In this document: positions 1-64,000 of the stretch, one piece after another
Layout of the letters: every line of letters starts with the position of its first letter
How positions within the stretch are numbered: the stretch's first letter is position 1
NCBI GenBank assembly: GCA_903901225.1
Contig: CAIUQE010000010.1
Span: 17,911 to 81,910, forward strand
Direction: 5' to 3'
From: Candidatus Omnitrophota bacterium
GTDB lineage: Bacteria; Omnitrophota; Gorgyraeia; Zapsychrales; Fredricksoniimonadaceae
Length of the DNA: 64,000 nucleotides
Notes under the pieces: model-generated
What the model was told of the DNA's origin: nothing
Seen by the model: the letters and a program-made list of their open reading frames with translations, nothing else
The model's database searches: none
Position numbers and translations under genes: made by a program

Positions 1-707
1 GCATCCCCGCCGTGATGCGCATGATCAAGGACAAGATCCATGACGAACCCACGGTTTCGGGCAAGAGTGTCTACGACATCCTGGCGGGTGTCCGTTATTA
101 TGACCCTGAAGTGATAAAAACGCCGGCCGCGCCTGAACATAAGGAAGGCGGGATTGCCATCCTGCACGGTAACCTCGCGCCCGAAGGCGCTGTGGTGAAG
201 CAGTCGGCGGTTGACCCGGATATGCTGAATTTCACGGGCCGCGCCCGGGTGTTCGATTCCGAAGAGGATGCCATGGCGGCCATCCTGGACCGTAAGATCG
301 AAAAAGGCGATGTCGTGGTCATCCGTTACGAAGGCCCTGCCGGCGGTCCGGGGATGCGCGAGATGCTTTCGCCCACCGCGGCCATTGTCGGGCTTGGCCT
401 GCACAAGCACGTGGCGCTGGTCACGGATGGCAGGTTTTCCGGCGGAACGCGCGGCCCCTGCATCGGGCATATTTCCCCTGAAGCGGCCGCGGGTGGACTT
501 ATCGCGTATGTGAAGGAAGGCGACCTGATCGAGATCAACATTCCCGGAAAATCCATCCAGGTCAAGCTGACGGAGGCCGAGATCCAGGAACGCAAAAAGA
601 CCCAAACCATCCGGCCGCCCAAGGAAAAGAGCGGGTATCTGGCGCGTTACGCGAAGTTCGTCACATCGGCGTCCACCGGCGCGGTCTTCACGACGGATTT
701 CAGTTGA
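1..707 (+). CDS. ilvD: Dihydroxy-acid dehydratase, C-terminal part (5' end lies outside the window)
   Basis: ORF runs in frame from the window edge. C-terminal IlvD/EDD-family motifs ([13 protein letters not shown]...[18 protein letters not shown]). Ends at TGA 705-707. Confidence 0.8.
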
Positions 708-795
708 CGCTTTGGGCACTTGGCGTATAATTCTATCTTCGAGATGTAAGTTCTTTTCATTCAAGCATTTATCGCACATGCACCAGCGGGGTCCT

Positions 796-3234
796 ATGAC
801 AAAGTCGAAAGATGTTTTTGGAGTAAAGGCAGATCTCGGGAAAGAAGATATCAAGTCCTCGTTCCAGGATATCCGCACGTATTACCTCGCCAAGAATGCC
901 CGTACGGCCACGTCCCTGGACAATTTCAACGCGTTGGCGCTGACGGTCCGTCACCGCATTGTTGAGCGCTGGATGAAGACGCAAACCGCCTACCATCAGG
1001 ATAACAGGCGCCGGGTTTATTATCTGTCCCTTGAATTTTTGATCGGCCGCCTGCTGGGCAATTACATGTTCAATCTCGGCAAGGAAAAAGATATCGAGGC
1101 CGCCATGCGCGAGCTGGATATCAACCTGGAAGACCTGCGCGGGCAGGAGCTCGACGCGGGCCTGGGCAATGGCGGGCTTGGCCGCCTGGCCGCGTGTTTC
1201 CTGGATTCCATGGCCACGCTGGGCATCCCGGCGTACGGGTACGGCATCCGTTATGATTACGGCATTTTCAACCAGAAGATCAAGGACGGCTGGCAGGTCG
1301 AGCTTCCCGATGAATGGCTGCGCAATGGCGATCCCTGGGAGATCCCGCGGCCTGAATACCAGGTGAAGGTCCTTTTTTACGGCAAGATCGATCATACCGC
1401 GCAGTTCGGCGCGCGCTGGGTCGGCGCGGAATCCGTTCTCGCCGTGCCTTACGATATCCCGATCCCGGGGTACAAGAACGACGTGGTCAATACCCTGCGC
1501 CTGTGGTCGGCCCGCGCGAACGACGAGTTCGATTTCGATTATTTCAACCACGGTGATTACGAGCACGCGGTCCAGAAAAAGATCTTCTCCGAGAGCATTT
1601 CCAAGGTCCTTTACCCTAATGACAATGTCAGCCAGGGCAAGGAACTGCGCCTGAAGCAGGAACATTTCTTTACGTCCGCCTCGATCGCGGACATTATCCG
1701 CCGGTACAAGGCGGATAACAAGGACATGCACAAGCTTTATGAGAAGGTCTGTATCCAGCTCAACGACACGCATCCGACGCTGGCCGTGCTCGAGCTGATG
1801 CGGGTTTTGATGGACCAGGAAGGTTTTACCTGGGAAGAGGCGTGGAATGTCGGCGGGCGTATTTTCGCCTACACCAACCACACGATCATGCCCGAAGCGC
1901 TGGAATGCTGGGCCATGGACCTCCTGGGGCGGGTCCTGCCGCGCCACCTGGAGATCGCGCTCGAGATCAACAGCCGTTTTCTCGCTGAAGTTGGCCTCAA
2001 GTTCCCGGGTGACAATGACCGCTTGCGGCGCATGTCCATCATCCAGGAAGGTGACCAGAAAAAAGTGCGCATGGCGCACATCGCCATTATCGGGAGTTTT
2101 TCGATCAATGGCGTATCCGCCCTGCACTCCGAGCTTTTGAAGTCACAGCTCTTCCGGGATTTTTATGAGATGTATCCCGAGCGCTTCAACAACAAGACCA
2201 ACGGCATCACCCCGCGCCGCTGGCTGCTGAAGGCCAATCCCAGGCTCTCGGAGCTCATCACGGAGAAGATCGGCGACAAATGGGTGACCGAGCTCGGTGA
2301 ATTGGAGAAGCTCCTCGCGCATAAGCAAGACCCTGAATTCCAGCGCCGCTGGCGCGCGGTGAAGCAGGCGAACAAGAACGCGCTGGCCGACCATATCCAG
2401 AAGACGATGGATATTGCCGTCAACCGCGAATCCCTTTTTGATGTCCAGGTCAAGCGCCTGCACGAGTACAAGCGCCAGTTCCTGTTCGGGCTTTACATCC
2501 TGTCGCAGTACCAGCAGGCCAGGAAAGACCCGAAGGCGTTCATCCAGCCGCGCACGTTCATCCTCGGCGGGAAAGCGGCGCCCGGATACCAGATGGCCAA
2601 GCTGATCATCAAGTTCCTCAACAGCATCGCGACGGTGCTCAACGATGACCGCGCCCTCCGCGACAAGCTGCGCCTGGTGTTCCTGGAGAATTACCGCGTG
2701 TCGCTGGCGGAAAAGATCATTCCTGCCGCCGACCTTTCGGAACAGATATCGACCGCGGGCATGGAGGCGTCGGGGACCGGGAACATGAAGTTCATGCTCA
2801 ACGGCGCTCTGACCATCGGCACGTACGACGGGGCGAATATCGAGATGGCCCAGAGCCTGGAGAACAAGGATATTTTCATTTTTGGTTTGAGGGCCCCCGA
2901 GGTCCTGGCGCTGCGGGCGAAAGGTTACGTGCCGCGCGCGATCATCCAGGCGAACCCCCGGTTGCGTTCGCTTTTCGAGTTGATGGAGAACGATCTTCTC
3001 TCGCCCGGCCAGCCCGGGATGTTCGACCCGCTGCTTCACACCATCTATGACGGCGATTTTTTCATGCTGTGCGCCGATTTCGAGGCATATTGCCGTGCCC
3101 AGGAAGACGTGTCAACGCTCTACCGGGACCAGGAGGCATGGACGCGTTCGTCGATCATCAATGTGGCCAAGGCCGGCCCGTTCTCGAGCGACCGCACCAT
3201 CCGGGAATATGCCAGGGATATCTGGAAGGTCTAA
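796..3234 (+). CDS. glgP: Glycogen/alpha-glucan phosphorylase (GT35)
   Basis: ~810 aa. Pyridoxal-phosphate lysine motif EASGTGNMKFMLNGALTIGTYDGANIEM and LGNGGLGRLAACFLDS. In-frame ATGs at 778 and 796 lie inside the track ORF that starts at 712; I chose 796. Confidence 0.9.
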   Translation: MTKSKDVFGVKADLGKEDIKSSFQDIRTYYLAKNARTATSLDNFNALALTVRHRIVERWMKTQTAYHQDNRRRVYYLSLEFLIGRLLGNYMFNLGKEKDIEAAMRELDINLEDLRGQELDAGLGNGGLGRLAACFLDSMATLGIPAYGYGIRYDYGIFNQKIKDGWQVELPDEWLRNGDPWEIPRPEYQVKVLFYGKIDHTAQFGARWVGAESVLAVPYDIPIPGYKNDVVNTLRLWSARANDEFDFDYFNHGDYEHAVQKKIFSESISKVLYPNDNVSQGKELRLKQEHFFTSASIADIIRRYKADNKDMHKLYEKVCIQLNDTHPTLAVLELMRVLMDQEGFTWEEAWNVGGRIFAYTNHTIMPEALECWAMDLLGRVLPRHLEIALEINSRFLAEVGLKFPGDNDRLRRMSIIQEGDQKKVRMAHIAIIGSFSINGVSALHSELLKSQLFRDFYEMYPERFNNKTNGITPRRWLLKANPRLSELITEKIGDKWVTELGELEKLLAHKQDPEFQRRWRAVKQANKNALADHIQKTMDIAVNRESLFDVQVKRLHEYKRQFLFGLYILSQYQQARKDPKAFIQPRTFILGGKAAPGYQMAKLIIKFLNSIATVLNDDRALRDKLRLVFLENYRVSLAEKIIPAADLSEQISTAGMEASGTGNMKFMLNGALTIGTYDGANIEMAQSLENKDIFIFGLRAPEVLALRAKGYVPRAIIQANPRLRSLFELMENDLLSPGQPGMFDPLLHTIYDGDFFMLCADFEAYCRAQEDVSTLYRDQEAWTRSSIINVAKAGPFSSDRTIREYARDIWKV

Positions 3235-3237
3235 CGC

Positions 3238-5280
3238 ATGAGCCATTCGGACAACGCACAGGGGGATAACATGGGAGCCACAGCCGTTCCGTCGCGAAAA
3301 AAAACAAAAGCCACGCCGCAAGCCAAGCCGGCATTGAAGAAGGAAGTTCCGGCGGAAGTCAGGGCGAATGCCGCGCAGCCTTCCGCGAAAGGCAGCGATA
3401 TCACGGCATTTGACGCGCATATCTGGAAAGAGGGCAACCACTTCAACCTTTACGACAAGTTGGGCGCGCAGATCATGGAGCAGGGCGGCCACAAAGGCGT
3501 CAGGTTCGCGGTCTGGGCGCCGAACGCGGATAAAGTATCGGTTATCGGCGATTTCAATGGGTGGAACAAGACGGCGACGCCGCTATTCATGCGTGAGGAC
3601 GGCACGGGCATCTGGGAAGGTTTTGTGCCGAATATCGGCCACGGACAGTCGTACAAGTACGCGATCCGTTCGCGCCAGGGCTGGGAACTGGAGAAGGCTG
3701 ACCCTGTCGGCTTCCATACCGAGGTGCCTCCGAAATCCGCTTCCATCGTCTGGGATATCAGCTACGCCTGGAATGACCAGGCCTGGATGGCGAAGCGCCA
3801 GAAGCTCAACGCGCATGACCGGCCGATCTCTGTTTATGAGGTGCACCTGGGGTCCTGGATGCGTTCTCCCGATGAAGGCCACCGGTCATTGACGTACGTG
3901 GAGCTGGCCGACAAGCTCGTCGGGTATGTCGCCAAAATGGGTTACACGCACGTCGAGCTGATGCCCGTGATGGCGCACCCGTTCCAGGGGTCGTGGGGTT
4001 ACCAGACCCTCGGTTATTTCGCGCCCGCGTCGTTCTTCGGGTCGCCGCAGGATCTGATGTATCTTATCGACAAGTTCCACCATAATGACATCGCCGTGAT
4101 CCTTGACTGGGTGCCGTCGCACTTTCCCAATGACGGCCACGGCCTTTACAAATTTGACGGGACGCATCTCTACGAGCATGAGGACCAGCGCAAGGGGTTC
4201 CATCCCGACTGGAAAAGCTCGATCTTCAATTACGGGCGCGTCGAGGTGAAGAGCTTCCTCACGTCGAGCGCCGTTTTCTGGTGCGACAAATACCACGCCG
4301 ACGGCCTGCGCGTTGACGGCGTGGCGTCCATGCTGTACCTGGATTATTCCCGCCAGGAAGGCGAGTGGATCCCCAACTGCTACGGCGGGCGCGAGAACCT
4401 GGAGGCCATCCATTTCCTCCAGCGGCTCAACGAGGTCGTGTACGGCGCTCATCCGGGGATCCAGATGATCGCCGAGGAATCGACGGCGTGGACCAAGGTG
4501 TCCAAGCCCGTCTGGGACGGGGGGCTGGGGTTCGGGTTCAAGTGGAACATGGGCTGGATGCACGACACCCTGATGTATTTCTCGAAGGACCCGGTCCATC
4601 GCAAGTTCCACCATAACCAGCTGACCTTCGGCCTGCTTTACGCCTTCACCGAGAATTTCATGATGTCGTTGTCGCATGACGAGGTGGTGCACGGCAAGGG
4701 CGCCTTGCTGCGCAAGATGCCGGGGGATGAGTGGCAGAAATTCGCCAACTTGAGGCTGCTGTTCGGTTACATGTTCGGCCAGCCCGGCAAGAAGCTGCAT
4801 TTCATGGGCGGTGAATTCGGGCAGTGGGACGAGTGGTGCTATGAGAAAAGCCTGGACTGGCATCTGCTGGAATGGGATCCGCACAAGGGCGCGCAGCGCT
4901 GGATGCAGGATCTGAACGCGATGTACCGGCGCGAGCCCGCGCTTTACGAGGATGATTTTTCCGGCAACGGTTTTGAATGGATCGATTGCGGCGACTGGGA
5001 GAACAGCGTGCTGCTTTTCCTGCGCAAGACCGCGGACCGTTCGCAGGATGTGCTCGTCGTGTGCAATTTCACGCCTGTCGTGCGGGAATACCGCGTGGGC
5101 GTGCCCCATGGCGGGATGTGGCGGGAATTGCTCAATTCCGACGGCAAGGAATATTGGGGGGGCGGCATCGGCAACGGCGGCCGCGTCCATACGGACCCTG
5201 TCGGGGCACATGGCCGGGGCCAGTCGCTGTGGCTCAAGCTGCCGCCGCTGGGCGTTATTTTCCTGAAACGTGAGGCATGA
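3238..5280 (+). CDS. glgB: 1,4-alpha-glucan branching enzyme (GH13)
   Basis: 680 aa. GH13 catalytic regions (DWVPSHFP, GLRVDGVASMLYLDYSR, FMGGEFGQWDEW) after a Lys/Ala-rich N-terminal extension. Starts 4 nt after the glgP stop. Confidence 0.9.
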   Translation: MSHSDNAQGDNMGATAVPSRKKTKATPQAKPALKKEVPAEVRANAAQPSAKGSDITAFDAHIWKEGNHFNLYDKLGAQIMEQGGHKGVRFAVWAPNADKVSVIGDFNGWNKTATPLFMREDGTGIWEGFVPNIGHGQSYKYAIRSRQGWELEKADPVGFHTEVPPKSASIVWDISYAWNDQAWMAKRQKLNAHDRPISVYEVHLGSWMRSPDEGHRSLTYVELADKLVGYVAKMGYTHVELMPVMAHPFQGSWGYQTLGYFAPASFFGSPQDLMYLIDKFHHNDIAVILDWVPSHFPNDGHGLYKFDGTHLYEHEDQRKGFHPDWKSSIFNYGRVEVKSFLTSSAVFWCDKYHADGLRVDGVASMLYLDYSRQEGEWIPNCYGGRENLEAIHFLQRLNEVVYGAHPGIQMIAEESTAWTKVSKPVWDGGLGFGFKWNMGWMHDTLMYFSKDPVHRKFHHNQLTFGLLYAFTENFMMSLSHDEVVHGKGALLRKMPGDEWQKFANLRLLFGYMFGQPGKKLHFMGGEFGQWDEWCYEKSLDWHLLEWDPHKGAQRWMQDLNAMYRREPALYEDDFSGNGFEWIDCGDWENSVLLFLRKTADRSQDVLVVCNFTPVVREYRVGVPHGGMWRELLNSDGKEYWGGGIGNGGRVHTDPVGAHGRGQSLWLKLPPLGVIFLKREA

Positions 5281-5325
5281 GGAACGGCCCGGGGCGCGAC
5301 GCCGGCCGGGCCGTAAGGGATATTC

Positions 5326-7752
5326 ATGAATAGATACATTTGCATCCACGGGCATTTTTACCAGCCGCCGCGCGAGAACCCGTGGCTGGAGGCGGTGGAA
5401 CAGCAGGAATCCGCCCAGCCGTACCACGACTGGAACCAGCGCATCACGGCGGAATGCTACGCCCGCAACGGCGCGTCCCGCGTCCTTGACAGCGACGGGC
5501 GCATCCGCGAGATCGTCAACAATTATTCCAAGATCAGTTTTAATATCGGGCCCACGCTCCTCTCCTGGATGGAGGCGAAGGACCCGGACGCCTACCGGGC
5601 GATCCTTGAGGCGGACCGGCTGAGCCTGGAACGTTTTTCAGGGCACGGCGCGGCCATGGCCCAGGTCTATAACCACATCATCATGCCGCTGGCTTCGACG
5701 CGCGACAAGCGCACCCAGGTCATCTGGGGGATCCGCGACTTTGAACGGCGTTACCGCCGCAGGCCCGAGGGCATGTGGCTCGCCGAGACGGCCGTCGACG
5801 TGGAAAGCCTGGACATCATGGCCGAGCAGGGCATCCTTTTCACCGTGCTGGCGCCCCACCAGGCCCGGCGCGCGAAGAAGCTGACCGAAAAACGCGCCTG
5901 GGACCCGGCGGACGAGGAGAACATCGACCTGCGCCGCCCCTACCTGTGCAAGCTGCCGTCGGGGCGGACCATCGCGGTCTTCTTTTATGACGGGCCGGTC
6001 TCCCGCGCGGTGGCGTTCGAGGGGCTCCTGCATAACGGCGAATCGCTGGCCAACCGCCTTCTGGGGGCGTTCGACCGCCACGGCTCAGGCAACCAGCTGG
6101 TCCATATTGCCACCGATGGGGAATCTTACGGGCATCATCACAAGTTTGGCGACATGGCCCTTGCCTACGCGCTGTATTACCTGGAACAGAACAACCGCGC
6201 GAAGTTGACGGTCTACGGCGAGTACCTGGAAAAGAACCTGCCGCAGTACGAGGTTGAGGTCGTCGAGAACAGTTCCTGGAGCTGCATGCACGGGATCGAG
6301 CGCTGGCGCGACAACTGCGGCTGCAATTCCGGCGGGAAGCCCGGGTGGAACCAGGAATGGCGCGCGCCGCTGCGCAAGGCGCTGGATTTCCTGCGTGACC
6401 GCACGGCCGAGGTCTACGCGCGCGAAATGCAGAGCTTCGTGAAGGACCCCTGGGCCGTGCGCGACGCCTACATCCAGGTGATCCTCGACCGCAGCCGGAC
6501 TAACGTCGAGCGGTTCCTGACGCAGCAGATCGGCAAGGACCTGCCCATGGCGGATAAGAACAGGATATTGCGCTGCCTTGAGATGCAGCGCAACGCGCAG
6601 CTCATGTACACCAGTTGCGGGTGGTTCTTTGACGACATTTCCGGCATCGAGACCATCCAGATCATCAAGTACGCCGCGCGCCTGATCCAGCTTGTGCGGC
6701 GGGTGGCCGATGAGGACCTTGAGCTCGCGTTCCTGGAAATGATCGGCAAGGCTAAAAGCAACGCGCCCGAAGCCAATAACGGGGCGCGGATCTATAAAAT
6801 TTACGTCGAGCCGTCGATCGTCGATATCCTGCGCGTGGGCGCGCATTACGCCATGACCTCGCTGTACGAGGACCTCGGGCCCGAGGCCGGGATGTACTGT
6901 TTCACGGTGCGCCGCAAGGCGTATGAGAAACAGGTCATCGGCAAGATGACGCTCATCGTGGGCCGGGCCGAGATCATGTCCGAGATCACCTGGACGTCGT
7001 TCGACGTTTACTTCGCCGTGCTGCACCTCGGCGACCATAATTTTGTCTGCGGCGTTGATTATTTCAAGGACGCGGCCGTTTTTGAACGGTTGCGCAAGGA
7101 GATCGGCGGGATATTCAACGAGGGGGATGTGCCGCGCTCCATCCAGGCCATCAGCCGGTATTTCGGCGCCAAAAATTATTCCCTGTGGCATCTTTTTCAT
7201 CATGAACAGCAGATGGTCCTGGAGCGTATTTTCCAGAACACCATGAACGAGGTCGAGTCCTCGTTCCGCCATATTTATGAGGACCATTTCGCGCTGATCC
7301 GCATGTTGCACGAGAATCGCATCCCCCTGCCGAAAACGCTGGGGAGCGTGGCGGAATTCGTGTTCAACTGCGACCTTGGCCGCCTCCTGGGCGAGCCGGA
7401 GATATCCGTCGAGAAGCTGCAGCGGCTCGCGCGCGAGATCCGCACCTGGCCGTTCAAGCGCGACAGGGCGGGGCTTGATTTTGTCGTCGCCGCGCGGGTC
7501 AGCGCGATGATGGCGCGCATCGCGGCGCGGCCTGAAGATGTTGCCGCGATCGAGCACGCCACCCAGATCATCCGCCTCTTCCTGGAGTTGCGCCTTGAGG
7601 TCGACCTCTGGAAAGCCCAGAATATCTTTTACGCCGTGGCGCAGAACCTTTACCGTGACCGGCGCGACGAGGTGGAATATGACGCGTTCGCGAAGCGCTG
7701 GGTGACCGCGTTCGAGGCGCTGGCGGAACTCCTGAAAGTGAGGGTGGGTTGA
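5326..7752 (+). CDS. Glycoside hydrolase family 57 protein with long C-terminal extension (DUF3536-like)
   Basis: N-terminus HGHFYQPPRENPWLEAVEQQ is the GH57 signature. ATDGESYGHHHKFGDMALAYAL matches the GH57 catalytic region. 808 aa. Confidence 0.8.
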   Translation: MNRYICIHGHFYQPPRENPWLEAVEQQESAQPYHDWNQRITAECYARNGASRVLDSDGRIREIVNNYSKISFNIGPTLLSWMEAKDPDAYRAILEADRLSLERFSGHGAAMAQVYNHIIMPLASTRDKRTQVIWGIRDFERRYRRRPEGMWLAETAVDVESLDIMAEQGILFTVLAPHQARRAKKLTEKRAWDPADEENIDLRRPYLCKLPSGRTIAVFFYDGPVSRAVAFEGLLHNGESLANRLLGAFDRHGSGNQLVHIATDGESYGHHHKFGDMALAYALYYLEQNNRAKLTVYGEYLEKNLPQYEVEVVENSSWSCMHGIERWRDNCGCNSGGKPGWNQEWRAPLRKALDFLRDRTAEVYAREMQSFVKDPWAVRDAYIQVILDRSRTNVERFLTQQIGKDLPMADKNRILRCLEMQRNAQLMYTSCGWFFDDISGIETIQIIKYAARLIQLVRRVADEDLELAFLEMIGKAKSNAPEANNGARIYKIYVEPSIVDILRVGAHYAMTSLYEDLGPEAGMYCFTVRRKAYEKQVIGKMTLIVGRAEIMSEITWTSFDVYFAVLHLGDHNFVCGVDYFKDAAVFERLRKEIGGIFNEGDVPRSIQAISRYFGAKNYSLWHLFHHEQQMVLERIFQNTMNEVESSFRHIYEDHFALIRMLHENRIPLPKTLGSVAEFVFNCDLGRLLGEPEISVEKLQRLAREIRTWPFKRDRAGLDFVVAARVSAMMARIAARPEDVAAIEHATQIIRLFLELRLEVDLWKAQNIFYAVAQNLYRDRRDEVEYDAFAKRWVTAFEALAELLKVRVG

Positions 7753-9284
7753 TGGCGGCGGGCGTCATTGATATCGGGTCCAATTCCATCAAGCTCCTCA
7801 TCGGCGAACCGGCCGACGGGGGGATCATGATCCTGGAGTCTTTGAAGAACGTCGTGCCGATCGGCCGTTCGACGTTCCTCAAAGGGCAGATCTCGCAGGA
7901 GCCGATCAACCTCACGATCAGCACGCTGGAAAAGTACAAGAAGGTCCTCAAGGAATACAGCGTCACCCAGGTCTTCGTGATCGCCACCACCGCGGTGCGC
8001 GAGGCGGCCAACCGCAATATCTTCATCGATACCGTGCGGCGCAAGACGGGCCTGGAGATCGACGTCCTCAATGTCGGCGACATTGTTTATTACATTGACG
8101 CCTATATTTCCCACAAGCTAAAGGATTCCTACCCGGTGCACAACAAGAACCTCCTGATCGGCGAGATGGGGGCGGGTAGCCTGGACATTTCACTCCTGAA
8201 GAAGGGCTTTACGCTGACCAACATGGGGCTGGCGCTGGGGGCGCTGCGTTTCAAGCAGATCCTCAGCCGCGTGGACGGCAGCCGGGAGGAGCTCGCGGAA
8301 GCGATCCAGGAATACATTGCCAACGAATTCGCCTATTTCCGCAGCCGCCTGCCGCGCGTGCACGTGGACGATATTTTCCTTATCGATGAGAACCAGGAAT
8401 TCCTCAAGGCCATCCTGCCCAACAAGCAGGTGTCGACGAATTTTTTCCAGTTCACGGTGACCGACGTTGAACGCATCATCGGCGAGCTCTCGTCGAAGGG
8501 GCCTGAGGAGATCGCCCGCGCCTATGACCTGCCGCTGGAGAACGCCGACACGCTGTTGCCGTACATGATCATCCTGAAGATGTTCTTTTCCCTGACGCAG
8601 AACCCGCACGTCTATATCCTGGAAACATCGCTCGCGGAGGCGGTGCTGGCCAACAAGGTGATGGGCCTCGAGCTTTCCAAGCGCTACAACAAGTCCAACC
8701 AGCTTCTGGCGGTCGCGCAATCGATCTGCGAGCAGTACAATGTCAACATTGACCATGCCAAGCACGTGGCGCATCTCGCGGGGGTCCTGTTCGCCGGGCT
8801 GGCCGCCCACCTGGGCCTTGAAGAGAACGAGCTGTTGTACCTGTCGCTGGCCGCGTATCTGCACGATATCGGCAAGTTCATCTCCAACCGCTCGCACCAC
8901 AAGCATTCGGAGTACATCATCAATTCCCTGAACCTTTTTCGCCTGACCGACGAGGAGATCAAGATGATCGCCTGCGTGGCGCGCTACCACCGCCGCGGCG
9001 ACCCGTCCAAATCGCACCTTGTCTACAACAGCCTCGCGGAGGACAAGCAGATCGTGGTGCAGAAACTGGCCTCATTGCTGCGCATGGCCAATGCCCTCGA
9101 CCACGCCTACCTGCAGAAGGCGAAAGCCCTCAAGGTCGTGAACCCGGAAAAGGCCGAGATCACCATCGAAGTGTCCACCCGGGAGAATTTTTTGCTGGAG
9201 AAAGCGGAGTTCAACGAGAAAAAAGAGCTGTTCGAGCGCATCACCGGCAACCGCGTTAAACTGAGCATCAACGAGAATTTCTGA
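7749..9284 (+). CDS. ppx: Exopolyphosphatase / guanosine pentaphosphate phosphohydrolase (Ppx/GppA)
   Basis: N-terminal actin-like fold (VIDIGSNSIKLLIGE) and C-terminal HD region (YLHDIGKFISNRSHHKHSEYII). Overlaps the GH57 stop by 4 nt. Confidence 0.85.
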   Translation: MMAAGVIDIGSNSIKLLIGEPADGGIMILESLKNVVPIGRSTFLKGQISQEPINLTISTLEKYKKVLKEYSVTQVFVIATTAVREAANRNIFIDTVRRKTGLEIDVLNVGDIVYYIDAYISHKLKDSYPVHNKNLLIGEMGAGSLDISLLKKGFTLTNMGLALGALRFKQILSRVDGSREELAEAIQEYIANEFAYFRSRLPRVHVDDIFLIDENQEFLKAILPNKQVSTNFFQFTVTDVERIIGELSSKGPEEIARAYDLPLENADTLLPYMIILKMFFSLTQNPHVYILETSLAEAVLANKVMGLELSKRYNKSNQLLAVAQSICEQYNVNIDHAKHVAHLAGVLFAGLAAHLGLEENELLYLSLAAYLHDIGKFISNRSHHKHSEYIINSLNLFRLTDEEIKMIACVARYHRRGDPSKSHLVYNSLAEDKQIVVQKLASLLRMANALDHAYLQKAKALKVVNPEKAEITIEVSTRENFLLEKAEFNEKKELFERITGNRVKLSINENF

Positions 9285-9286
9285 CC

Positions 9287-11314
9287 ATGACCGCAGCCCC
9301 TCTGGAAGACCAGGACAAGTTCATCCATCGCGATCTTAGCTGGCTATTGTTCAACGAGCGCGTCCTTGACGAGTCGCTGGACGCCGACAATCCCTTGCTG
9401 GAACGGGCCCGGTTCGTCGCCATCTTCATGAACAATCTCGATGAGTTCCTGATGGTGCGTTACGCGGCGCTCAAGAGCCTCATCGCGGCGCAGTATAACC
9501 GCAAGGATGTTTACGGGTATTATCCCCAGGACCTCTACCGCGAGGTCCGCACGCGGGTGGAGGAGTTGACGCAAAAGGCCTGCCGCATTTATGACGAGAA
9601 GCTTAAAGTCCAGCTGGCCGCGGAGAAAATACTGCTGCGCCGGGCCGCCGACCTGAACCCGGACCAGCAGAAATTCGTGAAGCGTTATTTTGACGCGACG
9701 CTCTACCCGGTCATTACGCCCATGGCCATTGATCAGGGGCACCCGTTCCCGGTCCTGGCGTCCAAGACCATTTCTTTTGCCGTCCACCTGGAGCGTAAAG
9801 GCGAGATGTACCTCGCGGTCATCCCCGTGCCGGCGAACCTGCCGCGGCTCGTGAAGCTGCCTTCGGCCAAGGACGGGTACGAGTTCATCCTCATTGACGA
9901 GATCCTGCGCGACAACCTGAAGAATTTTTTCCGCGGGCACGAGATCAAGAGTGCCGCGCTGTTCCGCATCATCCGCGACAGCGAACTTTCCGTTGATGAG
10001 GAATTTTCGCCGAATTTGCTCAAGTCCATCGAGGAGGGGGTCCGCAAGCGCCCCCGCGCCAAGGTCGTCACGCTGACCGTCGAAAAAGGCTGCACCGAAG
10101 GTCTGCTTGACGCCTTGACGGAAGCCCTGGCTTTCCCGAAGGAAGAGGTGACCTTCGTCCAGGGAGAAATGGACCTGACGTACCTTTTCCAGCTGGCCGG
10201 CCAGGTGCCCGAGGCGAAGTTGTTCTACCCCGTGCACGTGCCCGCCAAGCCTGTTTATGAGAACATTTTCGACCGCATTCGGGAAAGTGACATGCTCGTG
10301 CACGTCCCTTACCAGTCATTCCAGCCAACGGTAGACCTGATCAAGACAGCAGCGTCGGACCCTGCCGTGCTGGCGATCAAGATGACGCTCTACCGCGCCA
10401 GCGACGATTCCGAGATCGTGTCGGCCCTCAAGCTGGCGGCCAAGAACCGCAAGCAGGTGACCGTCCTGGTGGAGATCAAGGCGCGTTTCGACGAGGAGCG
10501 CAATATCGGCTGGGCCCGCCAGCTCGAGGAGGCCGGCTGCCACGTGATCTACGGCATCGCGGGGATGAAGATCCATTCCAAGATCACGCTCATCGTCCGC
10601 CGCGAAGAGGACCGCACGCGCCGCTACGTCCATCTGTCAACGGGGAATTACAACGAGAACACCGCGAAGGTCTACACGGACGTCGGCTATTTCACCTGCA
10701 ACGATGATTTTGCGCGCGACATATCGGACGTTTTCAACGTCATCACCGGGTATTCGCAGCCCGCGCGCTGGAAACGCGTGATCTCATCGCCCTATGACCT
10801 GCGGGAGTATTTCTTTGAGCTCATCGACAAGGAGATCGCGTTCCAGAAAGAGCACAAGAACGGTTTTATTTTCGCGAAAATGAACTCTCTCGAAGACGTC
10901 AAGATCATCGAGAAGCTCTATGAGGCCTCACGCGCCGGGGTGAAGGTGAGACTCATCGTGCGGGGCATCTGCGTCCTTTTGCCCGGCGTGCCCGGCCTCA
11001 GCGAAACGATCAAGGTCAAGAGCATCGTCGGAAGGTTCCTGGAGCATTCGCGGATATTCCTTTTCAACAACAATACGGACAACCGCGTGTTCCTCTCTTC
11101 GGCGGACTGGATGAGCCGGAATTTCGACCGCCGCATCGAGCTTATGTTCGAGATCTACACGGAAGATTTCAAGGAACGGCTGCGCAACATCCTTGAAGCC
11201 TGCTGGAAGGACAACCAGAAGGCGCGCGTGCTTCAGCCGCAGAAAACTTATTCGTTCGCCAGGGCGTCGAAGGAAAAATTCAGCGTCCAGGACGAGTTCC
11301 TGAAAACACCTTAA
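9287..11314 (+). CDS. ppk: Polyphosphate kinase 1
   Basis: 675 aa. PPK1 N-domain (FMNNLDEFLMVRYAALK), two PLD-like C domains (HSKITLIVRRE, FLEHSRIFLFNN). Confidence 0.9.
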   Translation: MTAAPLEDQDKFIHRDLSWLLFNERVLDESLDADNPLLERARFVAIFMNNLDEFLMVRYAALKSLIAAQYNRKDVYGYYPQDLYREVRTRVEELTQKACRIYDEKLKVQLAAEKILLRRAADLNPDQQKFVKRYFDATLYPVITPMAIDQGHPFPVLASKTISFAVHLERKGEMYLAVIPVPANLPRLVKLPSAKDGYEFILIDEILRDNLKNFFRGHEIKSAALFRIIRDSELSVDEEFSPNLLKSIEEGVRKRPRAKVVTLTVEKGCTEGLLDALTEALAFPKEEVTFVQGEMDLTYLFQLAGQVPEAKLFYPVHVPAKPVYENIFDRIRESDMLVHVPYQSFQPTVDLIKTAASDPAVLAIKMTLYRASDDSEIVSALKLAAKNRKQVTVLVEIKARFDEERNIGWARQLEEAGCHVIYGIAGMKIHSKITLIVRREEDRTRRYVHLSTGNYNENTAKVYTDVGYFTCNDDFARDISDVFNVITGYSQPARWKRVISSPYDLREYFFELIDKEIAFQKEHKNGFIFAKMNSLEDVKIIEKLYEASRAGVKVRLIVRGICVLLPGVPGLSETIKVKSIVGRFLEHSRIFLFNNNTDNRVFLSSADWMSRNFDRRIELMFEIYTEDFKERLRNILEACWKDNQKARVLQPQKTYSFARASKEKFSVQDEFLKTP

Positions 11315-11330
11315 CCCGGGTCATTGCGCC

Positions 11331-12221
11331 ATGCTCGACGAGAAAATATTTTTTTCGCAGGTCATCCAGGGGCACCTCACGGCGGTCCTGGATGAGGAAA
11401 AAGCCGTCTGCCAGCTTGGCGGCGTGAAGGGCAATGTGGAGGCCCTGCACCGCATGCGGGTGGCCCTGCGGCGGCTGAAAAGCGTCCTGTCCGACCTGCG
11501 CGATGTCATGCCCCGGCGCCAGTTGGAAATTCCCATCGAGGGGGTTAAAGCCCTGCTGGGCATCCTGGGCCACGCCCGTGACATGGATACCAAGATCGAG
11601 TTCCTGGGAGCTTTGGCCACCAATCCCCGCGCCAAGGCTTACGCGGCGGGCATCCGCGATATCATCGACGAGTTATCCGAGGACAGGGCCGAGGTCCAGC
11701 CGAAGATCCACAAGGCTTTTGTCCGCGCCCGCCGGGAAAAAGTTTTCCGCGCCATCGAGCGGCTTCATCCCGACCTTGAGACCGCGGAGATCACCCTGGA
11801 CGAATGGGCCAAGAACCGTGTCACGGTCAGGCTGGAGAAAATGATGCGCTGGGAACCCTACGTGAAAAAGCCGCGCCGGGAGCGGGAGCTCCACCAGATG
11901 CGCATCGCGGCCAAGAATTTGCGTTATTGCCTCGAGAACATCGAGCCGCTTTACGGCAGGTCCCTTGCCCCGTACGTGAAGGCGGCGGCGGACGTGCAGG
12001 CGGCCCTGGGGCTTGTCCACAGTTACGACGTGTGGCTTGGCCTTTTGGGGATCCTGCGCGCGAGCGCGGGGCGCAGCAACCGTTTTTCCGAGGCGCTGCG
12101 GTTCCTCCGCCGGGAGTGCGAAACGGCGCGGGCCCAGGCGCATGTCGATTTTGTCGAATTGTGGCAGGCCCAGAAACGCGCCAGGTTGTGGGCCAAACTG
12201 GACCGGTTCGCCGAATCGTGA
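11331..12221 (+). CDS. CHAD domain protein (polyphosphate-associated)
   Basis: Alpha-helical protein with the CHAD hallmark LHRMRVALRRLKSVL and a second LHQMRIAAKNLRYCLE. Lies in the polyP operon. Confidence 0.7.
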   Translation: MLDEKIFFSQVIQGHLTAVLDEEKAVCQLGGVKGNVEALHRMRVALRRLKSVLSDLRDVMPRRQLEIPIEGVKALLGILGHARDMDTKIEFLGALATNPRAKAYAAGIRDIIDELSEDRAEVQPKIHKAFVRARREKVFRAIERLHPDLETAEITLDEWAKNRVTVRLEKMMRWEPYVKKPRRERELHQMRIAAKNLRYCLENIEPLYGRSLAPYVKAAADVQAALGLVHSYDVWLGLLGILRASAGRSNRFSEALRFLRRECETARAQAHVDFVELWQAQKRARLWAKLDRFAES

Positions 12222-13528
12222 AGATCCTCCTGCTGGCTGATATCCATGGCAACCTGCCCGCCTTGCAGGCGGTCCTGGACACCCCGGCCGCGGCGGCGTG
12301 CGCCGAGGCGTGGTGTTTGGGTGACATCGTCGGGTACGGACCTTTTCCAAACGAGTGCGCGGAGCTAGTTGCGCGGAAAATGTCCCGCGTCATCCTGGGC
12401 AACCACGACGTGAAGGTCCTGTCCGCGAAGAAGGTCTCCCGGCATAAGGAGGCGTATAAGACATTTATTTTCGCGTGGACGCGCCGCGTGCTTTCACCCG
12501 CAACCGTGAAATACCTCACGTCATTGCCGGGGGAGTCGCGCCTTAAGCTGGCCGGGCACCGGGTCGTGCTGCTGCACGGCAGTCCTGTGGGCATGGATGA
12601 CGGCTTGTCCATCCATACGCCGGATGAGCGTCTTGCGGCGCTGGCCGTCAAGGCGAGGGCGGACGTTATTCTTGTCGGGCACACGCATGACGCTTTTGTC
12701 CGCCGGGCGGGAGAAAATTATTTTATCAATCCCGGTTCGGTCGGCCGGCCTTTTGACGGGGACGGCGGGGCGTCGTTCGCGGTGCTTGAGATCGGCGCGC
12801 GGGGTGTGCGCGCCACCAGGCACCGGGTGGCGTATGATAACGCGGGTGTTGTCGCGGAAATGAAGCGCCAGGATTTTCCGGATATCCTTGTCAGGGCGTT
12901 CGCGGCCTCGCGCAGCCCCGCGGATACCCTGCCTGAGGGTGTTCGGGGCGATCTTATGGAGGAGGCGCAGAAATTCGGCGCGCGCGCGCGTTATGAAAAG
13001 CCGCACGCGCTGCATGTGGCGCGCCTGGCACTGGAGCTTTTTGACGGGCTGCTTCCCTTGCATGGCTACGCGCCCGGCGGCCGCGAGCGGGCCTTGCTTC
13101 AAGTGGGAGCCTTGTTGCATGATGTTGGCCTTGTGCGTGGCGAGGACGGGCACCATAAATCGTCGCGCGACATGATCCTTGAGGACAGGCTTCTGCCGCT
13201 GTCGGACAGAGAGCGCGTGGTGGCTGCCCTGGTCGCGCGTTATCACCGCAAGGCCTTGCCGAAGGATGAGCACAAACATTTCGCCTTTTTGCCTGACCAT
13301 CATAAAGTGATGGTGGAACGCCTGGGCGCTTTCGCACGACTGGCCGACGCGCTGGACCGTTCGCACCGGGGCATGGTCAGGGGGCTTGAGACCAGGATCG
13401 GCAAAAACGCGGTGACGGTGGTGTTGCGCGCGACGGGACCCGTTGACGCCGAACTGGAATGCGGCAGGATCAAAAGCGATCTTTTTGAACGGGCGTATGG
13501 TAAAAAACTTGACCTTGTCAAAGGATGA
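12218..13528 (+). CDS. Fusion protein: calcineurin-like metallophosphoesterase (YfcE/MJ0936 type) + Ppx/GppA C-terminal HD domain
   Basis: GTG start whose GTGA overlaps the CHAD stop. All MPE motifs in order: LADIHGN, GDIVGYGP, GNHD, LLHGSP, VGHTHD. The C-terminal half carries LLHDVGL...HHKSS...RYHRK, like the Ppx/GppA HD region. The track ORF start at 11804 is an upstream extension that overlaps the CHAD gene. Confidence 0.7.
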   Translation: MKILLLADIHGNLPALQAVLDTPAAAACAEAWCLGDIVGYGPFPNECAELVARKMSRVILGNHDVKVLSAKKVSRHKEAYKTFIFAWTRRVLSPATVKYLTSLPGESRLKLAGHRVVLLHGSPVGMDDGLSIHTPDERLAALAVKARADVILVGHTHDAFVRRAGENYFINPGSVGRPFDGDGGASFAVLEIGARGVRATRHRVAYDNAGVVAEMKRQDFPDILVRAFAASRSPADTLPEGVRGDLMEEAQKFGARARYEKPHALHVARLALELFDGLLPLHGYAPGGRERALLQVGALLHDVGLVRGEDGHHKSSRDMILEDRLLPLSDRERVVAALVARYHRKALPKDEHKHFAFLPDHHKVMVERLGAFARLADALDRSHRGMVRGLETRIGKNAVTVVLRATGPVDAELECGRIKSDLFERAYGKKLDLVKG

Positions 13529-13532
13529 AATC

Positions 13533-14858
13533 ATGCAGAGCGCTGAAAAATATTTTATCGGTATCGATGTCGGCGGGACCAAGGTTTACGGCGGGCTGGT
13601 GACGCCGGCGGGTGCCGTGGCCGCCCAGCACAAGGAAGCGACGCCGCCCAAGGCGGGGCCCAAAGAGGTCTTGGAGGTGATCGAGAAACTTGTTCGTGAA
13701 CTTTTAAAGGCCGGCGGCGTGCCGTTCAAGTCCGTGATAGGGCTGGGTGTCGCGGTGCCGGGGATCGTGGATAACACGGGGCGGGTGGTGGTGACGCCCA
13801 ACATCGGTTTGAGCGGCATGGACCTCAAAAAGGTCCTGGAGAAGAAATACAAGGTCCGCGTGGTGGTCGGTAACGACGTCAATTTTGGCGTCATGGGTGA
13901 GAAATGGCTGGGCGCCGGACGCAAGGCCCAGAATATCATTGGGATCTTTCCGGGCACGGGTGTGGGGGGCGGGGTGATCGTCAAGGGCGATTTTGTGACC
14001 GGACACCAGGGCGCGGCTGCCGAGTTGGGGCACATGTGCGTTGACCCGAAGGGGCCGCTGTGCACGTGCGGCAACGCGGGCTGCCTTGAAGCTGTGGTCG
14101 GCCGTTGGGCCATCGAGCGCGACATTCGCGCGGCGGTCAGGAAGGGCGAAAAATCCATCATCACGGACCTTTCCGGCCAGAAATTCACGCAGATCAAGAG
14201 CGGCACCATTGCCAAAGCCCTTAAAGCCAAAGACCCTGTGGTGACGCGCATTGTGGCGCATGCCGCGGAAACCCTGGCGGCGGCCTGCGTGTCGCTCAAT
14301 CATGTGTTCAACACCGAGGTCTTTATTTTTGGCGGCGGGATGATCGAAGCGTGCGGGGATTTTTTCCTGCCGCGTATTGAAAAGGCGCTTAAAAAAGATC
14401 CGTTCTTTAAGGACTTGCAGACCCCTAAAGTGCTTGTTGCCAAGCTGGGGGATGACGCGGGCATGCTCGGCGCTGTGGCGGCGGTGCGCCAGGGCCTTGA
14501 CCTTAAGGCTATCACAGGCGCGTATTACCCCAAGTTGCGCCTGCTGGCTTCGGGGAAAGTGGCTGTCAACGCCACGCTTATTGAAAAGCCTTTTTACGTC
14601 CGTGCCGACGGCAAGCTCAAGGAACCGGATGAATTCGTTCCGCCGCACATCACCAGCGACCTTGTCGAAGAGTTGACCAAAAAGGGGCCGGACGCGCTTT
14701 TCATCGCGGTCGGCAAGAACAAGCGTCTTACGTTCTCTCCCAAAGCCGCCAGGTACCTGAAAAAGAAGAAGATCGCGGCCTATATCCTGCCGCTCGCCAG
14801 GGTGGTGAAGGCCTACAACCTCAGCGAGGAACGCAAGGCGGTGTTCTTCTATCTTTAA
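13533..14858 (+). CDS. ROK-family glucokinase fused to C-terminal Mth938-like (DUF498) domain. Candidate polyphosphate/ATP glucokinase
   Basis: RBS aaggatga precedes ATG 13533. ROK motifs: IGIDVGGTKV, GAAAELGHMCVDPKGPLCTCGNAGCLE (Zn Cys motif). ~130-aa tail (GPDALFIAVGKNKRL...KKIAAYILPLARVVKAYNLSEERKAV) resembles the Mth938/DUF498 fold. Confidence 0.7.
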   Translation: MQSAEKYFIGIDVGGTKVYGGLVTPAGAVAAQHKEATPPKAGPKEVLEVIEKLVRELLKAGGVPFKSVIGLGVAVPGIVDNTGRVVVTPNIGLSGMDLKKVLEKKYKVRVVVGNDVNFGVMGEKWLGAGRKAQNIIGIFPGTGVGGGVIVKGDFVTGHQGAAAELGHMCVDPKGPLCTCGNAGCLEAVVGRWAIERDIRAAVRKGEKSIITDLSGQKFTQIKSGTIAKALKAKDPVVTRIVAHAAETLAAACVSLNHVFNTEVFIFGGGMIEACGDFFLPRIEKALKKDPFFKDLQTPKVLVAKLGDDAGMLGAVAAVRQGLDLKAITGAYYPKLRLLASGKVAVNATLIEKPFYVRADGKLKEPDEFVPPHITSDLVEELTKKGPDALFIAVGKNKRLTFSPKAARYLKKKKIAAYILPLARVVKAYNLSEERKAVFFYL

Positions 14859-14883
14859 AATGGACGTATACGTGCACATATAC

Positions 14884-14912
14884 TTGCCATAGTATTCCGG
14901 GTATGCTATATT
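14884..14912 (+). promoter_or_regulatory. Sigma70-like promoter of the vapBC pair (TTGCCA-17-TATATT), preceded by palindrome ACGTATACGT (14864-14873)
   Basis: -35/-10 hexamers with a 17-bp spacer lie ~20 nt upstream of RBS GGAGGTG and ATG 14931. Perfect 10-bp palindrome and GTGCAC sit just upstream. Confidence 0.4.
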
Positions 14913-14930
14913 CCATGTCGGAGGTGGGCC

Positions 14931-15161
14931 ATGGCGCAAGTTACGATCTATATTGACGATGATACTCTGAAAAAGATCGAGAGATCAGCCCGTCAGCACA
15001 AAGATTCCATATCATCCTGGGTGAAAAAACGTTTGAGCGGGTCCCTGGCGGGGGATTGGCCTGCCGGGTATTTTGATCTTTTTGGCTCCCTGCGCGATGA
15101 GGGTTTCGCGCGGCCGCAACAGCCGGACCCCAAGGCGGATCGCGGGCGGGCGGGTTTATGA
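14931..15161 (+). CDS. vapB: VapB-type antitoxin (small DNA-binding protein)
   Basis: 76 aa. Strong RBS. Its stop overlaps the PIN-toxin start (ATGA). Typical TA architecture. Confidence 0.6.
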   Translation: MAQVTIYIDDDTLKKIERSARQHKDSISSWVKKRLSGSLAGDWPAGYFDLFGSLRDEGFARPQQPDPKADRGRAGL

Positions 15162-15568
15162 CGTTCTTTCTGGACACGGATATTTGTATTTTTGCGTTGC
15201 GCGGCGATCACGCGCCGTTGCAGGCCGCTTTTCGCGCGCTTAAGCCCGAGCGTATCAAGGTTCCGAGCATTGTGGCGGCAGAACTTTTTCTGGGGGCCTG
15301 TAAATGCCCGAATTCATTGACCGCGGAAAAGGCTGTTGATGCTTTTCTGGAACCGTTCGAAGTGGTACCTTTTGATCGTGGTGCCGCGGAAGTCTACGCG
15401 CAGCTGCGCTCTGAGCTGGAGTCAAAAGGCACCGTCATAGGCCCCAATGATCTTTTGATCGCGGCAACAACGCTCGCGCATCGCGGTACTCTTGTGACGC
15501 ACAACAAGAAAGAATTTTCCCGTGTTCCGGGCCTTCATCTTCAGGATTGGACGCGGCAGGTTGGTTGA
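15158..15568 (+). CDS. vapC: PIN-domain ribonuclease toxin VapC
   Basis: 136 aa. PIN acidic residues (FLDTDICIF..., ...NDLLIAATTLAH...THNKKEF). Confidence 0.8.
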   Translation: MTFFLDTDICIFALRGDHAPLQAAFRALKPERIKVPSIVAAELFLGACKCPNSLTAEKAVDAFLEPFEVVPFDRGAAEVYAQLRSELESKGTVIGPNDLLIAATTLAHRGTLVTHNKKEFSRVPGLHLQDWTRQVG

Positions 15569-15752
15569 AGGAAATTTTTAGTCTCACCTTGTGGTTTTTC
15601 ATTCCTCAAATAATGTATACTTCACATGGTGGCGTAAATTATAATGCTCTAGAATTGTACTAAATGTCATTGAATGTAATGGAAAGACATTGAAAAGAGA
15701 TCTTGTGTCGGGTATATTTTCGGAATATTTCTACAAACAATATGGGAGAACC

Positions 15753-18700
15753 ATGATGAGTTCACAGCGCACACGTCAGGGATGGGGTTTCAGATTAGTG
15801 GCATTTATCCAGGTGGCTGTATTTATTTCGTCAACGTTCGCGTTGCCCGTCAAGGCCTATGCCCAGAGCGTGATGGAGCTGCCCGCGCCCGGAGCCATGG
15901 TGTCTTTAAGCGAGGCATATGTGCCGGTCATGCTGCGCGCGGTGAAGATCCATCCTGACCAGCCGCTGGTGTTCGATTTTATTGTGGATAGCGGGAATAC
16001 CAGGGCCTCTCAGGCGGAGATCAAAAAGGAAAGCGAGAAACTCGCGAAATATTTCCTGGCGTCGCTCACTATTCCTGAAAAAGATCTGTGGGTCAACCTT
16101 TCTCCTTATGAGCATGACCGTATTGTGCCCGAAGCGTTCGGCCAGACCCAGATGGGGCGCGACCTTCTGGCGCAGGATTATGTGCTCAAGCAGATCTCGG
16201 CATCCCTGATCTATCCTGAAAATGAATTGGGCAAGGAATTCTGGAGCCGTGTTTATGCGCAGGCGCGTGAAAAACTGGGGACGAACGAGATCCCTGCCGG
16301 CACGTTCAATAAAGTGTGGATCATGCCTGACCAGGCCGAGGTGTATGAACTGAATAACACCGCGATCCTTGGCAAGAGCCATTTGAAGGTCATGATGGAT
16401 GAGGACTATGTCGCGCTCAAGGCTAGCGCGGATGATGAGCGGTTCAGCCATACCGTTGGCCAGAATGTGAATGCCGCTAACAAGTTGTCGAGCCAGGTCA
16501 TGCGCCAGATCGTCCTGCCTGAGATTGAGAAAGAAGTGAACACAGGGAAGAACTTTGCGCTGCTGCGCCAGGTCTATCAGGCTTTGATCCTGGCCACATG
16601 GTACAAGAACAACCTTAAGGAAAGTCTGCTGGCGCAGGTGTATTCTGACCAAAACAAGATCGCGGGTGTCGATGCCGCGGACAAAGCGGATAAAGAGAAG
16701 ATCTACGCGCGTTATATCGAGGCGTATAAGCAGGGCGTGTTCAATTACATTAAGGAAGAGACGGACCCCCAGACGCACGAAGCCCTGCCGCGTAAATATT
16801 TTTCAGGTGGAACAGCTTTCAAATATATAGCGGAAAAGGTGAAGACGCGTAAGGTGACGGCGTCGCAACTCCCTCCGGAAGCGAAGCGCGTGGTGGGGGA
16901 TTTCAGCGAGGTTACGGTTGCGGTTGTGAATTCAGATGCTTCGGAGATCAATAAAGGAGCTGTGAATCCTGCATGGGACAAAATGATCGCTGAAAAACGT
17001 ACGCCGACACCTGAAGAAGATGTTACGGCATATGGCAATATCGTTGACGGTTATTGGAAGGGCGAATTAAAAACAACTCCTTATAAATCAATAAATATTC
17101 GTAGTGGTGACGTTAACGACGCGCCGATGATCGATAATATGTCAGATGATGAGGCACTGAGATTGGAGCGTAGAGCGTTGAACTTTTTGAATCAAGGGAA
17201 ATTTGCCGCCAGTCCGCTTATTGCTGGATCAAGCTCGCGCATGAATGTGCGTGAAGCGCCGGAAGATGCCCGGCAGATGGCTGGTGGAAAGGAAATCAAG
17301 TCAAAAGCGGTTGTTCCTGTTGGCATATATGATGGGAAAGTTGTAACGTATCTTGATTATTTCATGAGAGATTTTTCAAGCTTAAAAAGTGCTATTAAAA
17401 AGGCTGCCACTGAGGCAGGTGTTCCGAGTAATGTGGATAACAATGTTGAGTTGTTGTTTTCCAATGATGAATATTTGCCCGAACATGTGCAGTCTATAAG
17501 GGACAATAACGCTTATGGTCTCGGCGAAAATAACATTGAGATCTTTTTGCAGCCGCTGGCGCCGACGATGTTTGCCAGGCCTGCAGACGTTGAGGAGCAA
17601 AAAAAGAATCTTTCGCCAGAAGCCTTTGCGGAAATGATGCGTATCGCTAAGAATGCGGAGAAGGCCTATAACAAGGGAGATCTTAAAGCGCTTATCGTAC
17701 CTGGTGATCGGCAGGCAGGCGGTCATGGTGAATATGATAATCAATTGATTGCAACAGGGAAGCTGGTGGAGTTGTACGACCGAGGCATTGAGGTCATCTC
17801 TGTAAGGAATATCGATAATCTGGGTGGGAGGTTCAACAACCTGTTTTTGAGAACGCTTGGTATGTTCCTTGAAAAGGGACTGGATTTTCAGGCTGAAGTC
17901 ACACGGCGTGCGCCAGGGCAGCGCGGCGGCAACCTCATCGTAAGGACGGACACAGGAAGTAAGGTCTTGATCGAAGATCCGATGTTGAATGCGACAGTGG
18001 ATGCCAATGGTCAGCCTATCGTTACGCCCAGCGCTTCTTATTGGTTGAATAGTGCCGTGGGGCTTCAAACCCTGCACTATGTGATCAGTCTTTTTAAAGA
18101 CCCGCATCAGACCGATGAGTCGTTTATTGAACAATTACGTAACGCAACAACTGAAGAGCGATTGACAATCGCCGCGAAGGGGCGTGCGAGTTCACCGGTA
18201 ATGTTTGATCCAAAACCTTCGAAAGCGCCGGGATTTGAAAAAGCGCTCACAACCAAGGCGGGTGAAACAAATCACTGGCAATTTACTACGGTAGTTCCTG
18301 ATAATATAAAAATGGATGCCGTTGGCGTTAAGGGTATAAGGGATCTGCCTTTGGACAAGTTACTTTCATTGAGCCCGGAAGAGCAGAAAAAAGCTTTGGA
18401 TAAGGTCCGCTTCTTTTCTGCCAAACAATGGGACATGACGCCGGAAAAGCGTGAGGAAGCCCGTAAGGCTTTGGAAGCTGAGAAAGGTCGTCCAGTCTCT
18501 GATCAAGAGCTTAATCCTATCTTAGAAACATACGAAGGGAATAAGCCGTATGTCGCCGCGTTCCTTGATCTTGTATTTAACAGGCCTCCGATAGACAAGA
18601 AGATGTTTGATCCCGCCGAAGATGTTAAAGGCGCGGTGAGCAAGAAAGATAGGTTCCAGCAGGGTGGTATTGACTTCAACCCTGCCAGCCTGAACCTTAA

Positions 18701-18875
18701 GGTCGAGCGCACGGGTAAGGGGATCAGGGTCCAGGTTGATCCGGCGGAGATCCAGCGCATCAAGGCCGAGGGCGTGGCCGGATTCACGCCCGTCATCATC
18801 AATATCGTCCCGGTCAAGAGCATGCTCCCCGCGCTGGGGCTTGCGCCCGCCGAGGTTTCAGGCACCGCGACGTAA
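15753..18875 (+). CDS. Large secreted protein (~1040 aa): N-terminal signal peptide, unknown N-domain, central eukaryotic-type UDPGP-like nucleotidyltransferase domain, unknown C-domain
   Basis: RBS gggagaa precedes ATG 15753. Signal peptide FRLVAFIQVAVFISSTFALPVKAYA|QS. Central region has UDPGP-family motifs LIAGSSSRMN (aligns to LNGGLGTSMG), PGDRQAGGHGE (aligns to PGHGD) and VISVRNIDNLGG (aligns to NIDNLGA). No cysteines. The locus is markedly AT-richer than its flanks. The track ORF starts at TTG 15690. Confidence 0.65.
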   Translation: MMSSQRTRQGWGFRLVAFIQVAVFISSTFALPVKAYAQSVMELPAPGAMVSLSEAYVPVMLRAVKIHPDQPLVFDFIVDSGNTRASQAEIKKESEKLAKYFLASLTIPEKDLWVNLSPYEHDRIVPEAFGQTQMGRDLLAQDYVLKQISASLIYPENELGKEFWSRVYAQAREKLGTNEIPAGTFNKVWIMPDQAEVYELNNTAILGKSHLKVMMDEDYVALKASADDERFSHTVGQNVNAANKLSSQVMRQIVLPEIEKEVNTGKNFALLRQVYQALILATWYKNNLKESLLAQVYSDQNKIAGVDAADKADKEKIYARYIEAYKQGVFNYIKEETDPQTHEALPRKYFSGGTAFKYIAEKVKTRKVTASQLPPEAKRVVGDFSEVTVAVVNSDASEINKGAVNPAWDKMIAEKRTPTPEEDVTAYGNIVDGYWKGELKTTPYKSINIRSGDVNDAPMIDNMSDDEALRLERRALNFLNQGKFAASPLIAGSSSRMNVREAPEDARQMAGGKEIKSKAVVPVGIYDGKVVTYLDYFMRDFSSLKSAIKKAATEAGVPSNVDNNVELLFSNDEYLPEHVQSIRDNNAYGLGENNIEIFLQPLAPTMFARPADVEEQKKNLSPEAFAEMMRIAKNAEKAYNKGDLKALIVPGDRQAGGHGEYDNQLIATGKLVELYDRGIEVISVRNIDNLGGRFNNLFLRTLGMFLEKGLDFQAEVTRRAPGQRGGNLIVRTDTGSKVLIEDPMLNATVDANGQPIVTPSASYWLNSAVGLQTLHYVISLFKDPHQTDESFIEQLRNATTEERLTIAAKGRASSPVMFDPKPSKAPGFEKALTTKAGETNHWQFTTVVPDNIKMDAVGVKGIRDLPLDKLLSLSPEEQKKALDKVRFFSAKQWDMTPEKREEARKALEAEKGRPVSDQELNPILETYEGNKPYVAAFLDLVFNRPPIDKKMFDPAEDVKGAVSKKDRFQQGGIDFNPASLNLKVERTGKGIRVQVDPAEIQRIKAEGVAGFTPVIINIVPVKSMLPALGLAPAEVSGTAT

Positions 18876-18877
18876 GG

Positions 18878-20692
18878 TCATTCCCGTTCAGGCTTCGCCA
18901 AAACCCGCTTTCCGGCGGGTTTTGCTTTTTCAAGCTTTTCAATGTCGGCCAGCGCCTGGGTGATGGCGGGGTCGCCGGGCTTCACCTGCAACTGGGTGGT
19001 GAGGTAGCGCCGGGCGTCGGTATAGGCGCCTTCGCGGTAGGCGATCTTGACCAGCAGGTCAAGGATGTAGGGCTTTTCATCGCACATCGGGTAGAACTGT
19101 TCCAGGACCCGGCGGGCCTCGCTGTAGTTCTCCTGGTTCAGGAGCACCTGGGCCAAAGACTTGTAAGAGAAGATGAAATTGGGCTGCCGGGCGATGGCCG
19201 TTTCGTAGTTGGCCTGCGCCAGCGCCCACTGCCCCGCGTCGCGATAAATGTTGGCCAGGTTGTGGTAAGCCACGGCGTTGGTCGGGTCGAGGTCAATGGC
19301 CTTTTTGTAGGTGGCGGCGGCTTTATTGATAATGCCCGCGTTCGCGTAGGACATGCCCAGGTTATTGATGACGCGGTAACTCGTCGGGGCTGTCACGGCC
19401 AGTTGTTCGTAAAATTTAATGGCCGTGCGCCAGTCCAGGCAGCGCCAGGCGCTCCTCACCCCGAAAATACAGACAACGCCCAGGACGCAGGCGATGAAGA
19501 GGCGGCGCTGTTTTTCCGTGACGGCGCGTTCATGCGCGAGCACCAAAACAATAATGATGATCCCGATCATCGCGCTATAAAGGAAATGTTCGTAGACCAG
19601 CGCGTTGATGATCACAAAAAGATTACAGGTCGGCAGGATGCCCGTGAAGGCCCATAGCACGCCAAAGGCGACGGCGGGGCGTTTTTTCCAGTTGCGCGCG
19701 GCCAATCCCGCCAGCAGGGCGCACAGTGCCATGCCCCAGAGCACATCCGGTTCAACAAATGATGCCGGCGGGGTTACAAGGCGTTCGACGCGCAGGTCAT
19801 AGGGCGTGAAGATGAACCCCGCGTAGAGCGCGATGGCGCGGAAGAAGGCGGCCAGGCGCATGCCGAAATGCGTGGTGAATGGTGTGTCTTCATGATAAAA
19901 GTTGAACGAGTTGTTGAAATTGAGCACCGTGGCGCGCAGGAGGATGTAGCCGCAGGCCATGAGGATGAACGGCCATAACGCGGCAAGGACGCGGCCGGCT
20001 TTTTTGATAAAAGCTTCCTGAGGCGTGAGGAAAAAGAAATCAGCCAGGGCAATGAAGGCCACCAGAAGGATGCCTGTTTCCTTGGACAGGAGCGCCAGCG
20101 GGTACATCAGTAAAGCCAGCCACCAGGCACTGTTGTGGGGCGCGCTGACGCCCGCGCGGCGGAAGCGGGCGTAGAGGAATATCCCGGCCAGGATGAAGAA
20201 TGTCGCCATGGAGTCGCCCAGGCTGTTCGGATAGACGACCGCTTCGGTGTGCGCCGGATGGACCAGCCAGATGAGCGCGGCGAGGATGGCGATGGTCCTG
20301 TTGGCCAGCAGGCTGTTCAGGACATAAAAGAGCATGATCGCCGCCGCCGTGTGCCAGGCGATGGAGACCGCGTGCCAGCCGCACACCCAGTCGGCCCACA
20401 GGTGCCATTCGACCGCGAAAGTCGCTTGCAGCAGGGGGCGCCAGTAGTTGCTCAGCAGGTGGTTGCCCGCGAGCACGTTCTTCGTGAAGAAATTCGGCCA
20501 GTATTTCCAGTCCTGGATGAAGAGGTTCTTGAGGATGAAATCATCATCGTCCCAGAACATCTGGTTGGGCAGGCACAGGCAGTAGGTCAGGATGGCCGCG
20601 GCGATCAGCAGCAGGAGGACATTCTCGTCCCGCGCGAAGATGCTCCTCGCCCTGTTGATGGCTTTGTCCCAAAAGGATGGCGTGTTTGGCAT
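18878..20692 (-). CDS. Polytopic membrane protein with C-terminal TPR repeats (TMTC/PMT-like GT-C glycosyltransferase-type architecture)
   Basis: 604 aa. ~10 predicted TM helices in the N-terminal 400 aa. C-terminal TPRs (YRVINNLGMSYANAG..., AVAYHNLANIYRDAGQWALAQANYETAIARQP...). Confidence 0.65.
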   Translation of the reverse strand: MPNTPSFWDKAINRARSIFARDENVLLLLIAAAILTYCLCLPNQMFWDDDDFILKNLFIQDWKYWPNFFTKNVLAGNHLLSNYWRPLLQATFAVEWHLWADWVCGWHAVSIAWHTAAAIMLFYVLNSLLANRTIAILAALIWLVHPAHTEAVVYPNSLGDSMATFFILAGIFLYARFRRAGVSAPHNSAWWLALLMYPLALLSKETGILLVAFIALADFFFLTPQEAFIKKAGRVLAALWPFILMACGYILLRATVLNFNNSFNFYHEDTPFTTHFGMRLAAFFRAIALYAGFIFTPYDLRVERLVTPPASFVEPDVLWGMALCALLAGLAARNWKKRPAVAFGVLWAFTGILPTCNLFVIINALVYEHFLYSAMIGIIIIVLVLAHERAVTEKQRRLFIACVLGVVCIFGVRSAWRCLDWRTAIKFYEQLAVTAPTSYRVINNLGMSYANAGIINKAAATYKKAIDLDPTNAVAYHNLANIYRDAGQWALAQANYETAIARQPNFIFSYKSLAQVLLNQENYSEARRVLEQFYPMCDEKPYILDLLVKIAYREGAYTDARRYLTTQLQVKPGDPAITQALADIEKLEKAKPAGKRVLAKPERE

Positions 20693-20751
20693 GGCCGCGG
20701 TTACGTCCGTTAAAAATTAATACACATTATTTTATTTGATATTATAATCTC

Positions 20752-21297
20752 ATGAACATGTGGCGGTTAGTTTTCCTTATAATTTTTATTCCTGCGCTGA
20801 CAGGATGCGACAGGATCTATACGTTTCTGCATAAACCCGGCGGTGAAGAGCGCCAGGTCCTGGGTGTTGTTGAGTTCGACGTGTACAATCCGCGGGTCGA
20901 ACTGATCCAGAAATACCTGCGGCTTCTCGGTTACCATATCGGACGCCCTGACGGGAAGTTCGGCGCGGGGACCCGGGATGCCGTGGCGAAGTTCCAGGCT
21001 GATGAAGATATCGAGGTCACGCGGTTCGTCGACAAGGCGACCTGGGCGAAGCTGCAGGAATATATCCAGGGGCCGTTCGTCAGGAAGGATGCTCTCAATG
21101 CCCGTGCCGTGCAGAAGGCACTGGTCAAGGCGGGGTTCGATCCCGGCAGGCTGGACGGGCAACTGGGCGGGCAGACCAAGTCCGCCCTCAAAGGTTTCCA
21201 GCGGGAGCATGGCCTGACACCCGACGGGCTTACCGGGTCCAAAACGTTGCGCGCGTTGTTACCCTATGCAACACAGCCGGCAGCGGCTGCTAAATAA
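20752..21297 (+). CDS. Lipoprotein with two peptidoglycan-binding (PG_binding_1) domains
   Basis: Lipobox ALTGC. Two repeats of the LGYHIGRPDGKFGAGTRDAVAKFQ / AGFDPGRLDGQLGGQTKSALKGFQREHGL type. TATAAT sits 6 nt upstream. Confidence 0.7.
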   Translation: MNMWRLVFLIIFIPALTGCDRIYTFLHKPGGEERQVLGVVEFDVYNPRVELIQKYLRLLGYHIGRPDGKFGAGTRDAVAKFQADEDIEVTRFVDKATWAKLQEYIQGPFVRKDALNARAVQKALVKAGFDPGRLDGQLGGQTKSALKGFQREHGLTPDGLTGSKTLRALLPYATQPAAAAK

Positions 21298-21311
21298 CGA
21301 AAGCATTGTTT

Positions 21312-23225
21312 ATGAATATCATCGTTCTTGTCAAACAGGTCCCGGATGTGTCGAATATTCCCGCCGAGGCATGGGACCGTGAAAAAGGCACGCTCAAGCG
21401 CAATCTTCTCGAAGCTGTTTTTAACCCGCTGGACCTTCAGGCGCTGACCTTTGCCTGCCGGATGCGCGACCTTTTGCCTGAAAAAGGCCGGGTCGTCGCG
21501 TTGACCATGGGTCCGCCCATGGCGCGCGGGATGCTCGAAGATGCCCTCGCGCGTGGCGCGGATGAAGCCGTGCTGCTGACGGACATGAAATTCGCCGGAG
21601 CTGATACGCCGGCCACGGCTTTTGCCCTGGCCCAGGCCGTGCGCCGGATCAGCCGCGACATTTTCAAGGACGAGAAATATATCATTGTTTCCGGCATGCA
21701 GTCCGTTGACGGCGACACGGCGCAGGTGCCGCCCCAGATCGCGGAAGAACTTGGTATCGAGCACATTGCCTACGCCCGCGGGGTTGAGGTGGATGCTGAT
21801 GGCACGTTGCGCATCGAGCGTGTCGGGCCCGAGGGGCTGGAGGTGCTGAGTTCCACGCGCTATCCTTATCTTGTGACCGTGATACGGTGCATGGATGCCT
21901 TGAACCGTTCGTTCCAGCGCACGCGCGCCATACGCCTGGGGCAGGGCGGCAAGGTCCAGGTCTGGGATGCCGCCGCGGTCGACGCTCCGGCGCAGAAGAT
22001 CGGGTTGAAAGGTTCGCGCACCTGGGTGTCGCGTGTTTTTTCCTCGTCACTGGAACGCGCCAAGCCCTGCGTTTTTCCTGAAGACATGGGAGCCCTCCTG
22101 GAACATTTGAAGAAGGATTATCAGCACGGGTGTTTTTCCCAGGAAGCCGCGGCGGCCCGTTATGACCTTGCCGGAAAACAGCCGACTTACCATGGCGAGG
22201 TCTGGGTTTACGGCGAGGTCAACCAGGGGCGTTTGACAGGGGTCACGCTGGAACTGGTCGCGAAAGCGCGCGAACTGGCCGATGTGCTTCACGAAAAAGT
22301 CGCGGTCGTTCTTCTTGGCGATGATGAGCGAGCCCATGCCCCCGCCCTTTTCGCCGCGGGCGCGGATAAAGTTTATCTGGCAGAACATCCTTTGTTGAAA
22401 GAGTTCCTGCCCATTCCTTATAAGAAGACCGTGGCCGCGATGGCCGCGCAATATAAGCCGCAGATCATCCTGCTGGGAGCGACAACGTTGGGCCGCGAAC
22501 TGGGCCCCCGCATCGCGTACGCGCTGAGCGCCGGGCTGACCGCGGATTGCACCGGCCTTGAGATCGGGGACCAGGCGCAGGGCAAGGACATGTACGTGGC
22601 CGCGCTCAAGCAGACGCGCCCCGCGCTGGGCGGTAATATCATGGCGACGATCCTGACGAAGGATTCGCCGTTCCAGATGGCGACTGTCAGGGCCGGGGTT
22701 TTCACTGCCCTGCAGCCAACGGCGCGCGCGGGTGAGGTCGTTCAGTTCACGCCGCAGATCGAGGCTGACGATATCCGTCTCGCGTGCCATCGCCGCAGCG
22801 CCCCCGCGGCCGAAGTGCATCTGGAACATGCTGACATCATCATTGCCGGAGGCCGTGGCATGGGATCACGCGCGGCTTTTGAGGAATATGCCCGTCCGCT
22901 GGCCGAGGCGCTGGGCAGCCTTTTCAATACCAAAGTGGAGCTTGCCGGGTCGCGCATGGCGGTCGAGGACGGGTTCATTGCCCAGCCGCGCCAGGTGGGG
23001 CAGACCGGACAGACCGTGGCGCCGAAACTTTACGTGGCGCTGGGGATCTCGGGTGCTGTGCAGCATGTGGCGGGCATGCAGCGTTCGGGTTTGATCCTGT
23101 CGGTCAACAAGGACCCGCAGGCGCGCATGTACAAACATTCCGATTACGGGGTAGTGGGTTCCGTGGAAGATGTTGTCCTGAAATTGATCAATGCCATAAA
23201 AGGAGGCCGTCATGGATCCCGTTGA
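21312..23225 (+). CDS. Fused electron-transfer flavoprotein beta+alpha subunits (EtfB-EtfA / FixA-FixB fusion)
   Basis: N-terminus MNIIVLVKQVPD (EtfB) through ~residue 260. Then the EtfA FAD-binding region (ILLGATTLGRELGPRIAYALSAGLTADCTGLEI...IAGGRGMGS...YVALGISGAVQHVAGM). ATG 21312 is preferred over the track TTG 21306. Confidence 0.8.
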   Translation: MNIIVLVKQVPDVSNIPAEAWDREKGTLKRNLLEAVFNPLDLQALTFACRMRDLLPEKGRVVALTMGPPMARGMLEDALARGADEAVLLTDMKFAGADTPATAFALAQAVRRISRDIFKDEKYIIVSGMQSVDGDTAQVPPQIAEELGIEHIAYARGVEVDADGTLRIERVGPEGLEVLSSTRYPYLVTVIRCMDALNRSFQRTRAIRLGQGGKVQVWDAAAVDAPAQKIGLKGSRTWVSRVFSSSLERAKPCVFPEDMGALLEHLKKDYQHGCFSQEAAAARYDLAGKQPTYHGEVWVYGEVNQGRLTGVTLELVAKARELADVLHEKVAVVLLGDDERAHAPALFAAGADKVYLAEHPLLKEFLPIPYKKTVAAMAAQYKPQIILLGATTLGRELGPRIAYALSAGLTADCTGLEIGDQAQGKDMYVAALKQTRPALGGNIMATILTKDSPFQMATVRAGVFTALQPTARAGEVVQFTPQIEADDIRLACHRRSAPAAEVHLEHADIIIAGGRGMGSRAAFEEYARPLAEALGSLFNTKVELAGSRMAVEDGFIAQPRQVGQTGQTVAPKLYVALGISGAVQHVAGMQRSGLILSVNKDPQARMYKHSDYGVVGSVEDVVLKLINAIKGGRHGSR

Positions 23226-24756
23226 CCTTCTTGTGATCGGCGCAGGCCCTGCGGGCCTTGCCGCGGCGATCCGTTTCAAACAGAAGAACAAGGATGCTTC
23301 GGTCGTTGTTGTGGACAAGGCGTTCAAGCCGGGGGCGCATACGCTCTCGGGCGCGGTGTTCGAGACGGCCTGCCTGGATGAACTTGTGCCGGGCTGGAGA
23401 GAGGCTCCCGATTCTTTCTTCGCGCAGATGATGCCCGTTGAAAAGGACGAGATGTATTTCCTGACGGCAAAAGCTTCCTGGCAGGTCCCTTCAGCCCTTG
23501 TTCCCGGCGGGATGCATCATCAGGGCGATCATCTGATCCCCCTGGGGCAAATGGTGGCTTGGCTGGCCAAGGTGGCGGCGGGCCTGGGTGTCGAGATCTA
23601 CACGGGATTTTCGGCCAAAGAGCTTGTGTGGGAGCAGGATGTTGTCAAAGGTGTCAGGCTCGTTGACCAGGGGTTTGGGCATGACGGGAAGCCGAAGCCG
23701 AACTTCCTGGCCGGTGAAACGATCCGGGCAAAAGTCACGATCCTGGCTGACGGCGGGCGTGGTGTCCTGTCCAGGAAATACGCGCGCAAGGCCGGCGGGA
23801 ACCAAAATCCTCAAGTCTATTCGATCGGCGTCAAGGAATTGCTGCGGGTGCCTTCGGCCAACGGGTTCGGGCCCAACCGCGCGGTCCACACGCTGGGTTT
23901 TCCCGTCAGGCCGGATGTTTTCGGCGGCGGTTTTGTTTACAGCATGGGCAAGGACCTTGTGGCTGTCGGGCTCATCCTCGGCCTTGACTGGCCCTACACG
24001 GACCTTGACCCCCAGCAGGAACTTGAGATCTACAAGGCGCATCCCTTGATCGCGGGGTTCCTGAAAGACGGGGTTGTGATCGAGGGCGGGGCCAAGGCGA
24101 TACCCGAGGGCGGGTTCTTCGCGCTGCCCGCGCTTTCAGGTCCTGGCGTTATTCTCGTCGGGGACGCCGCGGGATTTGTGAATATGGAAAAGATCAAAGG
24201 GATCCACTACGCCATCCTTTCCGGGATGGCGGCGGCCGACGCGGTGGCCGCGGGGGATCTTTCTCTTTATAAGGCCAACCTTGAGGCGCGCGGCGTCACG
24301 CGTGACATGCATCACGCCAGGAACTTCCGCGCGGCCTTCCAGGCAGGGCTTTTTACCGGGGCGCCGTTATCGATGGTACAATCGTTGTGGCCCTTCCGTA
24401 TCGGGATGCACCAGGACCATACGGCGACCCGTTCCGGGGCCGCCTTGAAACGGGACCATAAGGGCGGGCTTGACCGGGTAGGGCTTGCGGCGCTTTCAGG
24501 CACCATGCACCGTGAAGACGAGCCGTCGCATATTACGATACCCGACACGAACCTGTGCCGCCGTTGCCAGAAAGAATTCAACAGCCCGTGCACGCGCTTT
24601 TGCCCGGTGGAGGTTTACCGCCGCAAAGGGGACCTTGTCCATATCAGCGCGTCGAACTGCGTGCACTGCGGCAGCTGTGTCGTCAAATGCCCGCTGGCGA
24701 ATATTGTCTGGGCCCCGCCCGAAGGTGGCGAAGGGCCGCGTTATAAAATGATGTGA
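23212..24756 (+). CDS. ETF-quinone oxidoreductase-type flavoprotein with C-terminal 4Fe-4S ferredoxin domain (FixC-FixX-like)
   Basis: FAD Rossmann DLLVIGAGPAGLAAA. C-terminal Cys cluster (CRRCQKEF...CTRFCPVEVY...CVHCGSCVVKCP). Overlaps the etfBA stop. Confidence 0.8.
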   Translation: MDPVDLLVIGAGPAGLAAAIRFKQKNKDASVVVVDKAFKPGAHTLSGAVFETACLDELVPGWREAPDSFFAQMMPVEKDEMYFLTAKASWQVPSALVPGGMHHQGDHLIPLGQMVAWLAKVAAGLGVEIYTGFSAKELVWEQDVVKGVRLVDQGFGHDGKPKPNFLAGETIRAKVTILADGGRGVLSRKYARKAGGNQNPQVYSIGVKELLRVPSANGFGPNRAVHTLGFPVRPDVFGGGFVYSMGKDLVAVGLILGLDWPYTDLDPQQELEIYKAHPLIAGFLKDGVVIEGGAKAIPEGGFFALPALSGPGVILVGDAAGFVNMEKIKGIHYAILSGMAAADAVAAGDLSLYKANLEARGVTRDMHHARNFRAAFQAGLFTGAPLSMVQSLWPFRIGMHQDHTATRSGAALKRDHKGGLDRVGLAALSGTMHREDEPSHITIPDTNLCRRCQKEFNSPCTRFCPVEVYRRKGDLVHISASNCVHCGSCVVKCPLANIVWAPPEGGEGPRYKMM

Positions 24757-24767
24757 CGGGAGGTCTT

Positions 24768-25994
24768 ATGGCCGTGAAAAAAACAACTTTCTCCGCCGCG
24801 GACGAGCTCAAGGTCCTGCGCAAGGTCGTTGATATCACCACGTCGGAACTGGAACTTGACGGGGTATTGCACGAGATCGTCAGGACGGTGGCCGACATGG
24901 CCCGCGCGGACTCGGTCTTCATCTATCTTTTCGACGAGGACAAGAAGCATCTGATCCTGCGCGCTTCGAAGACGGCCCATACGAAAGAGCTTGGCCATGT
25001 CCTGCTCAAGGTCGGCGAAGGCCTCACGGGCTGGGCGGCCAAGAACAACAAGCCGGTCGTCATCCATGAGAACGCGTATAAGGACCCGCGGTTCAAGGCG
25101 TTCGCCGTCCTGCCCGAAGACCAGTATGAAGCTTTCCTGGCGCTGCCGGTCGTTTATCAGGGCAAGGCGATCGGGGTCATCAATGTCCAGCACAAGCATG
25201 TTCATGAATATCCGCTGAATGTGGTGAACCTCCTGGCGATCATCGCGCGCCAGGTGGGCGGGGCCATCGAGCATGCCCGGCTTTACAGTGAAACACACGC
25301 CAAGGCGATCCAGTTCGACGCGCTGGTGAGGGTCAGCCAGACGATCACGTCGGAAAAATACCTGGACGAGATCCTGAGCCTCATTGTCGTGGTGACGGCC
25401 GAAATGCTCAATTCGAAGATATGTTCCATCATGCTCCTGGACGCCAAGGGAGTGGAGCTGTCCATCAAGGCCACCCAGAGCCTGAGCGACGATTACAAGA
25501 GGAAGCCGAACCTGCGGGTCGATTCGAGCATGATGGGCGAGGTCCTGCGCAGCCGCAAGGCGATCGTCGTGGATGATGTCCGCCGGGAAAAACGGTATTT
25601 TTACCGGGAGATGGCCATCAAGGAAGGCTTGACGTCGATGCTCGCGGTCCCGATGGTCGTTCGTGACAAGGCCGTGGGCGTCATCAACATTTATACGAAA
25701 GAGCCGCATTTGTTCACGCAGAACGAGATCGGGATCCTGCAGATGGTGGCCAACCAGGCGGCGGTCGCGGTGGAGAACACCAAGCTCATGGAAGAGGCCC
25801 TCAAGGCCAAGGAAGCGCTGGAGACGAGGAAGCTCATTGAGCGCGCCAAGGGGGCGCTCATGAAGATGCAGAACCTTTCCGAAGACGCGGCGTACCGCCT
25901 GATCCACAAGAAGAGCATGGACACCTGCAAGACCATGAAGGATATTTCGGAGTCCATCCTGCTTTTGGCGGACATCCAGGGCAGTAAAATTTAA
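24768..25994 (+). CDS. GAF-GAF-ANTAR RNA-binding antitermination-type regulator
   Basis: RBS gggagg precedes ATG 24768. Two GAF-like blocks. C-terminal ANTAR helix bundle (LETRKLIERAKGALMKMQNLSEDAAYRLIHKKSMDT). The track ORF starts at GTG 24753. Confidence 0.75.
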   Translation: MAVKKTTFSAADELKVLRKVVDITTSELELDGVLHEIVRTVADMARADSVFIYLFDEDKKHLILRASKTAHTKELGHVLLKVGEGLTGWAAKNNKPVVIHENAYKDPRFKAFAVLPEDQYEAFLALPVVYQGKAIGVINVQHKHVHEYPLNVVNLLAIIARQVGGAIEHARLYSETHAKAIQFDALVRVSQTITSEKYLDEILSLIVVVTAEMLNSKICSIMLLDAKGVELSIKATQSLSDDYKRKPNLRVDSSMMGEVLRSRKAIVVDDVRREKRYFYREMAIKEGLTSMLAVPMVVRDKAVGVINIYTKEPHLFTQNEIGILQMVANQAAVAVENTKLMEEALKAKEALETRKLIERAKGALMKMQNLSEDAAYRLIHKKSMDTCKTMKDISESILLLADIQGSKI

Positions 25995-25996
25995 AA

Positions 25997-26025
25997 TTGA
26001 CAAAGAAAAAGACCCGCTATATACT
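25997..26025 (+). promoter_or_regulatory. Near-consensus sigma70 promoter upstream of glnN (TTGACA-17-TATACT)
   Basis: TTGACA 25997-26002, 17-bp spacer, TATACT 26020-26025. Lies immediately after the ANTAR gene stop. Confidence 0.5.
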
Positions 26026-26141
26026 TTGTTGAGTTTTGAAGACAGCGCGGTCTTTAACTACATTTAGAGAAGCAGGGCAATGATGTCCTTTTTTGGAGAA
26101 AAAGATTTTTCCGGAAGAGGGCTTTTTTATTAGCAAGGCGC

Positions 26142-28286
26142 ATGAAGCCCTCAAACAAGTTTCAATCAATCATAACAAGGAGCGACGGTATGGCGAAGGG
26201 AACCAAGAAGGTCATCAGCACGGTGGAGGCTATCTACGGCGAGAATGTCTTTAACGCCAAGGTCATGAAACAGTACCTGTCAAAGAAAGCGTTCGATTCA
26301 TTGAGCAAGACGATCAATGACGGCGGCGCGATCGACCCCAAGATCGCGGACGAGGTCGCGCAGGCCATGAAGGACTGGGCCGTTTCCAAGGGCGCCACGC
26401 ATTTTTGCCACTGGTTCCAGCCTTTGACCGGCTCCACGGCCGAGAAGCACGATTCGTTCATTTCTCCTGATGGCCAGGGTGGCGTCAAGATGGAATTTTC
26501 CGCGAAAGAGCTTATCCAGGGTGAGCCGGACGCCTCATCGTTCCCGTCGGGCGGTTTGCGCGCGACGTTCGAGGCCCGCGGTTACACGGCCTGGGACCCG
26601 ACCAGCCCCGCGTTCATCAAGGAAGGCGAGGATGGGACGACATTGTGTATTCCCACGGTTTTCTGCGGGTACCATGGTGAAGCGCTCGACAAGAAAACGC
26701 CGCTCCTGCGTTCTTCCGCGGCCCTCGCGAAGCAGATGGATCGTGCCGGCAAGATTTTCGGCGTCAAGGCGGTTACCAAGGCGTACGTGACCCTGGGGCC
26801 CGAACAGGAATATTTCCTGATCGACAAGACGTATTACGAGCAGCGCCTGGACCTTATCCAGACCGGTCGCACGCTGTTTGGCCGCAAGCCTGCCCGTCAT
26901 CAGCAGATGGAAGATCATTATTTCGGTGCCATCCGCCCGCGGATCCTGGCGTTCATGGAGGACCTGGACCAGGCGCTGTGGAAGCTCGGCATGCCCTCGA
27001 AGACCCGTCATAATGAGGTGTCCCCGGCGCAGTTCGAGATCGCGCCGATTTACGAGCGGCTCAACCTTGCCGTCGACCATAACCTGATCTGCATGGAGCT
27101 CATGCGCCAGATCGCCGACAAGCACGGGTTGGTGTGCCTCCTGCACGAGAAGCCGTTCGCCGGCGTCAACGGGTCGGGCAAGCACAACAACTGGTCTGTC
27201 GTCGGGCCTGATAGCAAGAACTGGCTCTATCCGGGTTCCAGCCCGCACGAGAACGCGAAGTTCTTGTTCACGCTGTGCGCGATCATCAAGGCGGTCGATA
27301 CGCACGCGGACCTGTTGCGCGCGGCTGTCGCGTCACCGGGCAACGACCACCGCCTGGGTGCCAATGAAGCGCCTCCGGCGATCATCTCGATCTTCCTGGG
27401 CGACCAGCTCAACGATATCGTGGAGCAGATCGAAAAGGGAGCGGCCACCAGCGCGAAGTCCGGCGGCACCATCACCATCGGCGCCGATGTCATTCCGACG
27501 CTGCCGCGTGATGCGACCGATCGTAACCGCACCTCGCCGTTCGCGTTCACGGGCAACAAGTTCGAGTTCCGCGCGGTAGGGTCCAACATGAACCCCGCGG
27601 CCGCGAACGTGGTCCTGAACACCATCGTGGCCGAGGCCATTGATGAGCTCTCGACCCAGCTTGAGGCGGATGTCAAGGCGAAGAAGGACTTCAACAAGTC
27701 CCTCCAGGCCCTGTTGCAAGCTGTCATCAAGAAGCACAAGCGTGTCATTTTCAACGGTGATAATTACACCGAAGAATGGCACAAGGAGGCCGAGCGCCGC
27801 GGGCTGCCGAACAAGAAGACCACGCCCGAGGCCCTCAAGGCTTATGAGACCGAAAAGGCGATCAAGCTTTTCGAGAAATACGCGGTCCTCACGAAAAAAG
27901 AGCTCCTGTCCCGTTATGAGATCTATATCCATAACTACAAGAGCGTCCTGAGCTACGAGGGCGAGTGCGCCCGGACGATCGCGGCGACGCAGATCCTCCC
28001 GGTGGCGTTCCAGTACCAGGCCAACCTTGCCGCGACGGTGAAAGCCGTTGACGAGGCCGGCGCGAAGTCAGGCGTTGCCAAGGAAGTCCTTGTGGAGGTT
28101 TCCGGCCTTATCGGGAAACTCGACACGGGGATCAAGGCGCTCGAAGCGGCCGTTGAGGCGCATGATACGGACAGTATCAAGTCGGCCCTTGTTGAAACGC
28201 GCGTGGCTGTCGACGCCCTTGAGGCGCTTGTTCCGGCGGACGCGTGGCCGTTGCCGACGTACGCGGAAATGCTGTTCCTGTATTAA
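26142..28286 (+). CDS. glnN: Glutamine synthetase type III
   Basis: 714 aa. N-terminus aligns with Bacteroides GlnN (KPSNKF...HFCHWFQPLTGSTAEKHDSF). The GS catalytic core and its ~700-aa length fit GSIII. An alternative start is ATG 26190, which has RBS aaggag. Confidence 0.9.
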   Translation: MKPSNKFQSIITRSDGMAKGTKKVISTVEAIYGENVFNAKVMKQYLSKKAFDSLSKTINDGGAIDPKIADEVAQAMKDWAVSKGATHFCHWFQPLTGSTAEKHDSFISPDGQGGVKMEFSAKELIQGEPDASSFPSGGLRATFEARGYTAWDPTSPAFIKEGEDGTTLCIPTVFCGYHGEALDKKTPLLRSSAALAKQMDRAGKIFGVKAVTKAYVTLGPEQEYFLIDKTYYEQRLDLIQTGRTLFGRKPARHQQMEDHYFGAIRPRILAFMEDLDQALWKLGMPSKTRHNEVSPAQFEIAPIYERLNLAVDHNLICMELMRQIADKHGLVCLLHEKPFAGVNGSGKHNNWSVVGPDSKNWLYPGSSPHENAKFLFTLCAIIKAVDTHADLLRAAVASPGNDHRLGANEAPPAIISIFLGDQLNDIVEQIEKGAATSAKSGGTITIGADVIPTLPRDATDRNRTSPFAFTGNKFEFRAVGSNMNPAAANVVLNTIVAEAIDELSTQLEADVKAKKDFNKSLQALLQAVIKKHKRVIFNGDNYTEEWHKEAERRGLPNKKTTPEALKAYETEKAIKLFEKYAVLTKKELLSRYEIYIHNYKSVLSYEGECARTIAATQILPVAFQYQANLAATVKAVDEAGAKSGVAKEVLVEVSGLIGKLDTGIKALEAAVEAHDTDSIKSALVETRVAVDALEALVPADAWPLPTYAEMLFLY

Positions 28287-28295
28287 AGACCTTCC

Positions 28296-28378
28296 CGGTC
28301 CCGGAGGCAGTTGCGATGGCCTTCGGGACCGTCCCGGTTTTCAGGGCTTGGCGCCGGATGGGCCAGGCCCTTTTTTTC
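28296..28378 (+). terminator. Tandem intrinsic terminator hairpins after glnN
   Basis: 12-bp stem CGGTCCCGGAGG...CCTTCGGGACCG (28296-28331), then GGGCCaGGCCC followed by T7 (28360-28377). Confidence 0.6.
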
Positions 28379-28404
28379 AATTTGTGAAATAATAACGGTG
28401 TGTT

Positions 28405-29100
28405 ATGATTTTGTTCATCAAACACGTGGACATTGAAGGCCCGGAAACACTGGGCGTGAATTTTGAAAAGAGGGGTTTCCCGTTGTCAGTCATAGACTTG
28501 CATCGCGGAACCAAATTGCCCGCGACCCTGAAAGGGGTTGATGCTGTCGTCAGCCTTGGCGGGCCGATGAATGTTTATGAGGAAGAGAAATACCGCTTCC
28601 TGAAGGATGAGGATGCCTTTCTCAAGGCCGTGTTGAAAGAAGATGTCCCGTTCCTGGGGATATGCCTTGGCGCGCAACTCCTGGCGAAAGCTTCCGGCGG
28701 CAGGGTCATCCGTTCACCCCGGGAAGAGATCGGCTGGTTCAACATCGCGTTGACACCACAGGGGGCCAGTGACCCTCTTTTTGCGGGGTTGGGGCCCGTG
28801 ATGGAAGTTTACCAGTGGCACGGGGACATGGCCGTTATCCCCGAGGGCGGCGTGCATTTGGCTTCGTCAGGCTCCTGCCCGGTGCAGGCGTTCCGTGCCG
28901 GGCGCCGCGCGTACGGGTTGCAGTTCCACGCGGAGATCACGGACAAGAGCATCGCGGCCTGGTCCTGCGGTTACGCTCCTTTGCAGGCCGCCGGGCGCAA
29001 GGCCATGCTGGAGCGCTACCAGTCGGTAAAAGATGATTTTATCCGCCGGGGCGAGATCCTCTGTGATAATTTCCTGAACGTCATGAAAGATCATCCATGA
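28405..29100 (+). CDS. Class I glutamine amidotransferase-like protein
   Basis: GATase1 fold (VVSLGGPMNV...FLGICLGAQLL nucleophile-elbow Cys, ...QFHAE). Confidence 0.7.
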   Translation: MILFIKHVDIEGPETLGVNFEKRGFPLSVIDLHRGTKLPATLKGVDAVVSLGGPMNVYEEEKYRFLKDEDAFLKAVLKEDVPFLGICLGAQLLAKASGGRVIRSPREEIGWFNIALTPQGASDPLFAGLGPVMEVYQWHGDMAVIPEGGVHLASSGSCPVQAFRAGRRAYGLQFHAEITDKSIAAWSCGYAPLQAAGRKAMLERYQSVKDDFIRRGEILCDNFLNVMKDHP

Positions 29101-30776
29101 AAAATTTCCGCATCGCCCTGGCCCAGATCAACACGACGGTGGGCGACCTTGCCGGCAATCGCGACTGGATCCTCGCGTTCTGTGAGCGGGCGCGCCGCGC
29201 GGGCGCCGCTGTTGTTGCCGTGCCCGAGATGGCGGTGACCGGTTATCCTCCCGAGGACTTGCTTTTCAAGAAACATTTCGTCACCGGGAATATCAACATC
29301 CTCAACGATATTGCCCGGCGCGTGAAAGGCATCACGGCGGTCGTCGGCTTTGTTGACCGGGGTAAAAAGGGTGAATTGTATAATGCCGCGGCCGTGATCG
29401 CCAATGGCCGGGTCGTGGATGTTTACTATAAACACGCTTTGCCCAACTACAGCGTGTTCGACGAGAAAAGATATTTCACGCCGGGCGATGGTTTTCGGAT
29501 ATTGTCCCAGGACGGGGTGCCGTTCGCGGTCAATGTCTGCGAGGATATCTGGGTCGATGACGGCGTGTCCCTGCGGCAGGCCAAGGCCGGTGCCCGCGTT
29601 ATCCTGAATATTTCCAGTTCGCCTTACGAGGTCGGCAAATCCCTTGAACGGGAAAAGACGATCTGCCGCGTCGCCCGGAGCACAAAGACCCACGTCGGTT
29701 ACGTGAACCTTGTCGGGGGCCAGGATGAACTGGTCTTTGACGGGGGGAGCGTTGTCGCGGGGCCGGCGGGCAAGATCCTGGCGCGGGCCGCGCGGTTCGT
29801 GGAAGACCTGCTTGTGTACGATATTCCGCTCATGCCCCGGCGTGTCCACAAAGCGCTGCTCATCAAGTCCGGCGGCCCTGGAGAGGTGCTCCCCGGGGTG
29901 GCCCGGCCCCATGTTAAACCGCTGCCGCTCATTGAAGAGGTTTATGGCGCGACCTTGCTGGGGACGCGCGATTACATCGTCAAGAACGGGTTCAAGAAGG
30001 TCGTGATCGGCCTCAGCGGCGGCATTGACTCCGCTCTCGTCGCGGCCATTGCCTGTGAGGCCGTGGGCAGCGCCAATGTCATCGGGATATCCATGCCGAC
30101 GCGTTTTAACGCCGAGGAGACAAAGTCGGACGCCCGCAGGCTCGCGGCCAACCTTGGCATCCTGTTCTACGAGATCCCGATCGAACCTGTGTTCGATGCT
30201 TTTCTGAATGCGTTCAAGCCTTACGCCGCGGGGTTGCCGTTCGGGCTGGCGGAGGAGAACCTTCAGGCCCGCATTCGCGGGAATTTCCTGATGACATTCT
30301 CCAACAAGTTCGGCTGGCTTGTTCTGACGACGGGCAACAAGAGTGAAATGGCGACCGGCTACTGCACGCTCTATGGTGATATGTCGGGCGGTTACGCGGT
30401 GATCAAGGATATCCTCAAGACGCGGGTCTATGAACTGTCCGCATACGTCAACCGCAAGGCGGGCCGTGATGTCATCCCCCAGGCGATCATAAAACGGGCG
30501 CCGTCGGCGGAGTTGCGCTTCAACCAGAAGGACCAGGATTCCCTGCCGCCGTATGACGTGCTAGACGAGGTTCTCGTTGGATATGTGGAAGAGCACCGTT
30601 CTCCCGAAGAGATGGCCGGCCGGCGCGCTTCCCGGGAGGTCATCCGGCGGGTGATGGACCTTGTTGACAAGAGCGAATATAAGCGCCGCCAGGCGCCTCC
30701 GGGCGTCAAGATCAGCAAGCGCGCGTTCGGCAAGGACTGGCGCCTGCCGCTGACCAACCGGTATAAGGCAGCCTGA
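29097..30776 (+). CDS. nadE: Glutamine-dependent NAD+ synthetase (CN-hydrolase + NAD synthase domains)
   Basis: N-terminal nitrilase-type domain (RIALAQIN...VPEMAVTGY). PP-loop GLSGGIDSALVAA. Confidence 0.9.
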   Translation: MKNFRIALAQINTTVGDLAGNRDWILAFCERARRAGAAVVAVPEMAVTGYPPEDLLFKKHFVTGNINILNDIARRVKGITAVVGFVDRGKKGELYNAAAVIANGRVVDVYYKHALPNYSVFDEKRYFTPGDGFRILSQDGVPFAVNVCEDIWVDDGVSLRQAKAGARVILNISSSPYEVGKSLEREKTICRVARSTKTHVGYVNLVGGQDELVFDGGSVVAGPAGKILARAARFVEDLLVYDIPLMPRRVHKALLIKSGGPGEVLPGVARPHVKPLPLIEEVYGATLLGTRDYIVKNGFKKVVIGLSGGIDSALVAAIACEAVGSANVIGISMPTRFNAEETKSDARRLAANLGILFYEIPIEPVFDAFLNAFKPYAAGLPFGLAEENLQARIRGNFLMTFSNKFGWLVLTTGNKSEMATGYCTLYGDMSGGYAVIKDILKTRVYELSAYVNRKAGRDVIPQAIIKRAPSAELRFNQKDQDSLPPYDVLDEVLVGYVEEHRSPEEMAGRRASREVIRRVMDLVDKSEYKRRQAPPGVKISKRAFGKDWRLPLTNRYKAA

Positions 30777-30781
30777 CCCTC

Positions 30782-31474
30782 ATGAAACTTTCCGTATTGA
30801 TACCGGTTTATAACGAGGCCGCGACCATTGCCACGGTGATCAAGGCGGTGCGTGCCGTTGTCCTGCCTGCGGGCATGACGCGCGAGATCGTTGTGGTCAA
30901 CGACGGCTCGACCGACGCGACCGCGCGGGAGCTGGAAAAATTCTACGGCGATCCTCTGGTGCGGATATTCCACCAGCCCTCCAACAGGGGGAAGGCGGAC
31001 GCGCTGCGGCGCGCCATCCGTGAGGCGAGCGGTGACCTTCTGCTGGTGCAGGACGCGGACCTCGAGTATGACCCGTCGGAATATCCGAAACTGCTGGCGC
31101 CGCTCCTGGCGGGGAAAGCGGATGTTGTCTATGGTTCGCGCTTTCTGGGCGTCATCCGCCGCATGGAGGGCATCAACCGCTGGGCGAATGAGGTCTCCAA
31201 CGCCACCTTTCGCCTGCTGTACGGCCAGAAGTTCACGGACATCAACACCTGTTTCAAGCTTTTTCGCGCCGCGGACATCAAGGGCATGACCATTATTTCG
31301 GACCATTTTGCGTTTGAGACCGAGGTCACCGCGAAACTTGTCCGGGGGGGATCGCGCATCCTGGAAGTCCCCATTGCCTATGAGGCGCGTTCCGTGGCGC
31401 AGGGCAAGAAGATCAACTGGATCCGAGCGCTGGCGATGTACGGAGCGATCATCCGGTTCCGTTTTCAGAGGTAG
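30782..31474 (+). CDS. GT2 glycosyltransferase, polyprenyl-phosphate sugar synthase (DPM1/ArnC-like)
   Basis: LSVLIPVYNEA...VVVNDGSTD...LLVQDADLEY (DxD) motifs. Confidence 0.8.
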   Translation: MKLSVLIPVYNEAATIATVIKAVRAVVLPAGMTREIVVVNDGSTDATARELEKFYGDPLVRIFHQPSNRGKADALRRAIREASGDLLLVQDADLEYDPSEYPKLLAPLLAGKADVVYGSRFLGVIRRMEGINRWANEVSNATFRLLYGQKFTDINTCFKLFRAADIKGMTIISDHFAFETEVTAKLVRGGSRILEVPIAYEARSVAQGKKINWIRALAMYGAIIRFRFQR

Positions 31475-31478
31475 CCCT

Positions 31479-33191
31479 ATGCGGCGCGAGGCGCGGGACC
31501 TGTTGATATTGCTGGCCATCCCTTCGATCGTCCTCCTGTGCGCGGTCCTTCTCGGAGCTTCCGCGGGCCCGTACTGGCTCGGGCCAAATTACGACGCGGC
31601 GTACCAGTACCTGATGAACGGGTTGTATCTTGTCAAAGGATTCCCGCCGACCCATGTGGACCATCCGGGAACGCCGGTCCAGATGCTTTGCGCGCTGGTC
31701 ATCGGGGTGTTCAATATCGGGCGTCCGGCCGCCGGGACCGTTGACCGGGTCCTCATCGCGCCGGAATTTTATCTGCACGCGGTCTTTGCCGTCCTGGTCA
31801 TCCTCAGTTTTTTGACATCCGTTCTCCTCGCGGCCTATGTGTATCGCCGGACCCGGAATAAGTTGGCCGCGTTACTGGTCCAGTTGCCGGCGCTGGGTTT
31901 CCTGGTGCTGCCGGCAGGATCGACGTCCGCCCCGATCATTCCCGTCGCTGTCCATGTGACGCCCGAGCCCTGCCTTATTGTTGCCATGAACCTTTTCAAT
32001 TACGCGCTCCTGAGGGCGTTCTTTGCCGCGACGCCGTCGGAGATGACCCTCGCCATGGCCGTGTGGGGTGTTGTGTGCGGCCTGGCGGCCGCGGTGAAAC
32101 TGACGTTCCTGCCGCTCATGGTGGTCCCCTTGATCGTCCTGGGCTGGAGGGACAAAATATTGTTCCTCGTTGTCAGCGTTGGGGCGTTTTTGGTGTGGAC
32201 CATCCCGATCTTCAGCCGGTATCCTTATTTGTGGCAATGGGCTTCGGGTATCCTGACCCACACGGGGATCCATGGGGCCGGCGGCGCCGGATTCATTGAC
32301 CTGAAAAGTTTCTTCATGAATTTTCTTGTCATCGCGCGGCAGCAGGGGGCCGTTGTATTCCTTGCGCTGGCGGGGCTTGGCTGGGCCGCGGCCCGCGCGA
32401 TCGGGCGCAAGGCCGACAGGGCCACATTTTTCCTCGCGGCCACAGCGTGCGGGATCCTGTTGCAATTCATGGCGGTGGCCAAACATCCGGGAGTGCATTA
32501 TCTGGTCCCCGGCCTGGGCTTGAGCGGCGCTTTCTTTGTTTTTCTATATCTCCAGCGCCCGTTGCCGGCCCGCTGGAAAAAGGTGCTGGCCGGAGCCATA
32601 TTCATCACGGTCGCCGCGGGAACAGCGCAGGCCCTGGTCTACCGCACGCAACTGGAGGGGTATACCAGGGATGTGATGGCCTTTCACGCGCGGGTCCGGG
32701 AGAAATACAACGCGTGCGTGGTGATCCCCTATTACGGCGCTTCGGGCCAGGATGTGGCCCTTTCTTTCGGCGACGGGTCTTACATGGTCCCCCGTTTTGC
32801 CGCGGAGATGGCGCGGCTTTATCCGGACAGTATTTTCCTGCATCTGTGGAGTGCCCGGATCATGGCGTTCGATTTCAAAGCAAGGCTATGGTCGGATGAC
32901 CTCCTGGCGCAGTCACGCTGTGTCGTTCTCGACGGGATCGACTATGATTTCAGTCCGTGGCCCCTGCAGGTGCAGGCGCTGGAGAAGGGGCCGTCCGAGA
33001 GCCTTTATCGCGTGACGGGCACGTTGGAACAACAGGCGGCCATCGCTTTTTCTTCAGCGTCCCGGGCGCTGCAGGCCGGGGATGGCGCCAGGGCCCTCGA
33101 GTTCGCGGCCCAGGCCCGGCAGCTCCATTTCCAGCCTGCCGTGGCGCTGGAACGGCTCACGCGACAGGCGCTGGCAGTGGCCCGGCCCTGA
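31479..33191 (+). CDS. Polytopic membrane protein, putative GT-C-type glycosyltransferase partner of the GT2
   Basis: ATG lies 5 nt after the GT2 stop. ≥10 hydrophobic helices. Conserved acidic/His loop GFPPTHVDHPGTP after TM1, as in ArnT/PMT-like enzymes. The track ORF starts upstream at 31308 and overlaps the GT2 gene. Confidence 0.5.
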   Translation: MRREARDLLILLAIPSIVLLCAVLLGASAGPYWLGPNYDAAYQYLMNGLYLVKGFPPTHVDHPGTPVQMLCALVIGVFNIGRPAAGTVDRVLIAPEFYLHAVFAVLVILSFLTSVLLAAYVYRRTRNKLAALLVQLPALGFLVLPAGSTSAPIIPVAVHVTPEPCLIVAMNLFNYALLRAFFAATPSEMTLAMAVWGVVCGLAAAVKLTFLPLMVVPLIVLGWRDKILFLVVSVGAFLVWTIPIFSRYPYLWQWASGILTHTGIHGAGGAGFIDLKSFFMNFLVIARQQGAVVFLALAGLGWAAARAIGRKADRATFFLAATACGILLQFMAVAKHPGVHYLVPGLGLSGAFFVFLYLQRPLPARWKKVLAGAIFITVAAGTAQALVYRTQLEGYTRDVMAFHARVREKYNACVVIPYYGASGQDVALSFGDGSYMVPRFAAEMARLYPDSIFLHLWSARIMAFDFKARLWSDDLLAQSRCVVLDGIDYDFSPWPLQVQALEKGPSESLYRVTGTLEQQAAIAFSSASRALQAGDGARALEFAAQARQLHFQPAVALERLTRQALAVARP

Positions 33192-33299
33192 CGCACGGGC
33201 AAGGGCGGTGTTGTCGAATTTTGGACTGGACATATAAAAGTTTTATAGCTAAAATACCGCTTCTTTTTAATAGCGTTAAATTAATTCCCGAGAGGCTTG

Positions 33300-36200
33300 A
33301 TGAACATGGGTTTGCCATCCAAACAGGGCCTGTATGATCCGCAGTTCGAACACGACGCCTGCGGTGTGGGTTTCGTGGTCGATATCAAGGGCCGCAAGAC
33401 GCACGCGATCGTCCGCCAGGGGGTCAAGATCCTTGAGAACCTGACCCATCGCGGGGCGTGCGGCAGCGATCCTTTCACCGGCGACGGTGCCGGGATCATC
33501 GTCCAGATGCCCGACAAGTTCCTGCGCAAGGAGTGCGCGCTGCAGGACATTGAACTGCCTCCGGCCGGGGAGTATGGCTGCGGGATCGTTTTCCTGCCCA
33601 CCATCCACCAGGAATGTAACCAGATCGAGGCCTGGACCGAGCATATCATCCATGAAGAAGGTCAGGAGTTCATCGGCTGGCGCGAGGTGCCGCATGACCT
33701 TACCCGCATCGGGCACGTGGCGCGTTCCGTCGCGCCCGGGTTCAAGCAGCTGTTCATCGGCCGCGGCAAAGGGACGACCGCGGAAGGTTTTGAGCGCAAA
33801 CTTCACGTCATCCGCAAGCGGCTTTACAACAAGGTCCAGGAATCGCGCCTGAGCCAGAAGAGCTTTTATTATTTTTGCAGCCTTTCGTCGAAGACCATGG
33901 TCTACAAGGGCCAGCTCATGGCCGAACAGGTGGACGCGTTCTTCAAGGACCTGGCCGACCCTGATTTCATTTCCGCGCTGGCGTTGGTCCATTCCCGTTA
34001 CAGCACCAACACGTTCCCGACCTGGGCTCTGGCGCATCCCTACAGGATGCTGGCGCACAACGGCGAGATCAATACCCTGCGCGGCAACATCAACTGGATG
34101 CGCGCGCGCGAAAAACAGTTCATCAGCGAGGCATTCGGCGAAGATATCAAGAAGGTTCTGCCTATCGTCGAGCCTTTCGGCAGCGATTCGGCGACATTTG
34201 ACAATGCCCTCGAGTTCCTGGTGCTGGCGGGGCGGCCCCTGCCGCACGCCGTCATGATGATGGTCCCCGAGGCCTGGGTCGGGCATGAGGATATGCCCCA
34301 GCTAAAGAAGGATTTTTACGAATATCACGCGACCATGATGGAGCCGTGGGACGGCCCCGCGTGCATCGCGTTCACGGACGGGCGTTATGTCGGCGCGGTG
34401 CTGGACCGTAACGGCCTGCGGCCGTCGCGCTACACCCTGACCAAGGACGGGCTTGTGATCCTCGCGTCCGAGACCGGTGTTCTGCCTGTTGAGCCTGAGC
34501 GCGTGGCAAAAAAATGGCGCCTGGAGCCAGGCAAGATGTTCTTGATCGACACGCTTGAAGGCCGTATCATCGACGACAAGGAGATCAAGGACCTTTACGC
34601 CGGCAAGCAGCCTTACGGCCAGTGGCTTAAGGAGAATATTGTCAGCCTCGACGACCTGCCTGCGCCCAAAGAGGTCCACGGGCTGAACGAAAAGACGCTC
34701 GTGGAGCGCCAGCGCGTGTTCGGTTATACCCAGGAAGACCTCAAGATCGTCCTCAAGCCCATGGTGGAGAACGGCGAGGAGGCCACAGGGTCCATGGGCG
34801 CGGACAATCCCATCGCGGTCCTGTCGCAGCGGCCCCAGCTTTTGTATAACTATTTCCAGCAGTTGTTCGCCCAGGTCACCAACCCGCCGGTCGACGCGAT
34901 CCGCGAGGAAGTCATCATGGCGGAGAACGTGTACCTTGGCTCCGAGGGGAACATCCTGACGGAGGTTCCCGGGCACGCGCGGCGTCTGCGCCTGGCGCGG
35001 CCGATCCTGACCAACAGGGAATTTGAACAGGTGGCGCACGTGCAGCGCCCTCACCTGAAAGCCGCGGCCCTGCCGATCATTTTCAGGAAAGCCGACGGCC
35101 CCGATACCCTCGAAAAGGCCCTGGAAGAACTGTACGCGCGCGCCGATAAGGCTGTTGCCGAAGGTTACAATATCCTGATCCTGTCCGACCGCAAGGCCTC
35201 GGAAAAGGATGTGCCCATGCCCGCGCTGCTGGCCTGCGCGGGGCTGCACCATCATCTGATCCGCGGCGGTACGCGCACGCAGGTGTCCCTTGTCATCGAG
35301 ACGGGAGAGGCGCGCGAGATGCATCACTTTGCCGTGCTCATCGGTTATGGCGCCAACGCGATCAATCCTTACCTGGCGTTCGAGACCATCGAGAGCGAGC
35401 TGAAAAAAGGGAATTATCCCCCGGAACTTGACCTCGAGCACGCGACCAAGAACTACATCAAGTCCATCCGCAAAGGGCTTTTCAAGGTCATTTCCAAGAT
35501 GGGGATATCGACGATCCAGTCCTATTGCGGGGCGCAGATCTTCGAGGCGGTCGGCCTTGGCGAGGAGCTTGTCGCGAAATATTTTACGTCCACGCCGTCG
35601 CGCATCGGCGGCATTGACCTGAAGACAGTGGCCGAAGAGACCCTGCGCCGGCACGCGCTGGCGTATCCGGCCATAGCGCACGCCAACGGAGTTCTCGATG
35701 AGGGCGGCTGGTATTACTGGCGCAAGGATGGCGAGTTCCACCAGATCAACCCGGAAGTGGTCGCGACCCTGCAGCACGCGGTGCGCACCGGCGATTACCA
35801 GTTGTACAAAAAATACGCCCGGCTTGTCAATGACAACGACAAGGCGGTGGCGAATATCCGCGGTCTCATGAAGTTCCGCAAGGGCCATCCGGTGCTGCTC
35901 GCCGATGTCGAGCCGGTAGACGAGATCGTCAAACGTTTCGCGACGGGCGCCATGAGCTATGGCTCTATTTCCAAGGAAGCGCACGAGACGTTGGGCATCG
36001 CCATGAACCGCCTCGGGGCTTTTTCCAACACGGGCGAGGGTGGCGAAGACCCCGCGCGTTTCAAGCTCGATGCCAACGGCGACAGCCGCCGCAGCCGCAT
36101 CAAGCAGGTGGCGCAGGGCCGTTTCGGCGTCAATATTGAATACCTTGTCAACGCGGACCAGCTGCAGATCAAGATGGCGCAGGGCGCCAAGCCCGGTGAG

Positions 36201-37841
36201 GGCGGGCAGCTGCCCGGGCACAAGGTCACCCGTGAGATCGCCACGACCCGCGGCACGACCCCCGGCGTCCAGCTTATTTCGCCGCCGCCGCACCATGATA
36301 TTTATTCGATCGAGGACCTGGCGCAACTGATCCATGACCTGAAGAACGCCAATCCGAAAGCGGATGTGAGCGTCAAGCTCGTCGCGGAGATCGGCGTCGG
36401 CACCGTTGCCGCCGGCGTGTCCAAGGGCAAGGCTGACCATGTTCTCATTTCCGGTTACGAAGGCGGTACGGGCGCCTCACCGCAGACCTCGATCAAGCAT
36501 GCCGGGCTGCCGATGGAACTCGGGTTGGCCGAGGCCCAGCAGGTGCTGGTGATGAACGACCTGCGCGGGCGCATCCGCGTGCAGACCGATGGCACGCTGA
36601 AGACCGGGAGGGACGTGGTCCTGACCGCCATGCTGGGCGCCGACGAGTTCGGATTTTCGACCATCGCCCTCGTGACCATGGGGTGCGTGATGCTGCGCAA
36701 ATGCCACCTTGACGCCTGTTCCGTCGGCATTGCCACCCAGGACCCCCGCCTGCGCGCGAATTTCCGCGGGCGTCCGGAACATGTGGTCAATTTCTTCAGG
36801 TTCGTTGCCGAAGAGGTCCGCGAGCTCATGGCGGAACTCGGGTTCAGGAAATTCGACGAGATGATCGGCCGGGTCGACATGCTCCAGGCCAGGGATGTGA
36901 TCGACCACTGGAAGCTGAAGGGGATCGACCTGACCAATATCCTGCACAAGCCCGATGTGCCATGGCACGTCCCCGTTTACCATTGCCTCAAGCAGGAACA
37001 CGGGCTTGAAAAGGCCCTGGACAACCATTTGATCGAAAAAAGCAGGGACGCGATCGAACGCCAGGTCCCTGTCGCTTTCACGTGCGAGGTGAAGAACACG
37101 AATCGTACCGTGGGCACGATGTTAAGCTCGACCATCGCGCGCAAATACGGGATGGCGGGGCTGCCTGAGGTCGCGGCGCGGGAGGGCGGCGTTCCGGCGA
37201 CCATCCATGTCACGTTCAATGGTTCGGCGGGGCAAAGCTTTGCGGCGTTCCTTTCCCGGGGGGTGACCTTCGAGCTTGAGGGCGACGCGAATGATTATGT
37301 CGGCAAGGGCCTTTCCGGTGGACGGGTGATCGTTTATCCACCCCGGAGTTCTTCCATTGTGGCCGAAGAGAACATCCTGGTCGGCAATGTTGTGCTTTAC
37401 GGCGGCATTGGCGGCGAAGCCTTCTTCCGCGGCGTGGCCGGCGAGCGTTTCGCGGTGCGCAATTCCGGGGTCCACGCGGTCGTTGAAGGGGTCGGTGACC
37501 ATGGTTGCGAATACATGACCGGAGGGCGCGTGGTTGTTATTGGCCCGACGGGCAGGAATTTCGCGGCGGGGATGTCGGGCGGGCTGGCCTATGTCTGGGA
37601 TAAAGACAAGACTTTCGCCGGGCGCTGTAATACGGGCATGGTCGATATTTTCCCGGTCAATGAGACGGCTGATATTGAAGAGCTCAAGGGCCTGGTCGAA
37701 CGTCACGCGCGCTACACCAACAGCGCCGTGGCGCGCGACATTCTGGCCCGCTGGCAGGATGTCCTGCCGCAGTTCGTGAAAATTTTCCCGCGCGAGTACC
37801 GTCGCGTTCTTCTTGCGGCCAGCGCGCCGTCCAAAGGTTAA
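33300..37841 (+). CDS. gltB: Glutamate synthase large subunit
   Basis: N-terminal amidotransferase CGVGFV. FMN and 4Fe-4S central domains. C-terminal GXGXG domain. ~1513 aa. Confidence 0.9.
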   Translation: MNMGLPSKQGLYDPQFEHDACGVGFVVDIKGRKTHAIVRQGVKILENLTHRGACGSDPFTGDGAGIIVQMPDKFLRKECALQDIELPPAGEYGCGIVFLPTIHQECNQIEAWTEHIIHEEGQEFIGWREVPHDLTRIGHVARSVAPGFKQLFIGRGKGTTAEGFERKLHVIRKRLYNKVQESRLSQKSFYYFCSLSSKTMVYKGQLMAEQVDAFFKDLADPDFISALALVHSRYSTNTFPTWALAHPYRMLAHNGEINTLRGNINWMRAREKQFISEAFGEDIKKVLPIVEPFGSDSATFDNALEFLVLAGRPLPHAVMMMVPEAWVGHEDMPQLKKDFYEYHATMMEPWDGPACIAFTDGRYVGAVLDRNGLRPSRYTLTKDGLVILASETGVLPVEPERVAKKWRLEPGKMFLIDTLEGRIIDDKEIKDLYAGKQPYGQWLKENIVSLDDLPAPKEVHGLNEKTLVERQRVFGYTQEDLKIVLKPMVENGEEATGSMGADNPIAVLSQRPQLLYNYFQQLFAQVTNPPVDAIREEVIMAENVYLGSEGNILTEVPGHARRLRLARPILTNREFEQVAHVQRPHLKAAALPIIFRKADGPDTLEKALEELYARADKAVAEGYNILILSDRKASEKDVPMPALLACAGLHHHLIRGGTRTQVSLVIETGEAREMHHFAVLIGYGANAINPYLAFETIESELKKGNYPPELDLEHATKNYIKSIRKGLFKVISKMGISTIQSYCGAQIFEAVGLGEELVAKYFTSTPSRIGGIDLKTVAEETLRRHALAYPAIAHANGVLDEGGWYYWRKDGEFHQINPEVVATLQHAVRTGDYQLYKKYARLVNDNDKAVANIRGLMKFRKGHPVLLADVEPVDEIVKRFATGAMSYGSISKEAHETLGIAMNRLGAFSNTGEGGEDPARFKLDANGDSRRSRIKQVAQGRFGVNIEYLVNADQLQIKMAQGAKPGEGGQLPGHKVTREIATTRGTTPGVQLISPPPHHDIYSIEDLAQLIHDLKNANPKADVSVKLVAEIGVGTVAAGVSKGKADHVLISGYEGGTGASPQTSIKHAGLPMELGLAEAQQVLVMNDLRGRIRVQTDGTLKTGRDVVLTAMLGADEFGFSTIALVTMGCVMLRKCHLDACSVGIATQDPRLRANFRGRPEHVVNFFRFVAEEVRELMAELGFRKFDEMIGRVDMLQARDVIDHWKLKGIDLTNILHKPDVPWHVPVYHCLKQEHGLEKALDNHLIEKSRDAIERQVPVAFTCEVKNTNRTVGTMLSSTIARKYGMAGLPEVAAREGGVPATIHVTFNGSAGQSFAAFLSRGVTFELEGDANDYVGKGLSGGRVIVYPPRSSSIVAEENILVGNVVLYGGIGGEAFFRGVAGERFAVRNSGVHAVVEGVGDHGCEYMTGGRVVVIGPTGRNFAAGMSGGLAYVWDKDKTFAGRCNTGMVDIFPVNETADIEELKGLVERHARYTNSAVARDILARWQDVLPQFVKIFPREYRRVLLAASAPSKG

Positions 37842-37855
37842 AAGGTCCGTGACAT

Positions 37856-39310
37856 ATGGGTGAAGTCAAAGGTTTCCTGAAATACAAGCGTGAAGAATAC
37901 GTCAAACAGCTTCCGGCTGAGCGCGTGAAACACTGGGATGAGTTCGTGAATCTTCCCGTTGAAACGTCGCTGCGGGAACAGGGCGGCCGTTGCATGGATT
38001 GCGGCATTCCTTTTTGCCAGTGGGGTTGCCCGGTTGGCAATATCATCCCCTCATGGAATGACCTGGTTTACCGGGGGCAGTGGAAAGAGGCGCTGGAGCG
38101 CCTGCACAGGACCAATAATTTTCCGGAGTTCACGGGCCGCGTGTGCCCCGCGCCTTGCGAGAATTCGTGCACGCTTTCGATCAACAATCCCGCGGTCACG
38201 ATCAAGAATATTGAGCTCGCGGTCATCGAGCGCGCGTATGCCGACGGCCTCATCAAGGCCGAGCCGCCAAAGTCCCGTTCGGGGATGAAGGTCGCGGTGG
38301 TCGGTTCCGGCCCCGCCGGGCTGGCCTGCGCGGATCAGCTCAACAAAAAAGGGCACAAGGTCACGGTTTACGAGAAGAATGAATTCATCGGCGGTCTTTT
38401 GACATTGGGGATCCCGAATTATAAACTTGAAAAAGAGGTCGTGGCGCGGCGCGTGAAACGCATGGAGCAGGAGGGCGTGACCTTCAAAACGGGCGTTAAC
38501 GTCGGCGTGGATATTGAGCCGGCCGCGCTGAAAGCGCAGCATGACGCCGTGGTCCTGTGCGGCGGCGCTGAACAGCCGCGCGATATCGCGATCCCGGGGC
38601 GCGCGTTGCAGGGGATCCATTTCGCGATGGAATATTTGAGCCAGCAGACACGCAAGCTTTTGGGTGTAAAACCTGATGCGGCGCGTGAGATCAATGCCCG
38701 GGGCAAGCGCGTGGTGGTCCTCGGCGGCGGCGATACCGGTTCCGATTGCGTCGGTACCGCGAACCGCCAGGGTGCTTTATGGGTCAAGCAATTTGAGCTG
38801 ATGCCGCGGCCGGAAGCGGAACGCGCGAATGATAACCCGTGGCCGCAATGGGCGCTGGTTTACCGGACATCGACGGCGCATGAGGAAGGCTGTGAGAGGG
38901 ACTACGGCATAGCCACGCAAAGGTTCACGGGCCAGGATGGCCGCTTGCAGAAGCTTCATGCCGCGCGGCTTGACTGGTCGCAAAAAGACCCGGTGACGGG
39001 CCGCGCTCTCATGAAAGACGTCGCGGGATCGGAATTCGCGCTGGAGTGCGACCTTGTTTTTCTCGCGCTGGGGTTCCTGGGCCCCTTGAAGGCGGGGCTT
39101 GTCGAGAAATTCGGGGTTGAGCTCGACAGCCGCGGGAATGTGAAGTCTGACGGGAACAAGATGACCACCGTGCCGGGGGTCTTTACGGCGGGGGATATGA
39201 CGCGCGGGCAGTCGCTGGTCGTATGGGCGATCAATGAAGGCCGCGCGGCCGCAGAAGGGGTCCACCAGTACCTTTTGTCCGGACAAAAAAAGAAAGAGAG
39301 CCGTTCATGA
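37856..39310 (+). CDS. gltD: Glutamate synthase small subunit (NADPH)
   Basis: Fe-S Cys motifs (CMDCGIPFCQWGCP). FAD/NAD Rossmann VAVVGSGPAGLA. Confidence 0.9.
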   Translation: MGEVKGFLKYKREEYVKQLPAERVKHWDEFVNLPVETSLREQGGRCMDCGIPFCQWGCPVGNIIPSWNDLVYRGQWKEALERLHRTNNFPEFTGRVCPAPCENSCTLSINNPAVTIKNIELAVIERAYADGLIKAEPPKSRSGMKVAVVGSGPAGLACADQLNKKGHKVTVYEKNEFIGGLLTLGIPNYKLEKEVVARRVKRMEQEGVTFKTGVNVGVDIEPAALKAQHDAVVLCGGAEQPRDIAIPGRALQGIHFAMEYLSQQTRKLLGVKPDAAREINARGKRVVVLGGGDTGSDCVGTANRQGALWVKQFELMPRPEAERANDNPWPQWALVYRTSTAHEEGCERDYGIATQRFTGQDGRLQKLHAARLDWSQKDPVTGRALMKDVAGSEFALECDLVFLALGFLGPLKAGLVEKFGVELDSRGNVKSDGNKMTTVPGVFTAGDMTRGQSLVVWAINEGRAAAEGVHQYLLSGQKKKESRS

Positions 39311-39852
39311 GAAAATTATCAGGCATCGGCATGGCCGTGGTCCTTGGCGCGTTCGCGCTGACGGGGTTTTTCGGTTGTTCGCGTAACAGTGAACCCAATG
39401 CTTCCGTCGCTTCTGAAGCGCGGCAGTTGCTGGTTGACGGGACCGTTTTTCTCAAGCAGGGTGATGTGGTCAAGGCTGTCCAGAGTTTCGCGTCGGCGAT
39501 CAAGACCTCTCCGGATTATTTTGAAGCTTATTTCATGCTGGGGGAAACGTTCATCCACCTGAAGCAGTTTGAGCAGGCCCAGTCGGTACTCAGCGCGGCC
39601 GCGAACCGCTTTCCGGGGAATCCTGACGCGCATTACCTCCTGGCCATTGCCTTCGAAGGCGACGGAAAACTGATGCCGGCGATCGTTTCCGTGCGCAAGA
39701 GCATTGATCTGTATCAGGCGACAAAGGATGAGGCCGGCGAGAAGCGCGCCACGGTCCTCCTGGGTGTGCTGGTCCAGCTGGCCAAGCAGCAGTCCGAGGC
39801 GAAGATGGTTGATAACGCGGCGCAGGACGCGGCCAAGGCATCCGGGCATTAA
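39307..39852 (+). CDS. TPR-repeat lipoprotein
   Basis: Lipobox LTGFFGC. TPR-like repeats (AYFMLGETFIHLKQFEQA, AHYLLAIAFEGDGK). Confidence 0.6.
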   Translation: MRKLSGIGMAVVLGAFALTGFFGCSRNSEPNASVASEARQLLVDGTVFLKQGDVVKAVQSFASAIKTSPDYFEAYFMLGETFIHLKQFEQAQSVLSAAANRFPGNPDAHYLLAIAFEGDGKLMPAIVSVRKSIDLYQATKDEAGEKRATVLLGVLVQLAKQQSEAKMVDNAAQDAAKASGH

Positions 39853-39868
39853 TAGGCCGGGCGTTATC

Positions 39869-41335
39869 ATGCCCCTGGCGCTGATCCTTTGTTCTGCCGG
39901 GCTTTATTGTCTTTCATTCCCTGATCTTATATCAATTCAAGGCGCACCCTTTTTCGCAGCGGGGTGCGCCTTGCCTTTTTTTGCGGCCCTCGAGGGGCGG
40001 CCGGCGGGCGCGCGGTTCCTGTTGGGTGCCGTGTGGGGGCTCTTGGCGAACGGGCTTCTGGTGGCATGGCTTCTTCCCGTCAGTCACGGCGGGTGGTTCA
40101 TCTTTACATTCGCGCTGGCCTCGCAGGGATGTGTTTTCGCGCTTCTGTTCCCGGAAAAAATATCGCGGCGCGCGCTGGTGCTGATCCCCTGCGCGTGGGT
40201 TGTTTCGGAATTTATCCGCGCGCTTGTTTTGGGAGGCTTTACCTGGAGTATCGGCTACGCCCTGGCGCCCGTGCCGGCGCTCATACAGCCCGCGGCTTTT
40301 GGCGGGGTTTATGCCGTGGCGGCCATGATCCTCGGCGTGAACACGGGTATTTATTTATGGCGGCGGGGGGTGTTGAAAGGGCGAGGCCTGCTGATCTTTG
40401 TTCTGGTGGTGCTGGCCGTGCCGGCCTCCAGCATCTGGAACGTGGTGTTCGCCGGACGTCAGGTGCCCGCGGGTTTGCGGGTTGCCGCGGTGCAGGCCAA
40501 TATTTCGCGTGAGCGGAAGTCGCGCGATGAACTTTATGACATTAACGGAAGCCGGCATGTCGCGCTCACGGAACAGGGCGTCCGTGCCGGGAAGCTCGGC
40601 GCGGGCGACCTTGTGGTGTGGCCCGAGACGGCTTTTGTGGACGATATCCTGACCGATGCGCGCTGGCGGGATCGCCTTGAAGCGCTGGCGCGTGACCTTC
40701 GCGTCAATATGCTGGTGGGATCCGCTCTTTTGTCCGACGGGCATGATCGCAACAGCGCTTTGTTGCTGGGGTTTGACGGTCGCTGGAAGGCAACGTATGA
40801 CAAGCGGCGTCTGGTCCCGTTCACGGAATTCACGCCGGCAGGATTGGAACGTTTTGCCGCGATGATGGGTATTGGCAAGTATCATTTTACCGCGGGACAT
40901 CTGCCGGGGACCATGGTGCTGCCTGGTGGGAGGGATCTTGGCGTGGCTCTTTGTTCCGAAGAGTTTTATCCGGACATGTTCCGGCCGGCGGCCGGGGTCT
41001 CGGTCGTGATGCTCAATGACGGATGGTTCACCCGGCCGCAGGCGTTGTGGTTGCACGCGCTGGCCGCGCCATTGCGCGCGGTCGAGTCGGGAGCCCCTCT
41101 GGTACGGGTGGCCAATACCGGCGTTACCGCGGCGTTCGACGCCTACGGGCGGCGTATCGGTGTGACGCTGAGGACGGAGCGGCCCGGGGTCGCGGTCTAT
41201 GATATTCCTCAGGCGGCGCCGCCGACATGGTATGCAAAATGGGGCGATGTTTTTGCGCTGATGTGCGGGCTCTTTGTTATAATGGAACGGATTTTGAGCT
41301 TGGCGCAACGAGCAAGGACCAGGATCTCCGCGTGA
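39869..41335 (+). CDS. lnt: Apolipoprotein N-acyltransferase
   Basis: N-terminal multi-TM region. C-terminal CN-hydrolase domain (VVWPETAF...LCSEEFYP). The track ORF starts upstream at 39704 and overlaps the lipoprotein gene. Confidence 0.8.
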   Translation: MPLALILCSAGLYCLSFPDLISIQGAPFFAAGCALPFFAALEGRPAGARFLLGAVWGLLANGLLVAWLLPVSHGGWFIFTFALASQGCVFALLFPEKISRRALVLIPCAWVVSEFIRALVLGGFTWSIGYALAPVPALIQPAAFGGVYAVAAMILGVNTGIYLWRRGVLKGRGLLIFVLVVLAVPASSIWNVVFAGRQVPAGLRVAAVQANISRERKSRDELYDINGSRHVALTEQGVRAGKLGAGDLVVWPETAFVDDILTDARWRDRLEALARDLRVNMLVGSALLSDGHDRNSALLLGFDGRWKATYDKRRLVPFTEFTPAGLERFAAMMGIGKYHFTAGHLPGTMVLPGGRDLGVALCSEEFYPDMFRPAAGVSVVMLNDGWFTRPQALWLHALAAPLRAVESGAPLVRVANTGVTAAFDAYGRRIGVTLRTERPGVAVYDIPQAAPPTWYAKWGDVFALMCGLFVIMERILSLAQRARTRISA

Positions 41336-42393
41336 TGGGTAAACATTCCGTTCTTTTTTGCCTGTTGTTGACGGCCTGTCTTCTGGCATCAGATGCCCGG
41401 GCCGCGGCCGTGGCTCAGCGCCGGCAGCAGATGATGCAGCAAGCCGCGGCGCAGCAGCAGGCCCAGGTCCAGGCGGCGTACCAGCAGGCTGTGGCGCAAA
41501 AGCAGGCGCAGGAAGTGGCTGCGTATCAGCAGGCGCTCGCGCAGCGGCAGGCTCAGGTCCAGCAGCAGGCGGCATATCAAAAGGCGGCGGTGGAATACGC
41601 GGCGTACAAGCAGGCCATGCAGCAGGCGGTGGCCCAGCGGCAGGCTCAGGTCGAGGCCAGACAGGTCCAGGCGGCCACGCAGCAGGTAGCCCAGGTCGTG
41701 GCGTACCAGCGGGCCACGGCGACGCGCAGTGCTGTTGAGCAGAAGACCCAGGCGGATGTTAACGGCCAGATCCAGGAATATGCCCAGTACCTTGCGGCCC
41801 GGCGGGCGGCTCTTGTCCGGCAGGGAGTTGTTGAGGAAGCGGCGGGTGCCGAGCAGCGGCTTTTGCAGAACGCCGCGATCCAGAAATACAAGACCCGGCA
41901 GGCGCGTGTCGCGGTTGAATCGAAGATCGCCGTGGAAGCGGCTTCACGGGCGATGATGGGCAAGAAGCTTGCGTCCGATGTCATGGTCTCAAAAGCCGCC
42001 GCGGGCAGCCAGAGCACGGAGCCGTCTGCAGTTCCCGGCCAGGAGACGGTGGTGGATATCCATGACTTGTGGGCGTCGCTGGATGGTGCCAGCACGGCCT
42101 GGGGGCAGATCATTGACCGGGAGATCAAGCTGTTGACCGTGGCTGAGTACATCGACCGGTTCCGCAAGATGCGCATCACGATCAGAAAATCGCCTGGCCA
42201 TTACGTCGGGCTTATCGATTCTTTGGCGGGGCAGATGGACGGCTTCCTGTCGGCGCCGTTCCTTAATGTGTTGAGTTACGCCGCGATCATGGAATATGAT
42301 TTTGACAATGGCACGAACAAGGATGAACTGGCCCGGAAAACTTTGGGGCCGGAACAATTCGAGATCAACCGCCGGCGCCTGACAGGGCGTTGA
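41335..42393 (+). CDS. Secreted Q/A-rich repeat protein with globular C-terminal domain
   Basis: ATG overlaps the lnt TGA (TGATG). Signal peptide. ~180 aa of imperfect heptad-like repeats AYQQA(V/L)AQ(K/R)QAQV. Confidence 0.55.
   Translation: MGKHSVLFCLLLTACLLASDARAAAVAQRRQQMMQQAAAQQQAQVQAAYQQAVAQKQAQEVAAYQQALAQRQAQVQQQAAYQKAAVEYAAYKQAMQQAVAQRQAQVEARQVQAATQQVAQVVAYQRATATRSAVEQKTQADVNGQIQEYAQYLAARRAALVRQGVVEEAAGAEQRLLQNAAIQKYKTRQARVAVESKIAVEAASRAMMGKKLASDVMVSKAAAGSQSTEPSAVPGQETVVDIHDLWASLDGASTAWGQIIDREIKLLTVAEYIDRFRKMRITIRKSPGHYVGLIDSLAGQMDGFLSAPFLNVLSYAAIMEYDFDNGTNKDELARKTLGPEQFEINRRRLTGR
41400..41720 (+). repeat. Imperfect ~21-27-nt tandem coding repeats (CAG/GCG-rich) encoding the Q/A-rich heptads
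   Basis: Recurrent units gcgtaccagcaggc.../cagcggcaggctcaggtc... are visible in the DNA. Confidence 0.5.
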
Positions 42394-42412
42394 CGCCGGG
42401 AAAGGCCGCACA

Positions 42413-43504
42413 ATGGTATCAAGTGATGGCAATAAGACCCTGAATGTGGTCCTGGTCGGCTGCGGCCGTATCGCGGCCAAACACGCGGAGCTCCTGGGTG
42501 GCGGCCGTATCGCGGGCGCGCGCCTTGAGGCTGTGTGTGACACGCTCTTGCCACGGGCCCGGATCATGGGGGATCAATACGGCGTCAGTGCCTATGACGA
42601 TATGCACCGGATGCTGAAAGCGCATCCGCGGGTGGACATTATCTCCATTTTGACACCCAGCGGCGATCATGCCCGGCATCTTCTGGAGCTTGTCGGTTAC
42701 GGCAAGCACATGGTCATTGAAAAACCCATGGCGCTGACCCTGGGTGACGCCGACGCGATGATCGAGGCGTGCGCGCGCCACCGCGTGAAACTTTTCGTGG
42801 TCAAGCAGAACCGTTTCAACCTTCCTGTTCAGCGCCTGAAAGAAGCGGTTGACCAGGGGCGCTTCGGCAAGCTGGTGATGGGGACGGTCCGGGTGCGCTG
42901 GTGCCGGAGGCAGGATTATTACGACCAGGCCGCGTGGCGCGGCACCTGGGCGCAGGACGGGGGAGTTTTTACGAATCAGGCGAGCCATCACATCGACCTC
43001 CTCGAGTGGCTGATGGGGGATGTGGCATCGGTTTTTGCCAGGGGAACGACCGCGCTGGCGCGTATCGAGACCGAAGACACGGGCGCCGCGGTCATCAAGT
43101 TTTGCAACGGCGCGCTGGGGATCATCGAAGCCACGACGGCGACCCGCCCGAAGGACCTTGAGGGGTCGATCTCGATCCTGGGGGAGCGCGGCAGCGTGGT
43201 CATCGAGGGCTTCGCGGTCAACCGGTTGCGGACCTGGCAGTTTGAGGACCAGGGGCCGCTGGATGAGGCCATCCTCCGCACGAGTTCCGAGAATCCGCCC
43301 GATGTTTACGGCTTCGGGCACAAGGCCCAGTATGACCACATCGTTGACTGCATCGCGCATGACAGGAAGGCGCTTGTTGACGGGGTTGAGGGCCGCAAAA
43401 GCCTCGAGGTCATCGCGGCGCTGTACGGGTCGATCGAGACCGGCCGCGAGATATTTTTGAAGGACAAACCCGAGAAATGCCGCCTGGGGAGATATGATCG
43501 CTGA
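42413..43504 (+). CDS. Gfo/Idh/MocA-family NAD-dependent sugar oxidoreductase (WbpB-like)
   Basis: Rossmann VVLVGCGRIAAKH. EKP motif. NQASHHIDLL. Confidence 0.85.
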   Translation: MVSSDGNKTLNVVLVGCGRIAAKHAELLGGGRIAGARLEAVCDTLLPRARIMGDQYGVSAYDDMHRMLKAHPRVDIISILTPSGDHARHLLELVGYGKHMVIEKPMALTLGDADAMIEACARHRVKLFVVKQNRFNLPVQRLKEAVDQGRFGKLVMGTVRVRWCRRQDYYDQAAWRGTWAQDGGVFTNQASHHIDLLEWLMGDVASVFARGTTALARIETEDTGAAVIKFCNGALGIIEATTATRPKDLEGSISILGERGSVVIEGFAVNRLRTWQFEDQGPLDEAILRTSSENPPDVYGFGHKAQYDHIVDCIAHDRKALVDGVEGRKSLEVIAALYGSIETGREIFLKDKPEKCRLGRYDR

Positions 43505-44084
43505 AACCGCCAAGATCTATCCGAATGTCCGCCTCGGCCGGAATGCCGTGATCGAGGATTACTGCATCATCGGCCGTCCCGCCGGGGATGACCCGCGCCC
43601 GACGGTCATCGGCGATGACGCGCATATCCGTTCGCATACCGTGATCTACGCCGGCAACAGGATCGGGGTGTCTTTTCACACGGGGCATCACGCGAATATC
43701 CGGGAAGATAACGTCATCGGCGACCGCGTTTCGGTCGGAACATCGAGCGTCGTCGAGCACCACGTCACCATCGAGGATGACGTCAGGATACATTCCCAGG
43801 CGTTCATCCCTGAATACAGCACGCTGAAGAACGGTTGCTGGATAGGCCCGCACGCGGTCCTGACCAATGTCAGGTTCCCCTGTTCCAAGGACGCGAAAAA
43901 AACGCTGCAGGGGCCCGTCATCGGCCCTCGGGCCAAGGTCGGCGCCAACGCGACGATCCTGCCGGGCGTCGTGGTGGGGGAGAACGCGCTCATCGGGGCA
44001 GGGGCTGTCGTGACCCGCGATGTCCTGCCCGGCGCCGTTTGCACAGGTTCCCCCGCGAGGAAACGCCGCGAGATCCATTACTGA
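43494..44084 (+). CDS. Hexapeptide-repeat (left-handed beta-helix) sugar N-acetyltransferase (WbpD-like)
   Basis: Runs of [LIV]G-x-x-x-x-I repeats over ~190 aa. Overlaps the oxidoreductase stop. Confidence 0.8.
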   Translation: MIAETAKIYPNVRLGRNAVIEDYCIIGRPAGDDPRPTVIGDDAHIRSHTVIYAGNRIGVSFHTGHHANIREDNVIGDRVSVGTSSVVEHHVTIEDDVRIHSQAFIPEYSTLKNGCWIGPHAVLTNVRFPCSKDAKKTLQGPVIGPRAKVGANATILPGVVVGENALIGAGAVVTRDVLPGAVCTGSPARKRREIHY

Positions 44085-44096
44085 TCCGGAGAGGCC

Positions 44097-45053
44097 ATGT
44101 ACAGGAACCAGAAAATAGCCCTTGTCATCCCGGCGTACAATGAGCAGAAGCTCATCCGTTCGACGCTTGAGAATATCCCCGCCCTTATCGACGTTGTTTA
44201 CGTTGTCGATGATAAAAGTCCCGACGGGCAGAACGCGGTGATCCTGGATTGCGCGGCGCGCGATGCCCGTATCCAGCTTATCCGCCATGAAGCCAACCAG
44301 GGCCCCGGCGGGGCCATCATCACGGGCTACTTGCGCGCGAGCCGTGAGGACGCCGCCATCGCGGTCGTTGTCGGGGCGGATTTCCAGATGCCGCTCGATG
44401 AGGTCACGCGTTTCCTTGACCCGATCATTGACGGCCAAGTGGATTACACCAAGGGCAACCGTTTCATGTTGAGCAAGCTCGCGCACACGCTTGAGACAAT
44501 GCCGCGGATACGGCTGGTCGGCAACTGGCTTATCACCGCGCTCACCAAGATCGCGTCGGGATATTACAAGATCATGGATGTCGTCGACGGGTATACGGCC
44601 ATCAGCCGGCGCGCGATCGACAGCATTGACTGGTCGAAGGCCTGGACGCGCTATGGTTATCCCATGGATTTTTTGATACGCCTCAACGCGCACGCCTTCA
44701 AGGTCAGGGATATCCCGCGCACGGCGATCTACCTCAAGGGGGAGCGCCAGTCCCAGATCAAGGGCCTGGACTACGCGCTGAAGGTCGCGCCCATGCTTGT
44801 GCGTGGGTTTTTCTGGCGGCTCAAGTTCAAGTACCTGTTCCTCGATTTTCACCCGCTGGTGTTCTTTTATTATCTTGCGTTCATCCTTTTGCCCTCCGGC
44901 CTCCTTTACGGGTGCTATCTCGTCGTGGACCGTGTCTTTTTCGGCGGCTACGGCGTCACGGCGTCGCGTGCCGTCCTGGACGCGCTCATGCTCATCAGCG
45001 GGTCGCAGTTCTTCCTGTTCGCCATGTTCTTTGACATGGAAGAAGGGAAATAG
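44097..45053 (+). CDS. GT2 glycosyltransferase with C-terminal TM helices
   Basis: IALVIPAYNE...VVDDKSPDG...DxD-like VVGADFQ. C-terminal hydrophobic helices. Confidence 0.8.
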   Translation: MYRNQKIALVIPAYNEQKLIRSTLENIPALIDVVYVVDDKSPDGQNAVILDCAARDARIQLIRHEANQGPGGAIITGYLRASREDAAIAVVVGADFQMPLDEVTRFLDPIIDGQVDYTKGNRFMLSKLAHTLETMPRIRLVGNWLITALTKIASGYYKIMDVVDGYTAISRRAIDSIDWSKAWTRYGYPMDFLIRLNAHAFKVRDIPRTAIYLKGERQSQIKGLDYALKVAPMLVRGFFWRLKFKYLFLDFHPLVFFYYLAFILLPSGLLYGCYLVVDRVFFGGYGVTASRAVLDALMLISGSQFFLFAMFFDMEEGK

Positions 45054-45054
45054 C

Positions 45055-46182
45055 GTGACGGTCCGCGCGTGCGCCCGCTGCCTGCTGGACACGACCCTTG
45101 CCTCCATCCATTTTGATGCCGCGGGGGTTTGCAACTATTGCCATAGCCATGACCGCCTGGCCGGATATTACCGGCGTGAACGTTTTAGGCCCGGGGCGCT
45201 GGAGCGGGTCGCGGCAACCATGCGACGCGCCGGGGAAGGCAGGGAATACGACTGCATCGTCGGCGTGAGCGGCGGGGTGGACAGTTCTTTTGTCCTTCTC
45301 ACCGTGAAGGACATGGGCTTGCGCCCGCTGGCGGTCCATTTTGACAACGGCTGGGACACGGATGAGGCGGTTACGAACATCAGGAGGATCACGGACGGGC
45401 TGAAGGTCGACCTGCACACGTTCGTGGTGGACTGGCAGGAATTCAGGAGCCTTCAGGTCGCGTTCCTGAAAGCCTCGGTCCCCTGTGTGGAAACGCCGAC
45501 CGATGTCGGCATCCATGGCGCGTTGATGCGGGTCGCGGCGCGCGAAAAGATACGTTTTATCATCGGCGGGCAGTCGTTCGCCACGGAAGGGACCGTTCCC
45601 CGTGAATGGGGCTATCTCGACGGGATATACATTGATTCGGTCAACAGGGCTTCGGGTACGGCGGCCTTGCGCTCGTTCCCGAATGTGACCCTGTCACGGA
45701 TCCTCCATGACACGCTTCTCAACGGTATCAGGCAGGTCCCGCTGCTCAATTACCTGGATTATGACAAGGTCAAGGCGCGTGAGGTGTTGACGCGGCGGTT
45801 CGACTGGCAGCCTTATGGGGCGAACCACTATGAGAATGTTTATTCCAGGTTCGCGTCCGGATGGTTGTTGCCGCGCAAGTTCCATATCGATAAGAGGAAG
45901 GTCTACCTTTCGGGGCCGGTGCGTTCAGGGTTGGTCGCGCGTGAAGAGGCCCGGCGGGTCCTGGCAGCGCCACCTGATGTCAGCGACGAGTTGGCGTCCT
46001 ATTGCGTCAGGAAGCTTGAATTGACGCCGGTTGAGTTCGACCGGATCATGGCGCTGCCCGTGAAGAGTTACCGGGATTACCGCACGAGCGACGCGTACCT
46101 GCGTCCGTTCAAGGGGATCGTCGGGGCGGCGGTCGGCCTGGGATTGTTCACGCCTGTCCTTTATGAAAAATATTGCCGCTGA
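45055..46182 (+). CDS. N-acetyl-sugar amidotransferase (WbpG/WbuX-type PP-loop ATPase)
   Basis: GTG start follows the GT2 TAG. N-terminal Cys ribbon CARCLLD...CNYCH. PP-loop CIVGVSGGVDSSF. Confidence 0.75.
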   Translation: MTVRACARCLLDTTLASIHFDAAGVCNYCHSHDRLAGYYRRERFRPGALERVAATMRRAGEGREYDCIVGVSGGVDSSFVLLTVKDMGLRPLAVHFDNGWDTDEAVTNIRRITDGLKVDLHTFVVDWQEFRSLQVAFLKASVPCVETPTDVGIHGALMRVAAREKIRFIIGGQSFATEGTVPREWGYLDGIYIDSVNRASGTAALRSFPNVTLSRILHDTLLNGIRQVPLLNYLDYDKVKAREVLTRRFDWQPYGANHYENVYSRFASGWLLPRKFHIDKRKVYLSGPVRSGLVAREEARRVLAAPPDVSDELASYCVRKLELTPVEFDRIMALPVKSYRDYRTSDAYLRPFKGIVGAAVGLGLFTPVLYEKYCR

Positions 46183-46191
46183 AAGAAAGCG

Positions 46192-46818
46192 ATGGCGATG
46201 ATCGTTATTGTTGATTACGGGATGGGAAATCTGGAGTCGCTGCGCAGCAAGCTTGAACGACTGAAGCATGAGGCGCGCGTCACCGCGGACAAAGACCTGA
46301 TCCTGGCGGCCGGCAAAATCATCCTTCCCGGTGTCGGGCATTTCACCGCGGGCATGGCCAATATCCGCGCGCGCGGGCTTGTGGATGTGCTGGACCGCAA
46401 GGTCTTGCAGGAGAAGACACCGGTCCTCGGTATTTGTCTGGGGATGCAGTTACTGACGGGATACAGTGAAGAAGGTCATGTTGATGGCCTTGGCTGGGTC
46501 GCGGCGCGGACCGTGCGGTTAGATCTTCCCGCGGACACGCCGGAACGCTTCAGGGTCCCCCATATGGGATGGAACAAGGTGATCCCGCGCAAGGAGAGCC
46601 TTTTGTTCAGGGACATCCCCCCGGGCGAAAGGTTTTATTTCGCGCATTCCTATCATGTGGTGTGTCGAAACCCAGAGGATATCGCTGCGGGCACCCCCTA
46701 CGGGCCGGAATTTGTTGCCGCCTTTGAAAAAGGCAATATTTACGGGGTCCAGTTCCATCCTGAAAAAAGCCATGCTTCCGGGCTCAAACTCCTTGATAAC
46801 TTTTTGAGGTATGCCTGA
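46192..46818 (+). CDS. Imidazole glycerol phosphate synthase HisH-like glutaminase subunit (WbuY-type, LPS amidotransfer)
   Basis: GATase1 (ILPGVGHF...[10 protein letters not shown]...GVQFHPEKS). Confidence 0.8.
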   Translation: MAMIVIVDYGMGNLESLRSKLERLKHEARVTADKDLILAAGKIILPGVGHFTAGMANIRARGLVDVLDRKVLQEKTPVLGICLGMQLLTGYSEEGHVDGLGWVAARTVRLDLPADTPERFRVPHMGWNKVIPRKESLLFRDIPPGERFYFAHSYHVVCRNPEDIAAGTPYGPEFVAAFEKGNIYGVQFHPEKSHASGLKLLDNFLRYA

Positions 46819-46819
46819 G

Positions 46820-47584
46820 ATGCTGCTGCCGAGGGTCATGCCGTGCCTGTTGCTTTCCGGAAAGGGCCTGGTCAAGGGGGTCCGGTTCAGTGACCATGTC
46901 TATATTGGCGATCCGGTGAACGCGGTACGGATCTTCAGCGCCCGTAAAGCCGATGAAGTCCTTTTGCTGGATATTGCGGCGACACGCGAGGGTCGCATTC
47001 CCGACGCCGCGTTCGTGCAGATGATCGCCAATGAATCCCTGATGCCTTTCACTGTGGGGGGCGGCCTGAAAAGCGAGGCGGATGTCCGTGCCATGCTCAA
47101 TGCCGGAGCGGAGAAAGTTTGTATCGGCACGGCCGCGGTCGAAGTCCCGCACGTCATCGAACGGTGCGCGCGGACCTTTGGCAGCCAGTGCGTGATGGTG
47201 TCCATTGACGTGCGCAGGGATGCGCGAGGTGCCATGGAAGTTTTTACGCATGCCGGGTCCAGGGGCACTGGGATCGACCCGTTCGCGCATGCCGTGGCAA
47301 TGGAGCGGCTTGGCGCGGGTGAGCTTCTGGTCAACAGCATTGACCGCGACGGGACTATGCAGGGGTATGATCTGGATCTGGTGCGCGGGATCGCCGCGCG
47401 TGTCCGCATTCCCGTCATTGCCTGCGGTGGGGCGGGGACGCCGGGGCATCTGAAGGAAGTTATCCGTGAAGCAGGTGTCGCCGCGGCGGCGGGCAGTCTT
47501 TTTGTGCTTCACGGGCGTCGGCGCGGGGTCCTGATCAGTTATCCGTCCGGGGCTGAGCTCGACGACATACGGGGTGCGTCATGA
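46820..47584 (+). CDS. HisF-like cyclase subunit (WbuZ-type)
   Basis: MLLPRVMPCLLL...KGV matches the HisF N-terminus. (beta/alpha)8 motifs (VGGGLKS, ACGGAG). Alternative start ATG 46811. Confidence 0.8.
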   Translation: MLLPRVMPCLLLSGKGLVKGVRFSDHVYIGDPVNAVRIFSARKADEVLLLDIAATREGRIPDAAFVQMIANESLMPFTVGGGLKSEADVRAMLNAGAEKVCIGTAAVEVPHVIERCARTFGSQCVMVSIDVRRDARGAMEVFTHAGSRGTGIDPFAHAVAMERLGAGELLVNSIDRDGTMQGYDLDLVRGIAARVRIPVIACGGAGTPGHLKEVIREAGVAAAAGSLFVLHGRRRGVLISYPSGAELDDIRGAS

Positions 47585-49116
47585 AAAAATTGTCGCTGCT
47601 CATGTTCCTGGTGGGGTTCCTGTTGTTGAAGCCGTTCCAGCTCGGCCTTTCGGACATGATGTATTACGGAGACGACTTTTCCTATCTCGCGCATGCCACG
47701 GCATTGGCGTACGGGCAATTCCCGTCTTACAAGAAGGAATATTACATTGATGGCGGCGCAAGCCCGCTCCAGAGTGCCGGGGCCGGCGTCATGGCAGCGC
47801 CGTTCGTGGCGGCGTTCTCTGTTTTGGATCGCGTGCAGGGGCGGACCATTGTCCAGCAGCGCACGGCCGACACCATTCACGGGACATGGACGGTGTACGG
47901 TTTTATATTTTCATCCGTGTTTTACCTGTGGCTGGGGTGCTTTTTGCTCTACCGGGGTTTGCGCGTGTATTGCGGGGAGTTCGAGAGCGTTCTCGCTGTT
48001 TTTTTGAACATCCTGTGCCAGGGCATCCCGCTCATGGCTTTTCGCAGGCCTGTCTTCAGCCATGTTTCGGAGTTCTTCCTGACAAGCCTTTTTGTTTGGT
48101 GGCTGCTCATGCCGGAAAAACAGCGCCCATCGTGGACGCGAGGCTTGCCAGGAGCCCTGGCTTTTGGCGTTCTGACCGGATGCGCCGGCCTGGTCCGGCT
48201 GAATAACGCGCCCATGATGCTGGTGTGGCCGTTATTGATCGCGGCGCAGGGTGATGAAAAAGCCGCGTTCAGGGCCCGCGCGACAAATGTTGCCGTCAGC
48301 TGGACGGTCGGGGCCATGATCGTCGGTATATTTCAGATCGCGCCTGATCTGATGCATCGCAATACGGGGAACAATGCCGTTATCCGGGACCTTATATTGA
48401 ATTTCCAGCCGCCTGTGTTTTATATCCAGCGCCTGTGGCAGGTGCTCACCGGCGTTGACTGGGGGCTTGTTTATACCGCGCCGTTCATTCTTCTGGGGCT
48501 GGCCGCGGGGCTGGTGATGAAGTTCCCTCGGCGAAAGGTCCTTCTTCTCGGCTGCCTGCCTTTACTGATGAACCTTTATGTGGCGCTTTCCTGGAAGACC
48601 CAGGGCGGGTGGTACGGATACCGGTATTTGTTCCCGGCCGCGGCCCCGCTTGTGACGCTCCCTCTGGCTGTATTTCTCGGACGGGCCAGGCTCCGGACCG
48701 GCCGTGCGGCTGTCCTGGCGGGGTGCGCGGTCGTGTGTGTCCTTCCGTTGCTGTCCATGCTCATGTTCGAGAACATTGTGCCTGACCTGACGCTGGCGCC
48801 CGTCCGGCAGTATTGGGATGTTTCGGGCTGGGGGAACAACACCTACCAGGTCAATCTCTGGGCTATCTTTTTTCACCGGCCGCTGGAATTCTGGGCCAAT
48901 GCCATCAAGGGGGGGCCGTTGTATGTGGTGTGTTACCTGGCGATGTTTTTTAACGCAGCCAAGGCCCTTCCGCCCATGCTGGGGCGCATCCTTGCCCTGT
49001 ATGAGCCTTTTTCACCGTTGCTTTTCATAAAAGTGCATTTGATCTACATGCTGCCGTTCATTCTGGCGTTATTTTTTGGCCGCGGTTCCGACGGAGAGAA
49101 GGCGGCCGGACGGTGA
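47581..49116 (+). CDS. Polytopic membrane protein of unknown function (possible GT-C/O-antigen-related)
   Basis: 511 aa. ≥12 hydrophobic helices. Ends the sugar-modification cluster. Confidence 0.55.
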   Translation: MKKLSLLMFLVGFLLLKPFQLGLSDMMYYGDDFSYLAHATALAYGQFPSYKKEYYIDGGASPLQSAGAGVMAAPFVAAFSVLDRVQGRTIVQQRTADTIHGTWTVYGFIFSSVFYLWLGCFLLYRGLRVYCGEFESVLAVFLNILCQGIPLMAFRRPVFSHVSEFFLTSLFVWWLLMPEKQRPSWTRGLPGALAFGVLTGCAGLVRLNNAPMMLVWPLLIAAQGDEKAAFRARATNVAVSWTVGAMIVGIFQIAPDLMHRNTGNNAVIRDLILNFQPPVFYIQRLWQVLTGVDWGLVYTAPFILLGLAAGLVMKFPRRKVLLLGCLPLLMNLYVALSWKTQGGWYGYRYLFPAAAPLVTLPLAVFLGRARLRTGRAAVLAGCAVVCVLPLLSMLMFENIVPDLTLAPVRQYWDVSGWGNNTYQVNLWAIFFHRPLEFWANAIKGGPLYVVCYLAMFFNAAKALPPMLGRILALYEPFSPLLFIKVHLIYMLPFILALFFGRGSDGEKAAGR

Positions 49117-49130
49117 TCTGATCTTAGATA

Positions 49131-49172
49131 AATTCGGATTCAATCCGGATTCAATCCGGATAAATCCGGATT
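49131..49172 (+). repeat. Four tandem 11-bp repeats of the palindromic unit AATCCGGATTC, overlapping the carA -35
   Basis: aattcggattc / aatccggattc / aatccggataa / aatccggatt. ATCCGGAT is self-complementary. The 11-bp period equals one helical turn. Confidence 0.7.
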
Positions 49173-49224
49173 GACAAAGCATGGGTCGATGTTATATTAA
49201 TTGAGATTTTGGGCCGCCCAAAAT
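49171..49224 (+). promoter_or_regulatory. carA promoter (TTGACA-16/17-TATATT) followed by perfect palindrome ATTTTGGGC-c-GCCCAAAAT
   Basis: TTGACA 49171-76, -10 at ~49193-99, inverted repeat 49206-49224 in the 5' leader, carA ATG at 49253. Confidence 0.55.
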
Positions 49225-49252
49225 ATCCTCTCATCGCTAACGACAGTCATTC

Positions 49253-50353
49253 ATGGCAGACGCAGTTCTATATCTTGAAGATGGCACGATCTTCCGCGGA
49301 ACGTCGCTGGGCACGCATGGCGCAACTGCGGGCGAAGTGGTCTTTAACACGGCCCTTTCGGGTTACCAGGAAGTCCTGACGGACCCTTCCTACGCCGGGC
49401 AGATCGTTGCCATGACGTACCCCTTGATCGGCAATTACGGCGTCAATCCCGAGGATGTCGAATCCGCCGGCATCCACGTGAAGGGGTTCGTGGTCAAGGA
49501 GTTCTGCCGTACCCATTCCAATTACCGCGCCACGCAAAGCCTTATTTCCTATCTCGACGACCATCAGATCATCGGCATCGAAGGCGTTGACACGCGCGCG
49601 CTGACGCGCCATTTGCGGCTTTCAGGGGCCATGAAAGGCCTCATTTCAACGACGGACCTTGATCCGGCGGCCCTCAAGGCCAAGCTGGCGCGGGTGCCTT
49701 CCATGGACGGTGCCGACTGGGTCAAGGAGGTGGCCACCAAGGCACCCTATATCTGGAAGGCTGAAGGCGAGAAAAAATACAAGATCGTGGCGGTCGACTG
49801 CGGGATCAAGTGGAACATCTTGCGCATTTTTGCGCAGATGAACTGCGAGGTCCATGTGGTGCCGCCTTCGACGTCGGCCAAAGACATCCTCGCGTATAAC
49901 GCGGACGGCCTGTTCCTTTCCAACGGCCCTGGCGATCCCGCTGCGGTCACCTATGTCATTGAGACGGTCCGGCAGTTGATCGGGAAACTTCCGATCTTCG
50001 GCATCTGCCTGGGCAACCAGATGATCGGCCTGGCGCTGGGCGGCCGTACGTACAAACTTAAATTCGGGCATCACGGCTGCAACCACCCCGTCAAGGACCT
50101 TGAATCCGGCCGCATTTCGATCACGTCCCAGAACCACGGTTTCTGTGTCGATATCGACAGCCTCGACAAGAACGAGGTCGAGGCCATTCACATCAATCTT
50201 AATGACAAGACGGTTGAGGGGCTGCGCCACAGGAAGCATCCTCTTTTTTCGATCCAGTACCATCCCGAGGCGGCGCCCGGGCCCAATGACGCGAAGTACC
50301 TTTTCCAAAAGTTCATCGACATGATCAACACGGACCGCCTCAACAAGAAATGA
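49253..50353 (+). CDS. carA: Carbamoyl-phosphate synthase small (glutaminase) subunit
   Basis: N-domain plus GATase1 ([20 protein letters not shown]). Confidence 0.9.
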
Positions 50354-50354
50354 T

Positions 50355-53300
50355 ATGCCTAAACGCACGGACATAAAAAAGATATTGCTCATCGGTTCCG
50401 GCCCCATCGTCATCGGCCAGGCCTGCGAGTTCGATTATTCGGGGACCCAGGCGTGCAAAGCCCTGCGCGAGGAGGGCTTCGAGATCGTGCTGGTCAATTC
50501 CAATCCCGCGACCATCATGACCGACCCTGAGACCGCGGATCGGACCTATATCGAGCCGCTGAGCGTTGAATTCCTCGAACTGATCATTGCCAAGGAAAGG
50601 CCCGACGCCATCCTGCCGACGCTGGGCGGCCAGACGGGCCTTAACCTTGCCGTTGAGCTGTGGGAAAAAGGCATCCTGGCGAAATACAAGGTCGAGATGC
50701 TCGGGGCGAATTACGAGGTCATCAAGAAGGCCGAGGACCGCAAGCAGTTCAAGCAGGCCTGCCTGCGCGTGGGCCTGGACCTTCCCAAAAGCAATTTTGC
50801 CTATAACATCGAGGAAGCGCACAAGGCCGTGGAAGAGATCGGTTTCCCCTGCATCATCCGCTCAAGCTTCACGCTCGGCGGGACCGGCGGGTCCATTGTT
50901 TACACGAAGGAAGAATTTGAGGCCAAGGCCAGGCTGGGTATTGAAAGCAGCATGATCCACGAGATCCTCATCGAGGAGTCCATCGAAGGGTGGAAAGAAT
51001 ACGAGCTCGAGGTCATGCGCGACAAGAAAGACAATGTTGTCATCGTTTGCGCGATCGAGAACCTTGACGCCATGGGCGTCCATACGGGCGATTCCATCAC
51101 CGTGGCGCCGGCCCAGACGCTGACCGACCGTGAATACCAGCGCATGCGCGACCAGGCGCTGGTCCTGATCCGCGAGATCGGCGTCGAGACCGGCGGTTCC
51201 AATATCCAGTTCGCCGTTCATCCCAAGACCGGGCGGATGGTGGTCATCGAGATGAACCCGCGCGTGTCGCGCTCGTCGGCGTTGGCCTCCAAGGCGACGG
51301 GTTTCGCGATCGCGAAATTCGCGGCAAAGCTCGCGGTGGGTTACACGCTCGACGAGATCCAGAACGACATCACCCGCGTGACCCCGGCATCATTCGAGCC
51401 GACCATTGATTACTGCGTGGTCAAGATCCCGCGCTTCACGTTCGAGAAATTTCCCGAGGCCAAGGACGTCCTGGGCGTGCAGATGAAGTCCGTGGGCGAG
51501 ACCATGGCCATCGGACGCACGTTCAAGGAAGCGCTCCAGAAGGGCCTGCGGGGGCTTGAGATCCATCACATCGGGTTTGATAACAAGGCCGACTACCGGC
51601 TTGTTGATGACGCAAAGATGATGCTGCGCCTGAGCGAGCCCAATGCTTCGCGTATCTTTTACATGAAATACGCGCTGCAAAAAGGGTTGAGCGTCGACAA
51701 GGTGTCCGAGATCACGCGCGTCGACAAATGGTTCGTCGCCCAGATGCAGCAGATCATTGACATGGAGCGCGCGATCACCGCTGAATTCAAGGCGGCCAAA
51801 GCGCTCAGTGCCGTGACGCTGCGCAAGGCCAAGGAATGGGGTTTTTCCGATGCCCAGCTGGCTGAGATCACGGGCCAGAGCGAGACCGCGGTGCGCAAGC
51901 AGCGCAAGGACATGGGGGTCGTGGCGACCTTCAAGGTCGTGGACACCTGCGCGGCCGAATTCGAAGCGTACACGCCTTATTTTTATTCGACGTACGAGAC
52001 CGAGGACGAAGCCGTCCTGCAGAACGAAAAGATCTCCCGTGAAAAGAAGGGGCCGCGCCGCAAGATCATGATCCTGGGTGGAGGCCCTAACCGCATCGGG
52101 CAGGGCATCGAATTTGATTATTGCTGCTGCCACGCGGCGTTCGCGCTCAAGGAGCGGGGGTTCGAGACCATCATGGTCAATTCCAACCCCGAGACCGTTT
52201 CGACCGATTACGACACTTCCGACCGTCTTTATTTCGAGCCGCTGACCTTTGAAGACGTCATGAATATCATTGACGTGGAAAAGCCCGACGGCGTCATTGT
52301 CCAGTTCGGCGGCCAGACGCCGCTGAACCTCGCGCGGCGCCTGCAGCAGGCCGGCGTCCCGATCATCGGCACCAGCGTCGATTCCATTGACGTGGCCGAG
52401 AATCGTGAACGTTTTTCGGAGCTGTTGAACCAGCTGAAGATCGCCCAGCCGGCGAACGCCACCGCGATAACCGTTGAAGACGCCGTGGCCGCGGCCGGAC
52501 GGGTGGGCTATCCGGTCCTGGTGCGCCCCTCGTATGTCCTGGGCGGGCGGGCGATGCGCATTGTTTATGACGAAGAGACCATCCTGACGTTCATTGAAGA
52601 GGTCGCGGATGTTTCGCGCGGGCACCCCATCCTCATCGACAAGTTCATCGAGGATGCCATGGAGGTTGACGTGGACGCCATTTGCGACGGCGGCGCGGTG
52701 TACGTTGCCGGCATCATGGAGCACATCGAGAACGCGGGGATCCATTCCGGGGATTCCGCCTGTGTCCTGCCGCCGCACACGCTCAGCGAGGAGATCCTCG
52801 TGGAGATCAAGGAGAGCACCCGGCGCATCGCCCTGGCCCTTAAGGTCATCGGGCTCCTGAATATCCAGTTCGCGATCAAGGGCGAGAAGGTCTTTGTCCT
52901 TGAGGTCAATCCGCGCGCTTCGCGCACGGTGCCGTTCGTTTCCAAGGCGATCGGGGCGCCCCTGGCGAAAATAGCCGCGCGCATCATGGCCGGCGAAAAG
53001 CTTTCCGATTTTCCGAACCTCCCGGACATTGACAACCTGGGCCAGGTGGCGGTCAAGGAATGCGTCCTGCCTTTCTCCAGGTTCTCCGGCGTGGACATCA
53101 TCCTCGGGCCTGAAATGAAATCCACCGGTGAGGTCATGGGCATGGCCCCCACCTTCGGCGCGGCGTTCGCCAAGAGCCAGGTCGCGGCCAACCAGTCGTT
53201 GCCGCGCAAGGGGTCGGTGTTCATCAGCGTCAACGAGAACGACAAACGCCACATTGCTTTTATGGCCAAGCGCCTGCAGGACCACGGATTTAGGATCTAC

Positions 53301-53615
53301 GCGACCAAGGGGACCGCGAAAGTCCTGCGTTCCAGCGGCGTGGCCACGATCCTGGTGGACAAGACGGGCGAGGGCGAGCACAATATATTGACTTTACTGG
53401 CGAAAAATGAGATAAATCTTATTATTAATACGCCGTCCGGCAAGAAGAGCCAGTCGGACATGCGCAGCATCCGTTCGGCTTCCATTCGTCACGCTATCCC
53501 CTGCATCACGACCCTCCAGGGCGCGTGGGCGGCGGTGAACGGGATCGAAGCGAGCCTGAAGGAAGGTTTTACCGTTGAATCGTTGCAGGCGTATTACGCG
53601 CGGACACGCCGCTAA
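50355..53615 (+). CDS. carB: Carbamoyl-phosphate synthase large subunit
   Basis: 1086 aa. Duplicated ATP-grasp halves ([23 protein letters not shown]... and [23 protein letters not shown]...). MGS-like C-terminal domain. Confidence 0.95.
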
Positions 53616-53643
53616 CCCCTGATCTCTCCCAAAAGGTTGTATT

Positions 53644-55023
53644 ATGTGCGGTATCATCGGCATTTCCGATCATCCAGAGGCTTCCAGGATCGCCTATCTC
53701 GGGCTTTACGCCCTTCAGCACCGCGGTGAAGAAGCGGCCGGCATCGCCACCTACGACGGCAGCGTCCACATCATCAAGGACCGCGGGCTTGTCTTTGACG
53801 TGTTCGACGAGGCCGCCATTGATTCCCTCAAGGGCAATGTCGCCATCGCCCACACCCGTTATTCAACGACGGGATCCAGCAACATCAAGAACTGCCAGCC
53901 TTTCCTGGTCACGCACCGCAAGCGCCCCATCGCGGTGGCGCACAACGGCAACCTGACCAACACCGAGGAGCTTTACCGCAAGCTCGAGGATGAGGGATCC
54001 ATTTTCCAGACATCCATGGATTCGGAGATCCTTGTTCATCTGCTGGCCAAGACGCCCAGCGACGATTATAAGAAATGGTTCATCCAGGTGCTGTCCCAGC
54101 TCCAGGGCGCTTTCTCCGTCGTTTTCATGGTCGAGGGGACGCTTGTCGGCGCCCGCGACCCGATGGGCTTTCGCCCGCTGGTCCTGGGCAAGCTTGACAC
54201 GGGGTATGTCCTGGCGAGCGAGACGTGCGCGCTGGACCTGATGAAAGCCGAGATCATCCGCGAGATCGAGCCGGGTGAGATCATCATCATCCGGGGGGAG
54301 AAGATCGAGACCGCCTTTCTGCCCGGCTGCGGGAAAAAGACGGCCCAGTGCATTTTTGAAAACATCTATTTCGCGCGGCCCGACAGCCATATCTTCGACG
54401 ACAATATCTACCAGGTGAGAAAGCGTTTGGGCGTTCAGCTGGCGAAGGAAGCTCCGGCGCCCGGGGTCGATTTCGTGATGCCGATACCCGATTCCGGGGT
54501 TTACGCGGCGCTTGGTTACGCCGAGCAGGCAAAGCTCCCCTATGAGATCGGGATGATCCGCAACCATTACATCGGGCGCACCTTCATCCAGCCGACGCAG
54601 TTCCTGCGCGATTTCCGGGTGAGGGTCAAGCTAAACCCCATCCACGATGTCCTCAAGGGCAAGAAAGTAGCCGTGGTCGAAGATTCGATCGTGCGCGGGA
54701 CGACGAGCCGCAGCCGCGTGCGGGCGATCCGCAGCGCCGGCGCCAAAGAGATCCACATGCGCATCACCTGCCCGCCGATCATCTCGCCGTGTTTTTACGG
54801 CATAGATTTTCCGTCGGAAGAAGAGCTGGTGGCGCATGGCAAATCGGTCAAGCAGATCGCGGACTTCATTGAGGTCGATTCGCTCGAATACCTCAGTCTC
54901 GACGGGATGCTGGCGGTCATGAAAGACGGCGGGAAGTTCTGTCACGCGTGTTTCACGGGGAAATACCCGGTCCCCGTTCCGCAGAACAAAAGCAAATATT
55001 TACTGGAAGCGAAGTCGAAGTAA
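53644..55023 (+). CDS. purF: Amidophosphoribosyltransferase
   Basis: N-terminal MCGIIGI (Ntn Cys). PRTase motif VVEDSIVRGTT. C-terminal Cys ligands. Confidence 0.9.
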   Translation: MCGIIGISDHPEASRIAYLGLYALQHRGEEAAGIATYDGSVHIIKDRGLVFDVFDEAAIDSLKGNVAIAHTRYSTTGSSNIKNCQPFLVTHRKRPIAVAHNGNLTNTEELYRKLEDEGSIFQTSMDSEILVHLLAKTPSDDYKKWFIQVLSQLQGAFSVVFMVEGTLVGARDPMGFRPLVLGKLDTGYVLASETCALDLMKAEIIREIEPGEIIIIRGEKIETAFLPGCGKKTAQCIFENIYFARPDSHIFDDNIYQVRKRLGVQLAKEAPAPGVDFVMPIPDSGVYAALGYAEQAKLPYEIGMIRNHYIGRTFIQPTQFLRDFRVRVKLNPIHDVLKGKKVAVVEDSIVRGTTSRSRVRAIRSAGAKEIHMRITCPPIISPCFYGIDFPSEEELVAHGKSVKQIADFIEVDSLEYLSLDGMLAVMKDGGKFCHACFTGKYPVPVPQNKSKYLLEAKSK

Positions 55024-55098
55024 ACTACAATTATCGTTATGGAAGGTTGTTCCCGACACCTGTCCCGCGGCCCCTGCGGGCTCATATAAAGGCGCTCT

Positions 55099-56718
55099 AT
55101 GAGTAAATATATTTTTGTAACGGGAGGCGTGGTTTCCAGCCTCGGCAAAGGTATCGCCTCCGCTTCCATCGGAAAGCTCCTCGAGTCGCGTGGCCTGAAG
55201 GTCACTATCCTCAAATGCGACCCCTACCTCAACATCGACCCCGGCACCATGAACCCTTACCAGCACGGTGAGGTTTACGTCACGGACGACGGCGCGGAGA
55301 CGGACCTTGACCTGGGGCATTACGAGCGTTTCACCAGCGGGAAGTACACCAAGGACAACAATATCACGGCGGGCAAGATCTATTACTCCGTCATCACCAA
55401 GGAGCGCCGCGGCGACTATCTTGGCAAGACCGTGCAGATCATCCCGCACATCACCGACGAGATCAAGGCCTGCATCAAGAGGGTTTCCAAAGAGCAGGAC
55501 GTGGATGTGGTGATCGTCGAGATCGGCGGCACGGTGGGTGATATTGAAAGCCTGCCGTTCCTCGAGGCCATCCGCCAGCTCCGCTGGGAGATGGGGGAAC
55601 ATTACGCGCTCAATATCCACGTCACGCTTTTGCCGTATATTAAATCCTGCGGGGAACAGAAGACGAAGCCGACCCAGCATTCCGTCGGACGCCTGCGCGA
55701 GATCGGCATCCAGCCGGACATCCTCCTGTGCCGCACCGAGCGCCCCATGATCCAGGACCAGCGGGAGAAGATCGCGCTGTTCTGCAATGTCGACGTTGAG
55801 GGCGTCATCGAGGCGCCCGACGTGAAAAGTATTTACGAATGCCCCTCCACGTTCAAGGTCCAGGGGCTGGACGTACTCATTACCAAGAAGCTTAATCTCA
55901 AGACGCCGGAACGCGATCTTAAGGAATGGGAAAATTATGTCCTCAAGCGGCTGAAGCATCCCAAACACGAGGTCAATATCGTGGTGGCCGGAAAATACAT
56001 CCAGCTTACCGACGCCTATAAATCCATTTACGAGTCGCTCATCCACGGCGGCATCGCCGCGGACGCGAAGGTCAATGTCGTCAGGATCGATTCGGAAGAC
56101 CTGGAGAAAGGCAAGGTTGACAAATATTTCAGGCATATCCAGGGCATCCTGGTGCCCGGCGGGTTCGGGGCGCGCGGCATAGAAGGGAAGATCCGCGCCA
56201 TCAAGTACGCGCGTGAAAAGAACATACCTTTCTTCGGGATATGCCTGGGCATGCAGCTGGCTTCCGTCGAATTCGCGCGGCATGTGTGCGGGCTCAAGAC
56301 CGCCAATTCCACGGAATTCGATAAGGCGACCAAAGATCCGGTCATCAGCCTCCTGGCGGAGCAGCACCAGGTGACCAACATGGGCGCGACCATGCGCCTG
56401 GGAGCGTATCCCTGCCATCTGGAGCGCGATACGAAGGCCATGTCTGCTTACAAGAAGGAAGATATTTCGGAACGCCACCGCCACCGTTACGAGTTCAATA
56501 ACGCGTACCGCGAGGTGCTGTCTTCCAGGGGCCTTGTTTTTTCAGGCATCAACGCCCAGCGCGACCTTGTGGAGATCATCGAGGTCAAGGGACACCGCTG
56601 GTTCATCGGCTGCCAGTTCCATCCTGAATTCCAGTCAAAGCCCGACAAGCCGCATCCTTTGTTCCGCGAGTTTGTTGCCGCGGCACTGACGGTCCGTGAG
56701 AAAAAATCTGTGGTGTGA
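55099..56718 (+). CDS. pyrG: CTP synthase
   Basis: [19 protein letters not shown]. GATase domain GICLGMQ. Confidence 0.95.
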
Positions 56719-56736
56719 TGTGCCGGGGAAAGAAGA

Positions 56737-56821
56737 TGGTGCGCGGGGTGGGACTTGAACCCACATGCCTTACGGCATACGCCCCTCAAACGTACGTGTC
56801 TACCAATTTCACCACCCGCGC
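56737..56821 (-). tRNA. tRNA-Leu (anticodon GAG), class II with long variable arm
   Basis: Reverse complement folds as GCGCGGG acceptor, D-arm GTG/AAATTGGTAGA/CAC, anticodon stem-loop TACGT-TTGAGGG-GCGTA (GAG), variable hairpin GCC-GTAA-GGC, T-arm GTGGG-TTCAAGT-CCCAC, discriminator A, CCA encoded. Confidence 0.85.
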
Positions 56822-56938
56822 GAGAATGGTACAAGCGTTTCAAGGCTCGAGAGAGAACGAAATCATAACGGCTTTTGGATGCCGTGTCAAGCCTGGAATT
56901 GTTTTCACGGACGGAAACTTAATTCAAAGGGGTGCCTT

Positions 56939-57655
56939 ATGCGTATCGACGTGAGTGCGAGTATCCTGGCCGCGGATTTTGGCAAGCTGGCCGAAGCGGT
57001 GCAGTTGTGTGAGCGTGCGGGCGTCGGGCGCATCCATGTGGATGTCATGGACGGGCACTTTGTCCCCACCATCACGATAGGGCCGCTGGTGGTGCAGGCG
57101 GTGCGTGCCTGCACGAAACTCCCGATCGCCGCGCATCTGATGATCGAGAATCCGTGGGACCACATTGACGCGTTCGCGGACGCCGGGGCGGATATCATCG
57201 GGGTGCACGCGGAATGCTATGGGGCTCGCCGGCTGGCTTGCCGGGAGCACGGGCAGTATCCGAAGGAAGTTGATGCCATTGATCCGCACAAGGCCAGGGC
57301 CGATATCCGGCGTATCAGGGATAAGGGAAAACAGGTTTGTTTCACGGTCAATCCGGGAACGCCGGTGCAGTGCCTGGACCCCATCCTCGGGGACCTTGAC
57401 GCCGTGCTCGTCATGTCGGTCAACCCCGGGTTTTCTGGCCAGAAATTCATGCCGGTGGCGGTCCCCAAGATCGCCTGGCTGCGTTCCATCGGGTTCAAGA
57501 AGGATGTTGCCATTGACGGTGGTGTGAACGCGCAGACCGCGCCCGCGGTCGTGCAGGCCGGCGCGAATGTGCTGGTCACGGCCAGTTATTTCTTTTCCAG
57601 CAAGGATCCAGCCGGCGACATCAAGGCCCTCAAGGCGCTGGGGGAGGGGCTGTGA
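56939..57655 (+). CDS. rpe: Ribulose-phosphate 3-epimerase
   Basis: RBS aaagggg. MRIDVSASILAADFGKL...HVDVMDGHFVP...NPGFSGQKF. Contains a ~25-aa insertion (RRLACREHGQYPKEVDAIDPHKARADIRR). The track ORF starts upstream at 56765. Confidence 0.85.
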   Translation: MRIDVSASILAADFGKLAEAVQLCERAGVGRIHVDVMDGHFVPTITIGPLVVQAVRACTKLPIAAHLMIENPWDHIDAFADAGADIIGVHAECYGARRLACREHGQYPKEVDAIDPHKARADIRRIRDKGKQVCFTVNPGTPVQCLDPILGDLDAVLVMSVNPGFSGQKFMPVAVPKIAWLRSIGFKKDVAIDGGVNAQTAPAVVQAGANVLVTASYFFSSKDPAGDIKALKALGEGL

Positions 57656-58014
57656 GGCTTATCCGGGAAAAATGCCCGCGATCCCGCGGGCAGGTCATGA
57701 TGGAGTATCTTCTGGTCATGGTTGCCGTCGCGTTCCTTGTCTTTGGTCTTTTCAAGGCGGGGTCCGGTGGCGGGCTTATCGAGCAGACACGGCAGACGAC
57801 CAATCAGTATTTTAATTCCGGGGCCATGGCGATCATGGGCGGTTATTACGACCCTGCGACGGGCACATATAAAGAAGTGAATCCCCAGCCTGTTGACGGC
57901 GGCTGGTGCTCCTGCGGCCATGCCAACGGGCACACGGTCCGTGAATGCGCCTGCCCGCGGCCCGCGTTTGGCGGCAATCCGTGTTCCGGGCGAGCTGTCG
58001 ACGATGGTTGTTAG
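57652..58014 (+). CDS. Flp/Fap-like type IVb prepilin with Cys-rich C-terminal extension
   Basis: Leader ...SRG|QVMMEYLLVMVAVAFLVFGLF matches the G/xxxxEY prepilin peptidase site plus a hydrophobic helix. C-terminus carries 6 Cys (WCSCGH...RECACP...PCSG...DDGC). The start is uncertain: GTG 57652 overlaps the rpe stop, and an alternative ATG at 57697 would leave no leader. Confidence 0.45.
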   Translation: MRLIREKCPRSRGQVMMEYLLVMVAVAFLVFGLFKAGSGGGLIEQTRQTTNQYFNSGAMAIMGGYYDPATGTYKEVNPQPVDGGWCSCGHANGHTVRECACPRPAFGGNPCSGRAVDDGC

Positions 58015-58016
58015 CG

Positions 58017-58955
58017 TTAAACCCGGTCGCTCCTGCGTTTATCCCTCACGAAATTGCTTTTATTCTGGCTCTTGGCGAATTTCTTCAGTTCCGCCCCGAT
58101 CTCCCCGACCTGCGCCACGTGGGCTATCCGCATGAACGCGTTTGAAACGATCCCGATGGAAATGGACATGAGCCCGATCTTTATTTCATTGCCCTGCCGG
58201 TCCTTGCCCGTGATGAACCCGGCCGCGCGGTCTTCCTCCGAGTAAAAGCCCGGTGAGTTCGCGTCAAAAAGGTCAATGATCTTCTGGCTGATCGCGTCCG
58301 CGACCGCGTCATCGCTGACAAAAACGAAATCGTCCCCGCCGATATGCCCCACGAACACGTTGTTGCCGCCCGCCTCTTTGGCCGCCTGGATGATGACGCG
58401 CGCCGTGGCTTTGATGATCTCGTCGCCTTTTTCGAAACCGTATTTGTCGTTGAAAAGCTTGAACTTGTCGAGGTCGCAGTAGCCCACCGCGAATTTCCCG
58501 CCGCTCTCGATGCGGCTTTGCAACTCGTCCATGATCGAGGCATTGCCGGGGAGGTGGGTGAGCGGGTTGGCGTCGAGGTTGCGGATGGTCCGCACCATGA
58601 TCATGTTGATGCGCGCGAGCAGGTTGTCCGGCTCGAAGGGCTTGATCAGGTAATCGTCGGCGCCCGCGTTGATCCCCTTGACCATGTCCTTGGTGTCGCC
58701 CTTGCCCGTGAGCAGGATGATAGGGATGTGCGATAAAAGGACATCCTTGCGCAGTTCCTTGCAGAATTCCGGGCCAGTCATGACGGGCATCATGTAGTCC
58801 GTGATGATGATGTCCGGGTTGCCCGTCCTTGCCTGCGCGAGCCCTTCCGCGCCGTTGGAGGCTTTGATCACATCGAAGCGCTCTGAAAGCGTCAGTTCAA
58901 GCACGTCGAGGATGTCAGGGTCGTCGTCAATGATCAGGATCCGTTCACGTTTCAT
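58017..58955 (-). CDS. Response regulator: receiver domain + GGDEF-type domain with GGDDF variant motif
   Basis: REC (ILIIDDDPDI...ITDYMMP...KP). GGDEF-family region (PLTHLPGNASIM...YCDLDKFKLFND...GHIGGDDFVFV). Confidence 0.8.
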   Translation of the reverse strand: MKRERILIIDDDPDILDVLELTLSERFDVIKASNGAEGLAQARTGNPDIIITDYMMPVMTGPEFCKELRKDVLLSHIPIILLTGKGDTKDMVKGINAGADDYLIKPFEPDNLLARINMIMVRTIRNLDANPLTHLPGNASIMDELQSRIESGGKFAVGYCDLDKFKLFNDKYGFEKGDEIIKATARVIIQAAKEAGGNNVFVGHIGGDDFVFVSDDAVADAISQKIIDLFDANSPGFYSEEDRAAGFITGKDRQGNEIKIGLMSISIGIVSNAFMRIAHVAQVGEIGAELKKFAKSQNKSNFVRDKRRSDRV

Positions 58956-60514
58956 AGGTCATCCGTAAGTTTTCTGGTTTTTTTCGTTTCTTTGGGTTTG
59001 TGCTGGAACGGGATGGCAAAGTGGAAAATAGTCCCGTGGCCGACCTCACTCGTGACCCACATGCGTCCGAAGTGGGCCTCGACGATGTTCTTCGCCAGCG
59101 CAAGGCCAAGGCCCGTGCCCTTGACTTTCATGTTGATCTCGTTGTCGACGCGGAAGAACTCGTCGAAAAGTTTGGAAAGGTCTTCTTTGGGGATGCCGAT
59201 GCCGGTGTCGGCGACCTCGAACAGGGCTTCCGCCCGCTCGAGGTTGGGGTGCCCGTTGACCGTGATGGTGCCTTGCGCGGGCGTGAACTTGATCGCGTTG
59301 CCGATAAGGTTGATGAACACGCGGTCCAGTTGGCTGGCGTCGTATTCGATCAGGGGCAGGTCGGCGGGAATGTTGAGCTTGAGCGTCACGCCCTTGTCCC
59401 GGAGTTGCGGCGTCAGCAGGTCGGCGATATTCTCGAGCATCGGCACCACGTTTTGCGGCAGGGCCTTCATTTCCACGCGGCCGGATTCGATCCTGGAAAT
59501 ATCCAGCAGGTCGTTGATGAGCTTGACCAGGTTGTCCGAATGCGTGTTGATCTTGGCGAGGCGCTCCTTGACGGCGTCAGGGATCGCGCCCACTTTTCCC
59601 GTCATGAGGATCGAGGCGTAGCCTTTGATGGAGGTCAGCGGCGTGCGCAGCTCATGTGAAACGGCGGAGATGAATTCGGATTTCTTTTTGGAGATGGTCT
59701 CGACTTCCTTGAGCGCGTGGGAGAGTTCGCGGGTCCTGTCATTGACCTTTGTTTCCAGTGTCCGGGTCGAGCGGTAGACCTGTTCGAAGAGCTGCGAGTT
59801 CTCGATGGACTGGGCCAGCTGCCCGGCCAGGATGGCGATGAGCTCTTCGTCGCCCTCGTTGACGGCCGGCGCGTTGTAGCGGTTGCCGACAAAAAGGGCC
59901 CCGGCCACGCCCCGCTGGGTCAGGAGCGGGGAGAGGATGAAATGTTCCGTCTCGAAAAGCTGGACGATGCGGGCCCTGGTCTTCTGGGATGAATTGAGCG
60001 AGGAAAAGGTCATGCCGTCGCGCAGCGCGCCGAGGAACTGGGTGTCCGCGGTCAATTCGGCCTGGATGCGTTCCTGCCGGGAAGGGTCGATCCCGATGTT
60101 GACCCGGGTGAGCAAGGCGCCGTTCTCCTCGTTGGTCAGCACCAGGGCGCTGGCGAAGCCAAGTTCCGACAGGAGGTCCTTGTTGATCTTCTGGAAGATC
60201 TCCTGTTCGTCCAGGGTCATGCTCATGGTGCGCGAAAGTTTCTGCAGGGTATTGAGGCCCTTGAGGCGCCTGTCGAGCTCTTCCTGGGTCTTGTTGAGCT
60301 CGAGGTCCGTCTTGACGATGAGCTTGGCCTGCTCATCCAGTTCGTTGAACGAATTGATCATCTTGTCGAAAGAGGCCTTGAGTTCCTTGTATTCCTCGGA
60401 TTTTCCGATCAGGAAATAAGCCAGGGCGCTCACCGCCGTGACAAGGATGAGGCTTGTCCCGACCAGAAAGGGCGTGATGCTGAAAGTATTGACGGGATAG
60501 GCTACATTGACCAT
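58952..60514 (-). CDS. Membrane-anchored sensor histidine kinase (TM - coiled coil - GAF - HisKA - HATPase_c)
   Basis: N-terminal TM helix. H-box SHELRTPLTSIKGYA. N/G boxes (GNAIKFT..., GTGLGLAL). Confidence 0.85.
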   Translation of the reverse strand: MVNVAYPVNTFSITPFLVGTSLILVTAVSALAYFLIGKSEEYKELKASFDKMINSFNELDEQAKLIVKTDLELNKTQEELDRRLKGLNTLQKLSRTMSMTLDEQEIFQKINKDLLSELGFASALVLTNEENGALLTRVNIGIDPSRQERIQAELTADTQFLGALRDGMTFSSLNSSQKTRARIVQLFETEHFILSPLLTQRGVAGALFVGNRYNAPAVNEGDEELIAILAGQLAQSIENSQLFEQVYRSTRTLETKVNDRTRELSHALKEVETISKKKSEFISAVSHELRTPLTSIKGYASILMTGKVGAIPDAVKERLAKINTHSDNLVKLINDLLDISRIESGRVEMKALPQNVVPMLENIADLLTPQLRDKGVTLKLNIPADLPLIEYDASQLDRVFINLIGNAIKFTPAQGTITVNGHPNLERAEALFEVADTGIGIPKEDLSKLFDEFFRVDNEINMKVKGTGLGLALAKNIVEAHFGRMWVTSEVGHGTIFHFAIPFQHKPKETKKTRKLTDDL

Positions 60515-60517
60515 GTT

Positions 60518-61744
60518 TTATCCGATCGCCAGGAGTGTCACGCTCCCGTTCAACAACTGGGTTGGAGCGACATGCCCGGCCGTTGCCGGCGCGGCTATTT
60601 CCGCGATCGTTTGCATTCCGAACACAGGCACACCGGCGCCCAGGATGTCGCGGATCGCCTGCAGGCCGTGGGTCGCGTGATACCCGAGGACTTTTTGCCG
60701 TGTGAAGGACTCGAACGCCAGGACAAATTTCGGCGGTTTGTCGAGAAAATGTTCCCGGATCTCCAGGGCCGCGTCCTGGATGGTCCGGCGGCAGGCGCTT
60801 TTGTCCATGATCATCAGGTGGACCGGGCTTCCCGCCGGTATTTCGCCCTGACATACGATACTACCGTCAGAAAGGATGTCAATGGGGATGCGGATCAAAT
60901 ATTCGCGTGGCGTGGCGGTCCCGATCCCCAGAGGGTAAAGCAGGCGCAGGTCATTGAGCTGGCCTGGCCGTAGGTCGGAGGGAGTGCCTTGCGACGCGCC
61001 GTTCGGCACTGGTGCGGCGTCCATGTTCTGGAAATAATTCCTGTAGAGGTGAGCTGCCGGCTGCTTGTCAATGGTGCGGATGATATTCCCGTCGGAGGCG
61101 TCGATGATCCGGGGCTTGCCCAGGGGTTTCCAGTTGTGCCGGGATGAAACGCACACGGCGCCGGCGCCGCCGATCATGAGGCCTATCGTGGTATCGATGA
61201 GGATCTGTGTCTGGTAGAAATGCCGCGTGAAGGCCAGTTGGCTGCTGTCCATGCTGATGGCGCCGATGACGGGCAAAGCACTCCCGAGCCCTTCGCGCAG
61301 GCCGGCGCACAGCTGGCTGCCGTTCTTGCGCAGGCCATCGTAAAAGAAAAGGAAGGCGCTGCGCTGGGGGAATTTGTAATCTTCGATGACGGCCTGGCTC
61401 AAGCGGAGCCCCGCTTCGCGGGTGGGAATGAGTCCGAGCCGGTCAATATCCGCGGCGCCGAAGTGAAGTTCATTGGAAATGATCGCCAGGATGCCGATGC
61501 CGCGCGGTTCGACGTGGTCTTGCACAATAATACCGGGCGTGATGGAGCCTATCAACCGCTGGGGCTGCAGGATCCGGCGCACGGTCTCCAGTCCTTCGGG
61601 GTTGGCGTAAGCAGTGGTCGTGAACAGGATGACCAGGTCTGTCCTGACGGCGTTCAATTGTGTCTTCACGTCGATGGCCGCGGCCTTGCAGGCTTCGAGG
61701 GGGTCCTTGATGGAGGAAAAGCCGATGGCGATCTGTGTGGGCAT
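60518..61744 (-). CDS. FIST-domain (FIST_N + FIST_C) sensory protein
   Basis: 408 aa. Matches the FIST architecture. Tightly linked upstream of the HK and RR. Confidence 0.75.
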   Translation of the reverse strand: MPTQIAIGFSSIKDPLEACKAAAIDVKTQLNAVRTDLVILFTTTAYANPEGLETVRRILQPQRLIGSITPGIIVQDHVEPRGIGILAIISNELHFGAADIDRLGLIPTREAGLRLSQAVIEDYKFPQRSAFLFFYDGLRKNGSQLCAGLREGLGSALPVIGAISMDSSQLAFTRHFYQTQILIDTTIGLMIGGAGAVCVSSRHNWKPLGKPRIIDASDGNIIRTIDKQPAAHLYRNYFQNMDAAPVPNGASQGTPSDLRPGQLNDLRLLYPLGIGTATPREYLIRIPIDILSDGSIVCQGEIPAGSPVHLMIMDKSACRRTIQDAALEIREHFLDKPPKFVLAFESFTRQKVLGYHATHGLQAIRDILGAGVPVFGMQTIAEIAAPATAGHVAPTQLLNGSVTLLAIG

Positions 61745-61808
61745 ACCCCTATTGTATGTCGCGCGAAAAGGCTGTCAACAAAAGGCATCCTTATCGTGAT
61801 ACGGGATA

Positions 61809-62150
61809 TCAGCCGATGGCCGGGGCCCCTTCTTCACCCGTGCGGATACGGATGCAGCGTTCCAGGTCCGTGACGAATATCTTACCATCACCGATCTTGC
61901 CCGTGCGCGCCCCCTTGATGATGGCCGCGATGGTGCGGTCAACAAAGGCCTCGTTCACGGCGATGTCCACCCGGATCTTGCGCAGGAGGTTGCCTGTTTC
62001 CTTGATGCCGCGGTAGAATTCGTCCACGCCGAACTGGCGGCCGTGGCCGAGGGCTTCACAGACCGTGATGAGGTTCACGTCGGCCGCGTAAAGTTCTTTT
62101 TTGACTTCGTCGAGCCTGTGGGGCTGGATGATGGCTGTGATGAGTTTCAT
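61809..62150 (-). CDS. glnK: Nitrogen regulatory protein P-II
   Basis: MKLITAIIQPHRLDEVK...T-loop GRQFG...Y (uridylylation Tyr)...DGKIFV. Directly downstream of amtB. Confidence 0.9.
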   Translation of the reverse strand: MKLITAIIQPHRLDEVKKELYAADVNLITVCEALGHGRQFGVDEFYRGIKETGNLLRKIRVDIAVNEAFVDRTIAAIIKGARTGKIGDGKIFVTDLERCIRIRTGEEGAPAIG

Positions 62151-62167
62151 GGTGATCCCTCCTTGAT

Positions 62168-63406
62168 TTATTCTAGCATGGTATAGGCGCGTTCAAAGTG
62201 CTGGGTCAGGTCCAGCCCCATGATCTCATCTTCGGGCGTGACCCTCAGTCCGATCGCTTTGTCGATCACGAAGGCGATGACGGCTGTACCCGCGGCGCAG
62301 TAAACGACCGTGAAGCACGCGGCCAGTAGTTCGGTCCTGAACGTGGCCATGTTGCCCAAAAGAAGCCCGTTGGCACCGGCGGGATTGACCGCGGTCGTGG
62401 CGAAAATGCCGGTGGCGATCATGCCCCAGAACCCGCCCACGCCGTGCACGCCGAAAGCGTCGAGGGAATCGTCGTAGCCGAATTTCTGCTTGATGGTGCT
62501 GACGGAATAAAAGCTCAAAGCCCCGATGACCAGGCCGATGAGGATGGCGGCTTTGGGTTCAACAAAGCCGCAGGCCGGGGTGATGGCCACGAGCCCCGCG
62601 ATGACGCCGGAGATCGTCCCGAACATGGTCGGTTTGCCGGTGGTAAGCCATTCCACGGCCGCCCAGCTGACCGCCGCGGCCGCCGCCGAAAGGTTGGTCG
62701 TGACGAAAGCGTTCGCCGCCACACCGTTGGCCGCCAGGGCAGATCCCGCGTTGAAGCCGAGCCAGCCGAACCAGAGCAGCCCACCACCGAGGACCACCAA
62801 CGGAAGGTTGTGGAGCGTCGGGCGGTTGAGGCCGATGCGTTTGCCGAGGATCAGGGAGGCCACGAGTCCCGCGACCCCGCAGTTGATCTCAACGACACAC
62901 CCGCCCGCGAAATCAAGGACGCCCTGGGAACGCAGCCAGCCGTCCGCGCCCCAGACCATGTGGCAAATCGGGATATAGACGAAGGTGAGCCAGGCCAGCG
63001 TGAAGACGAGGAACGCGGAGAACTTGAACCGTTCCACAAGGGAACCGATGATGACCGCGGGCGTGATGACCGCGAACATGGCCTGGAAGATCATGAAGGC
63101 GCTGTGGGGGATGGTCGGGGCGTAGTCTTTGTTGGGCGCCATGCCGACACCGTCGAGGCCAAGCCATTCGAAGCCGCCGATGAACCCGTTGCCCCGACCG
63201 AACGCGAGCGAATAACCGTAAATTGCCCAGGCCAGCAGGATGATCCCGAGGCAGGCGAAGCATTGCATGAGGATGGCGAGGATGTTCTTGCGGCGGACCA
63301 TGCCGCCGTAGAAGAACGCGAGGGCGGGCGTCATGAGCATGACAAGCCCCGCGGAGATGAGGACCCAGGCGGTGTCCCCGGCGTTGATGACAGGTGCTGT
63401 TCCCAT
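62168..63406 (-). CDS. amtB: Ammonium transporter
   Basis: ATG at 63406 with RBS AAGGAG. 11-12 TM helices. Amt signatures (GGMVRRKN, DFAGG, GAIAGLVAITPA-like). The track ORF extends upstream to 63532. Confidence 0.9.
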   Translation of the reverse strand: MGTAPVINAGDTAWVLISAGLVMLMTPALAFFYGGMVRRKNILAILMQCFACLGIILLAWAIYGYSLAFGRGNGFIGGFEWLGLDGVGMAPNKDYAPTIPHSAFMIFQAMFAVITPAVIIGSLVERFKFSAFLVFTLAWLTFVYIPICHMVWGADGWLRSQGVLDFAGGCVVEINCGVAGLVASLILGKRIGLNRPTLHNLPLVVLGGGLLWFGWLGFNAGSALAANGVAANAFVTTNLSAAAAAVSWAAVEWLTTGKPTMFGTISGVIAGLVAITPACGFVEPKAAILIGLVIGALSFYSVSTIKQKFGYDDSLDAFGVHGVGGFWGMIATGIFATTAVNPAGANGLLLGNMATFRTELLAACFTVVYCAAGTAVIAFVIDKAIGLRVTPEDEIMGLDLTQHFERAYTMLE

Positions 63407-63432
63407 TGAAGGCTCCTTCTTTGGAGTTTGGT

Positions 63433-63458
63433 ATTTTGGCAAGGATCCCTGCCAAAAT
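63433..63458 (-). promoter_or_regulatory. Palindrome ATTTTGGCA-N8-TGCCAAAAT 30-50 nt upstream of amtB. Looks like a sigma54 -24/-12 element but the spacer is 1 nt too long
   Basis: On the amtB strand reads TGGCAGGgatccTTGCC (GG-N11-GC versus canonical GG-N10-GC). Perfectly symmetric outer arms. Confidence 0.35.
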
Positions 63459-63604
63459 AAAAATACCCGGACCGTCCGAAAATAATTTCGGATGAACCGG
63501 GCATCATTGCCGTTCTGGATCGTCCCGCGCAAACGCCAGCGCCTGCTCAGGATTTGAAAATAATAATCGCGGGGGAGGGGAATGTCAAATTAAAAAAAGC
63601 ATAG

Positions 63605-63651
63605 GGGACATGTACCAAATCCGACCTTTGGATTTTGTACATGTCCCCTTG
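63605..63651. promoter_or_regulatory. Nested perfect palindrome GGGGACATGTAC-[caAATCC-gaccttt-GGATTtt]-GTACATGTCCCC abutting a TTGACT-16-TACAAT promoter for the downstream + gene
   Basis: 12-bp perfect inverted arms with an inner 6-bp inverted repeat. -35 TTGACT begins at 63652. Lies in the divergent region between amtB and a + strand secreted-protein gene. Confidence 0.45.
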
Positions 63652-63727
63652 ACTGCATGGAGTGGAAAGATACAATATTCATCATGGTGTATGAGTGGCT
63701 TTATTTTGTTTATGGGGAGGGCGGGGC

Positions 63728-64000
63728 ATGAAAAAGTTCGCCATTATTCTTATTTCTTTCTTTATTGCGTTTCCTGCGGGTGCGGACACTCCAAAAGCAG
63801 ACGAGCCTTCCTATACATTAAAACTAAAAGACGGCACTGTGAAGATATCGCTGCCGCAGGGTTGGGTCCAATATAAGCCTGAAGAGGCTGTTGGCAAGCC
63901 ATCGGCTGTTTTTATAAGAAGAAAATCAGATGGTGTTATTGAAGGGACGTTGGTTGTCGGTATAAATTACCTGGGTGACAATGCTCCATGTGGCACGAAG
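63728..64000 (+). CDS. Secreted protein, N-terminal part (3' end lies outside the window)
   Basis: RBS ggagg. MKKFAIILISFFIAFPAGADT signal peptide. Open through the window end. Not in the ORF track because no stop falls inside the window. Confidence 0.4.
   Translation, partial: MKKFAIILISFFIAFPAGADTPKADEPSYTLKLKDGTVKISLPQGWVQYKPEEAVGKPSAVFIRRKSDGVIEGTLVVGINYLGDNAPCGTK

Follow-up and report, generated by a model that had tools for sequence, protein, structure and literature searches.

What does a UDP-sugar pyrophosphorylase (UDPGP)-like enzyme do behind a Sec-type signal peptide, and how did its AT-rich gene come to stand where it does? The locus belongs to the Omnitrophota, a widespread group of uncultured bacteria of ultra-small size that are suspected of living at the expense of other cells; it was analysed within a stretch of 64 kb (the window). 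On the plus strand, the longest reading of the gene (15690–18875) begins with TTG and encodes 1061 aa; the probable true start is an ATG at 15753 or 15756 with GGGAGA upstream, and the open reading frame from 15753 to 18875 (plus strand) encodes 1040 aa (the public gene call, P0001, gives 1039 aa). The original prediction had described a secreted protein of this size with a UDPGP core between two orphan domains, encoded by an acquired island next to vapBC, and its suggestion of an effector-like role is a reasonable idea. The gene is AT-richer than its surroundings, as had been claimed (GC 0.501 compared to 0.594 in the rest of the window, z = -7 against all other 3.1-kb windows), and it is preceded by an AT-rich intergenic region (15569–15752, plus strand; GC 0.326) in which the putative ribosome-binding site GGGAGA can be read and a promoter is presumed. 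A 33-bp segment of this region (15608–15640) shows 88% identity with a related locus of another genome (L121).

The N-terminal part of the protein leads to a very large family. The first 33–40% of the query shows 50–85% identity to proteins that carry different enzymes in the remainder, and this portion corresponds to an N-module (aa 38–353; 15864–16811, plus strand) marked by the motifs LPxPG, WVNLSPYE, TFNKVW, EVNxGKNF and [RK]KYFSGG (PRKYFSGG in the query), all of which are present. The N-module was found in at least 4282 protein clusters (counted at 90% identity), essentially all from Omnitrophota, with 50–100% identity between the query and family members; it was confirmed in 118 of the 120 genome stretches of the census, whose carriers were all Omnitrophota metagenome-assembled genomes (MAGs) or MAGs labelled "uncultured Planctomycetales", with up to six or more copies per MAG. 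Among the 120 listed proteins, 118 show the end motif [RK]xYFSGG at about aa 353, and 107 are closed by a C-module of about 70 aa that starts with GGI[DS][LFM]; the middle regions range from 199 to 1417 aa. In the query, the C-module (aa 971–1040, with the stop codon 18663–18875, plus strand) shows the typical length and a GGID[LF]N start, and reads GGIDFNP ... PVIINIVPV ... LGL. Thus, the N-domain of about 420 aa that had been taken for an orphan ends at aa 353 and is common to thousands of Omnitrophota proteins with other enzymes, and the supposed orphan C-domain of about 240 aa belongs for the most part to the UDPGP fold as its C-terminal portion, with a separate, shared module in the last 70 aa only. 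The N-module has no match in Pfam (even at E 10), NCBIfam or PDB, and the C-module none in Pfam or NCBIfam; AlphaFold2 models predict a mixed alpha/beta domain for the former and a beta-beta-alpha-beta arrangement (pLDDT 50–82) for the latter. The family signature motifs were not found in the literature searched, and the query apparently represents one member of a very large, undescribed Omnitrophota family of cysteine-poor exported proteins with interchangeable enzymes. These enzymes include UDPGP, nucleoside diphosphate kinase (NDK), phosphoglucomutase (PGM), adenylate kinase, NUDIX, hexokinase, enolase, malate synthase, LpxC and methyltransferases, among others. Many of the cargos (NTP-dependent kinases, radical SAM, HTH regulators, receiver domains) depend on substrates or cofactors of the cytoplasm, which is awkward for an extracytoplasmic site of action.

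Comparison with related loci indicates how the low GC content arose. The third-position GC (GC3) is 0.68 in the N-module, 0.47 in the cargo and 0.84 in the C-module, and a maximum-likelihood two-breakpoint segmentation (log-likelihood ratio 33) places the borders at codons 347 and 973, that is, at the module junctions; by composition alone, the AT-rich cassette covers codons 348–973 (16794–18671, plus strand). The syntenic protein of a sister genome (P0003), the closest relative, is 90–100% identical to the query over aa 41–340, falls to background after about aa 355, and resumes 90–100% identity from aa 971, with an unrelated cargo in the equivalent slot. A more distant relative in a third genome (L121) harbors a third cargo and aligns in the flanks and modules, the query stretch 16811–18735 being the part that does not align. 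The composition borders coincide with the points where identity to P0003 is lost and regained, and with the stretch that does not align to L121. Between the N-module and the enzyme lies a linker (16812–17048, plus strand) with a small alpha/beta sub-domain (aa 357–400; pLDDT 86–92 over aa 361–390); it is conserved among close relatives only, with the motif G-D-F-S-x-V-T-V-A in the query, P0003, P0014, P0015, P0016 and P0018, and its identity to P0003 is only 20–35%. On the other hand, cargo GC3 averages 8.5 points below that of the N-module in 34 other family genes; the contrast is partly a general property of the family, so composition alone would overstate the foreignness of the cargo, and the case for a swap is built mainly on the synteny and identity data. 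These data indicate that the AT-rich "island" is the cargo cassette, set between resident, host-like modules by recombination at the module junctions.

The flanking genes complete this picture of a fixed slot. Directly upstream, a vapC-type PIN-domain toxin gene (136 aa; 15158–15568, plus strand; Pfam PIN PF01850, E 3e-18) is preceded by a small vapB-like open reading frame (76 aa; 14931–15161, plus strand) that overlaps it by 4 bp, has no Pfam match and completes the usual arrangement of a VapBC module. Both are low in GC3 (0.58 for the vapB-like gene and 0.55 for the PIN gene, compared to 0.70–0.85 in other window genes). L121 has the same pair in front of its family gene, and the P0003 locus lacks it; since L121 has a different cargo, vapBC predates the swap, and the proposed tie between vapBC and the acquisition does not hold. 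On the right flank, a convergent gene for a 604-aa TPR membrane protein (18878–20692, minus strand; TPR Pfam matches) also follows P0003, and this region shows 82.6% DNA identity to L121. Upstream of the family gene, the window also contains a ROK sugar kinase, a GH57 enzyme and polyphosphate genes. The view of the whole locus as one horizontally acquired AT-rich island, in which a unique secreted protein carries its UDPGP core between two orphan domains, draws on the low GC of the gene, on the adjacent low-GC3 vapBC pair and on the fact that Pfam recognises the UDPGP core only. It is hardly tenable in view of two modules that are host-like in GC3, nearly identical to those of the syntenic sister-genome gene and present in thousands of paralogues and orthologues, beside a vapBC pair that is older than the swap.

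The cargo (aa 433–950; 17049–18602, plus strand) is a divergent member of the eukaryotic-type UDPGP superfamily, as had been predicted from its centre, and the core extends well beyond the aa 430–800 first assigned to it. The Pfam match (PF01704, 30.8 bits compared to a cutoff of 22) covers only about 77 residues (aa 677–753 of the 1061-aa translation), and the assignment of the whole domain is backed by profile and fold searches, which matched UAP, UGP and USP enzymes over the full three-domain UGP/UAP fold; a profile built from 11 homologues matches UGPases at E 6e-10. Identity to the known eukaryotic-type enzymes of PF01704 (UGP, UAP1/AGX, USP) is only 13–20%. The cargo belongs to a separate small clade (out of 1.84 billion clusters, 78 score below 1e-30, and canonical UGPases get no further than about 1e-9), mostly found inside long, cysteine-free, signal-bearing proteins and also within cysteine-poor proteins of 2–6 kAA. 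The original prediction had allowed that its orthologues might prove to be ubiquitous cytoplasmic enzymes; there are indeed free-standing relatives, which lack a signal peptide and contain cysteines, but they are few in number and carry no annotation. Across 11 fused and 6 free-standing clade members, 42 residues are invariant (among them R496, M497, K518, Q600, H658, N686, D688, N689, E715, K821 and E838).

The nucleotide-binding loop of AGX1/UGP has the signature L-x2-G-x-G-T-x-M-x4-P-K. In a by-eye alignment, the query reads L-I-A-G-S-S-S-R-M (G-[AS]-S-S-R-M for G-x-G-T-x-M), which retains L, G, R and M and places S-S where G-T is expected, in line with the altered loop noted earlier; in the same by-eye alignment, the P-K gives way to an invariant S-K-A whose lysine is displaced by an insertion of about 14 aa. 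This departure from the canonical G-x-G-T counts against assuming activity or a given substrate.

The cargo is found in company that suggests a pathway: PGM is fused to the same UDPGP-like cargo in P0006-8 and NDK in P0002, P0004 and P0019, and at another locus (L123) PGM is translationally coupled to a free-standing UDPGP-like enzyme. Such proteins could also be non-catalytic surface proteins: the cargos would have a binding or scaffolding role, for instance in recognising the nucleotide sugars or glycans of a partner cell, or that of variable surface antigens, and their exchange would serve surface variation. A cargo that is hypervariable at a fixed slot, the lack of substrates outside cells and the altered loop would all suit this idea; it is nevertheless quite improbable, given that, of the 77 positions that do not vary among the free-standing enzymes, the exported cargo retains 42, among them the motif residues lining the UGP/UAP active site, and that the fusion partners form coherent pathways (PGM with UDPGP-like, UDPGP-like with NDK). 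The cargo is thus read as a complete, divergent sugar-1-phosphate nucleotidylyltransferase that is probably active and would convert NTP and a sugar-1-phosphate into an NDP-sugar and PPi.

The argument for export uses simple sequence statistics, namely signal features and cysteine counts. The predicted Sec-type signal peptide (aa 1–37; 15753–15863, plus strand) comprises a positive n-region, an uncharged hydrophobic core of about 19 aa that is the sole TM-like segment of the 1040-aa protein, a proline at -6 and an AxA site (P-V-K-A-Y-A↓Q), so that charge, core and the A-Y-A↓Q site all fit the signal originally proposed. The same design is found throughout the family: a small-x-small site stands directly before LPxPG in 107 of 108 proteins, A37 is nearly invariant, the n-region has a median of 3 K/R and the core a median of 18 aa, with a Tat motif in 3 and a lipobox in 1 of the 108. 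The second signature is the absence of cysteine that had been noted in the query (0 in 1040 aa; P = 2.5e-6 given the window frequency of 1.23%). The family mean is 0.035–0.054% compared to 1.23% in other window proteins, a depletion of about 30-fold; 83 of 105 cargos are cysteine-free, and the UDPGP-type cargo contains 0.017% when fused compared to 0.59% in its free-standing relatives. At L123, cysteine-free giant open reading frames (0.04–0.05%) flank the free-standing PGM (6 Cys) and UDPGP-like enzyme (2 Cys) on both sides, and the one downstream begins with a signal-like hydrophobic N-terminus. Because the family is depleted and the free-standing relatives of its cargos are not, these figures point to real export, possibly extending across the outer membrane; proteins that pass the outer membrane in an unfolded state are known for their low cysteine content (PMC8151025). 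No conserved outer-membrane partner or secretion gene was found next to the family genes, the 120 loci showing no recurrent neighbour.

With about 18–19 aa, the core is long for a signal that is cleaved; it could instead be a membrane anchor. It has to be considered that these proteins are membrane-tethered cytoplasmic enzymes with an uncleaved anchor, gathered in membrane-associated metabolic assemblies, in which the query would supply the cell itself with NDP-sugars for building its envelope or glycogen. The cargos are NTP-requiring enzymes of cytoplasmic type (including radical SAM, HTH and receiver domains), the sugar kinase, GH57 and polyphosphate genes upstream would suit such a role, and a 2026 preprint interprets many long proteins of the phylum as anchored in the membrane, with their domains in the cytoplasm (10.64898/2026.06.07.730766). 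However, the positive charges before the core and the conserved P-x-[KR]-A-x-A after it predict an N-in/C-out orientation or cleavage, and tethering offers no reason for a 30-fold cysteine loss that spares free-standing homologues in the same genomes, which makes this explanation rather unlikely.

Alternatively, the proteins might be exported and then stay with the producing cell, periplasmic or at its surface, where their substrates would be glycans of the envelope or coat, or nucleotides and sugars that the cell scavenges, without delivery to another cell. The signal statistics and cysteine depletion speak for this arrangement as much as for delivery. To our knowledge, there is no source of NTP or sugar-1-phosphate in the bacterial periplasm or outside the cell. 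The 2026 preprint also reports glycosyltransferase, starch synthase, PGM and sugar-kinase domains in signal-bearing long Omnitrophota proteins, a set that suggests a whole glycan pathway outside the cytoplasm (10.64898/2026.06.07.730766), and in Chlamydia, which is a PVC relative, secreted enzymes carry out the metabolism of glycogen beyond the bacterial cytoplasm (PMC4829429, PMC9251005), but the latter case depends on a host-derived compartment. Retention for own use is a possibility of some weight, although we do not expect it.

The explanation that we favour, and consider reasonably probable, is a three-part exported Omnitrophota protein consisting of a signal and N-module (to aa 353), an exchangeable cargo (aa 354–970) and a C-module, into which the present cargo cassette was recombined. 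In such a protein, the precursor would pass the inner membrane via Sec and lose its signal peptide; the N- and C-modules would then supply a post-Sec step common to all family members, for which outer-membrane passage, surface anchoring or hand-over to another cell are candidates, and either this step or the extracellular milieu would have purged cysteine from every cargo. The enzyme would make NDP-sugar from NTP and sugar-1-phosphate wherever these substrates exist, most plausibly in or at a host or prey cell, alongside sister proteins carrying PGM, hexokinase, NDK and adenylate kinase. A broader and more speculative proposal, which we put forward tentatively, is that of a phylum-wide Sec-dependent platform in which two orphan modules (about 315 and 70 aa) deliver exchangeable, cysteine-free versions of common cytoplasmic enzymes into or onto a host or prey cell, with cargos reshuffled between strains at the junctions and giant multi-enzyme proteins as the extreme form; if true, this "secreted metabolism" would cover sugar activation, nucleotide kinases, glycolysis and more.

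A single gene thus leads to a family of at least 4,000 clusters with a simple architecture of signal peptide, N-module, exchangeable enzyme and C-module. The cysteine depletion is a hard sequence signature of export, there is direct evidence for cargo swapping at a fixed chromosomal slot, and two large modules without a Pfam family as well as a separate UDPGP-superfamily clade have been delimited. If the proteins reach another cell, they would constitute a new effector repertoire of metabolic enzymes rather than toxins. Additionally, the members of the family are small enough to be tractable models of the long and giant multi-enzyme proteins of the Omnitrophota (bioRxiv 10.1101/2023.11.21.568195; 10.64898/2026.06.07.730766), which come from the same phylum, show signal peptides or membrane association and share the same domain repertoire (PGM, hexokinase, ROK, GT1, radical SAM, methyltransferase, NUDIX, receiver, HATPase), whereas the query has only 1040 aa and a single enzyme. 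Both preprints leave the N- and C-modules, cysteine depletion and fixed-slot cassette exchange unmentioned, and the word "cysteine" occurs 0 times in them (10.1101/2023.11.21.568195, 10.64898/2026.06.07.730766).

Among known systems, MARTX and polymorphic toxins have conserved N- and C-terminal arms around a modular, strain-variable effector centre (PMC5218395, PMC6315884). The query resembles them in that its arms are 90–100% identical between genomes around an unrelated centre; it differs in that the cargos of its family resemble housekeeping enzymes and not known toxins. It is not a MARTX protein, having no GGxGxD (0 occurrences, hence no RTX repeats), no cysteine-protease domain and a Sec signal instead of type I secretion. 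Type Vb TpsA proteins and other type V passengers combine a Sec signal, a conserved N-proximal domain, a variable passenger and low cysteine (PMC8151025, PMC5422565), all of which have a counterpart in the query, but its N-module is predicted to be mixed alpha/beta and not a beta-helix, and it has an extra conserved C-module. Membership of the TpsA group was rejected, with no TPS or haemagglutination-activity Pfam match and no adjacent TpsB-like gene, the neighbours being vapBC and the TPR protein. A classical autotransporter was likewise rejected, as the barrel needs about 250–300 aa and the C-module has only 70, with its predicted beta-beta-alpha-beta arrangement and no Pfam match. The type IX secretion system (T9SS) is a system of Bacteroidota. 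Its cargo resembles the query in joining a Sec signal and a conserved C-terminal domain of about 70–100 aa to very diverse proteins (PMC11285876), but the query C-module is predicted as beta-beta-alpha-beta compared to a 7-strand sandwich, matches no CTD model in Pfam or NCBIfam, and is accompanied by a large N-module. Finally, Chlamydia, within the PVC superphylum, secretes glycogen enzymes of cytoplasmic type (GlgA and others, and the PGM CT295) that act on host-derived substrates (PMC4829429, PMC9251005). Unlike the query, these are type III substrates without Sec signals or shared carrier modules, and they are encoded by single-copy housekeeping genes, whereas the query family is paralogous and exchanges its cassettes.

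The gene lies in a TTG-initiated frame at window 15690-18875 (+) that would encode 1061 aa in an ORF scan; the more likely start, judging from the GGGAGA ahead of it, is the ATG pair 15753/15756, where the public gene call (P0001, 1039 aa) also begins. Residues are numbered here on the 1040-aa version, from 15753. The reading frame singled out by the original prediction is real and unusual, and what had been observed on it was recovered by ORF, GC, cysteine, signal and Pfam analyses alike: the gene is AT-richer than its surroundings (GC 0.501 compared to 0.594 in the rest of the window, 7 SD under all other 3.1-kb windows), the protein contains no cysteine, its N-terminus has the charged start, uncharged core and A-x-A site of a Sec-type signal, and Pfam recognizes a UDPGP core (PF01704, 30.8 bits against a cutoff of 22) over only ~77 residues, with no NCBIfam match for the 1040-aa protein. 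It was the reading as a one-off island with orphan domains that proved mistaken: the gene belongs to a very large modular family, as one of its many copies, and what looked like an island is a cargo cassette that has been swapped.

A whole-protein homology search returned at least 4282 clusters at E <= 0.001 (among 8000 candidates scored), of which ~12 are full-length relatives and the others match just the first 32-40% of the query with 50-85% identity. In alignment A1 (query plus 119 homologues), an N-module closes with [RK]-x-Y-F-S-G-G near residue 353 in 118 of the 120 proteins, a C-terminal module of ~70 aa beginning G-G-I-D-[LF]-N is found in 107, and 199 to 1417 aa of middle region separate the two; both modules are present in the query, at aa 38-353 and aa 971-1040. 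The N-domain that had been called unrecognizable is therefore common to at least 4282 clusters, and most of the equally unrecognized C-domain belongs to the UDPGP fold, its last ~70 aa being the shared C-module. According to precomputed Pfam annotation, the remainder after the N-module varies from protein to protein and comprises UDPGP (by itself or together with NDK or PGM/PMM), adenylate kinase, NUDIX, hexokinase, enolase, inositol monophosphatase, malate synthase, aldose epimerase, EPSP-synthase-type, LpxC, methyltransferase, radical SAM, macro, receiver, HATPase and HTH domains, and in many proteins this part is without any Pfam match. Examples are the cargos of P0003 (the syntenic gene of the closest relative), P0014, P0018, P0020 and P0024; that of P0022 gave DUF4317 below threshold and nothing else in Pfam.

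Family proteins are labelled Omnitrophota wherever the source gives names. A census of reference genomes, based on DNA that encodes the invariant WVNLSPYE motif, yielded at least 120 stretches, in 118 of which the N-module was confirmed (122 copies); among the matches listed, all confirmed modules lie in Omnitrophota/Omnitrophica MAGs or in MAGs automatically labelled "uncultured Planctomycetales", and the copy number in a single MAG reaches at least 6, part of them in tandem. In three MAGs (stretches L016, L036 and L059), two family genes form a tandem pair within 8 kb. A match labelled "Acidoferrales" was discarded as a chance DNA match and not a family member. An 865-aa ORF of stretch L119 (CAJARJ010000021.1) carries a divergent N-module variant (…WVNLSPNEQDRIIP…), so the family extends past the exact census motif. 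Neither module gave any match in Pfam, NCBIfam or PDB sequences, even with 20 diverse members at E 10, their signature motifs were not found in the literature searched, and no paralogue of either is present in the remainder of the 64-kb window. Around the 120 family loci there is no conserved neighbour gene, the biggest neighbour "cluster" being an antisense ORF of the N-module. In the window this ORF (290 aa, 15906-16778 (-)) lies opposite the N-module and similar ones occur at 14 other family loci; it was judged to be the shadow of a conserved coding frame and no gene. At the P0014 locus (L122:3274-14108, GCA_974330525.1), a second long ORF (1204 aa, without Pfam match) comes after P0014 (1464 aa), and two genes separate P0014 from a PilZ gene ~2.4 kb upstream of it; pilZ genes have been described adjoining giant genes (West-Roberts preprint, 10.1101/2023.11.21.568195).

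A full-length structure model built from the reduced alignment A4 (pLDDT 81) predicts a mixed alpha/beta N-module with two short strands, several long helices and a long beta-hairpin (188-215), followed by a small alpha/beta sub-domain at aa 357-400, and a beta-beta-alpha-beta unit for the C-module. The most conserved motifs of the N-module, WVNLSPYE and PRKYFSGG, fall in low-confidence loops of this model, a placement that would be typical of partner-binding or processing sites. Additionally, the invariant polar residues S117, E120, D142, K146, K187, D218, E261, N263, R272 and Q273 in the alignment suggest a putative specific binding or catalytic site. Both module junctions contain an invariant Gly-Gly (YFSGG codons at 16788-16811, GGID codons at 18663-18674). 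C39 peptidases, which cut after Gly-Gly, are reported close to the N-terminus of giant proteins in Omnitrophota (10.1101/2023.11.21.568195), and a link between them and the junction Gly-Gly is speculative. In the variable middles of the A1 homologues (P0002-P0120), the top-enriched motif of the form a.bc is D-x-A-M, with 140 occurrences observed compared to 10.8 expected (13-fold), mostly up to 70 aa past the N-module and 5-20 aa ahead of GGIDLN (e.g. ...DRAMAAKGGIDLN). It may mark a junction or serve as a site for processing or recognition, and is missing from 44 of 105 proteins, among them the window protein (15753-18875) and its close relatives.

The composition of the gene changes at the module junctions. 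The signal and N-module have a GC3 of 0.68 and the C-module one of 0.84, with 0.47 for the linker and cargo between them and 0.70-0.85 for the other window genes. An unbiased two-breakpoint likelihood segmentation of GC3 set its breakpoints at codon 347 and codon 973 (log-likelihood ratio 33), coinciding with PRKYFSGG (346-353) and GGID (971-974). The P0003 locus in sister assemblies has the same gene order as the window, with PPK, CHAD, metallophosphatase, ROK kinase and the family gene followed by a 604-aa TPR protein on the opposite strand, a 181-aa PG-binding protein and ETF. Compared at the protein level only, P0003 and the window protein are 90-100% identical over aa 41-340 (100% over 161-340), drop to 10-35% from ~aa 355 and return to 90-100% exactly from aa 971, the two cargos being unrelated. 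A third allele is found at L121, in a more distant genome, where the order is vapB-like gene, PIN, family gene and convergent gene; DNA identity to the window is 82.5% over the left flank and vapBC, 73.7% over the signal and N-module and 82.6% over the C-module and right flank, with no DNA alignment over 16811-18735, where L121 holds a third cargo. These two comparisons indicate a conserved slot with resident modules, in which it is the cargo that is exchanged. The AT-rich island is thus the cargo cassette, swapped in situ, and the idea of a single acquired island does not survive the host-like GC3 of the modules and the recurrence of the same slot and modules with other cargos. In the 34 complete family genes of other genomes (L001-L120), cargo GC3 averages 8.5 points below the N-module (means of 0.50 for each of the N- and C-modules and 0.41 for the cargo), and part of the contrast in the window is therefore a general family property; the 21-point drop seen here is in the lower tail, 7 of the 34 genes lying under -15 points. 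The higher GC3 of the modules may have arisen through GC-biased gene conversion between paralogous modules.

Directly upstream, at 14931-15568, the predicted vapBC module is indeed present as a 76-aa ORF and a 136-aa PIN-domain protein (Pfam E 3e-18) with a 4-bp overlap and a GC3 of 0.55-0.58, under that of the genome. The pair is shared with the more distant L121 (82.5% DNA identity) and is absent at the P0003 locus of the closest relative, where the spacer from ROK to the family gene is 196 bp; this distribution makes it a separate, older indel. It cannot be taken as a sign of cargo acquisition, since it accompanies another cargo in L121 and is missing from the P0003 genome.

The cargo itself was followed by local phmmer, in which the segment common to full-length relatives is aa 433-950, and by a profile search run exhaustively over 1.84 billion cluster representatives. 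A profile of 11 cargo segments matches solved UGPases (E 6e-10), and UAP-type enzymes in the upstream loop region; the AlphaFold2 model of aa 433-950 is confident (pLDDT 85.5, pTM 0.89), and together these assign the bulk of the supposed C-domain to the rest of the UDPGP fold. The clade comprises 78 clusters below 1e-30 and 100 below 1e-10, and canonical UGPases match its profile only at ~1e-9 and solely over the GHG...NxDN core, which points to a divergent, uncharacterized, small and separate clade of the UDPGP superfamily. Strong matches are mostly inside long proteins (1-6 kAA), with a few free-standing relatives of ~460-520 aa that have no signal peptide; their contigs measure up to 2.17 Mb, and their only annotation is "hypothetical protein". 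Across 11 fused and 6 free-standing members 42 residues are invariant, including A491, G492, R496 and M497 in the nucleotide loop, and S517, K518, A519, Q600, G657, H658, G659, N686, D688, N689, E715, R719, G725, G726, E741, N766, K821, E838, N840 and W842. Aligned by eye, L-I-A-G-S-S-S-R-M would fit the family signature L-x2-G-x-G-T-x-M without gaps, with S-S for G-T, and the loop lysine seems to be displaced by an insertion of ~14 aa. This cargo also occurs in fusions, with PGM/PMM in P0006-8 and with NDK in P0002, P0004 and P0019, and the gene of P0145, a free-standing relative, overlaps a PGM/PMM gene by 4 bp and is translationally coupled to it. Because of this functional linkage with PGM/PMM and NDK, the cargo is predicted to be a genuine sugar-1-phosphate nucleotidylyltransferase. 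Upstream in the window (5326-14858 (+)) are genes for GH57, Ppx/GppA, polyphosphate kinase, CHAD, a metallophosphatase-Ppx/HD fusion and a ROK sugar kinase with a C-terminal DUF498; these glycogen/polyphosphate genes may be relevant to sugar-phosphate supply.

Regarding export, the N-terminus (MMSSQRTRQGWGFRLVAFIQVAVFISSTFALPVKAYA|QS) begins with positive charges, followed by an uncharged core and then an A-x-A site, and is the sole TM-like segment of the protein. Over 108 complete family N-termini, a median of 3 K/R precede an uncharged core of ~18 aa, and a small-x-small site stands just ahead of a conserved LPxPG in 107, consistent with a Sec signal pattern; a twin-arginine motif occurs in 3 and a lipobox in 1. 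A lipoprotein (no cysteine, no lipobox) and a Tat substrate (no twin-arginine motif) were ruled out, and RTX/T1SS substrate, autotransporter and T9SS cargo were rejected on the features that mark those classes. The strongest candidate signal of export is the depletion of cysteine. At the 1.23% cysteine of 27 other window proteins, its complete absence has a chance of 2.5e-6; family-wide, the cysteine content is 0.046% for N-modules, 0.035% for cargo regions and 0.054% for C-modules, no cysteine at all occurs in 83 of the 105 cargo regions, regardless of enzyme type, and fused UDPGP-like cargos have 0.017% compared to 0.59% in free-standing relatives. Cargo-bearing long proteins without the N-module motif are mostly cysteine-poor as well. 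At the P0145 locus (L123:1-17488, ena:ERZ27248688:k141_187506), PGM/PMM (710 aa, 6 Cys) and P0145 (495 aa, 2 Cys) are flanked by two giant ORFs that each extend past the end of the locus (3647 and 4626 aa in the called products) and have 0.05% and 0.04% cysteine; the downstream one opens with a signal-like hydrophobic N-terminus and no N-module. These giant ORFs indicate that cysteine depletion reaches other long exported proteins of the phylum. The window's only other cysteine-free long ORF (58952-60514 (-), 520 aa, GC3 0.82) has a hydrophobic N-terminus, lies directly upstream of a receiver-domain-like ORF (58017-58955) and does not look family-related. Low cysteine is typical of many extracellular proteins. 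It is also a recognized trait in type V secretion, of proteins that pass the outer membrane in an unfolded state (PMC8151025).

The gene thus encodes a signal-bearing, three-part protein in which a carrier-like pair of conserved modules holds an exchangeable cargo with its clade-invariant core intact, under a constraint against cysteine. Export would proceed by Sec with cleavage at A37|Q38, the modules would mediate a common post-Sec step (crossing of the outer membrane, attachment at the surface or transfer to another cell), and the cargo would make NDP-sugar where NTP and sugar-1-phosphate exist. One main rival, an anchor at the cytoplasmic face, would use the single TM-like segment and keep the enzyme beside its substrates; a cytoplasmic location gives no reason for the cysteine depletion. 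The other, a periplasmic or surface role for the Omnitrophota cell itself, agrees with the signal and the low cysteine, and would place the cargo away from NTP and sugar-1-phosphate, which are cytoplasmic. With these substrates cytoplasmic, cargos resembling a slice of cytoplasmic metabolism and Omnitrophota thought to be host-dependent (PMC10066038), a destination in or at a partner cell is the most plausible one, if only tentatively so. There is a substantial chance that the family represents a new delivery principle.

The window protein fits the long, signal-bearing, multi-enzyme proteins reported from Omnitrophota and shares their domain repertoire, whereas the N- and C-modules, the cysteine depletion and the cargo exchange are not described in those preprints (10.1101/2023.11.21.568195; 10.64898/2026.06.07.730766). 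Its logic is similar to that of MARTX and polymorphic toxins, with conserved arms around a variable, recombining centre (PMC5218395), of TpsA proteins, in which a Sec signal and an N-proximal secretion domain common to them precede a variable passenger, and of T9SS cargo, with a common C-terminal domain, but it lacks the defining features of each. A functional precedent exists in the same superphylum, since glycogen and PGM enzymes of Chlamydia are secreted beyond the bacterial cytoplasm (PMC4829429, PMC9251005).

Follow-up and report, generated by a model that had tools for sequence, protein, structure and literature searches.

The region analysed here lies at positions 58017–63406 of the window, by which we mean the whole 64,000-nucleotide stretch of an Omnitrophota metagenome contig. 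The initial annotation had described five minus-strand genes with short gaps: amtB, glnK, a FIST gene, a histidine kinase gene and a REC-GGDEF regulator gene. All five open reading frames were found at these positions, and Pfam scores confirmed the gene assignments. The genes and predicted control elements are as follows, in the direction of reading.

63560–63588, minus strand: predicted sigma-70-like promoter of amtB-glnK, TTGACA-17-TATTAT (11/12 consensus match).
63454–63558, minus strand: amtB leader, putative ANTAR-type attenuator, conserved in 7 loci.
62168–63406, minus strand: amtB, ammonium transporter, 412 aa (Pfam Ammonium_transp PF00909, 410 bits; TIGR00836, 460 bits vs a cut-off of 343).
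61809–62150, minus strand: glnK, P-II signal protein, 113 aa (Pfam P-II PF00543, 87.6 bits).
61751–61778, minus strand: predicted sigma-70-like promoter of the FIST operon, TTGACA-16-TACAAT (11/12 consensus match).
60518–61744, minus strand: stand-alone FIST_N+FIST_C protein, 408 aa (Pfam FIST_N, 99 bits; FIST_C, 64.6 bits).
58952–60514, minus strand: histidine kinase, 520 aa (Pfam HisKA, 70.8 bits; HATPase_c, 97.8 bits).
58017–58955, minus strand: response regulator, REC plus GGDEF-family domain with GGDDF, 312 aa (Response_reg, 100.6 bits; GGDEF, 49.3 bits).

Read from the sequence, the spacing is 17 nt between amtB and glnK, 64 nt between glnK and the FIST gene and 3 nt between the FIST and kinase genes; the kinase and regulator genes overlap by 4 nt (ATGA). 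Promoters were called solely as matches to the sigma-70 consensus, which may not be that of the Omnitrophota host.

The AlphaFold model of the FIST protein has a pLDDT of 87.5, and among PDB entries its fold is closest to the FIST domain of human FBXO22. On the NCBIfam NosP model, whose cut-off is 450 bits, the protein scored 40. By analogy, it is presumed to be an accessory sensor of the adjoining kinase. The initial annotation took FIST domains to bind small ligands such as amino acids. This is the older view; the stand-alone FIST proteins beside kinases that have been characterised (NosP) are reported to sense haem/NO (PMC8846402, PMC12570481). The kinase consists of an N-terminal membrane anchor, a coiled coil, a GAF-like module, HisKA and HATPase_c. 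The FIST, kinase, REC and GGDDF assignments all stood, and GAF was the weakest domain call, drawing its support from homologues only: GAF models gave 20–22 bits on the window's kinase, under their gathering scores. Orthologous kinases give GAF_3 or GAF_2 matches. Residues 1–239 also match P0121 at 33% identity (E 6e-36); P0121 passes the GAF_2 threshold and carries the same sensor module fused directly to a GGDDF domain.

The best fold matches of the regulator are WspR, PleD and DgcR. It shares with them the domain order, phospho-acceptor residues, helical linker, metal-binding Asp, Lys and guanine-reading Asn/Asp. The motif context is HIGGDDFVF, which confirms the GGDDF reading. Across 14 orthologues, REC residues D10, D11, D53, T83 and K105 are invariant, as are GGDDF, N169, D178, D161, K166 and K295, and the counterparts of PleD D327, K332, N335, D344 and K442 are retained. 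The regulator departs from proven cyclases at three positions important in PleD: E371 to D (GGDDF for GG[DE]EF), R366 to H (His for the Arg before the motif) and R446 to S (Ser for the Arg of the C-terminal GRN). It also differs from WspR, PleD and DgcR in having LPGN for L.NRR and a conserved insert, FY..EDR..G.I.GKDRQG, that follows the motif and precedes the last strands. A-site and I-site residues had been named as a guide to whether the variant retains activity. The metal and guanine-reading residues are kept, and the RxxD I-site, which those three proteins have, was absent when looked for in the 14-orthologue alignment.

The initial annotation suggested that the unusual motif might alter catalysis or mark a binding/effector domain. 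Rather than a local degeneration, it proved to be a subfamily signature, present in 146 of the best 150 family representatives. Across Omnitrophota loci the regulator is 53–95% identical, about as conserved as PyrG (CTP synthase). The GGDDF domain is often the sole output domain after REC, HAMP, GAF or Cache, and the 79 multidomain GGDDF members include fusions to EAL (21), CBS (9), MshEN (3) and HD-GYP (1). Two family members weakly matched Cas10-Cmr2_palm2, and Sd-Amt1 was among the PDB sequence matches of the GGDDF domain. Judged from these alignments, GGDDF marks out a large GGDEF subfamily in which the residues that bind metal and guanine are retained and EAL fusions are frequent.

Two kinds of studied protein share the motif. 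The one reported example of GGDDF catalysis in vivo comes from Geobacter sulfurreducens, whose Hypr-GGDDF cGAMP synthase GSU1937 is active while the GADDF mutant is dead (PMC8835794). GSU1937 has the Hypr Ser where the regulator keeps Asp, and it is membrane-anchored rather than REC-controlled. In the GGDDF-CBS-EAL proteins PA3258 (P. aeruginosa) and DdpB (Bordetella), the GGDDF domain accompanies EAL, whereas in our regulator it is the sole output domain. No report of cyclase activity accompanies PA3258 or DdpB (PMC8835794, PMC12805831), and PA3258 is cited in PMC8835794 as having no cyclase phenotype.

We weighed whether the GGDDF domain is a cyclase at all. The regulator might instead be a phosphorylation-controlled receptor of GTP or c-di-GMP, or a partner-switching adaptor, with the motif kept for binding. 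Motif residue 4 is Asp where every well-studied cyclase has Glu, His and Ser replace the two PleD arginines, and the Pfam GGDEF match spans only model positions 5–103 of 161. A receptor role is common for degenerate GGDEF domains, the PA3258 phenotype as cited fits it, and the very high conservation is also compatible with a protein–protein interface. However, the 14 orthologues show no change at the two metal carboxylate positions, the Lys or the guanine-reading Asn/Asp; the domain serves as sole output behind many kinds of sensor domain, like active cyclases; and the activity of GSU1937 depends on the same motif. A receptor of c-di-GMP would also have no RxxD I-site for receiving it. We regard a non-catalytic domain as rather doubtful.

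Gene order was compared in the 30 related loci in which over 2 kb of sequence precede the FIST gene. The FIST–kinase–regulator triad was present in all 30. Together with the 3-nt gap and the 4-nt overlap, this upholds the proposal that the three proteins form one signalling module. The profile was less kind to the link with amtB-glnK, which preceded the triad in only 7 of the 30, all from one sub-clade with regulators at least 78% identical to that of the window. In the other 23 loci the triad stood without amtB-glnK, and L171, a member of the amtB-bearing sub-clade, lacks the pair as well. Within the sub-clade the adjacency was kept in 7 of 8 sampled members while the FIST protein fell to 41% identity, and so long-lived an adjacency could reflect selection. 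The neighbourhood of bacA, tRNA-Glu, rpe, pyrG, purF and carB is equally syntenic, so the amtB-glnK adjacency by itself weighs little. Distant loci have tRNA-Glu(CTC) immediately upstream of the FIST gene; in the amtB-bearing loci, amtB-glnK stands between the two.

The -10 box of the FIST promoter lies inside the glnK-FIST gap, with 6 nt between its end and the FIST ATG. This short distance suggests that the FIST operon mRNA is leaderless. An in-frame TGA upstream of the ATG means that the gene has no earlier start codon. TTGACA-16/17-TACAAT, 6 nt from the ATG, was also found in L168, L169, L170 and L171, the last of which keeps the promoter although it has no amtB-glnK. Of 33 distinct loci, 20 have a promoter scoring at least 11/12 ahead of the FIST gene, compared with 0 of 740 control windows. 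Terminator prediction over the window's own 64-nt gap found none. Terminator-like hairpins do occur downstream of glnK elsewhere: L004 has hairpin and T-run elements, and L172 has a long hairpin with T6 immediately before the FIST start. The initial annotation held that a strong promoter or terminator in this gap, combined with a lack of conserved synteny, would argue against a functional link. This is largely what we found, with a promoter but no terminator predicted in the window's own gap.

The amtB-glnK pair has control elements of its own. A TTGACA box stands at the same position upstream of amtB in all seven amtB-bearing loci. In the leader, P1 is a long hairpin with a hexaloop cap (63524–63551), and P3 is a hexaloop hairpin, GGC-AAUGAU-GCC (63500–63511). 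An intrinsic terminator (63465–63502) with a T-run behind it uses the 3′ strand of P3 as its own 5′ strand. Over the seven loci, compensatory changes were seen in 9 of 11 P1 pairs and 7 of 13 terminator pairs. About 92% of cells in the leader helices were paired, against 23–48% in the control with partners slid. The P2 and P3 loops begin with A and have G as their fourth letter. This A1/G4 pattern is the ANTAR target signature, and elements of this kind have been reported ahead of genes for P-II proteins and ammonium transporters (PMC3369931). The amtB leader thus matches the ANTAR antitermination target type as far as its predicted fold goes. Like the EutV, NasR and AmiR leaders, it has tandem A1/G4 hexaloop hairpins, the last sharing a terminator strand; unlike them, it has an unusually long P1. 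The middle hairpin P2 is lost in the window's own leader, so an ANTAR reading would need P1 and P3. The P1 loop begins with G, not A, in 4 of 7 loci, the window included. An Rfam search of the leader gave no family match, and no ANTAR gene was found within the window. In the translated P-II protein, T-loop residue 51 is Glu rather than Tyr and Arg47 is kept, in comparison with GlnK of E. coli.

The analysis shows the gene content, the pattern of synteny, the promoters, the structure of the leader and the conservation of residues. On this basis we favour, with reasonable though not high confidence, two adjacent and independent transcription units: amtB-glnK with its leader switch, and an autonomous FIST–kinase–regulator operon. 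P-II proteins regulate a histidine kinase, NtrB. If all five genes were one nitrogen-responsive operon, ammonium/P-II status could set the level or activity of the triad, either because transcription from the attenuated amtB promoter runs on into the FIST gene or because GlnK binds the kinase or the FIST protein as P-II binds NtrB. Cotranscription of all five had been the central proposal. All five genes do share a strand, the 64-nt gap has no predicted terminator, and the five-gene order recurs in 7 distinct contigs. P-II control of c-di-GMP levels in Azospirillum (PMC7646526) and the Amt-HAMP-GGDEF ammonium receptor Sd-Amt1, which links ammonium to c-di-GMP (PMC11152129), provide precedents. 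The proposal is nonetheless poorly supported, because the FIST gene has its own conserved promoter, abutting its start codon regardless of upstream content, and the triad mostly occurs without amtB-glnK. A read-through mRNA would offer the FIST ATG only AGGGG at 1 nt, a poor Shine-Dalgarno spacing; the hairpins of L004 and L172 and the equally syntenic neighbourhood also count against it. We consider a single operon unlikely; some read-through from glnK may still occur in this lineage.

It is most improbable that the GGDDF subfamily makes a product other than c-di-GMP: the motif is similar to GGDD in the palm domains of Cas10, Hypr-GGDEF enzymes are a precedent for a product shift within the fold, and the insert and the changes in residues that bind phosphate could affect how the substrate is handled, but the guanine readers are canonical, with Asp178 where Hypr cGAMP synthases have Ser and Asn169 kept, and the frequent EAL, MshEN and HD-GYP fusions place the domain in c-di-GMP networks.

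Under the two-unit arrangement, amtB-glnK would be an ordinary ammonium-uptake/P-II operon with its own promoter, gated by the leader terminator. When nitrogen is scarce, this terminator is probably overridden by an RNA-binding antiterminator of the ANTAR type whose gene would lie elsewhere in the genome. The protein would act by holding the hexaloop hairpins, and one of these is in competition with the stem of the terminator. The second unit would be a three-component signalling operon found across Omnitrophota, with its own promoter, probably a leaderless mRNA, and translationally coupled genes. By analogy with NosP-NahK, we infer that the soluble FIST protein binds the membrane-anchored GAF kinase and alters its autophosphorylation. 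The kinase would then phosphorylate Asp53 of the regulator, which would dimerise via its helical linker and switch on the GGDDF domain. This domain most likely makes c-di-GMP from GTP, free of product inhibition. In one sub-lineage, amtB-glnK occupies a variable slot that has the tRNA-Glu gene on one side and the FIST operon on the other. That the two units are neighbours is probably the product of slot history and not of a shared pathway.

Among the closest known systems are the NosP-NahK(NosK)-NarR/NosR three-component systems of Pseudomonas, Legionella, Vibrio and Burkholderia, whose accessory protein modulates autophosphorylation of the kinase (PMC8846402, PMC12570481). They have the same layout of stand-alone FIST protein, kinase and c-di-GMP-type regulator. 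The system described here differs in that its FIST protein falls far below the NosP equivalog model and its kinase is not hybrid, with its own membrane anchor and GAF-like sensor. Its regulator has the GGDDF domain only, without EAL or HD-GYP, and its host is an uncultured Omnitrophota bacterium. In Sd-Amt1 the link is a physical fusion, and in Azospirillum an interaction of P-II has been demonstrated, whereas the link here consists of adjacent genes only, in one sub-lineage. The initial annotation believed such a pathway to be undescribed. Both the FIST/kinase/c-di-GMP-regulator layout and links from ammonium/P-II to c-di-GMP are already in the literature.

The window carries five consecutive genes on the minus strand, as the initial annotation had it. 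An open reading frame was found for each, and the family scans agree with the assignments.

Genes of the five-gene stretch, with family scores
62168-63406, minus strand: amtB, 412 aa; PF00909 410 bits (cut-off 23.2), TIGR00836 460 bits (cut-off 343)
61809-62150, minus strand: glnK (P-II), 113 aa; PF00543 87.6 bits
60518-61744, minus strand: FIST protein, 408 aa; FIST_N 99 bits (cut-off 23.2), FIST_C 64.6 bits (cut-off 28.5)
58952-60514, minus strand: histidine kinase (HK), 520 aa; HisKA 70.8 bits and HATPase_c 97.8 bits, both above their cut-offs
58017-58955, minus strand: REC-GGDEF response regulator (RR), 312 aa; Response_reg and GGDEF, motif HIGGDDF

In the order amtB, glnK, FIST, HK, RR, the genes are spaced by 17 nt, 64 nt and 3 nt, and the last two overlap by 4 nt. 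By exact protein match the window lies on a metagenome contig (ENA ERZ18660187), and named homologues of the window proteins are from Candidatus Omnitrophota. The window AmtB scored 371 bits with the E. coli AmtB equivalog model (cut-off 657) and is therefore assigned to the Amt family only. In P-II proteins, Arg47 of the T-loop serves AmtB plugging and Tyr51 is the uridylylation site of the proteobacterial type. As read from the translation, the T-loop of the window GlnK (within residues 37-58) keeps Arg47 and has Glu at residue 51. When compared with E. coli GlnK, which we take to show the proteobacterial type with a uridylylated Tyr51, the window protein thus lacks the uridylylation feature. 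The GlnK proteins of relatives are 85-98% identical to that of the window. A small plus-strand ORF (57652-58014) converges on the regulator stop codon and matches no family. It encodes an N-terminal hydrophobic helix and a C-terminus rich in Cys; related loci have genes of varying sequence and size in this place.

Related loci were gathered in three ways, via the regulator, via the FIST protein and via a scan of species-representative genomes, and all five proteins were placed in them by tblastn. The FIST-HK-RR order was kept in every locus with a regulator at least 49% identical and enough DNA. Where more than 2 kb of DNA was available before the FIST gene, this triad was present in 30 of 30 loci. 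The initial annotation had proposed a phylogenetic profile of the triad next to amtB-glnK, and in this profile amtB-glnK stands in front of the triad in only 7 of the 30 loci, all in one sub-clade. The seven are the window's own contig and the related loci L168, L169, L088, L170, L172 and L004, and their regulators are all at least 78% identical to the window's. L171 belongs to the same sub-clade and is without amtB-glnK. Both genes were absent from the fetched DNA of 22 loci outside the sub-clade, whose regulators are 53-71% identical. When genome contigs were scanned with the regulator alignment, the matches listed were mostly distant REC-GGDDF genes of other phyla rather than Omnitrophota orthologues. 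Among these matches (identity at most 47%), neither FIST nor amtB nor glnK was found near the REC-GGDDF genes of other phyla.

The loci share a backbone of bacA, tRNA-Glu(CTC), a variable slot, FIST-HK-RR, a variable small ORF, rpe, tRNA-Leu(GAG), pyrG, purF and carB. In distant loci, about 100-170 nt separate the FIST gene from tRNA-Glu, which is upstream and divergently oriented. Where amtB is present, amtB-glnK sits between tRNA-Glu and the FIST gene, and therefore its adjacency to the triad looks like the occupation of a variable slot. Within the sub-clade this adjacency is no more persistent than that of the flanking housekeeping genes. We conclude that amtB-glnK is a lineage-specific neighbour of a stand-alone triad.

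In the related Omnitrophota loci, the FIST operon is flanked on its upstream side by tRNA-Glu(CTC) and on its downstream side by tRNA-Leu(GAG), beside rpe/pyrG. Lineages differ in the strand on which both tRNAs are called relative to the adjoining genes.

Stretches of the tRNA bracket
Window 56737-56821: tRNA-Leu
L002 5091-5164: tRNA bracket, related locus
L091 5424-5498: tRNA bracket, related locus
L103 7126-7202: tRNA bracket, related locus
L115 6930-7004: tRNA bracket, related locus
L006 4680-4753: tRNA bracket, related locus
L170 4028-4104: tRNA bracket, related locus
L001 6975-7052: tRNA bracket

A strong promoter or terminator between glnK and the FIST gene, together with a lack of conserved synteny, had been named in advance as evidence against a functional link between the two parts. 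The promoter was found and is conserved; no terminator was predicted in the window's own gap, and some read-through may occur there. The 64-nt gap contains TTGACA-16-TACAAT (11/12 match), and 6 nt lie between the end of its -10 box and the FIST ATG. An earlier FIST start is ruled out by an in-frame TGA upstream, and homologues begin at the same Met. For 33 distinct loci, we took a census of promoters in the 100 nt that precede the FIST gene, with 740 windows inside coding sequence as controls. A match of at least 11/12 was present in 20 of the 33 loci and in 0 of the 740 controls; a score of 10/12 was reached by 1.1% of the controls. In L168, L169, L170 and L171, TTGACA-16/17-TACAAT is placed exactly 6 nt from the FIST start codon. 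L171 has this arrangement despite its lack of amtB-glnK. The 6-nt spacing from -10 box to ATG predicts a leaderless FIST mRNA, and the FIST-HK-RR operon is probably leaderless. A transcript reading through from glnK would offer a single purine-rich stretch, AGGGG, 1 nt from the FIST ATG, which we infer is too close for a ribosome-binding site.

Two relatives have terminator-like hairpins in this region. L004 has elements of a hairpin and a T-run after glnK. In L172, the FIST promoter spacer and the short leader are covered by a long hairpin, CCTTCCTGC...GCAGGAAGG, with T6 behind it (5922-6000). A simple terminator scan for L172 did not call it. This hairpin would form only on transcripts from upstream, and therefore could stop read-through from glnK while sparing transcripts begun at the FIST promoter.

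A second near-consensus promoter was located upstream of amtB, and the leader behind it is conserved in each of the seven loci with amtB.

Promoter and leader of amtB
63588..63560, minus strand: near-consensus promoter upstream of amtB
63558-63454, minus strand: amtB leader, about 105 nt, conserved in 7/7 amtB-bearing loci
63454-63588, minus strand: amtB promoter and leader together; the same element at L001 8157-8291 and in L168, L169, L088, L170, L172 and L004

The leader T-run of L168 is only about 25 nt away from the amtB start, too short a distance for a further promoter. Therefore, amtB expression must pass the leader terminator by read-through. Covariation supports the structure of the leader. 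Both sides have changed in 9 of 11 pairs of hairpin P1 and in 7 of 13 pairs of the terminator, and about 92% of cells are paired, compared with 23-48% for slid partners. P1 is separated from the terminator by one or two short hairpins, each with a loop of six bases: P2 (present in five loci; lost in the window and L168) and P3 (GGGC-AAUGAY-GCCC). The P2 and P3 loops have A at position 1 and G at position 4 in all loci carrying them, and G4 is also invariant in the P1 loop. The terminator stem starts with the 3′ strand of P3 (GCC).

ANTAR proteins are antiterminators whose RNA target consists of two hexaloop hairpins with A1/G4, of which the second cannot form together with an intrinsic terminator; targets of this type are reported in front of genes for P-II and for ammonium transporters (PMC3369931). 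The amtB leader shows the same features, that is, hexaloops with A1/G4 and overlap with the terminator. From its sequence and covarying hairpins, we assign it as an ANTAR-type attenuator absent from Rfam. The Rfam gathering scan of the whole window returned tRNA-Leu only and no leader family. A permissive scan of the leader gave chance-level matches caused by a palindrome, with no c-di-GMP or glutamine riboswitch among them; therefore the leader is not a catalogued riboswitch. The exact GGCAATGAYGCC motif is confined to the amtB leader. The window also encodes the large and small subunits of glutamate synthase, gltB and gltD (33297-39310, plus strand), and no similar ANTAR-type hairpin was found upstream of gltB. 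A regular-expression search of the window's six-frame ORFs gave no convincing ANTAR protein.

The palindrome, ATTTTGGCAGGGATCCTTGCCAAAAT, is a near-perfect 26-nt element (window 63433-63458, minus strand) placed after the leader T-run and before the ribosome-binding site of amtB. It is private to the window's leader, with no counterpart in L168 or the other relatives, and it caused the spurious microRNA matches in the permissive scan. As a sigma-54 promoter it was rejected, because its GG-to-GC spacing is off by one base and the element is missing in relatives. Leader-peptide attenuation, prompted by a conserved ATGAYG, was also rejected, as conservation downstream tracks base-pairing and not codons.

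With its own promoter and attenuator, amtB-glnK thus has an ordinary, self-contained explanation of its nitrogen control. The best reading of the region is two neighbouring units, a putative ANTAR-attenuated amtB-glnK operon and an autonomous FIST / GAF-like kinase / REC-GGDDF operon. The initial annotation had proposed that all five genes are cotranscribed as a single operon. Against this stand the conserved internal promoter, the gene order kept in 7 of 30 loci and the terminator-like hairpins of two relatives. Its larger claim, a five-gene pathway from nitrogen status to a second messenger, would if true have been a new route of this kind. Since the evidence favours two adjoining units of known kinds, neighbours in one lineage, that claim is not carried forward.

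A narrower coupling, limited to the sub-lineage and brought about by the position of amtB-glnK just before the FIST operon, seems improbable to us. Under nitrogen limitation, ANTAR-released transcription would continue past glnK into FIST-HK-RR, and/or GlnK would form a complex with the FIST protein or the putative GAF kinase, in the manner of P-II with NtrB. If so, nitrogen status would be an extra input to a putative GGDDF cyclase otherwise under FIST ligand control. Links of this general sort have been described elsewhere: Sd-Amt1 couples ammonium sensing to a diguanylate cyclase (PMC11152129), and c-di-GMP is under P-II control in Azospirillum (PMC7646526).

To return to the two-unit reading, the FIST operon has a known counterpart. 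Stand-alone FIST proteins tune an adjacent kinase and a c-di-GMP-metabolising regulator in NosP-NahK-NarR and NosP-NosK-NosR (PMC8846402, PMC12570481). The window has the same layout, a stand-alone FIST gene adjoining a kinase and a c-di-GMP-type output regulator, and the operon is best read as a variation, in a new form, on this three-component arrangement. Our literature search found no paper on a FIST-HK-RR module in Omnitrophota. NosP is a FIST protein that senses NO/haem. The window FIST protein scored only 40 bits with the NosP equivalog model NF041558 (cut-off 450), aligning over residues 19-236 only, so it is not a NosP, although its gene stands in a NosP-like layout. An alignment of 25 FIST homologues showed no invariant His or Cys. 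Its AlphaFold model (pLDDT 87.5) has the FIST domain of human FBXO22 as best PDB fold (E 9e-12). The PDB sequence search gave no match at E ≤ 1, and no solved bacterial FIST structure was found by the PDB sequence and fold searches.

The kinase is built of a single hydrophobic segment at the N-terminus, a coiled coil, a GAF-like region and a catalytic core of the standard type. GAF, GAF_2 and GAF_3 scored 20-22 bits on the window kinase, under their cut-offs of 22-29; GAF matches were reached by its orthologues and by P0121, a 445-aa protein from the representative library. In P0121, a membrane-anchor / coiled-coil / GAF module is joined straight to a GGDDF domain, and kinase residues 1-239 are 33% identical to it (E 6e-36). 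Judged from this similarity, the one-component P0121 ties the kinase's sensor to a GGDDF output.

The AlphaFold model of the regulator (pLDDT 81) has WspR, PleD and DgcR as top fold matches. PF00990 (GGDEF) scored 49.3 bits (cut-off 23.8) and covered only model positions 5-103. The receiver residues D10, D11, D53, T83 and K105 are invariant among orthologues, as is K295 in the C-terminal AK, and GGDDF is invariant in 14 orthologues. An alignment of the A-site and I-site, also suggested by the initial annotation, gave a divided answer: the metal, phosphate and guanine residues are kept, and the A-site and I-site patterns are missing. D161, K166, N169 and D178 are invariant among orthologues and align to the DxD-FK-ND-GD block of solved cyclases. 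We take them to be PleD D327, K332, N335 and D344, that is, the metal Asp, the phosphate Lys and the guanine-reading Asn/Asp. The fourth motif position is Asp in the regulator and Glu in proven cyclases, which departs from the A-site [G/A/S]G[D/E]E[F/Y]. Five residues before the motif, where the RxxD I-site would lie, the window has G-N-N-V, and RxxD was found in no orthologue. Where proven cyclases have Arg before the motif, the Arg of GRN, and L.NRR, the regulator has His, Ser and LPGN, respectively, and unlike them it carries a conserved insert.

We searched the GGDDF domain against 1.84 billion cluster representatives in a full scan and obtained 714 proteins at E ≤ 1e-30. GGDDF was present in 146 of the best 150 of these 714. 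Pfam partners in 79 multidomain members were REC (39), HAMP (23), EAL (21), CBS (9), MshEN (3) and HD-GYP (1), and the GGDDF domain is often the sole output domain. Therefore, GGDDF is a fixed signature of a large subfamily within c-di-GMP networks. The GGDDF domain of GSU1937, the one precedent for activity of such a domain, is active in vivo (PMC8835794); according to the same source, a cyclase phenotype was not seen for the GGDDF protein PA3258. On balance, cyclase activity of the regulator's GGDDF domain seems somewhat more probable than its absence.

Compared with the related locus L002, identities are 72% for PyrG, 71% for RR, 56% for Rpe, 55% for HK and 38% for FIST. Across loci L002-L172 the regulator is 53-95% identical, about as conserved as CTP synthase, whereas the FIST protein (25-83%) evolves much faster. 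The kinase core is intermediate between the two, and the sensor half of the kinase evolves faster than its core.

ANTAR-type attenuation of amtB-glnK appears to reach Omnitrophota, a phylum without a genetic system. That all of the related Omnitrophota loci examined carry the triad, and that its regulator evolves slowly, suggests a central and so far unstudied signalling role. GGDDF proteins form a large branch of the GGDEF family that is biochemically almost untested, and the annotation of thousands of proteins is at stake.
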